A DNA stretch of 20,000 bases from contig ML992513.1 of assembly GCA_010093995.1 (NCBI GenBank), forward strand, positions 861,663 to 881,662. Reading direction: 5' to 3'. A program made the position numbers and the translations under genes. Within the stretch, counting starts at the first letter, position 1. Each line of letters begins with the position of its first letter. Of this stretch, positions 1 to 20,000 are shown piece by piece. A model generated the notes under the pieces. It did no database searches. It was not told the DNA's origin and saw only the letters and a list, made by a program, of their open reading frames with translations. Origin of the DNA: Elsinoe ampelina. Its lineage: Eukaryota.

Positions 1-2
1 GA

Positions 3-2785
3 CCGAACCCGTCTGGACTAGCCGTGCCTGGCGGTTGGGAAGATGGTGGTCTTCTCAGTGGCCACTGGGCAGGTCACTACATGTCGGCTTTGTCCCAAGC
101 CTATGCCGACCAGGGTGAAGAGGTGTACAAGACCAAGCTTGACTGGATGATTACCGAATTGGCTGCTTGTCAGGAAGCGATCACTGCCAGACTCGACGCT
201 GCCACAGTCACCAAAAGACAAGCTCAACCCCTTCCAATACCAAGAGTCGAGGGAAAGTTCGGCAGCGCTCTTCAACCCAACGGTAACAGCGAGGCCCAAT
301 ACGTAACCCTTCCGCAAGAGAACATCAACCAGCTTCAAGACTTCACTATTGCTACATGGATCAATCTGGCCTCGACGCAAAATTGGGGTCGTCTTTTCGA
401 CTTTGGCCAGAGCACGAGCATCAACATGTTCCTCGCTCCTCGATCTGGCGCTGTCAATCAAGTACCTCGTTTCGCCATCACGACTGGAGGAGCTGGTCAG
501 GAGCAGCAGATCAACGGCAATCAAGCGCTGCCCATCAACGAGTGGGTGCATGTGGCCGTAACTCTTGCAGGCAACACTGGTACGTTATACGTCAATGGTG
601 AAGAGGCAGGTAGCAACACAGCCATGACACTTGATCCCACCAACCTTGGCAGCGCTGGATTGGACGATCTCAATACGGAGATGCTTTTCTCAATGCTACT
701 ATCGACGAGTTTCAAATGTTCAACAGGGCACTCACTGCGGCAGAAGTCCAGTCCATGCAAATCTCACCGAGTGGGACTACCGAAGGCGGTAACATTGCCT
801 GGTACAAGTGCGATGAAGAAGATGGCACCACCCTGTCCGATGCGTCTCCGAATAGTAGAGATGCTGGTATCGTTGCCGCCACAGAAGGTGATGCCTCTCT
901 CTGGACCCCTACCTATCCTGGCTACCTCGCCGCATTACCAGAGGATACTGTTCTACGACTCGGTCCTCCTCGTTGGGCTGTCTATGGAGGTGACAAGGAT
1001 ACCAATACTTGGGCACCTTGGTACACCCAACACAAGATTATGCGAGGTCTGCTAGATGCGTACTACAACACCGACAACAAGCAAGCACTCGATGTCGTCA
1101 CCAAGATGGCGGACTGGGCCTATCTTGCGCTCACACGGGGCGACAAAAATCACCCGGACTATAAGGGTAATCTTACTCGGGACGATCTCAACTACATGTG
1201 GGACTTGTACATTGCCGGTGAGTTTGGTGGAGTGAACGGAGTTTTCCCGGAAATCTACGACTTGACTGGGGATGCTGAACATCTGGATACAGCGAAAGCT
1301 TTTGACAATCGAGAGTCGTTGTTCGGCGCAGCAGTGCAGGATGACGATATCCTGGTAGTCACTCCAGACAAGATCCCAGGTCGGCGCCGACAAGCAAGAC
1401 TTCACGCTAACACCCATGTCCCTCAATTCATCGGCTACTTGAGAGTGTTTGAGTATAGCGGGGAGCAAGACTACTTTGACGCTGCGAGAAACTTTTACCA
1501 CTGGGTCGTGCCTCACCGAGAATTTGCCAGCGGAGGTGTGGGTGGGAGTTATCCTGGATCCAACACCAATGCCGAACTGTTCCAGAATCGTGACAACATT
1601 GCCAACGCCATTGCAAAAGATGGAGCCGAAACATGTACGACCTACAACATGCTCAAATTGGCTCGCAACCTGTTCCTACATGAGCACAATGCAACATATA
1701 TGGATAACTACGAACGTGGTCTGTTCAACATGATCCCTGGATCTCGTGCCGACACAAGTAACACCGCGAATCCCCAACTCACCTACTTTCAACCCTTGAC
1801 ACCAGGGAGCAATCGCAATTACGGCAACACTGGCACTTGCTGCGGAGGCTCGGGTCTTGAGAGTCATACCAAGTACCAGGAGACAGTATACTTCCGCACT
1901 GCTGACAATTCCGCTCTGTGGATTAACCTGTTTGTCCCAACTGTATTGACATGGACCGAGAAGGGCTTCACCGTGAGCCAGGAGACAGAGTTTCCTCGTG
2001 GAGATACTGTCAAAGTAACCATGGACGGCAATGGTCAACTAGATGTCAACCTTTGAGTGCCTGCTTGGATCCGGGAAGGCTTCTCAGTCAGCATCAATGG
2101 TCAAGTCCAGAATGTGCAGGCACAACCTGGCACCTATCTCACGTTAAGCCGAGCGTGGGCCACAGGAGATGTTATCAATATCTAGATGCCTATGACACTC
2201 CGCATTAAACGGACTTTGGATCGTCCAGATACACAAGCACTGATGCTGGGTCCAATTCTGCTTCAGATTGTAGGATCCCCACCTGGAGGGACTAGTAACT
2301 ACCATAGTGTATCACTTTATTAACACTTCAAGCTCGATGGCTCATACGAATCTGCTTTCACGAGGACGATTAATCCTAATAGCGATCTAACCTTCTCTCT
2401 TCTTAGAACAAATCTAACTATGCAACTATACTATATTAGCGACACTTAACCTATATCGTTCTACTTCCGTCGCCTCGAGCCTAATATAGTCTTTAGGGAT
2501 AATAATACTAGTGTATAGAATTGCAAGCGTAACGACTGCTTACCTAGCTATAATATGCCTATTAGAGGTATCGTTAGCCCCGGCTTAGATAGTTCTACCT
2601 TCTTAGATATACTTTAGAATAAAGCTCCTTTTAAGGACAAGGATAAGTTTATAAGTACTATTATAGCTTAAACTAGGGAATTTATTACTATAAGAGTATA
2701 TAATTAAGTAGAAGGTAATACTCTAATTAAAGTAGCAAGTATATAGTTATAAGATAGATCTAATCTAGAAGAGAATTTAGGTTAA
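3..2785 (+). pseudogene. Beta-L-arabinofuranosidase-like glycoside hydrolase (GH146/GH127, DUF1680 type) with inserted LamG domain; 5' end upstream of window; disrupted
   Basis: Motifs GGWE, GHWAGHYMSAL, WAPWYTQHKI, GEFGG, LHANTHVPQ, AETCTTYNMLKL and GTCCGGSG (Glu/Cys/Cys-Cys zinc-thiol site typical of GH127/GH146). Frame switches at 654-655 (NLGS|WIGRSQY). The frame continues past TGA 2054 (L*VPAW, expected LRVPAW) and stops at 2183, 2321, 2447, 2516, 2615 through YFRRLEPNIVF and TFLDIL*NKAPF. No introns seen. The 3' end is approximate. Confidence 0.9.
243..875 (+). other. LamG/concanavalin A-like lectin module inserted in the GH catalytic domain
   Basis: GKFGSAL, DFTIATWIN, WGRLFDFG, RFAIT, WVHVAVT, TLYVNG, WIGRSQY, IDEFQMFNRALTAAEV. 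It lies between ELAACQ and YPGYLAA, which are close together in GH146/127 enzymes lacking the insert. Confidence 0.85.
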
Positions 2786-3474
2786 TTAGAGAAGTATAAA
2801 TATATTACTATTAGTCTCTACTCGTTCTAGAAAGGAGCTAAGAAGAAGAAGTAGAATAAGTAGAGTTAATCTTAGATTTAAGTATAGTAACTTACTATCT
2901 AGCTTTCTCTAAGTAGTATAGTTAGGTAATTCCTAGATATAAATACTCTCCTACGAGACTTATTATTATACTTACCTCGTTTCTAACTTACTTATATACT
3001 AACTTTAGCCTAAAGAGACTTCTTATCTATAGTTAATAAGGAATTTTGTTCTTCTACTAGATTATTATCTAGTAACATAGATATACTATCTATTTATAGC
3101 CTTTATAGTAGTAGTAGAATAAATAGTAAGTAGGCATATAGTAGTTATTAAGGCTCTAGTTATAAGCCTAGTTATTATATATATACTACTACCTCTCTAT
3201 AATTACTATTATTAACATATATAGAATTAAAAAGCGTACTATTAACGCTCTATCTTATATACTCTCGAAATATGTATAATTAGTAATAAGACCTATTTAC
3301 TTAAGAGTGTTATTTATAAGTAGTATCTATAGTAACTCTCTAGGAGAGAGTTAATAAGAGTATCTATAGAGAGTATAGATATTAAAATTATAAGAACTAG
3401 TATAGAGATAGATATATTTAACTAGTCTATAGCTAACTTATTTACTAAATTTATATACCTTAGTATAAACTTAT

Positions 3475-3936
3475 TATTACGAACTAGTAGAATAGCTAAA
3501 GTATAGAGACGTTAGGACTAATTAAACTACTAAGGTTATTACGTAACCTAGTCTAATATTTACTTAATTCTTTATCTTCTCTAGTAGCTCTACTCTAGAG
3601 ACTATAGAGCATATAGGTTACTAGTAGATATATACTCTATATTACTCCTAACTCTCGCTATAAAGTATATAAAGTATATAGAGTATATAGTAAAGAATAT
3701 ATATATATAGAAATAGTTCTTACCTTATATAAGTACTATAGTTAATCTTGTCTAGATAGTAAACACTAGTATTGCTAAGGCTAGCCTTTATAATACTATC
3801 TAATTATACTTTATTATCTATAAGATATACCTTCTCTAACTCTTACCTTAGTACTATACTACTATAGAAGTAGAACTACCTTGTTTTTAGCTTAGCTTAG
3901 ACTACTAGTGTAGGCTATATTAGATAGTTTATAATA
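3475..3936 (+). mobile_element. 5' LTR of a Ty3/Gypsy retrotransposon (RIP-degraded)
   Basis: Starts tattacgaacta and ends tagtttataata. These are 12-bp inverted termini (10/12, both mismatches RIP-type) restoring to TGTTACGAAC...GTTCGTAACA. TATA-like tatataag at 3726. Gag frame begins ~30 bp downstream. Confidence 0.7.
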
Positions 3937-3968
3937 TTTTAACTACTCTTACTATAGTATAGCACGCT

Positions 3969-4712
3969 ATAAGGTTAATAAGTAACTCTTACTCTAAGTT
4001 ACTATTAGTATCTTTAATTGCTAGTAAGCTAGAAAAGCTTACTATTAATAATATATCTACTACTAGTTTAACCTCGGGCGAATATAGAAAGTCTCTTAGT
4101 ATAGAGAAAGAATAAAGTAGACCTAAGTTAGAAGTAGAACTCTTTTATAAGAACTATATCTACTTAAGGCACTTTCTTATTTAACTTAAAGCCTTCTTTA
4201 CTCTAGAGAGAGATAAGTACGCTAATAACGTAGTAAAGGTTCTCTATACTAAGATACACCTTAAAGGCGCTATCTTTAGGTAGTTTAAGCCTTATATAAG
4301 TAGCTACCTAGATAGATAACTAAGCCTAGATATAAAGGCTATCTTTAAGAGCTTTAATATCTTTTAGGTAAAGATTAAGTAAGTCTTTAATATATCTAAT
4401 AAGAAGTACATTACTATAATAAAGATCTAATAACTATAATAATATAGGTCTATAGCCTAGTACTATTCCTAGTTCTAATAACTTATAATATACCTAGACT
4501 AGAATAATAGTACTAAACACTCTATATTCTATTAAGAGCTAAGTAACTTAGTTAAAGATTAAATAATACCCGAGCTACTAGATAGCCTTTAGGAACTAAT
4601 AGACACTATAATTGCTATTAATAACTAACTCTATAAATAACATATAAAACGTTATAGAGGATATAAGGTAAATATTAAATATATATATTTCTCCCGGAGT
4701 TATAGAGACTCT
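3969..4712 (+). mobile_element. gag: Ty3/Gypsy gag relic (Retrotrans_gag-like), truncated
   Basis: Read-through of one frame gives HLKGAIFR*F, KI**L**YRSIA*YYS*F**L, LD*NN, FY*ELSNLVKD, IAINN*LYK*. These restore to LKGAAFxWF, LRQxGS, LDWDD, FYQGL..VKD, AIDNRLYE. The frame breaks at SYRDS (YGDP-like), and no pol follows. Confidence 0.88.
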
Positions 4713-4725
4713 AACTAGAATACTA

Positions 4726-4830
4726 AATTAGACCTAGGCTAGGTCTAATTAGAGTAAGAAAAATTTGTATATAGGGAAATAACTCTAAGGGGGTAGAGTT
4801 TAGTTTTTTTTAAGACCTAGGGTCTAATTA
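4726..4830. repeat. Cluster of inverted repeats / putative element-end motif A
   Basis: Perfect 12-bp IR aattagacctag-g-ctaggtctaatt (4726-4750); IR aactcta-aggggg-tagagtt (4781-4800); box agacctagggtct (4813-4825). Confidence 0.75.
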
Positions 4831-5203
4831 TGTTTCTAAATGATTTCTAACTCAAAATTGGTACTAGTTTAAAGAACATCTAAATCGAGTCCTAGTTATT
4901 AATATAAAAAGTCTAGAATTAACAAAACATAAGCAGTTATAATAGCTTAAAAACTATATTAAGTTAGGAATATTTAGAATAAAGTTCCTATAATTTATAG
5001 AGAAAGGACTACTACTATATATAATAGACACTTTATAGAGATAGACTAGTAGAAATAGAGCGCTCTAGGCTTAGCAAAGCTGCTCTAAACTGTTTATTCA
5101 ACTTTGTAAATGTGAATACTATTACTATACTATAGTTATAAACTATTATTTAGAGATTAAATTATCTACTCTTTATTCTAAAACTTTGTACTCTAATCTC
5201 TCT

Positions 5204-6634
5204 ATAGCTTAAAGCTATAAAGGACAACTAAAATAGTATAGAAACAAGTCTTAAAGACATAAGAAGGACCTTTATACGTTCTATCCTATTAAGACCTAGG
5301 CTACTAGCTAATAAGAATAGCTAAAAACACTAGAGTATATTAATAGCCTTAACTTCGAACAGGTTAAGGTATAGCTTTAAGAGGTTCCTTCTAATAGTAC
5401 TAGTCTATAGGAGATTCTAGAAAGAGATACTAGGGGTTAGACAAAGGCTTAGGTTATTAGGGATGTTATATCTAGGCTAACTAATGCTACTCTAACCTCG
5501 AGTAAAGATATAGTACTTATATAGAAGTATATGACATACTATTAGGTATAGAAGACAGAGAAGAAGAAAGTATAGAGAAGTATAAATAGTCTACTTCGAG
5601 CTCTCCTATAAGAGCAATTAAGTAGGCTTTTACTTATGCTTAGAGCATCTACGTAGAGGGATAGGAGGCGTTTTAGAAATGTCATTACGGAGGGTTAGGG
5701 CCTAGATTAGCTATAGAAAATTCCGAGGGAGTTACTACCTCCTAAGAAATAAGGTAGGTAAGTAAAAAAGATAGAGGATCTAAGTAAGCCTATCCTTAAG
5801 GCGCTTACTAGAAATATAAAGGTAGATCTATCTCTAGATAAGGCTACTCTTAAATAGAGAGAGGCTATTATAAAGAGGATAGATTCTCGGATTAGAAAGG
5901 CTACTAGGACAAGAGTAAGCAAGTAAGACTAGGTTACTACTAGTAACATCTATTAAGCTTTAAAGCTAGTAAGAGAGTTTTTAACCTAGGAAGCTTTATA
6001 ACTAACCTAAGGCAGGTTTACCGTAGACATTCCTAAAGATTAGATTATGTTTAGGGCAGAAGAGGATAGTTAAGAGGCAGTCCTAAGCTAGCTAGGGAAG
6101 GGGGGAAGGAAGAGAAAGAACAAGGGGAAAGAGTAAGGAGAGAAGTAGGTAAGAGAGAAAAGAAAGAGAGAGAAGGCTACTAGCTCTAAGATTCGAAGCT
6201 ATCCTAATCTCTAACCTTTATTAGATAACATTAGGAGAATAGATAGTAATAATAAATTGTTAGACTCTAATCCTATTAAGAGAAAGAGTAGAAGGATAGT
6301 AGTATAAGATAAAGAGAAGTATAGTTATAAAGAGACAGGGAAGGCTACTATCTAACAGCTTATTTCTTATCTTTATAATGTAGTATAGACAGCTTCCGGA
6401 GAGGATATTTATATTAACTATAGACATTATATATAGGATATAGGGTATAACCTTACTAAAGCTATTATAGAAAGTAGAGAAGAGGTAGCAGAGATAGAGG
6501 GAGATAGGGTAGAGAGGTCTACTATTCTTATAGAGGAAGTAGAGGAGGATATAGGGGAAAATAGAGAGGAGAAAGTAAAAGAGAATATAGAGAAGAATAT
6601 AGAGGAGAAGAGTTTAATGTCTAATAAAGAATAA
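5204..6634 (+). pseudogene. RIP-inactivated ~476-codon ORF of unknown function
   Basis: Single frame from ATA (ex-ATG) 5204 to TAA 6632 with only TAA/TAG interruptions. Restored segments include WGPDWLQKIPRELLPP, a basic KRK-rich tract, possible Cys pairs and an acidic C-terminal tail. Confidence 0.7.
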
Positions 6635-6777
6635 AAATTATAGAGGAAAAGCTTTATGTTATATAAAGCTACATTAATTTACTTAATCTATCTATTAAGC
6701 TATTAGCTACCTTATTATACTAGAAAACAAAAGAAAGAACTCTTACTATCTACTATACCTCCTTACCTCTCCTAATG

Positions 6778-7401
6778 TTACTTATGTTCTAGCCTTTAAA
6801 AGGCAGACTTAATCCTAACTCCTCTCTAACTAGTAAGCTAAAGGAGAATAATAATAATCTACTTAATAAGGGAGTCCTAGCTACTAGAAATAGTTATATA
6901 CTTCTAGTGCATGTTCTAGATAGACTAGCTATCTTCTATAGGAGGACAGGTGTTATAAACATCCTTAAGCCTAAGGAAATAGTTAGTAAGGGAGGGAGAG
7001 AGTAGAAAAGAGTAGGAGGCTACTTACTTAGTCTAGATTTGCTTAAGGATCTTTATAAACTTGTTAAGGTTATTAATAAGAGAGCTATAGTACTACATAC
7101 CCTTATTAAGACTATCCTAGCTAGTGTTAATAGCAGAGAAAGGACAGCTAGGGTTAATAAAGAGAGAGTTATAAAGGGTATTAAGCTAGTTAATTTAGTT
7201 ATAGAGGATAGTCCTTATACCCTAGAGATGCTAGACTATATCCTAGATAAGACTCTTAATAAGCTAGACTAGGTTAGTAAGCTTAGCTATCTAGTTATTA
7301 GTGCACTAGGTTAGTAGAGGGTTAATCTTAATAGGTATAGTAATCTTATTACCCTTAGGCTAAACAAGACAGAGGAGAGGAGTAGTAGTAGATATAACTA
7401 T
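6778..7401 (-). pseudogene. RIP-inactivated spliced gene, small helical hypothetical protein
   Basis: Minus-strand frame with only TAA/TAG stops. Canonical 57-nt intron 7027-6971 (GTAAGT...pyrimidine tract...CTAAC...TAG) joins the exons in frame. Confidence 0.6.
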
Positions 7402-7437
7402 TAGAATGCTTATAGTAGTATAATGTAATATAAGTTA

Positions 7438-7575
7438 TAGTATAATATAAGGTCTAATAGTAGTATAATATAAGGTCTAATAGTAGTATAATATAAAGTC
7501 TAATAGTAGTATAATATAAGGTCTAATAGTAGTATAATATAAGGTCTAATAGTAGTATAATATAAGGTCTAATAG
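7438..7575. repeat. Minisatellite, 23-bp unit x6
   Basis: tagtataatataaggtctaatag repeated six times with one substitution. Confidence 0.95.
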
Positions 7576-7716
7576 TAGTGTAAGTTATAGTAGAGTAGAA
7601 TAAAAGAAGAGAAGTAGAAGAGTAGAGGAAAGAGATATATATATTACAAGAGATTAGGTAGCTAATATAAAGATTCTATTGTTAAGTAACTATATAAGTA
7701 TATAGTATATAAAAAG

Positions 7717-7900
7717 TAGTAAGTATATAGGATATAAAGACTAGTAAGTATACGAGATGTAAAAAGTAGTAAGCATATAAGATATAAAACTTAATAAGTA
7801 TATAAGATGTAAAAACTAATAAGTATATAAGATGTAAAAAGTAGTAAGTATATAAGATATAAATACTAGTAAGCATATAAGATATAAAGACTAGTAAGCA
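7717..7900. repeat. Minisatellite, 25-bp unit x7 plus partial
   Basis: Units such as tagtaagtatataagatataaagac start at 7717, 7742, 7767, 7792, 7817, 7842, 7867, 7892. Confidence 0.9.
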
Positions 7901-7904
7901 TTTA

Positions 7905-8110
7905 GATTGAAGCTAGCTATAGTGTTAGAGCTAGCTAGGGTGTTAGGGCTATCTATAATAATATTAAAGCTATCTATAGTGTTAGAGCTAGCTAGGGTAT
8001 TAGAGCTATCTATAATAATATTAAAGCTATCTATAGTGTTAAAGCTATCTATAGTGTTAAAACTGGCTATAATACTAAAGCTAGCTATTATACTAAAGCT
8101 GTCTATAATA
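7905..8110. repeat. Minisatellite of 18/21-bp units with 57-bp higher-order period
   Basis: taaagctatctatagtgt / tagagctagctagggtgt / tagRgctatctataataatat variants in tandem. Confidence 0.85.
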
Positions 8111-8339
8111 AGGACTAAAAAAATCACCTTAAATTTATTAACTCGAGCTAGGATTAAACTACTACTATAAGATTAAGAGAGAGAATTACAAAATAGATTC
8201 TACTACTAGGCTAAAAAGACATAGTGTTTAATAGTAGTATAGTATTACTATCATTAAACACTATATATAATAGAAGGACATAAATTATAATATATATAGT
8301 AAACAAAGAATAGGCCTAGCTACTAGGCTAATTATTACC

Positions 8340-9110
8340 TTTGCTTTACCTACGTCGATTGTTTCTCCTATTGTTTCGCTTAAACACAAAAAAAACTAGA
8401 AGAGTAATATCCCTACTATTAGCTACGTTAATAGCTGCCTATTAAACCTATTATTAAAGTTCGGTGACTTAGTTATTTAATGTAACCTAGTAATTAGAAA
8501 CTCGAGCATCGAACTCCTAGGGTAATACTAAGGCTAGAAAGCGTATGTCTATTACGACTACTATACTAGGGAACGAATTTATAGAGCCTAGGTTAGAGAC
8601 GTTAGTAGCTACAGGGTCGAGAGCAGTTTAGGAGTTAGTAGTGCCGGGGCTAGAGAAGGTAGAAGGCCTCCCGGAAAGGTTAAAATCGACCGGGGAAAAG
8701 GGTACTATCCTAGAGCTAGGCCTATTCCGAGTTTAAATAGGCGCCTAGCTAGGTTATACCGTAGAGGCAGGGGCAACTTAAGGGGTAGAGGCAGCTTAAG
8801 GTTAGCTAGCATAGGTACAGCTATTATAGTAGTTAGATAGGAGACAGTTTATATACTCTCTATTAAAAAGTCTAGGGAAAGTAATAATATACTAATCTAT
8901 ATAGCCGTTGTCGCGACTATAGTAGTCGCAAGGGACAGTATTAACTCTTCTACTAATAGCGGTATATGTCTATAATGCTAGGATATAATTACGATTTAAG
9001 AGAGTTATAGTAATAGTGCTACCTAAAGAAGTTCTTAATGTTAGTAGATAACTATACTAATTATTAAGAGCGCTATTTATAGATAACAAGTTCTGTCCGG
9101 AAAAGGGCGC
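8340..9110 (-). pseudogene. RIP-inactivated DUF3716-like Cys-rich protein; an upstream exon may extend to ~9390
   Basis: 8996-8817 reads NRNYILAL*...VPCDYYSRDNGYID*YII...FNREYINCLLSNYYNSCTY, restoring to PCxxC..G...C...NGxCxNC......C, the DUF3716 pattern. A Pro/Ser/Gln-rich tail follows. Probable intron ~9184-9111. Confidence 0.6.
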
Positions 9111-10199
9111 CTATAATTAGTTACTTCCTCCGTAGGTGTAGATAAAGGTAAAGATATTAATAAGAGATTATATGTTTATATTACTTATATAAAGAGTAGT
9201 ACAAACTATGTCTATTATTAGTGTTACTATAACATCTCCCGGTTAGAAACACTTACTACTACTATTAATAAGATAGATAAGATAGTTAAGTATAGTCTAG
9301 GTCTATTAGGTTATTAGGTTACTAGGAGAGTTCTAAACTTAGGTATTGCCCCTTCTAAAGATAGCTACTAGCGTTGTTATTAGTATTAATATAATAAGAT
9401 TAACAATTAAAACAAAGGTAAGTATAAGTAGTAGGAGCGTACGTAAGTAAAAGAAAGAGAGAGAAATAGAGAGTAAGGACATAAGAGATAAATTACTTGC
9501 TCTTTATTTATGTTTTAGGCAATACTATAGACTTACTAGGTAAGTAAATAAAGAAAAGCACTACAGTAGTCGGATATAGTATATATATGTATAAAGGACT
9601 TAATATTCCTACTGCTATAGATAGTTACATAAAGGGTAGAAAGATAAGTTAAGAAGTATATTATACCTAGTAGTAAAAGAAGAAATTGTACTTCTCTTAG
9701 GGAAACTCTTATTTTTTTTTAATTGTCGTTTATGTCTAATGTATCCTATAGGATATAACAAAAATAATGTTAATAAATAGCCTTTTTACTATAGAATTAG
9801 AGATAGAAGAAAAATATTTCTATTCTTAAGCTATTTAGTTAAGAGGTCGAAATTTCTGCTAAGAGTAGCCTAATTTTAAAGATTCTTTATAGTCTTACTA
9901 GTATCCTTTCTAAATACTATATTCCAAATATAGTTTAAGGCTCGTTATATAGTCTCTCTACTCTATAATTATGTTTCTAAAGCAGGCTATAACTAAATCT
10001 TTAGCTTTTTGTTATATACTTACTCTATTATAGGTAGACTTTACCTTAGAGTAGTAATAGCTCTTTCTTATCTATCTTCTATTAGGATTAGTATATCTAT
10101 CTTTCCTTAGGATTAGTATCTACTGTATTTTTCCTTAGCCTCTTCTACCTTTATTAGCTTCTTACCTATATACGCTATCTAATTTGTAAATATCCTCTC

Positions 10200-10986
10200 T
10201 CTCCCCCTAGGGAACAAGTGTCCTCTACCTAGCTACGCTATAATTTACTCTCTAATTATAAGTGTTAGCTACATCGGGTAAGCTTTAGGTATCTTAACAT
10301 ATAATAAGGATCTTAGTAATGTTAAGTAGAGTATAAAAGGTCTATATAAGGCACTATTATTATTCTTAAAAGCTGCCGCTAGTAACGTAGGTAAGATTAG
10401 AGCTTAGTCCTAACTTCTAGGCAGTATTAAAGGCAAGTAATACTCCCCGTAACTAACTACGATAGATGTTCCCGGGAGTAGGTATAGTATTAGGATCTAA
10501 AGCTATCTCGGCGTTAAGGATAGAATAGATAGCGTAACTATTAGTTTTCTAGAAGACGAGAAGGACAGTATACTAGGCGTTATTAGCGCGTGTAACTATA
10601 CTACCTAGACGTATATAGACAATAGCTATTACTAGCAGAAGAGATCTAGCTCTAACAGTTTAATTCTAGGCGTTACTAGTAGTAGAAAAGGTATAACTAT
10701 CTACAAAGACCGAGTTAATAGAAGTAGAGACCCTAGTGTTCTTACTATACTCGCGAGCCTTTATAGTAGCGTCCTTAGAACAAATTAGCTTAGTGACAAG
10801 AAAATCGCTCTAGCCCTAAATAGCAAGGCTAGTAGTATTAAGTATATCTTAAATTATATATAGGATGTTATAAATATCTTAGTTTATGTTGTTAGCGTTA
10901 GTAGTAAGGCTATCTACTATAGTAGTATAGATAGATTAGAGGGCCTATCGGGCTTATACCTTAGCTGCTTAGTAGGTTATAGCTAT
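10200..10986 (-). pseudogene. RIP-inactivated ORF of ~260+ codons, unknown function
   Basis: Continuous minus frame from ATA 10986 with only TAA/TAG stops. Preceded by a CT-rich 5' tract (11080-11230 on the minus strand). The 3' end is uncertain. Confidence 0.6.
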
Positions 10987-11452
10987 AGTAAGTTAAATAG
11001 GTTAGAGAGAAGCCTTAAAGATAAGAGGTACTAGCGAGTAAAGGACTAAATATCCCTATAGGGATAATAGCTTATAAAAGAAGATAAAGAGAAAGAAAGG
11101 AGAGAAGAAGAAAGAGAAAAAAGAGAAGAGGTAAAGAGGTAAAAGAGAAGCTACTAAGGTATAAAAGAGAGGCTAGGGAGATGCGAAAGAAGAGGCTATA
11201 AAGATATAAAAGAAACTCTTAAGTATAACACAAACAAAGAGAAGTATATAACGGGCAAAATAACACTATATACTTATTAGACAAGGACAAACAACTCGGA
11301 AGTAGGACAAGATAGAATTCTAGAGATAGAGTGCTCTCTTCTTAGTAAGAATAGAGGCCTTACTATAAGCTACTTACGTAAGGATTGCTAACCTATTCTC
11401 GAAGATATAATTCTATTACTATGCTACTTTATTAGATTTATCTACGCTTATA

Positions 11453-11745
11453 CCTACTAGCTAGTATACTAGAATTTAAGGGGGAGTATATACTAGGATA
11501 TATACTAAGGTATATACTAGGATATATACTAAGGTATATACTAGGATATATACTAGAATATATACTAAGATATATACTAAGATATATACTAGTATACATA
11601 CTAGGATATATACTAGGGCATCTACTAGCTAGTATACTAGAATCGAAGAGGAGGTATAAGCTAGAGTATAAGCTAGAGTATATGCTAGTGTATCTACTAG
11701 CTAGTATACTAGATTATATGCTAGAGTATATACTAGAGTATATAC
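11453..11745. repeat. 12-bp minisatellite array 1 with palindromic modules
   Basis: tatatactagRR units; three tactagctagta-tactaga modules near 11455, 11623, 11695. Confidence 0.9.
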
Positions 11746-12254
11746 TTAGGCACGTAGATAATATACCTTTAATCTATTATGTCTAGCTACTTACCTGCCC
11801 TTAATAATAGATATATAGAGTAGCTTACCTCGAGTAGATAGCTTAATTACTTATTAAAGCAACTAAAAAAAAGTTATTTGCAATAGAGATAAATAGCAAT
11901 AGTATGTTTAAACAATAGACATAATGTTTAATAGTATTAAATAGGAACTTAGTATCGTGTAGGAGTAGTATTATAATACCGCCTTTAGTAGATAAGAAGT
12001 AGCTAGCGATAAACACTTTAGTTACTAGTAGGTTACCTACATATATCGCGTCTAGATAGTAAAATCTATATACTAGTATCGAGGGAGAGAGCTATGCTTA
12101 CTCTCTTAGAGGCGCTCTATAAGAGCTATAAATTATTGCTCTAGTTACCTTAAGGCGCGCTACTAGCTACTCGCATAAGAATCGCCCTATACTAGGTCGA
12201 TTCGACGATAGACTAAGTATAGATACGAAGTAATAGAGCTTTATAAAATGTAGA

Positions 12255-13210
12255 CTAGTATATATACTAGAGTATATACTAGTATATATACTAGCTAGTA
12301 TACTAAAATTTAAGAGGGACTACCTACTAGGGTAGATACTAGCTAGTATACTAGAATCTAAGAAGAACTACATACTAGAGTATATACTAGGGTAAATGCG
12401 AGGGTAGATACTAGGGTAGATACTAGCTAGTATACTAGAATTCTAGAGGGAGTATATACTAGAGTATATACTAAGGTATATACTAAGGTATATACTAGAG
12501 TATATACTAGAGTATATACTAAGGTATATACTAGGGTATATGCTAGAGTATATACTAGAGTATATACTAGAGTATATACTAGAGTATATACTAGAGTATA
12601 TACTAGTATATATACTAGTGTATATACTAGGGTATATACTAGAATATATGCTAGTATATATACTAGAGTATATACTAGAGTACATGCTAGAGTATATGCT
12701 AGAGCATATGCTAGAATAGCTACTAGCTAGTATACTAAAATTCTAGAGGGAGTATATACTAAGCTATATACTAAGGTATATACTAGTATATATGCTAGGG
12801 TATATACTAGGGCATATACTAGTGTATATACTAGTGTATATACTAGGGTATATGCTAGGGTACATACTAGTGTAAAAGCTAGTATATAAGCTAGTATATA
12901 AGCTAGTATATAAGCTAGTATATATACTAGTATTCTTCGTATATAGCTAACAATAATATGCCTTTCTACTATCTTTACTAATGGTAGAAAGGCATATTAA
13001 TAACTTGTTTATGTGTCTGCTAAAGTATATAGAGTGTATCTACTAGCTAGTATACCGGAATAGTAGGGGAAGTATACGCTAGGGTATAAGCTAGGGTATA
13101 TACTAGTATATATGCTAGAGTACATACTAGAGCATATACTAGAATAGCTACTAGCTAGTATACTATAAATATAAGGGAAGTACATGCTAGTATATATACT
13201 AGTATACCTA
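12255..13210. repeat. 12-bp minisatellite array 2 with palindromic modules
   Basis: tatatactagag / catatgctagag units; six tactagctagta modules near 12289, 12338, 12421, 12721, 13041, 13149. Confidence 0.92.
12955..12998. repeat. 15-bp perfect inverted repeat (hairpin) embedded in array 2
   Basis: aatatgcctttctac (12955-12969) and gtagaaaggcatatt (12984-12998). Confidence 0.9.
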
Positions 13211-13291
13211 GCGAGCTTAAGATACTAGTAGCAAGCTTAAGATACTAGTTAAGAGTAGAGTTAGATTTTTAAGTAGACCTAGAGTCTAGTT
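13211..13291 (+). repeat. 20-bp tandem duplication followed by putative element-end motif B
   Basis: gcRagcttaagatactagtW twice (13211-13250), then gtagagtt-N12-agacctagagtct-agtt matching 4793-4829. Confidence 0.75.
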
Positions 13292-13305
13292 TTTTCATTT
13301 CTATT

Positions 13306-15400
13306 ATAGCACTATTAATAGCTATTAGATCCATTAGAAACAGAGTTAGAATCATTATAAGCGCGTAAGTAATTGTCTAAGACATTATTACATATATATA
13401 GATATATAGAGTAGTAGTATATAAGCTATGTAGATATTGTATATAGCTAGGGCAAGTAGCTAGCTATTTTAGAGACAGATAGCACAAAGAGATAGCATAA
13501 ATAGCTAAAGAAATTGCGCAATGTATTAGTAATTAGTTTAGAGTATTAGTAAAGAGCGCGTAGGATTTTTAGATACCTATAGGTATATAAGAGGTAGTAG
13601 AAAATATTCTAGTCTACTAGGATAGGTTATAGTATAGGTTATAGCTAGAAAGTTACATATTTATTACTAGGAGCAAAGAGAAAATAAGGAAGCATTATAG
13701 CTAGTATTACGATTAGAGGTAATACAAGGTTAGTAGACTAAGTAGGTTAAAGATAGTAGAGGAAGTAGAGGAAGAGCTAGTAGCATAGAGAGAGAATATT
13801 AGTTGCTAGAGGTTTTTTGTTTAGGGTCTACACTTAGGGTATTTTAAAGTAAATATGCTAGAGAGGATATAAGATAGAAGAACTATAGTGTAAGTAGGAG
13901 AGTATATTAAGTAGCAATAGGAGAGATTTATCACTAAGGGTATAAGAGAGATAGACACAATTAGAGAGAAGATAGAAAAGAGAATTAAGAATAGTAAGAA
14001 GGATAAGGTTAATTATTAGTTAGAGAGGACAGAATAGATAAAGTTTTTAGCAGGGTTTAACAGGAGGGATTTAGTAGAGAGTATATAAGAACTAGACAAG
14101 GATAATATATTAGAGAGAGTAGAGAGTGCTATTTAGATAGCAATTAGTAGGTTAGTAAGGATAAGCTAGTATATAGTTAGGAAGAAGGTAGGGATTTTTG
14201 TAAGGATAGAAGCTATTAGAAATAAGAAGGAACAGAAGAGATATGTACTATTAATAGCATATTAGGATAAACAGGCTATAGAGTTAAATACTAGACTATA
14301 GTAGTAGGTAGTAATGTTTTTTATAAGGACAAGAAAAATCTATAAGTAGAAGAGTCTAAAGTATAGATTTATAGATAGGTAGAAGAGGTATTAGGGTAGA
14401 ATAATAAGAGAAGCAGGCATATAAGTACAGTAAGAGAGTAATAGAAGAAGAAGAGGTAGCTAGTAGAGCAACAGATTAGAAAGTTAAGGATAGTAGAATA
14501 GATTAGGAAGTTAGAGATAGTAGAACAGATTAGAAAGTTAGGGGTAGTAGAAGAAGAGACAAGGCAGGGATAATAATAGGATTAATAAGGTAGTTAAGGT
14601 AAGAGAAGAAGTAGCAATTAATATATAAGAGAGAAAGTTAATATTATTATAAGAGGCAGTATTAGATTTTTACATTTCATTGTTAGACTAGAGAGTAAAG
14701 AGCAGTAAATATAAGTATACATTAGTTAAGAGAATTGCAATTTTAGGGGTAGACATTAATAGGTAGAAGGGAGTAGATAGATACCTACTAATTTTGTTAA
14801 AGTTAATTAAGGTAGCTAGGTTTATAATTGTGTAGAAGGCATATTATATAGTTAAGCTAGTTAATAAGAAGGAGATTATAGAGGATAGTAGCAGTTTTAG
14901 TAGTAGTAGTAATAAGAGTAAAGAGAATAAGGGTAGCTAGCCTAGTAGGATAGATTTACTAAGGTAGTAAAGAAGGTAAAGTAGGCATAATAGCTAGAGT
15001 AGACATAGTAGCCTAGGGATTTTTCCTAACGCATATAACGCATTTTTAGATGTAGAAAAATTATTAGATAGATTAGGAAGAGGTAGAGAAAATTTAGAAA
15101 GTTAGTAAAAAAATATTAGAGAGAAGAGAGTTATTACTATAGTTAAAGAGATAGTAGACAGATTTATAGTAAGGGGCACTAATTTATCTATGTAATAGAT
15201 ATTAGATTTAAGGACATATAGGTTAAAGTAGTATTATAGTATAACATTAGTAGGTAAGGTTAATTAAAGAGGTAATAATAAGTTAATTTATAAGGTGTTA
15301 TATTTTAATATAGATACATTTAGAGAGTTTATATATATAATATTAAAAGAGGCCTAGAAGTAGATAGAGAAGGAATTATTAAGAGAATTCTAGACACTAT
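13306..15400 (+). pseudogene. DUF3505/OrsD-type Zn-finger ORF (N-terminal part of a fungal telomere-linked/RecQ helicase-type protein), copy 1; RIP-inactivated and truncated
   Basis: One frame of ~700 codons. Restored motifs: VVCKPCRYCVWP...HF....H, MRKHC...H.W, CQRFF, EVNxWLERTxW, RPWQQVVMFF, LDFCISLL, YPPILSKLIKVARF, DRFMVRGT..MQWMLDLRTYGLK. Similarity is lost at ~15400. The start could be 13306 or 13357. Confidence 0.82.
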
Positions 15401-15898
15401 ATGTCTTAGGAGAAAGAGTATATTCTAATAGTTTTACTAGAGTAGAGTTAGAGTATTTTTCTAGATTCTAATAGGATTCCTAACCTCTATTCTTTAGGAC
15501 TTCCTAAGATTTTTTCCCTCTAAATTTTTTAAAGATTACTTATATTACCTAGGTCCTCTATAATACTTAGTATTATCTAGAATTATCGAGTATTACTCCT
15601 AGAATCTAGGTTATAGTATACTAGGACTGTCCTAAAAATCTTTTAAAGTTCCTAAGAAAATATAGAGTAGAGGTCTTAGTAGCTTTACTCCTAACAGTTA
15701 GGAACTCTAGAACATCCCTATAAATTTAAAGAGGCCTAGGCAGACTAGTAGATAGACATAGAATACATATTAAAGCAGAATAAATTTCCTAGTAAATAGG
15801 AGGTCTAAGAATCATAAATGACTCTATAGTACTTAGATTATATATATAGATATTGCTCCTAGAGTTATTAGGGAAATCCTAGAGCCTATAATCCTTAA

Positions 15899-18530
15899 TT
15901 AAATAATAGACAACTAAGATCTTTAGTAGAAATACCTACTTCCTCTCCTGTCTTTGTCTTTTCTAACTACCTCTTAGTATTCCCCTATCATTTTCTAGAG
16001 TCTAGGGTTCTTAGGATAGCTAGATTAATATTTAATAGCTTTTTATAATACTAGATTTAGATCTAGTAAGTATATTATATCGGTAGGAGTTAGAATAGAA
16101 TTCTTAAGGGCTTATAGTTCCGCTAGAGTATAGAGCTATAATTATAAGTCTATCTACCTAAAGGTTTAGGCTATTATTCTTATTGTATTACCTATTGTTA
16201 TATTACTCTAGGCAATAATAAACTTTTATAAGGAATTATTAGTAAGCATTTCTAGTTTAGCCCCTAGTAGCTAGGCGTTAGTTAGTATATCCTAAGTCTC
16301 TAGGGATTATAACCTAGGCCTTTTATATGCTATATTTATATACTTCTTTGTTATTATATTACTCTTTGTTTTATATGTCTAGCTACCTAGTATAACTTAT
16401 AGATCTTATATATCTCTTTTATTCTCTCTAGCTTTCTTTCTTCTTTTTCTTATTACCTTTATTATAGTAAGTTTACCCTATTATAGCTAGATCCTTATCT
16501 AGTCCCTTTAAGAGAGTTAAAGCAGCTAGAGATACTACTACAGAGATTAAATAGCTTCTAATTAGCTCTAGAAAGAACTAGCTTTATAGCTTACCTATAG
16601 CCTTTATAGCCTTTATAGCTTTTATAAAGCTTTTTACTAGTAAGAGATAGATATACCTAGTAGCCCTTTACACTAATAAGCCTAGTAGCCTTTATAGTAA
16701 TATATATAGCTCTATTTAGCCTATAGATCTTATCTCTACTGCTTTAACTCTACTAAGAGGCCTTAAATAAGGACCTTTAGTAAATGTAAGCCTTCCTAAG
16801 AACCCTAACTAACTATAACTTCTAGTTCTAACCTCCTAGCCCTTCTACAATTTTGCCTTCCTTCCTAAATAACTTCCTAAGCCTAGCGCTCTTAGTAACT
16901 ATTATAGCTCCTAGGGCCTTATATACTAGGACTCCTATAACCTTCCTAGCTACTACTAGAGACAGAGTTACTAACCTAAATACCCTAAGTAAGCCCTAAG
17001 TCTCTAATATATATCCTAATTTCACTAACACTTCTAGGCTATGCCTAGGTTCCTATAACCCTTCCCTTTGCCTAGCAGGTCTAGGCTAACCTCTAGGGAC
17101 TTAATATAGCCTAGCGTAATTCCCTAGATGCCTAGGTTAAACCCCTAGTTAACGCTAATCTCTAGGTCTTCGCTAGGACCGGTCCTAAGTTCTAGCTTAA
17201 CTAGCCTATTAACCTAAGGACTCCTAGAACGACTATAAACCTTTCTAGATCCAACACTAACTACCTAGTTTCTCTACTCGTCTATAGCGCTTCTAGGTAT
17301 ACTATCTACCTAGCTAGTTAGGAGTGTACTTCCTATACTTAGGGGAATAGCAAATATAACTCCTATATTACTATAACTACTCCTAATAGCACTATACTCC
17401 TAAGGGGCTCCTATACTAACTATAGCTTCTAGAACAATTACTATAGCTATAGCTTGTCTAGTACGTGTTCCTAAGTTTCCTAATCGATCCTAACTAACAT
17501 AAGTCCTAGACTACTAGAGAGCTTCTAGACGCCCCTCTACTAACCCTACCCCTATACGTCCTAGAGCTTCTAGACCTATAAGACGCCTTAGAGGTCTCCT
17601 AACCGACGATAAGGCTACTAGGGGCTTTCTAATTAAGCTTCCTAACAACTCTAACTCTTCTAAGAACTAGCACGCCCTAGACAATTTCTTAGCTCTCCTA
17701 GACAATATTAAGGCTTAGGTAACTACCCTAAGGGATAGGGGCTACCTAGTAGAGTAGGATAAGCTCCTAGATCTTACTAAGTCTAGGCTTATCTTTAATA
17801 AGGCTTAGGGCTAGTTAGGATTATATATGGCCTTAGGGCAACTTTAGGGGATATTAGGATAGAGTAGCTAACTCTCCTAGTTTTCTTAAGTGTAGAGTAA
17901 GTAAGTAGCTTTCCTAGGGTTTAGATAGCTTAGTCTAAGTGTTCTAGATGTTATAATAGGCTAGTAAGCTCCTAAATATTATAACTCTAGTTCTAAATTA
18001 GAAATCTTCACTAATAGTCTATTAAATTTCCTAGTGTTTCTATAATATATAGGTGATATAGTATCTTCCTAATATACCTAAGCCTTCTAACTTTAGGTTA
18101 GAATTCTAAGCTTAGCTAAGAGTTAGAGTAATCTTAGGGTCTTTCTATAATTTATGCCTAATATAATATTCTCCTAATTCGCCTAGACTTACTTACCTTA
18201 GGATTTTAAGCTAAGTATTTCTAACTATTAGGGTAGTTACCCTATACTACTAGAGTATCCTAATCTACCTAAGCCTACTATATATAGAGGCCTTGTTATT
18301 AGCTAATATAAGTATAGTTACTGTTTTGCCTAATTCTATCTAATTAGTAAGAATTCCTCTAGTTAAGCTATCCTTACGTTCTTAGTTAAGTATAAAGCCT
18401 GCTCTAACCCTAAAAAACTTAGACTGTATTTTTTTAATTTATATCTAGTATAGTAGCTTCCTAATTTGTCTAGGCCTACTAACCTTAGGGCCTAAACCCT
18501 AAGTCCTCTACGTCTTAGTCTACTAAACAT
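15899..18530 (-). pseudogene. RIP-inactivated ~830-codon ORF of unknown function, divergent from DUF3505 copy 2
   Basis: ATG at 18530; one minus frame to ~16345 with TAA/TAG stops and a single TGA. Putative introns at 16594-16538 (GTAAGC...TAG) and 16343-16271 (CTAAC branch, restores the frame). Ends KMIGEY*EVVRKDKD...LSII*. Confidence 0.62.
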
Positions 18531-18685
18531 CTAAGATCTACTATCCCTTAGAACCTTAGAAGAGTAGTCTAGAGCTTTAGAGGTTCTCTAATAAAGGTTA
18601 AGTCTCTATATAGAATACTAAGCTTTATATAAAAGGTACTACTATTTAATACTTCCTAGATCTATTTAGTTTACTTCTATCTACT

Positions 18686-20000
18686 ATAGTATCCTAGCAA
18701 GAACTATAGGTCTCCCCCTAGGTTTCCTATCCTTACCTAGTAGAAGAAACACCCTTTAAGTACTTCTAGTAGTTTAAAGTAATTATCTATATAGATTATA
18801 GGTTTACTATAATCCCTAATTAGGTTACTTTCTACCTAAAGAAGTATTACTCTTCCCTAGCAAAGAATAGGTAGTAGAATATTATTAGTATAGCAGAAGA
18901 TATACCGAATTTAGCAAGGAAGAAATTAGATATTTAGTACCTCTACCCTATAGCAGAAGTAATTCTAGAACTACCTATTTAAGGTCTAGGCTTTAAGTAT
19001 ATCTATAGAGATACTTAAAAAGGACAGTGTAGCTATATTACCTAGTATATTAAGGTTATATAATAGCACTATAGCTAGAAGTATAACTAGAAGAGTAACA
19101 AGTCTAGGGGAAAAAGTAAGGCTTAGAGAGCAAGACTAAGAAGTAATAAGATATAGGTTAGTAGTATCTAGAGCTAGAAGTTCTTTTAGGATAAAGCCTA
19201 GTAAAAGTCTTTCTAGGTTTAAGTTCTAGATATAGAAGTAGCACAGGAAAGACCTAAGGATAGGGTTAATATATAGTTAAGAATCTATTAGGACACTCTA
19301 AGTAGGAGAAACAACTAGAAGGTTATTTAAGGTCTAGGAAATAGATATAAGGTTAATCCCTAGCTAGAAATAATAGGTTAAATCTAGCATCTTATAGGAT
19401 TTAAGTAGCTTTAGGTCCTATAGGCTATTACTCCCCCTAGTTAGAATTTTGTCTTTTAGCTATATTAGCTCCCTAGAGCTAGAACATCCTATAGTTATAG
19501 GATAAAGTATAGAGTATACCTAATAATAGAGGAACAAGTAGAAGCTTAAGGACAAGTATAGGCTAAGAGAAATAGTTGCTTTAGGCACTTTACTAATTAG
19601 GAGGCATAGGAGAGAGATACTAGGCTACTAAGAGCTAGCAAGGCAACTAGTACACTTATTAGACTCTATATAAAGACTACTAAGTAGTCTATAGTAGGAA
19701 ATGTAGTTCTAGAGTTTATTAAAAGACTAGAGGTTAGCGGAAGTAAGGACTAGTAACTATTCTATTCTAAGTACAAAGTTAGTACTATTAGGAACTATAC
19801 TAATATTTAGGTAAAGCTACTAAAGTTTATCTAGAGGACCTAGGACCTAGCTAAGGGAGATAGACTAGGATATAAGCTACTAACTACACAGAGGACATTT
19901 CTAATAAATGTTATAGACTTAGTAAGATAAGATAATAGGGATAATAACATTAGGAGCTAACTAGTTAAGAGTCTTAGGCAATTCTAGCTATCTATATTCT
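18686..20000 (+). pseudogene. DUF3505/OrsD-type Zn-finger ORF, copy 2; RIP-inactivated, runs off the window
   Basis: Restored motifs: PFxHF..FxVIVCxDCRFAV.P..V..HLKKHH, C...CGY, MQQHC..KH.W, QKFF, EVNPWLEMTG, RPFYSK, YxxVWVKLLKFIWRT, FWLSMF. Same motif order as copy 1 but clearly divergent. Confidence 0.78.

What the first reader, a model, noticed from the sequence alone, without database searches (positions are those of the whole stretch)
4713..20000. Candidate gene-carrying mobile element family built around DUF3505/helicase-type ORFs, present as nested or tandem relics
Seen: a Gypsy gag is cut at ~4712 by non-retroelement DNA. That DNA holds four decayed cellular-looking genes, five minisatellite arrays, a DUF3505 ORF cut at ~15400, then an unknown ORF and a second divergent DUF3505 ORF. 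All of it is heavily RIPped, which implies it was multicopy or embedded in repeats. Known: DUF3505 (two C2H2-like fingers) occurs N-terminal to RecQ-like helicase domains, and fungal telomere-linked helicase genes lie next to tandem repeats. Inference: these are mobile, cargo-bearing units able to interrupt other elements, distinct from DUF3435 Starships. The downstream part of such proteins may carry a tyrosine-recombinase-like domain, but that part and the helicase are absent from this window.
Basis: partly seen in the sequence, partly recalled or inferred. Interest (0 to 1): 0.85.

Follow-up and report, generated by a model that had tools for sequence, protein, structure and literature searches.

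The report
RIP-killed telomere-linked helicase gene relics
The two "DUF3505" reading frames are mutated, truncated remains of fungal telomere-linked RecQ helicase genes sitting in a decayed chromosome-end-type repeat block, a known kind of repeat and not a new cargo-carrying mobile element.

Summary
Bases ~2300-20000 are heavily RIP-mutated. A DUF3505/OrsD frame at 13381-15388 (+) ends abruptly. A second, divergent one runs from 18746 to the window end.

Both frames are N-terminal parts of the fungal telomere-linked helicase (TLH) family: OrsD fingers, a ~800-aa middle region, then DEAD and Helicase_C. Copy 1 has 271 relatives, the best at E 7.8e-144. Its stops fall on Q or W of the intact relative in 31 of 36 cases. 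No helicase part lies in the window.

Contigs of two runs from one sample, probably the source, suggest that 15389-20000 is a ~25-50x repeat. Its left edge meets several different flanks. TLH copy 1 is about single-copy.

In 78 metagenome loci of relatives:
- 7 end in (TTAGGG)n downstream of the gene.
- 9 hold two same-strand copies.
- One truncated copy is capped directly by a telomere.

A third relic at 5453-6169 matches an ORF family that sits next to TLH genes in 8 of those loci.

I found no transposase, recombinase, terminal repeats or conserved cargo. The "four cellular genes" and the "unknown ORF" were not confirmed. Best reading: decayed subtelomere-type TLH repeat units, a known kind. 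Interest is low to moderate.

The parts
2300..20000 (.). AT-rich, RIP-mutated block that abuts an ordinary GH127 gene (3-~2200)
   Evidence: Composition; RIP indices per kb; GH127 and Laminin_G_3 Pfam hits in 1-2200.
3336..4711 (+). Very-high-copy repeat. The frame 4098-4700 looks like a Gypsy-type gag. It ends at a repeat edge near 4711.
   Evidence: Summed contig depth is ~103,000 and ~36,000 against ~160 in the flank; loose ends at 4517-4711. The gag likeness is by eye only; there was no Pfam hit at E<=10.
4712..9271 (.). Low-copy repeat with at least one paralogue in the same sample. The paralogue differs almost only by transitions. In it, the 9271-like end is joined directly to the start of the 15388 repeat.
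   Evidence: Depth is 1.5-6x the flank. Of 146 differences in run X1, 145 are transitions. A contig in each run joins 9271 to 15388; I inferred its length (~155 nt) from the from_end values.
5453..6169 (+). Relic of a ~500-aa ORF family of unknown function. In relatives this ORF lies 0.4-0.7 kb upstream of a TLH gene and points the opposite way. Its own TLH partner would lie left of 4712 and is missing.
   Evidence: The family was found in 8 of 78 loci. Its profile hits 5633-5953 at iE 2e-6, the only hit below E 0.1 among 38 flank families tested. Stop-tolerant alignment scores are 106-142 against reversed-sequence maxima of 46-51.
7412..8107 (.). Three adjoining minisatellite arrays (23-bp, 25-bp and 18/57-bp units)
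   Evidence: Tandem Repeats Finder.
11484..13249 (.). Compound 12-bp minisatellite blocks (11484-11746 and 12261-13249). They end ~130 bp before TLH copy 1 starts.
   Evidence: The position parallels the HAR-CDEF array that ends 181 bp before the M. oryzae TLH start codon (PMC1635262).
13381..15388 (+). TLH copy 1: a RIP-inactivated pseudogene in one frame, covering roughly the first 660 of ~1500-1650 residues (OrsD fingers plus part of the TLH middle region). It is cut at 15388/15389 and is about single-copy.
   Evidence: 271 relatives; best E 7.8e-144; 31 of 36 aligned stops fall on Q or W. Depth is ~1-1.3x the flank in run X1.
15389..20000 (.). High-copy repeat unit whose sharp left edge meets several different flanks. 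Summed depth falls from ~50x to ~25x of the flank along its length.
   Evidence: Depth is 3800-8000 against ~160. Four contigs with unlike sequence in front (agreement 0.54) all begin to match at 15389. The window's own contigs stop at 15433 and 15423.
17945..18490 (.). Degenerate ~105-bp tandem repeats ending ~260-280 bp upstream of TLH copy 2
   Evidence: Self-blastn offsets of 105 bp.
18746..19996 (+). TLH copy 2: the RIP-mutated N-terminal ~400 residues of a different TLH subfamily, in one frame, running off the window end
   Evidence: iE 2.2e-11; best relative P0132, 1.3e-37; copy 1 against copy 2 gives only 27% over 122 aa, E 0.17.

Best explanation

Shown:
- Two same-strand TLH 5' parts are present, and both are dead through RIP-type point mutation.
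- The proximal copy (copy 1) is cut after about residue 660, exactly where a high-copy repeat begins.
- That repeat carries copy 2 about 3.4 kb further on.
- A third, inverted relic consists of a TLH-neighbour ORF.
- Tandem-repeat blocks lie just upstream of both TLH starts.

Inferred:
- The block is a present or former subtelomere, with the telomere to the right of the window.
- Older TLH units were shortened by terminal loss or breakage.
- The broken end was then extended by capture of the currently dominant subtelomere unit, through recombination or break-induced copying. The same happened in a paralogue at a different breakpoint (9271-like).
- RIP then mutated everything and leaked into the neighbouring GH127 gene.

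Nothing here is likely to be functional. Intact family members are thought to act in telomere maintenance.
For: Family identity
- phmmer finds 271 relatives at E<=1e-3. The best, P0001, scores 7.8e-144 at 55% identity.
- Of 23 long relatives I picked from the top 150, 20 have OrsD, 20 have DEAD, 17 have Helicase_C, and 17 have both OrsD and DEAD.
- Sources name the relatives 'superfamily II DNA helicase RecQ'.
- TLH proteins are described as two C2H2 fingers plus helicase domains plus a TLH domain (10.1101/2022.03.07.483234, passages).

Death by RIP
- 31 of 36 aligned stops fall on Q or W. The commonest substitutions (E>K, M>I, D>N, P>L, G>R, H>Y) are all C>T or G>A changes. There are no frameshifts.

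Truncation at a repeat edge
- Homology ends at 15381-15393.
- Summed depth steps from ~217 to ~7800 at the same place, where four contigs with unlike flanks also begin to match.

Telomere linkage of this family
- 7 of 78 metagenome loci end in (TTAGGG)>=3. In all 7 the array is at the contig end, 1.7-5.2 kb downstream of the gene and in sense orientation. No CCCTAA array was found.

Tandem and truncated copies are usual
- 9 of 78 loci hold two same-strand copies.
- In L051 a copy ends at residue 861 directly on a telomere array.
- F. oxysporum strains have 4-22 full and 1-20 truncated TLH-containing regions each (PMC12857005, Table 4 as quoted in a passage). These occur singly or in arrays (10.1101/2024.02.27.582403, abstract).

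Flanking tandem repeats
- These are described for M. oryzae, along with frequent terminal truncation and sharp boundaries to unique DNA (PMC1635262).
- In relatives, 32 of 51 loci have an array within 1.5 kb upstream, against 18 of 51 for gene-internal control stretches.
Against: - No telomere array lies in the window, and single TTAGGG/CCCTAA motifs are not telling. No genome is held, so the distance to a chromosome end is unknown and the block could be internal.
- No telomere motif marks the 15388 junction. Such a motif would be expected under a simple 'heal, then add on' route.
- One fixed left edge joined to several unlike flanks also fits an element with a defined end.
- The depth figures are sums over contigs at >=95% likeness from two runs of one sample, probably the window's own source. 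The tool warns that they are not copy numbers.
- The enrichment of upstream tandem repeats in relatives is only about twofold.
- About 12 kb of the segment (6170-13380 and 15389-18745) has no identified origin.
Confidence: 0.75

Rival explanations
1. One reading: units built around the DUF3505/helicase ORF are true mobile elements with defined ends. They carry cargo genes and insert into other elements, here into a Gypsy gag and into an older copy of themselves.
For: - The repeat has a sharp left edge at 15388/15389, shared by at least four contigs with unlike flanks.
- A paralogue joins the same edge to a 9271-like sequence.
- Another repeat edge lies at ~4711, next to a truncated high-copy retroelement.
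- Depth suggests tens of copies (all).
- REPET classed similar helicase + DUF3505 repeats in C. higginsianum as TE families (PMC5576322, passage).
- One relative fuses DUF3505 to a hAT dimerisation domain (P0262).
Against: - No transposase or recombinase domain was found in the window, in 23 scanned relatives, or in the precomputed Pfam lists of the 120 relatives listed of 124 found.
- No inverted or direct terminal repeats or target duplications lie at the junctions.
- Apart from the TLH-neighbour ORF relic, the flanks of 78 relatives' loci share nothing with the window's non-TLH DNA.
- Where a contig end is seen, relatives sit at telomeres in one fixed orientation (7 of 78).
- The many near-identical copies are themselves RIP-dead, so their spread did not need their own ORF.
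- No gag-pol continuation lies in the window.
Confidence: 0.1
2. The 15389-18745 part is the 3' portion of a telomere-targeted retroelement on the minus strand (Penelope-like or non-LTR). It was added to a broken end by its 3' end, and TLH copy 2 belongs to the next unit outward.
For: - It would explain a fixed proximal edge with variable flanks, and a depth that falls with distance from that edge.
- GC and AT skew flip sign at ~15400 and again at ~18700.
- L. maculans telomere repeats include a Penelope-like element together with a RecQ TLH (PMC3105345, passage and table note).
- FoTeR retrotransposons co-localise with TLH regions in F. oxysporum (PMC12857005).
Against: - No reverse-transcriptase hit appeared in six-frame Pfam or PDB searches.
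- No minus-strand frame stands out.
- No poly(T) or telomere motif lies at the 15388 junction.
- Heavy RIP lowers the power of all these negative results.
Confidence: 0.1
3. The junctions are assembly artefacts, meaning chimeric joins of unrelated RIP-mutated repeats.
For: Repeats of this kind are hard to assemble. No listed contig spans the whole window.
Against: Short-read contigs cover 12895-15433 and 12895-15423 without any difference, so they cross the 15388 junction by 35-45 bases. All 30 depth bins are covered in both runs. These runs are probably the source sample, so they are not independent evidence.
Confidence: 0.03

Closest known systems
Magnaporthe oryzae TLH subtelomere (TLH regions I/II with helicase-associated repeats); PMC1635262, passages read
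   Same: A RecQ-type helicase gene with zinc fingers, transcribed toward the telomere. Blocks of tandem repeats end shortly before the start codon. Truncation is frequent, including inside the ORF. Boundaries to unique DNA are sharp.
   Different: Here both copies are killed by RIP and no helicase part or telomere array lies in the window. The repeat units are unrelated in sequence. An inverted relic of a neighbour ORF is also present.
Fusarium oxysporum TLH-containing regions (TLHcr); 10.1101/2024.02.27.582403 (abstract) and PMC12857005 (passages)
   Same: Tens of copies per genome. Full and truncated units occur at chromosome ends, singly or in arrays. RIP decay is reported for the neighbouring telomeric elements.
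   Different: Whether the window lies at a chromosome end is unknown. The F. oxysporum copies are mostly intact, whereas these are not.
Colletotrichum higginsianum subtelomeric repeat families carrying helicase and DUF3505 domains; PMC5576322, passage read
   Same: Long repeats carrying the same two domains. An automatic pipeline classed them as TE families, yet full-length copies occur only at subtelomeres.
   Different: Those repeats contain telomere motifs, and some contain transposase or retroelement domains. None of these was detected here.
Leptosphaeria maculans AT-blocks and telomere-associated repeats (RecQ TLH plus the Penelope-like RPP-Circe); PMC3105345, passages read, supplementary figure not seen
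   Same: A GC-normal gene region abuts an AT-rich, RIP-mutated mosaic of repeats. TLH is listed among the telomere-associated repeats.
   Different: I do not know the window's organism. No Penelope-like part was detected.
Saccharomyces cerevisiae Y' elements (as discussed in PMC1635262; further detail recalled)
   Same: A helicase-encoding subtelomeric unit found singly or in tandem, with short-repeat blocks on its centromere side. It spreads by recombination, not by its own enzyme.
   Different: The helicase is only distantly related. Y' tandem copies are separated by telomere tracts (recalled), and none is seen at 15388.
Starship elements (DUF3435 tyrosine-recombinase 'captain'; recalled, no call)
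   Same: Large fungal repeats that can carry genes.
   Different: No captain-like or other recombinase domain was detected in the window or in the relatives. The relatives are telomere-linked.

Membership tests
[quoted passage not shown] | N-terminal pair of C2H2-like fingers (Pfam OrsD / DUF3505) | tested here: met
   Copy 1: Pfam OrsD at E 0.014-0.037, below the gathering score because of RIP, and profile positions 5-537 at 7e-85. Copy 2: profile positions 7-237 at iE 2.2e-11. Several Cys and His positions read Y, or fall on a stop codon (shown as X), after RIP.
[quoted passage not shown] | Family-specific region between the fingers and the helicase | tested here: met
   Copy 1 aligns to P0001 residues 1-~495 at 51% identity and to the matching part of all tested relatives. 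Copy 2 aligns to P0132 residues 14-375 or 5-407.
[quoted passage not shown] | RecQ helicase core (DEAD + Helicase_C) | tested here: not met
   No helicase match lies anywhere in the window. Copy 1 is cut before it and copy 2 runs off the window. I therefore call them relics derived from TLH genes, not functional members.
[quoted passage not shown] | Position next to a telomere, transcribed toward it | not testable with these tools
   No telomere array in the window and no genome held. For relatives of this family, 7 of 78 loci end in (TTAGGG)n downstream of the gene in sense orientation.
[quoted passage not shown] | Blocks of short tandem repeats flanking the gene | tested here: met
   12-bp arrays end ~130 bp before copy 1. 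~105-bp repeats end ~260-280 bp before copy 2.
   None was found in six-frame Pfam, six-frame PDB search (47-52), 23 scanned relatives (22), or the Pfam lists of the 120 relatives listed of 124 found (53). The TLH-neighbour ORF has no Pfam or PDB match, and its predicted model is unusable (mean pLDDT 38.6). RIP lowers sensitivity within the window.
   Left edge at 15388/15389: four contigs with unlike flanks, plus one paralogue joint. The right end lies outside the window. A sharp proximal boundary is also known for subtelomere domains (PMC1635262).
   No terminal repeats pair the edges in self-blastn, and I saw no duplication at 9271/15388. The paralogue that lacks 9272-15387 could reflect either a deletion or an insertion. 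No other isolates were available; only 2 runs of one sample were found.
Ty3/Gypsy LTR retrotransposon (for 3336-4711) | gag and pol domains | tested here: inconclusive
   The gag likeness of 4098-4700 is by eye only. There was no Pfam hit at E<=10 and no pol domain in the window. The very high depth supports a high-copy element.

The most novel reading that the evidence does not exclude
The ~25-50-copy unit that starts at 15388/15389 is a discrete element added to broken ends, not a passively recombining subtelomere. The same first base, to within 1-2 bases, is joined to at least five unlike sequences. Two of these are different breakpoints (15387 and a 9271-like site) in a duplicated older TLH subtelomere. 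The junction carries no telomere tract, and copy abundance falls with distance from that edge. This pattern would fit a donor with a fixed end, such as an RNA or linear-DNA intermediate that carries a TLH gene, joined onto chromosome breaks.
Probability: 0.12. Interest if true: 0.6.

Novelty: new member of a known kind. Interest (0 to 1): 0.25.

Why it matters
The check replaces a proposed new class of cargo-carrying mobile element with a documented one: subtelomere repeat units built around telomere-linked RecQ helicase genes.

The locus is still a readable record of chromosome-end turnover in a fungus with RIP. It shows an old TLH unit cut inside its ORF, a younger high-copy unit joined on at a sharp edge, a paralogue joined at a different breakpoint, and RIP leaking into a neighbouring enzyme gene.

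Two small leads could be followed in a whole assembly:
- the fixed left edge of the dominant unit;
- a conserved ORF family of unknown function that pairs head to head with TLH genes in some lineages.

Tried and rejected
- Word-based protein search of copy 1 found nothing, although phmmer then found 271 relatives. The equally empty word-based search of 10201-11052 is therefore a weak negative.
- Six-frame Pfam at E<=0.1 and six-frame phmmer against PDB sequences over 4711-19712 found nothing outside the OrsD hit.
- A purine/pyrimidine period-3 scan flagged 5900-6500, 6800-7400, 8300-9200 and 10100-11000. Only the first overlaps something identified (the TLH-neighbour ORF relic). The measure gave little signal on TLH copy 1 itself and cannot tell strands apart.
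- Self-blastn found no large internal duplication apart from the minisatellites. The two TLH copies are not alike at DNA level.
- Telomere motifs: no array was found, and single hexamers are uninformative.
- Stop-tolerant alignment of all 233 flank ORFs from relatives' loci gave only the neighbour-ORF family clearly above its own null. Weaker hits at 8709-8825 and 18208-18366 look compositional.
- Structure prediction of the neighbour ORF from 6 sequences gave mean pLDDT 38.6, so I ran no fold search. The protein-atlas look-up gave no hit at or above 0.9. The PDB profile search was empty.
- Sequencing runs: only two runs of one sample hold the stretch. No presence/absence comparison between isolates was possible.
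- Not available: whole genome, earlier findings, cluster members, and atlas look-ups of frames read through stops.

Full report
SETTING. The window opens with an ordinary gene. Pfam finds the GH127 catalytic and middle domains and a Laminin_G_3 domain in 1-~2200. GC then drops from ~0.52 to 0.26-0.40. From ~2300 to the end, the RIP indices are extreme: TpA/ApT is 1.5-2.8 and (CpA+TpG)/(ApC+GpT) is 0.11-0.41. In the first 2 kb they are 0.66-0.73 and 1.1-1.25.

THE TWO DUF3505 FRAMES. I read stops as X throughout. The + frame at 13381-15400 gives only a weak Pfam OrsD (formerly DUF3505) hit at E 0.037 and 0.014, below the gathering score.

- A full phmmer search of 1.84 billion representatives found 271 relatives at E<=1e-3, 105 at <=1e-10 and 11 at <=1e-30. 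The best is P0001 at E 7.8e-144 and 55% identity.
- I picked 23 long relatives from the top 150. Of these, 20 carry OrsD at residues ~5-115, 20 carry DEAD at ~900-1050, 17 carry Helicase_C, and 17 carry both OrsD and DEAD. No other kind of domain appeared apart from ResIII and one weak KaiC ATPase match.
- Sources name relatives of P0001 'superfamily II DNA helicase RecQ' or 'uncharacterized C2H2 Zn-finger protein'. The named ones come mostly from Dothideomycetes such as Elsinoe, Alternaria, Plenodomus, Didymella and Pyrenophora.
- This architecture is the one described for fungal telomere-linked helicases: two C2H2 fingers, helicase domains and a TLH-specific domain (10.1101/2022.03.07.483234, passages).
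- A profile of 16 full-length relatives places copy 1 at 13381-15387 (profile positions 5-537 of 1453, E 7e-85). It reveals a second copy at 18755-19450 (positions 7-237, iE 2.2e-11).
- Copy 2 is closest to a different relative, P0132 (1.3e-37). It aligns to P0132 in one frame over 18773-19927, and with stop-tolerant scoring up to 19996. Copy 1 and copy 2 barely match each other: 27% over 122 aa, E 0.17.
- No part of any helicase core matches anywhere in the window.

HOW COPY 1 DIED AND WHERE IT ENDS. Against P0001 the frame stays open to alignment for ~500 residues without a frameshift. Of 48 stops in the alignment, 12 lie in gaps. Of the other 36, 31 face Q (20) or W (11). The commonest substitutions (E>K 17, M>I 15, D>N 11, P>L 10, G>R 10, H>Y 8) are all C>T or G>A changes. 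This is the signature of RIP. Convincing homology stops at ~15390. All other relatives stop at 15381-15393.

COPY NUMBER AND EDGES. Only two runs, from one sample that is probably the window's own source, hold the stretch. They are kept as contigs. The tool warns that summed depth is not copy number. I therefore use only contrasts within the window.

| Region | Summed depth X1 / X2 | Reading |
|---|---|---|
| 1-3335 | ~160 / 152 | baseline |
| 3336-4002 | ~103,000 / 118,000 | very-high-copy repeat |
| 4003-4669 | ~36,000 / 33,500 | very-high-copy repeat |
| 4670-10005 | 240-940 / 172-284 | low-copy repeat |
| 10006-15341 (holds TLH copy 1) | 210-340 / 105-124 | about single-copy |
| 15342-20000 | 3800-8000 / 2070-6000, falling left to right | high-copy repeat |

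- In 4670-10005 the paralogous contigs differ almost only by transitions: 145 of 146 differences in X1 and 114 of 115 in X2.
- The window's own contigs run from 12895 to 15433 (X1) and 15423 (X2) and stop there.
- Four contigs with unlike leading sequence (agreement 0.54) begin to match at 15389.
- One contig in each run joins a 9271-like end directly to 15388, skipping 6116 bases. From the 'from_end' values I infer that this contig is ~155 nt long. About 134 nt of it match 9138-9271 with RIP-type differences, and 21 nt lie in the repeat.
- A loose end also marks 4711.

So TLH copy 1 is cut exactly where a high-copy repeat starts. That repeat carries copy 2. The repeat's left edge meets several different flanks.

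WHAT RELATIVES LOOK LIKE IN THEIR OWN DNA. A scan of metagenome contigs with an alignment of 18 relatives (A1) returned 78 loci.

- Seven of the 78 end in (TTAGGG)>=3. In all 7 the array is at the very end of the contig, 1.7-5.2 kb downstream of the gene and on the gene's sense strand. No CCCTAA array occurs.
- Nine of the 78 hold two copies on one strand, several of them truncated. A tenth flagged locus, L020, is a single copy with overlapping matches.
- In L051 a second copy ends at residue 861 directly against the terminal telomere array.
- Tandem arrays (period >=8) lie within 1.5 kb upstream in 32 of 51 loci that have enough upstream DNA. The figure is 18 of 51 for equal-length gene-internal controls, a modest enrichment.

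These results agree with the literature I read.
- M. oryzae TLH genes are flanked by blocks of tandem repeats, one ending 181 bp before the start codon. They show frequent terminal truncation, including inside the ORF, and sharp boundaries to unique DNA (PMC1635262, passages).
- F. oxysporum TLH-containing regions occur singly or in arrays (abstract), with 4-22 full and 1-20 truncated per strain (PMC12857005, Table 4 as quoted in a passage).
- C. higginsianum has long subtelomeric repeats with helicase and DUF3505 domains (PMC5576322).
- L. maculans lists a RecQ TLH among its telomere-associated repeats (PMC3105345).

In the window, the 12-bp arrays end ~130 bp before copy 1, and ~105-bp repeats end ~260-280 bp before copy 2.

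A THIRD RELIC. I extracted 233 flank ORFs of >=150 aa from the 78 loci. One family of ~500-aa ORFs recurs in 8 loci. It lies 0.4-0.7 kb upstream of the TLH gene on the opposite strand, and its members are 61-100% identical to one another.

- It has no Pfam match, no PDB match and no informative atlas neighbour. Its predicted model is unusable at mean pLDDT 38.6.
- Of 38 flank-ORF families turned into profiles, this was the only one to hit the window below E 0.1: + strand 5633-5953, iE 2e-6.
- Three stops in that alignment face W. With a score that rewards a stop against W, Q or R, all 8 members score 106-142 over 5453-6169. Reversed-sequence maxima are 46-51.
- By the geometry seen in relatives, its TLH partner would lie on the minus strand left of ~4650. 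That is beyond the 4712 edge, where the high-copy Gypsy-like repeat now sits.

At 4712, therefore, two truncated things meet. This looks like a rearrangement breakpoint and not like a clean insertion.

WHAT WAS NOT FOUND.
- No transposase, recombinase or reverse transcriptase in any frame.
- No tyrosine-recombinase-like tail in relatives. Their tails show only conserved cysteines.
- No terminal repeats or target duplications at 4712, 9271/9272 or 15388.
- No telomere array.
- No similarity between the window's other DNA and relatives' flanks.
- The 'four cellular-looking genes' and the 'unknown ORF' therefore stay unconfirmed. RIP blunts all these searches. The word-based search missed even copy 1.

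READING. The simplest account is a present or former subtelomere holding several generations of TLH repeat units.

- Shown: the family identity, death by RIP, the truncation at a repeat edge, the head-to-tail order, the upstream tandem repeats, and the telomere linkage and tandem or truncated copies in relatives.
- Inferred: that this block lies at a chromosome end with the telomere to the right. Also inferred: that copy 1 was shortened by terminal loss and the end was then extended by capture of the dominant unit, and that the same happened at a different breakpoint in a paralogue.
- Open: about 12 kb of unidentified RIP-mutated DNA, and why one exact left edge is used in several contexts without a telomere tract. 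That last point keeps alive, at low odds, either a mobile element with a defined end or a telomere-targeted retroelement.

VERDICT. The interpretation as a new cargo-carrying mobile element family is not supported. The frames belong to the known telomere-linked helicase subtelomere repeats, here as RIP-killed relics.

Noticed in passing
window 1916-2194 (stops at 2054-2056 and 2183-2185): The Pfam GH127 middle-domain match runs straight through two in-frame stops (TGA, then TAG). The neighbouring GH127 gene therefore seems to be damaged at its 3' end where the AT-rich block begins. This looks like RIP leaking from the repeats into a single-copy gene.
   Followed up: partly
L063:7837-9345 (-), and the like in L032, L047, L050, L052, L057, L058, L059: A conserved ~500-aa ORF family of unknown function lies head to head with TLH genes, 0.4-0.7 kb apart, in 8 of 78 loci. 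It has no Pfam, PDB or atlas match, and its AlphaFold model has mean pLDDT 38.6.
   Followed up: partly
L051:8137-10766: A second TLH copy is cut at residue ~861 and capped directly by the terminal (TTAGGG)n array. This is a chromosome end healed inside the ORF.
   Followed up: yes
all 78 loci L001-L078: The telomere hexamer is strongly strand-biased around TLH genes: 483 TTAGGG against 36 CCCTAA on the gene's sense strand. Roughly 100 of the 483 lie in the terminal arrays. The spacers between tandem copies hold 2-8 single TTAGGG motifs and almost no CCCTAA.
   Followed up: partly
protein P0262: One relative, named 'DUF3505 multi-domain protein' by its source, combines PF12013 with a hAT dimerisation domain (PF05699). 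The finger domain therefore also occurs fused to transposase-type proteins.
   Followed up: no
window 14470-14552: A 27-bp in-frame repeat (3.1 copies) inside TLH copy 1 lies at a gap in the alignment to P0001. It is a coding-repeat expansion particular to this copy.
   Followed up: no
window 4726-4750 and ~4812-4830: Two similar short palindromes lie just right of the 4712 edge. The first is 25 bp at 96% self-complementarity. Their meaning is unknown.
   Followed up: no
window 6800-7400, 8300-9200, 10100-11000: These stretches show a clear purine/pyrimidine period-3 signal, a trace of coding that RIP does not erase, but they have no detectable homologue.
   Followed up: partly
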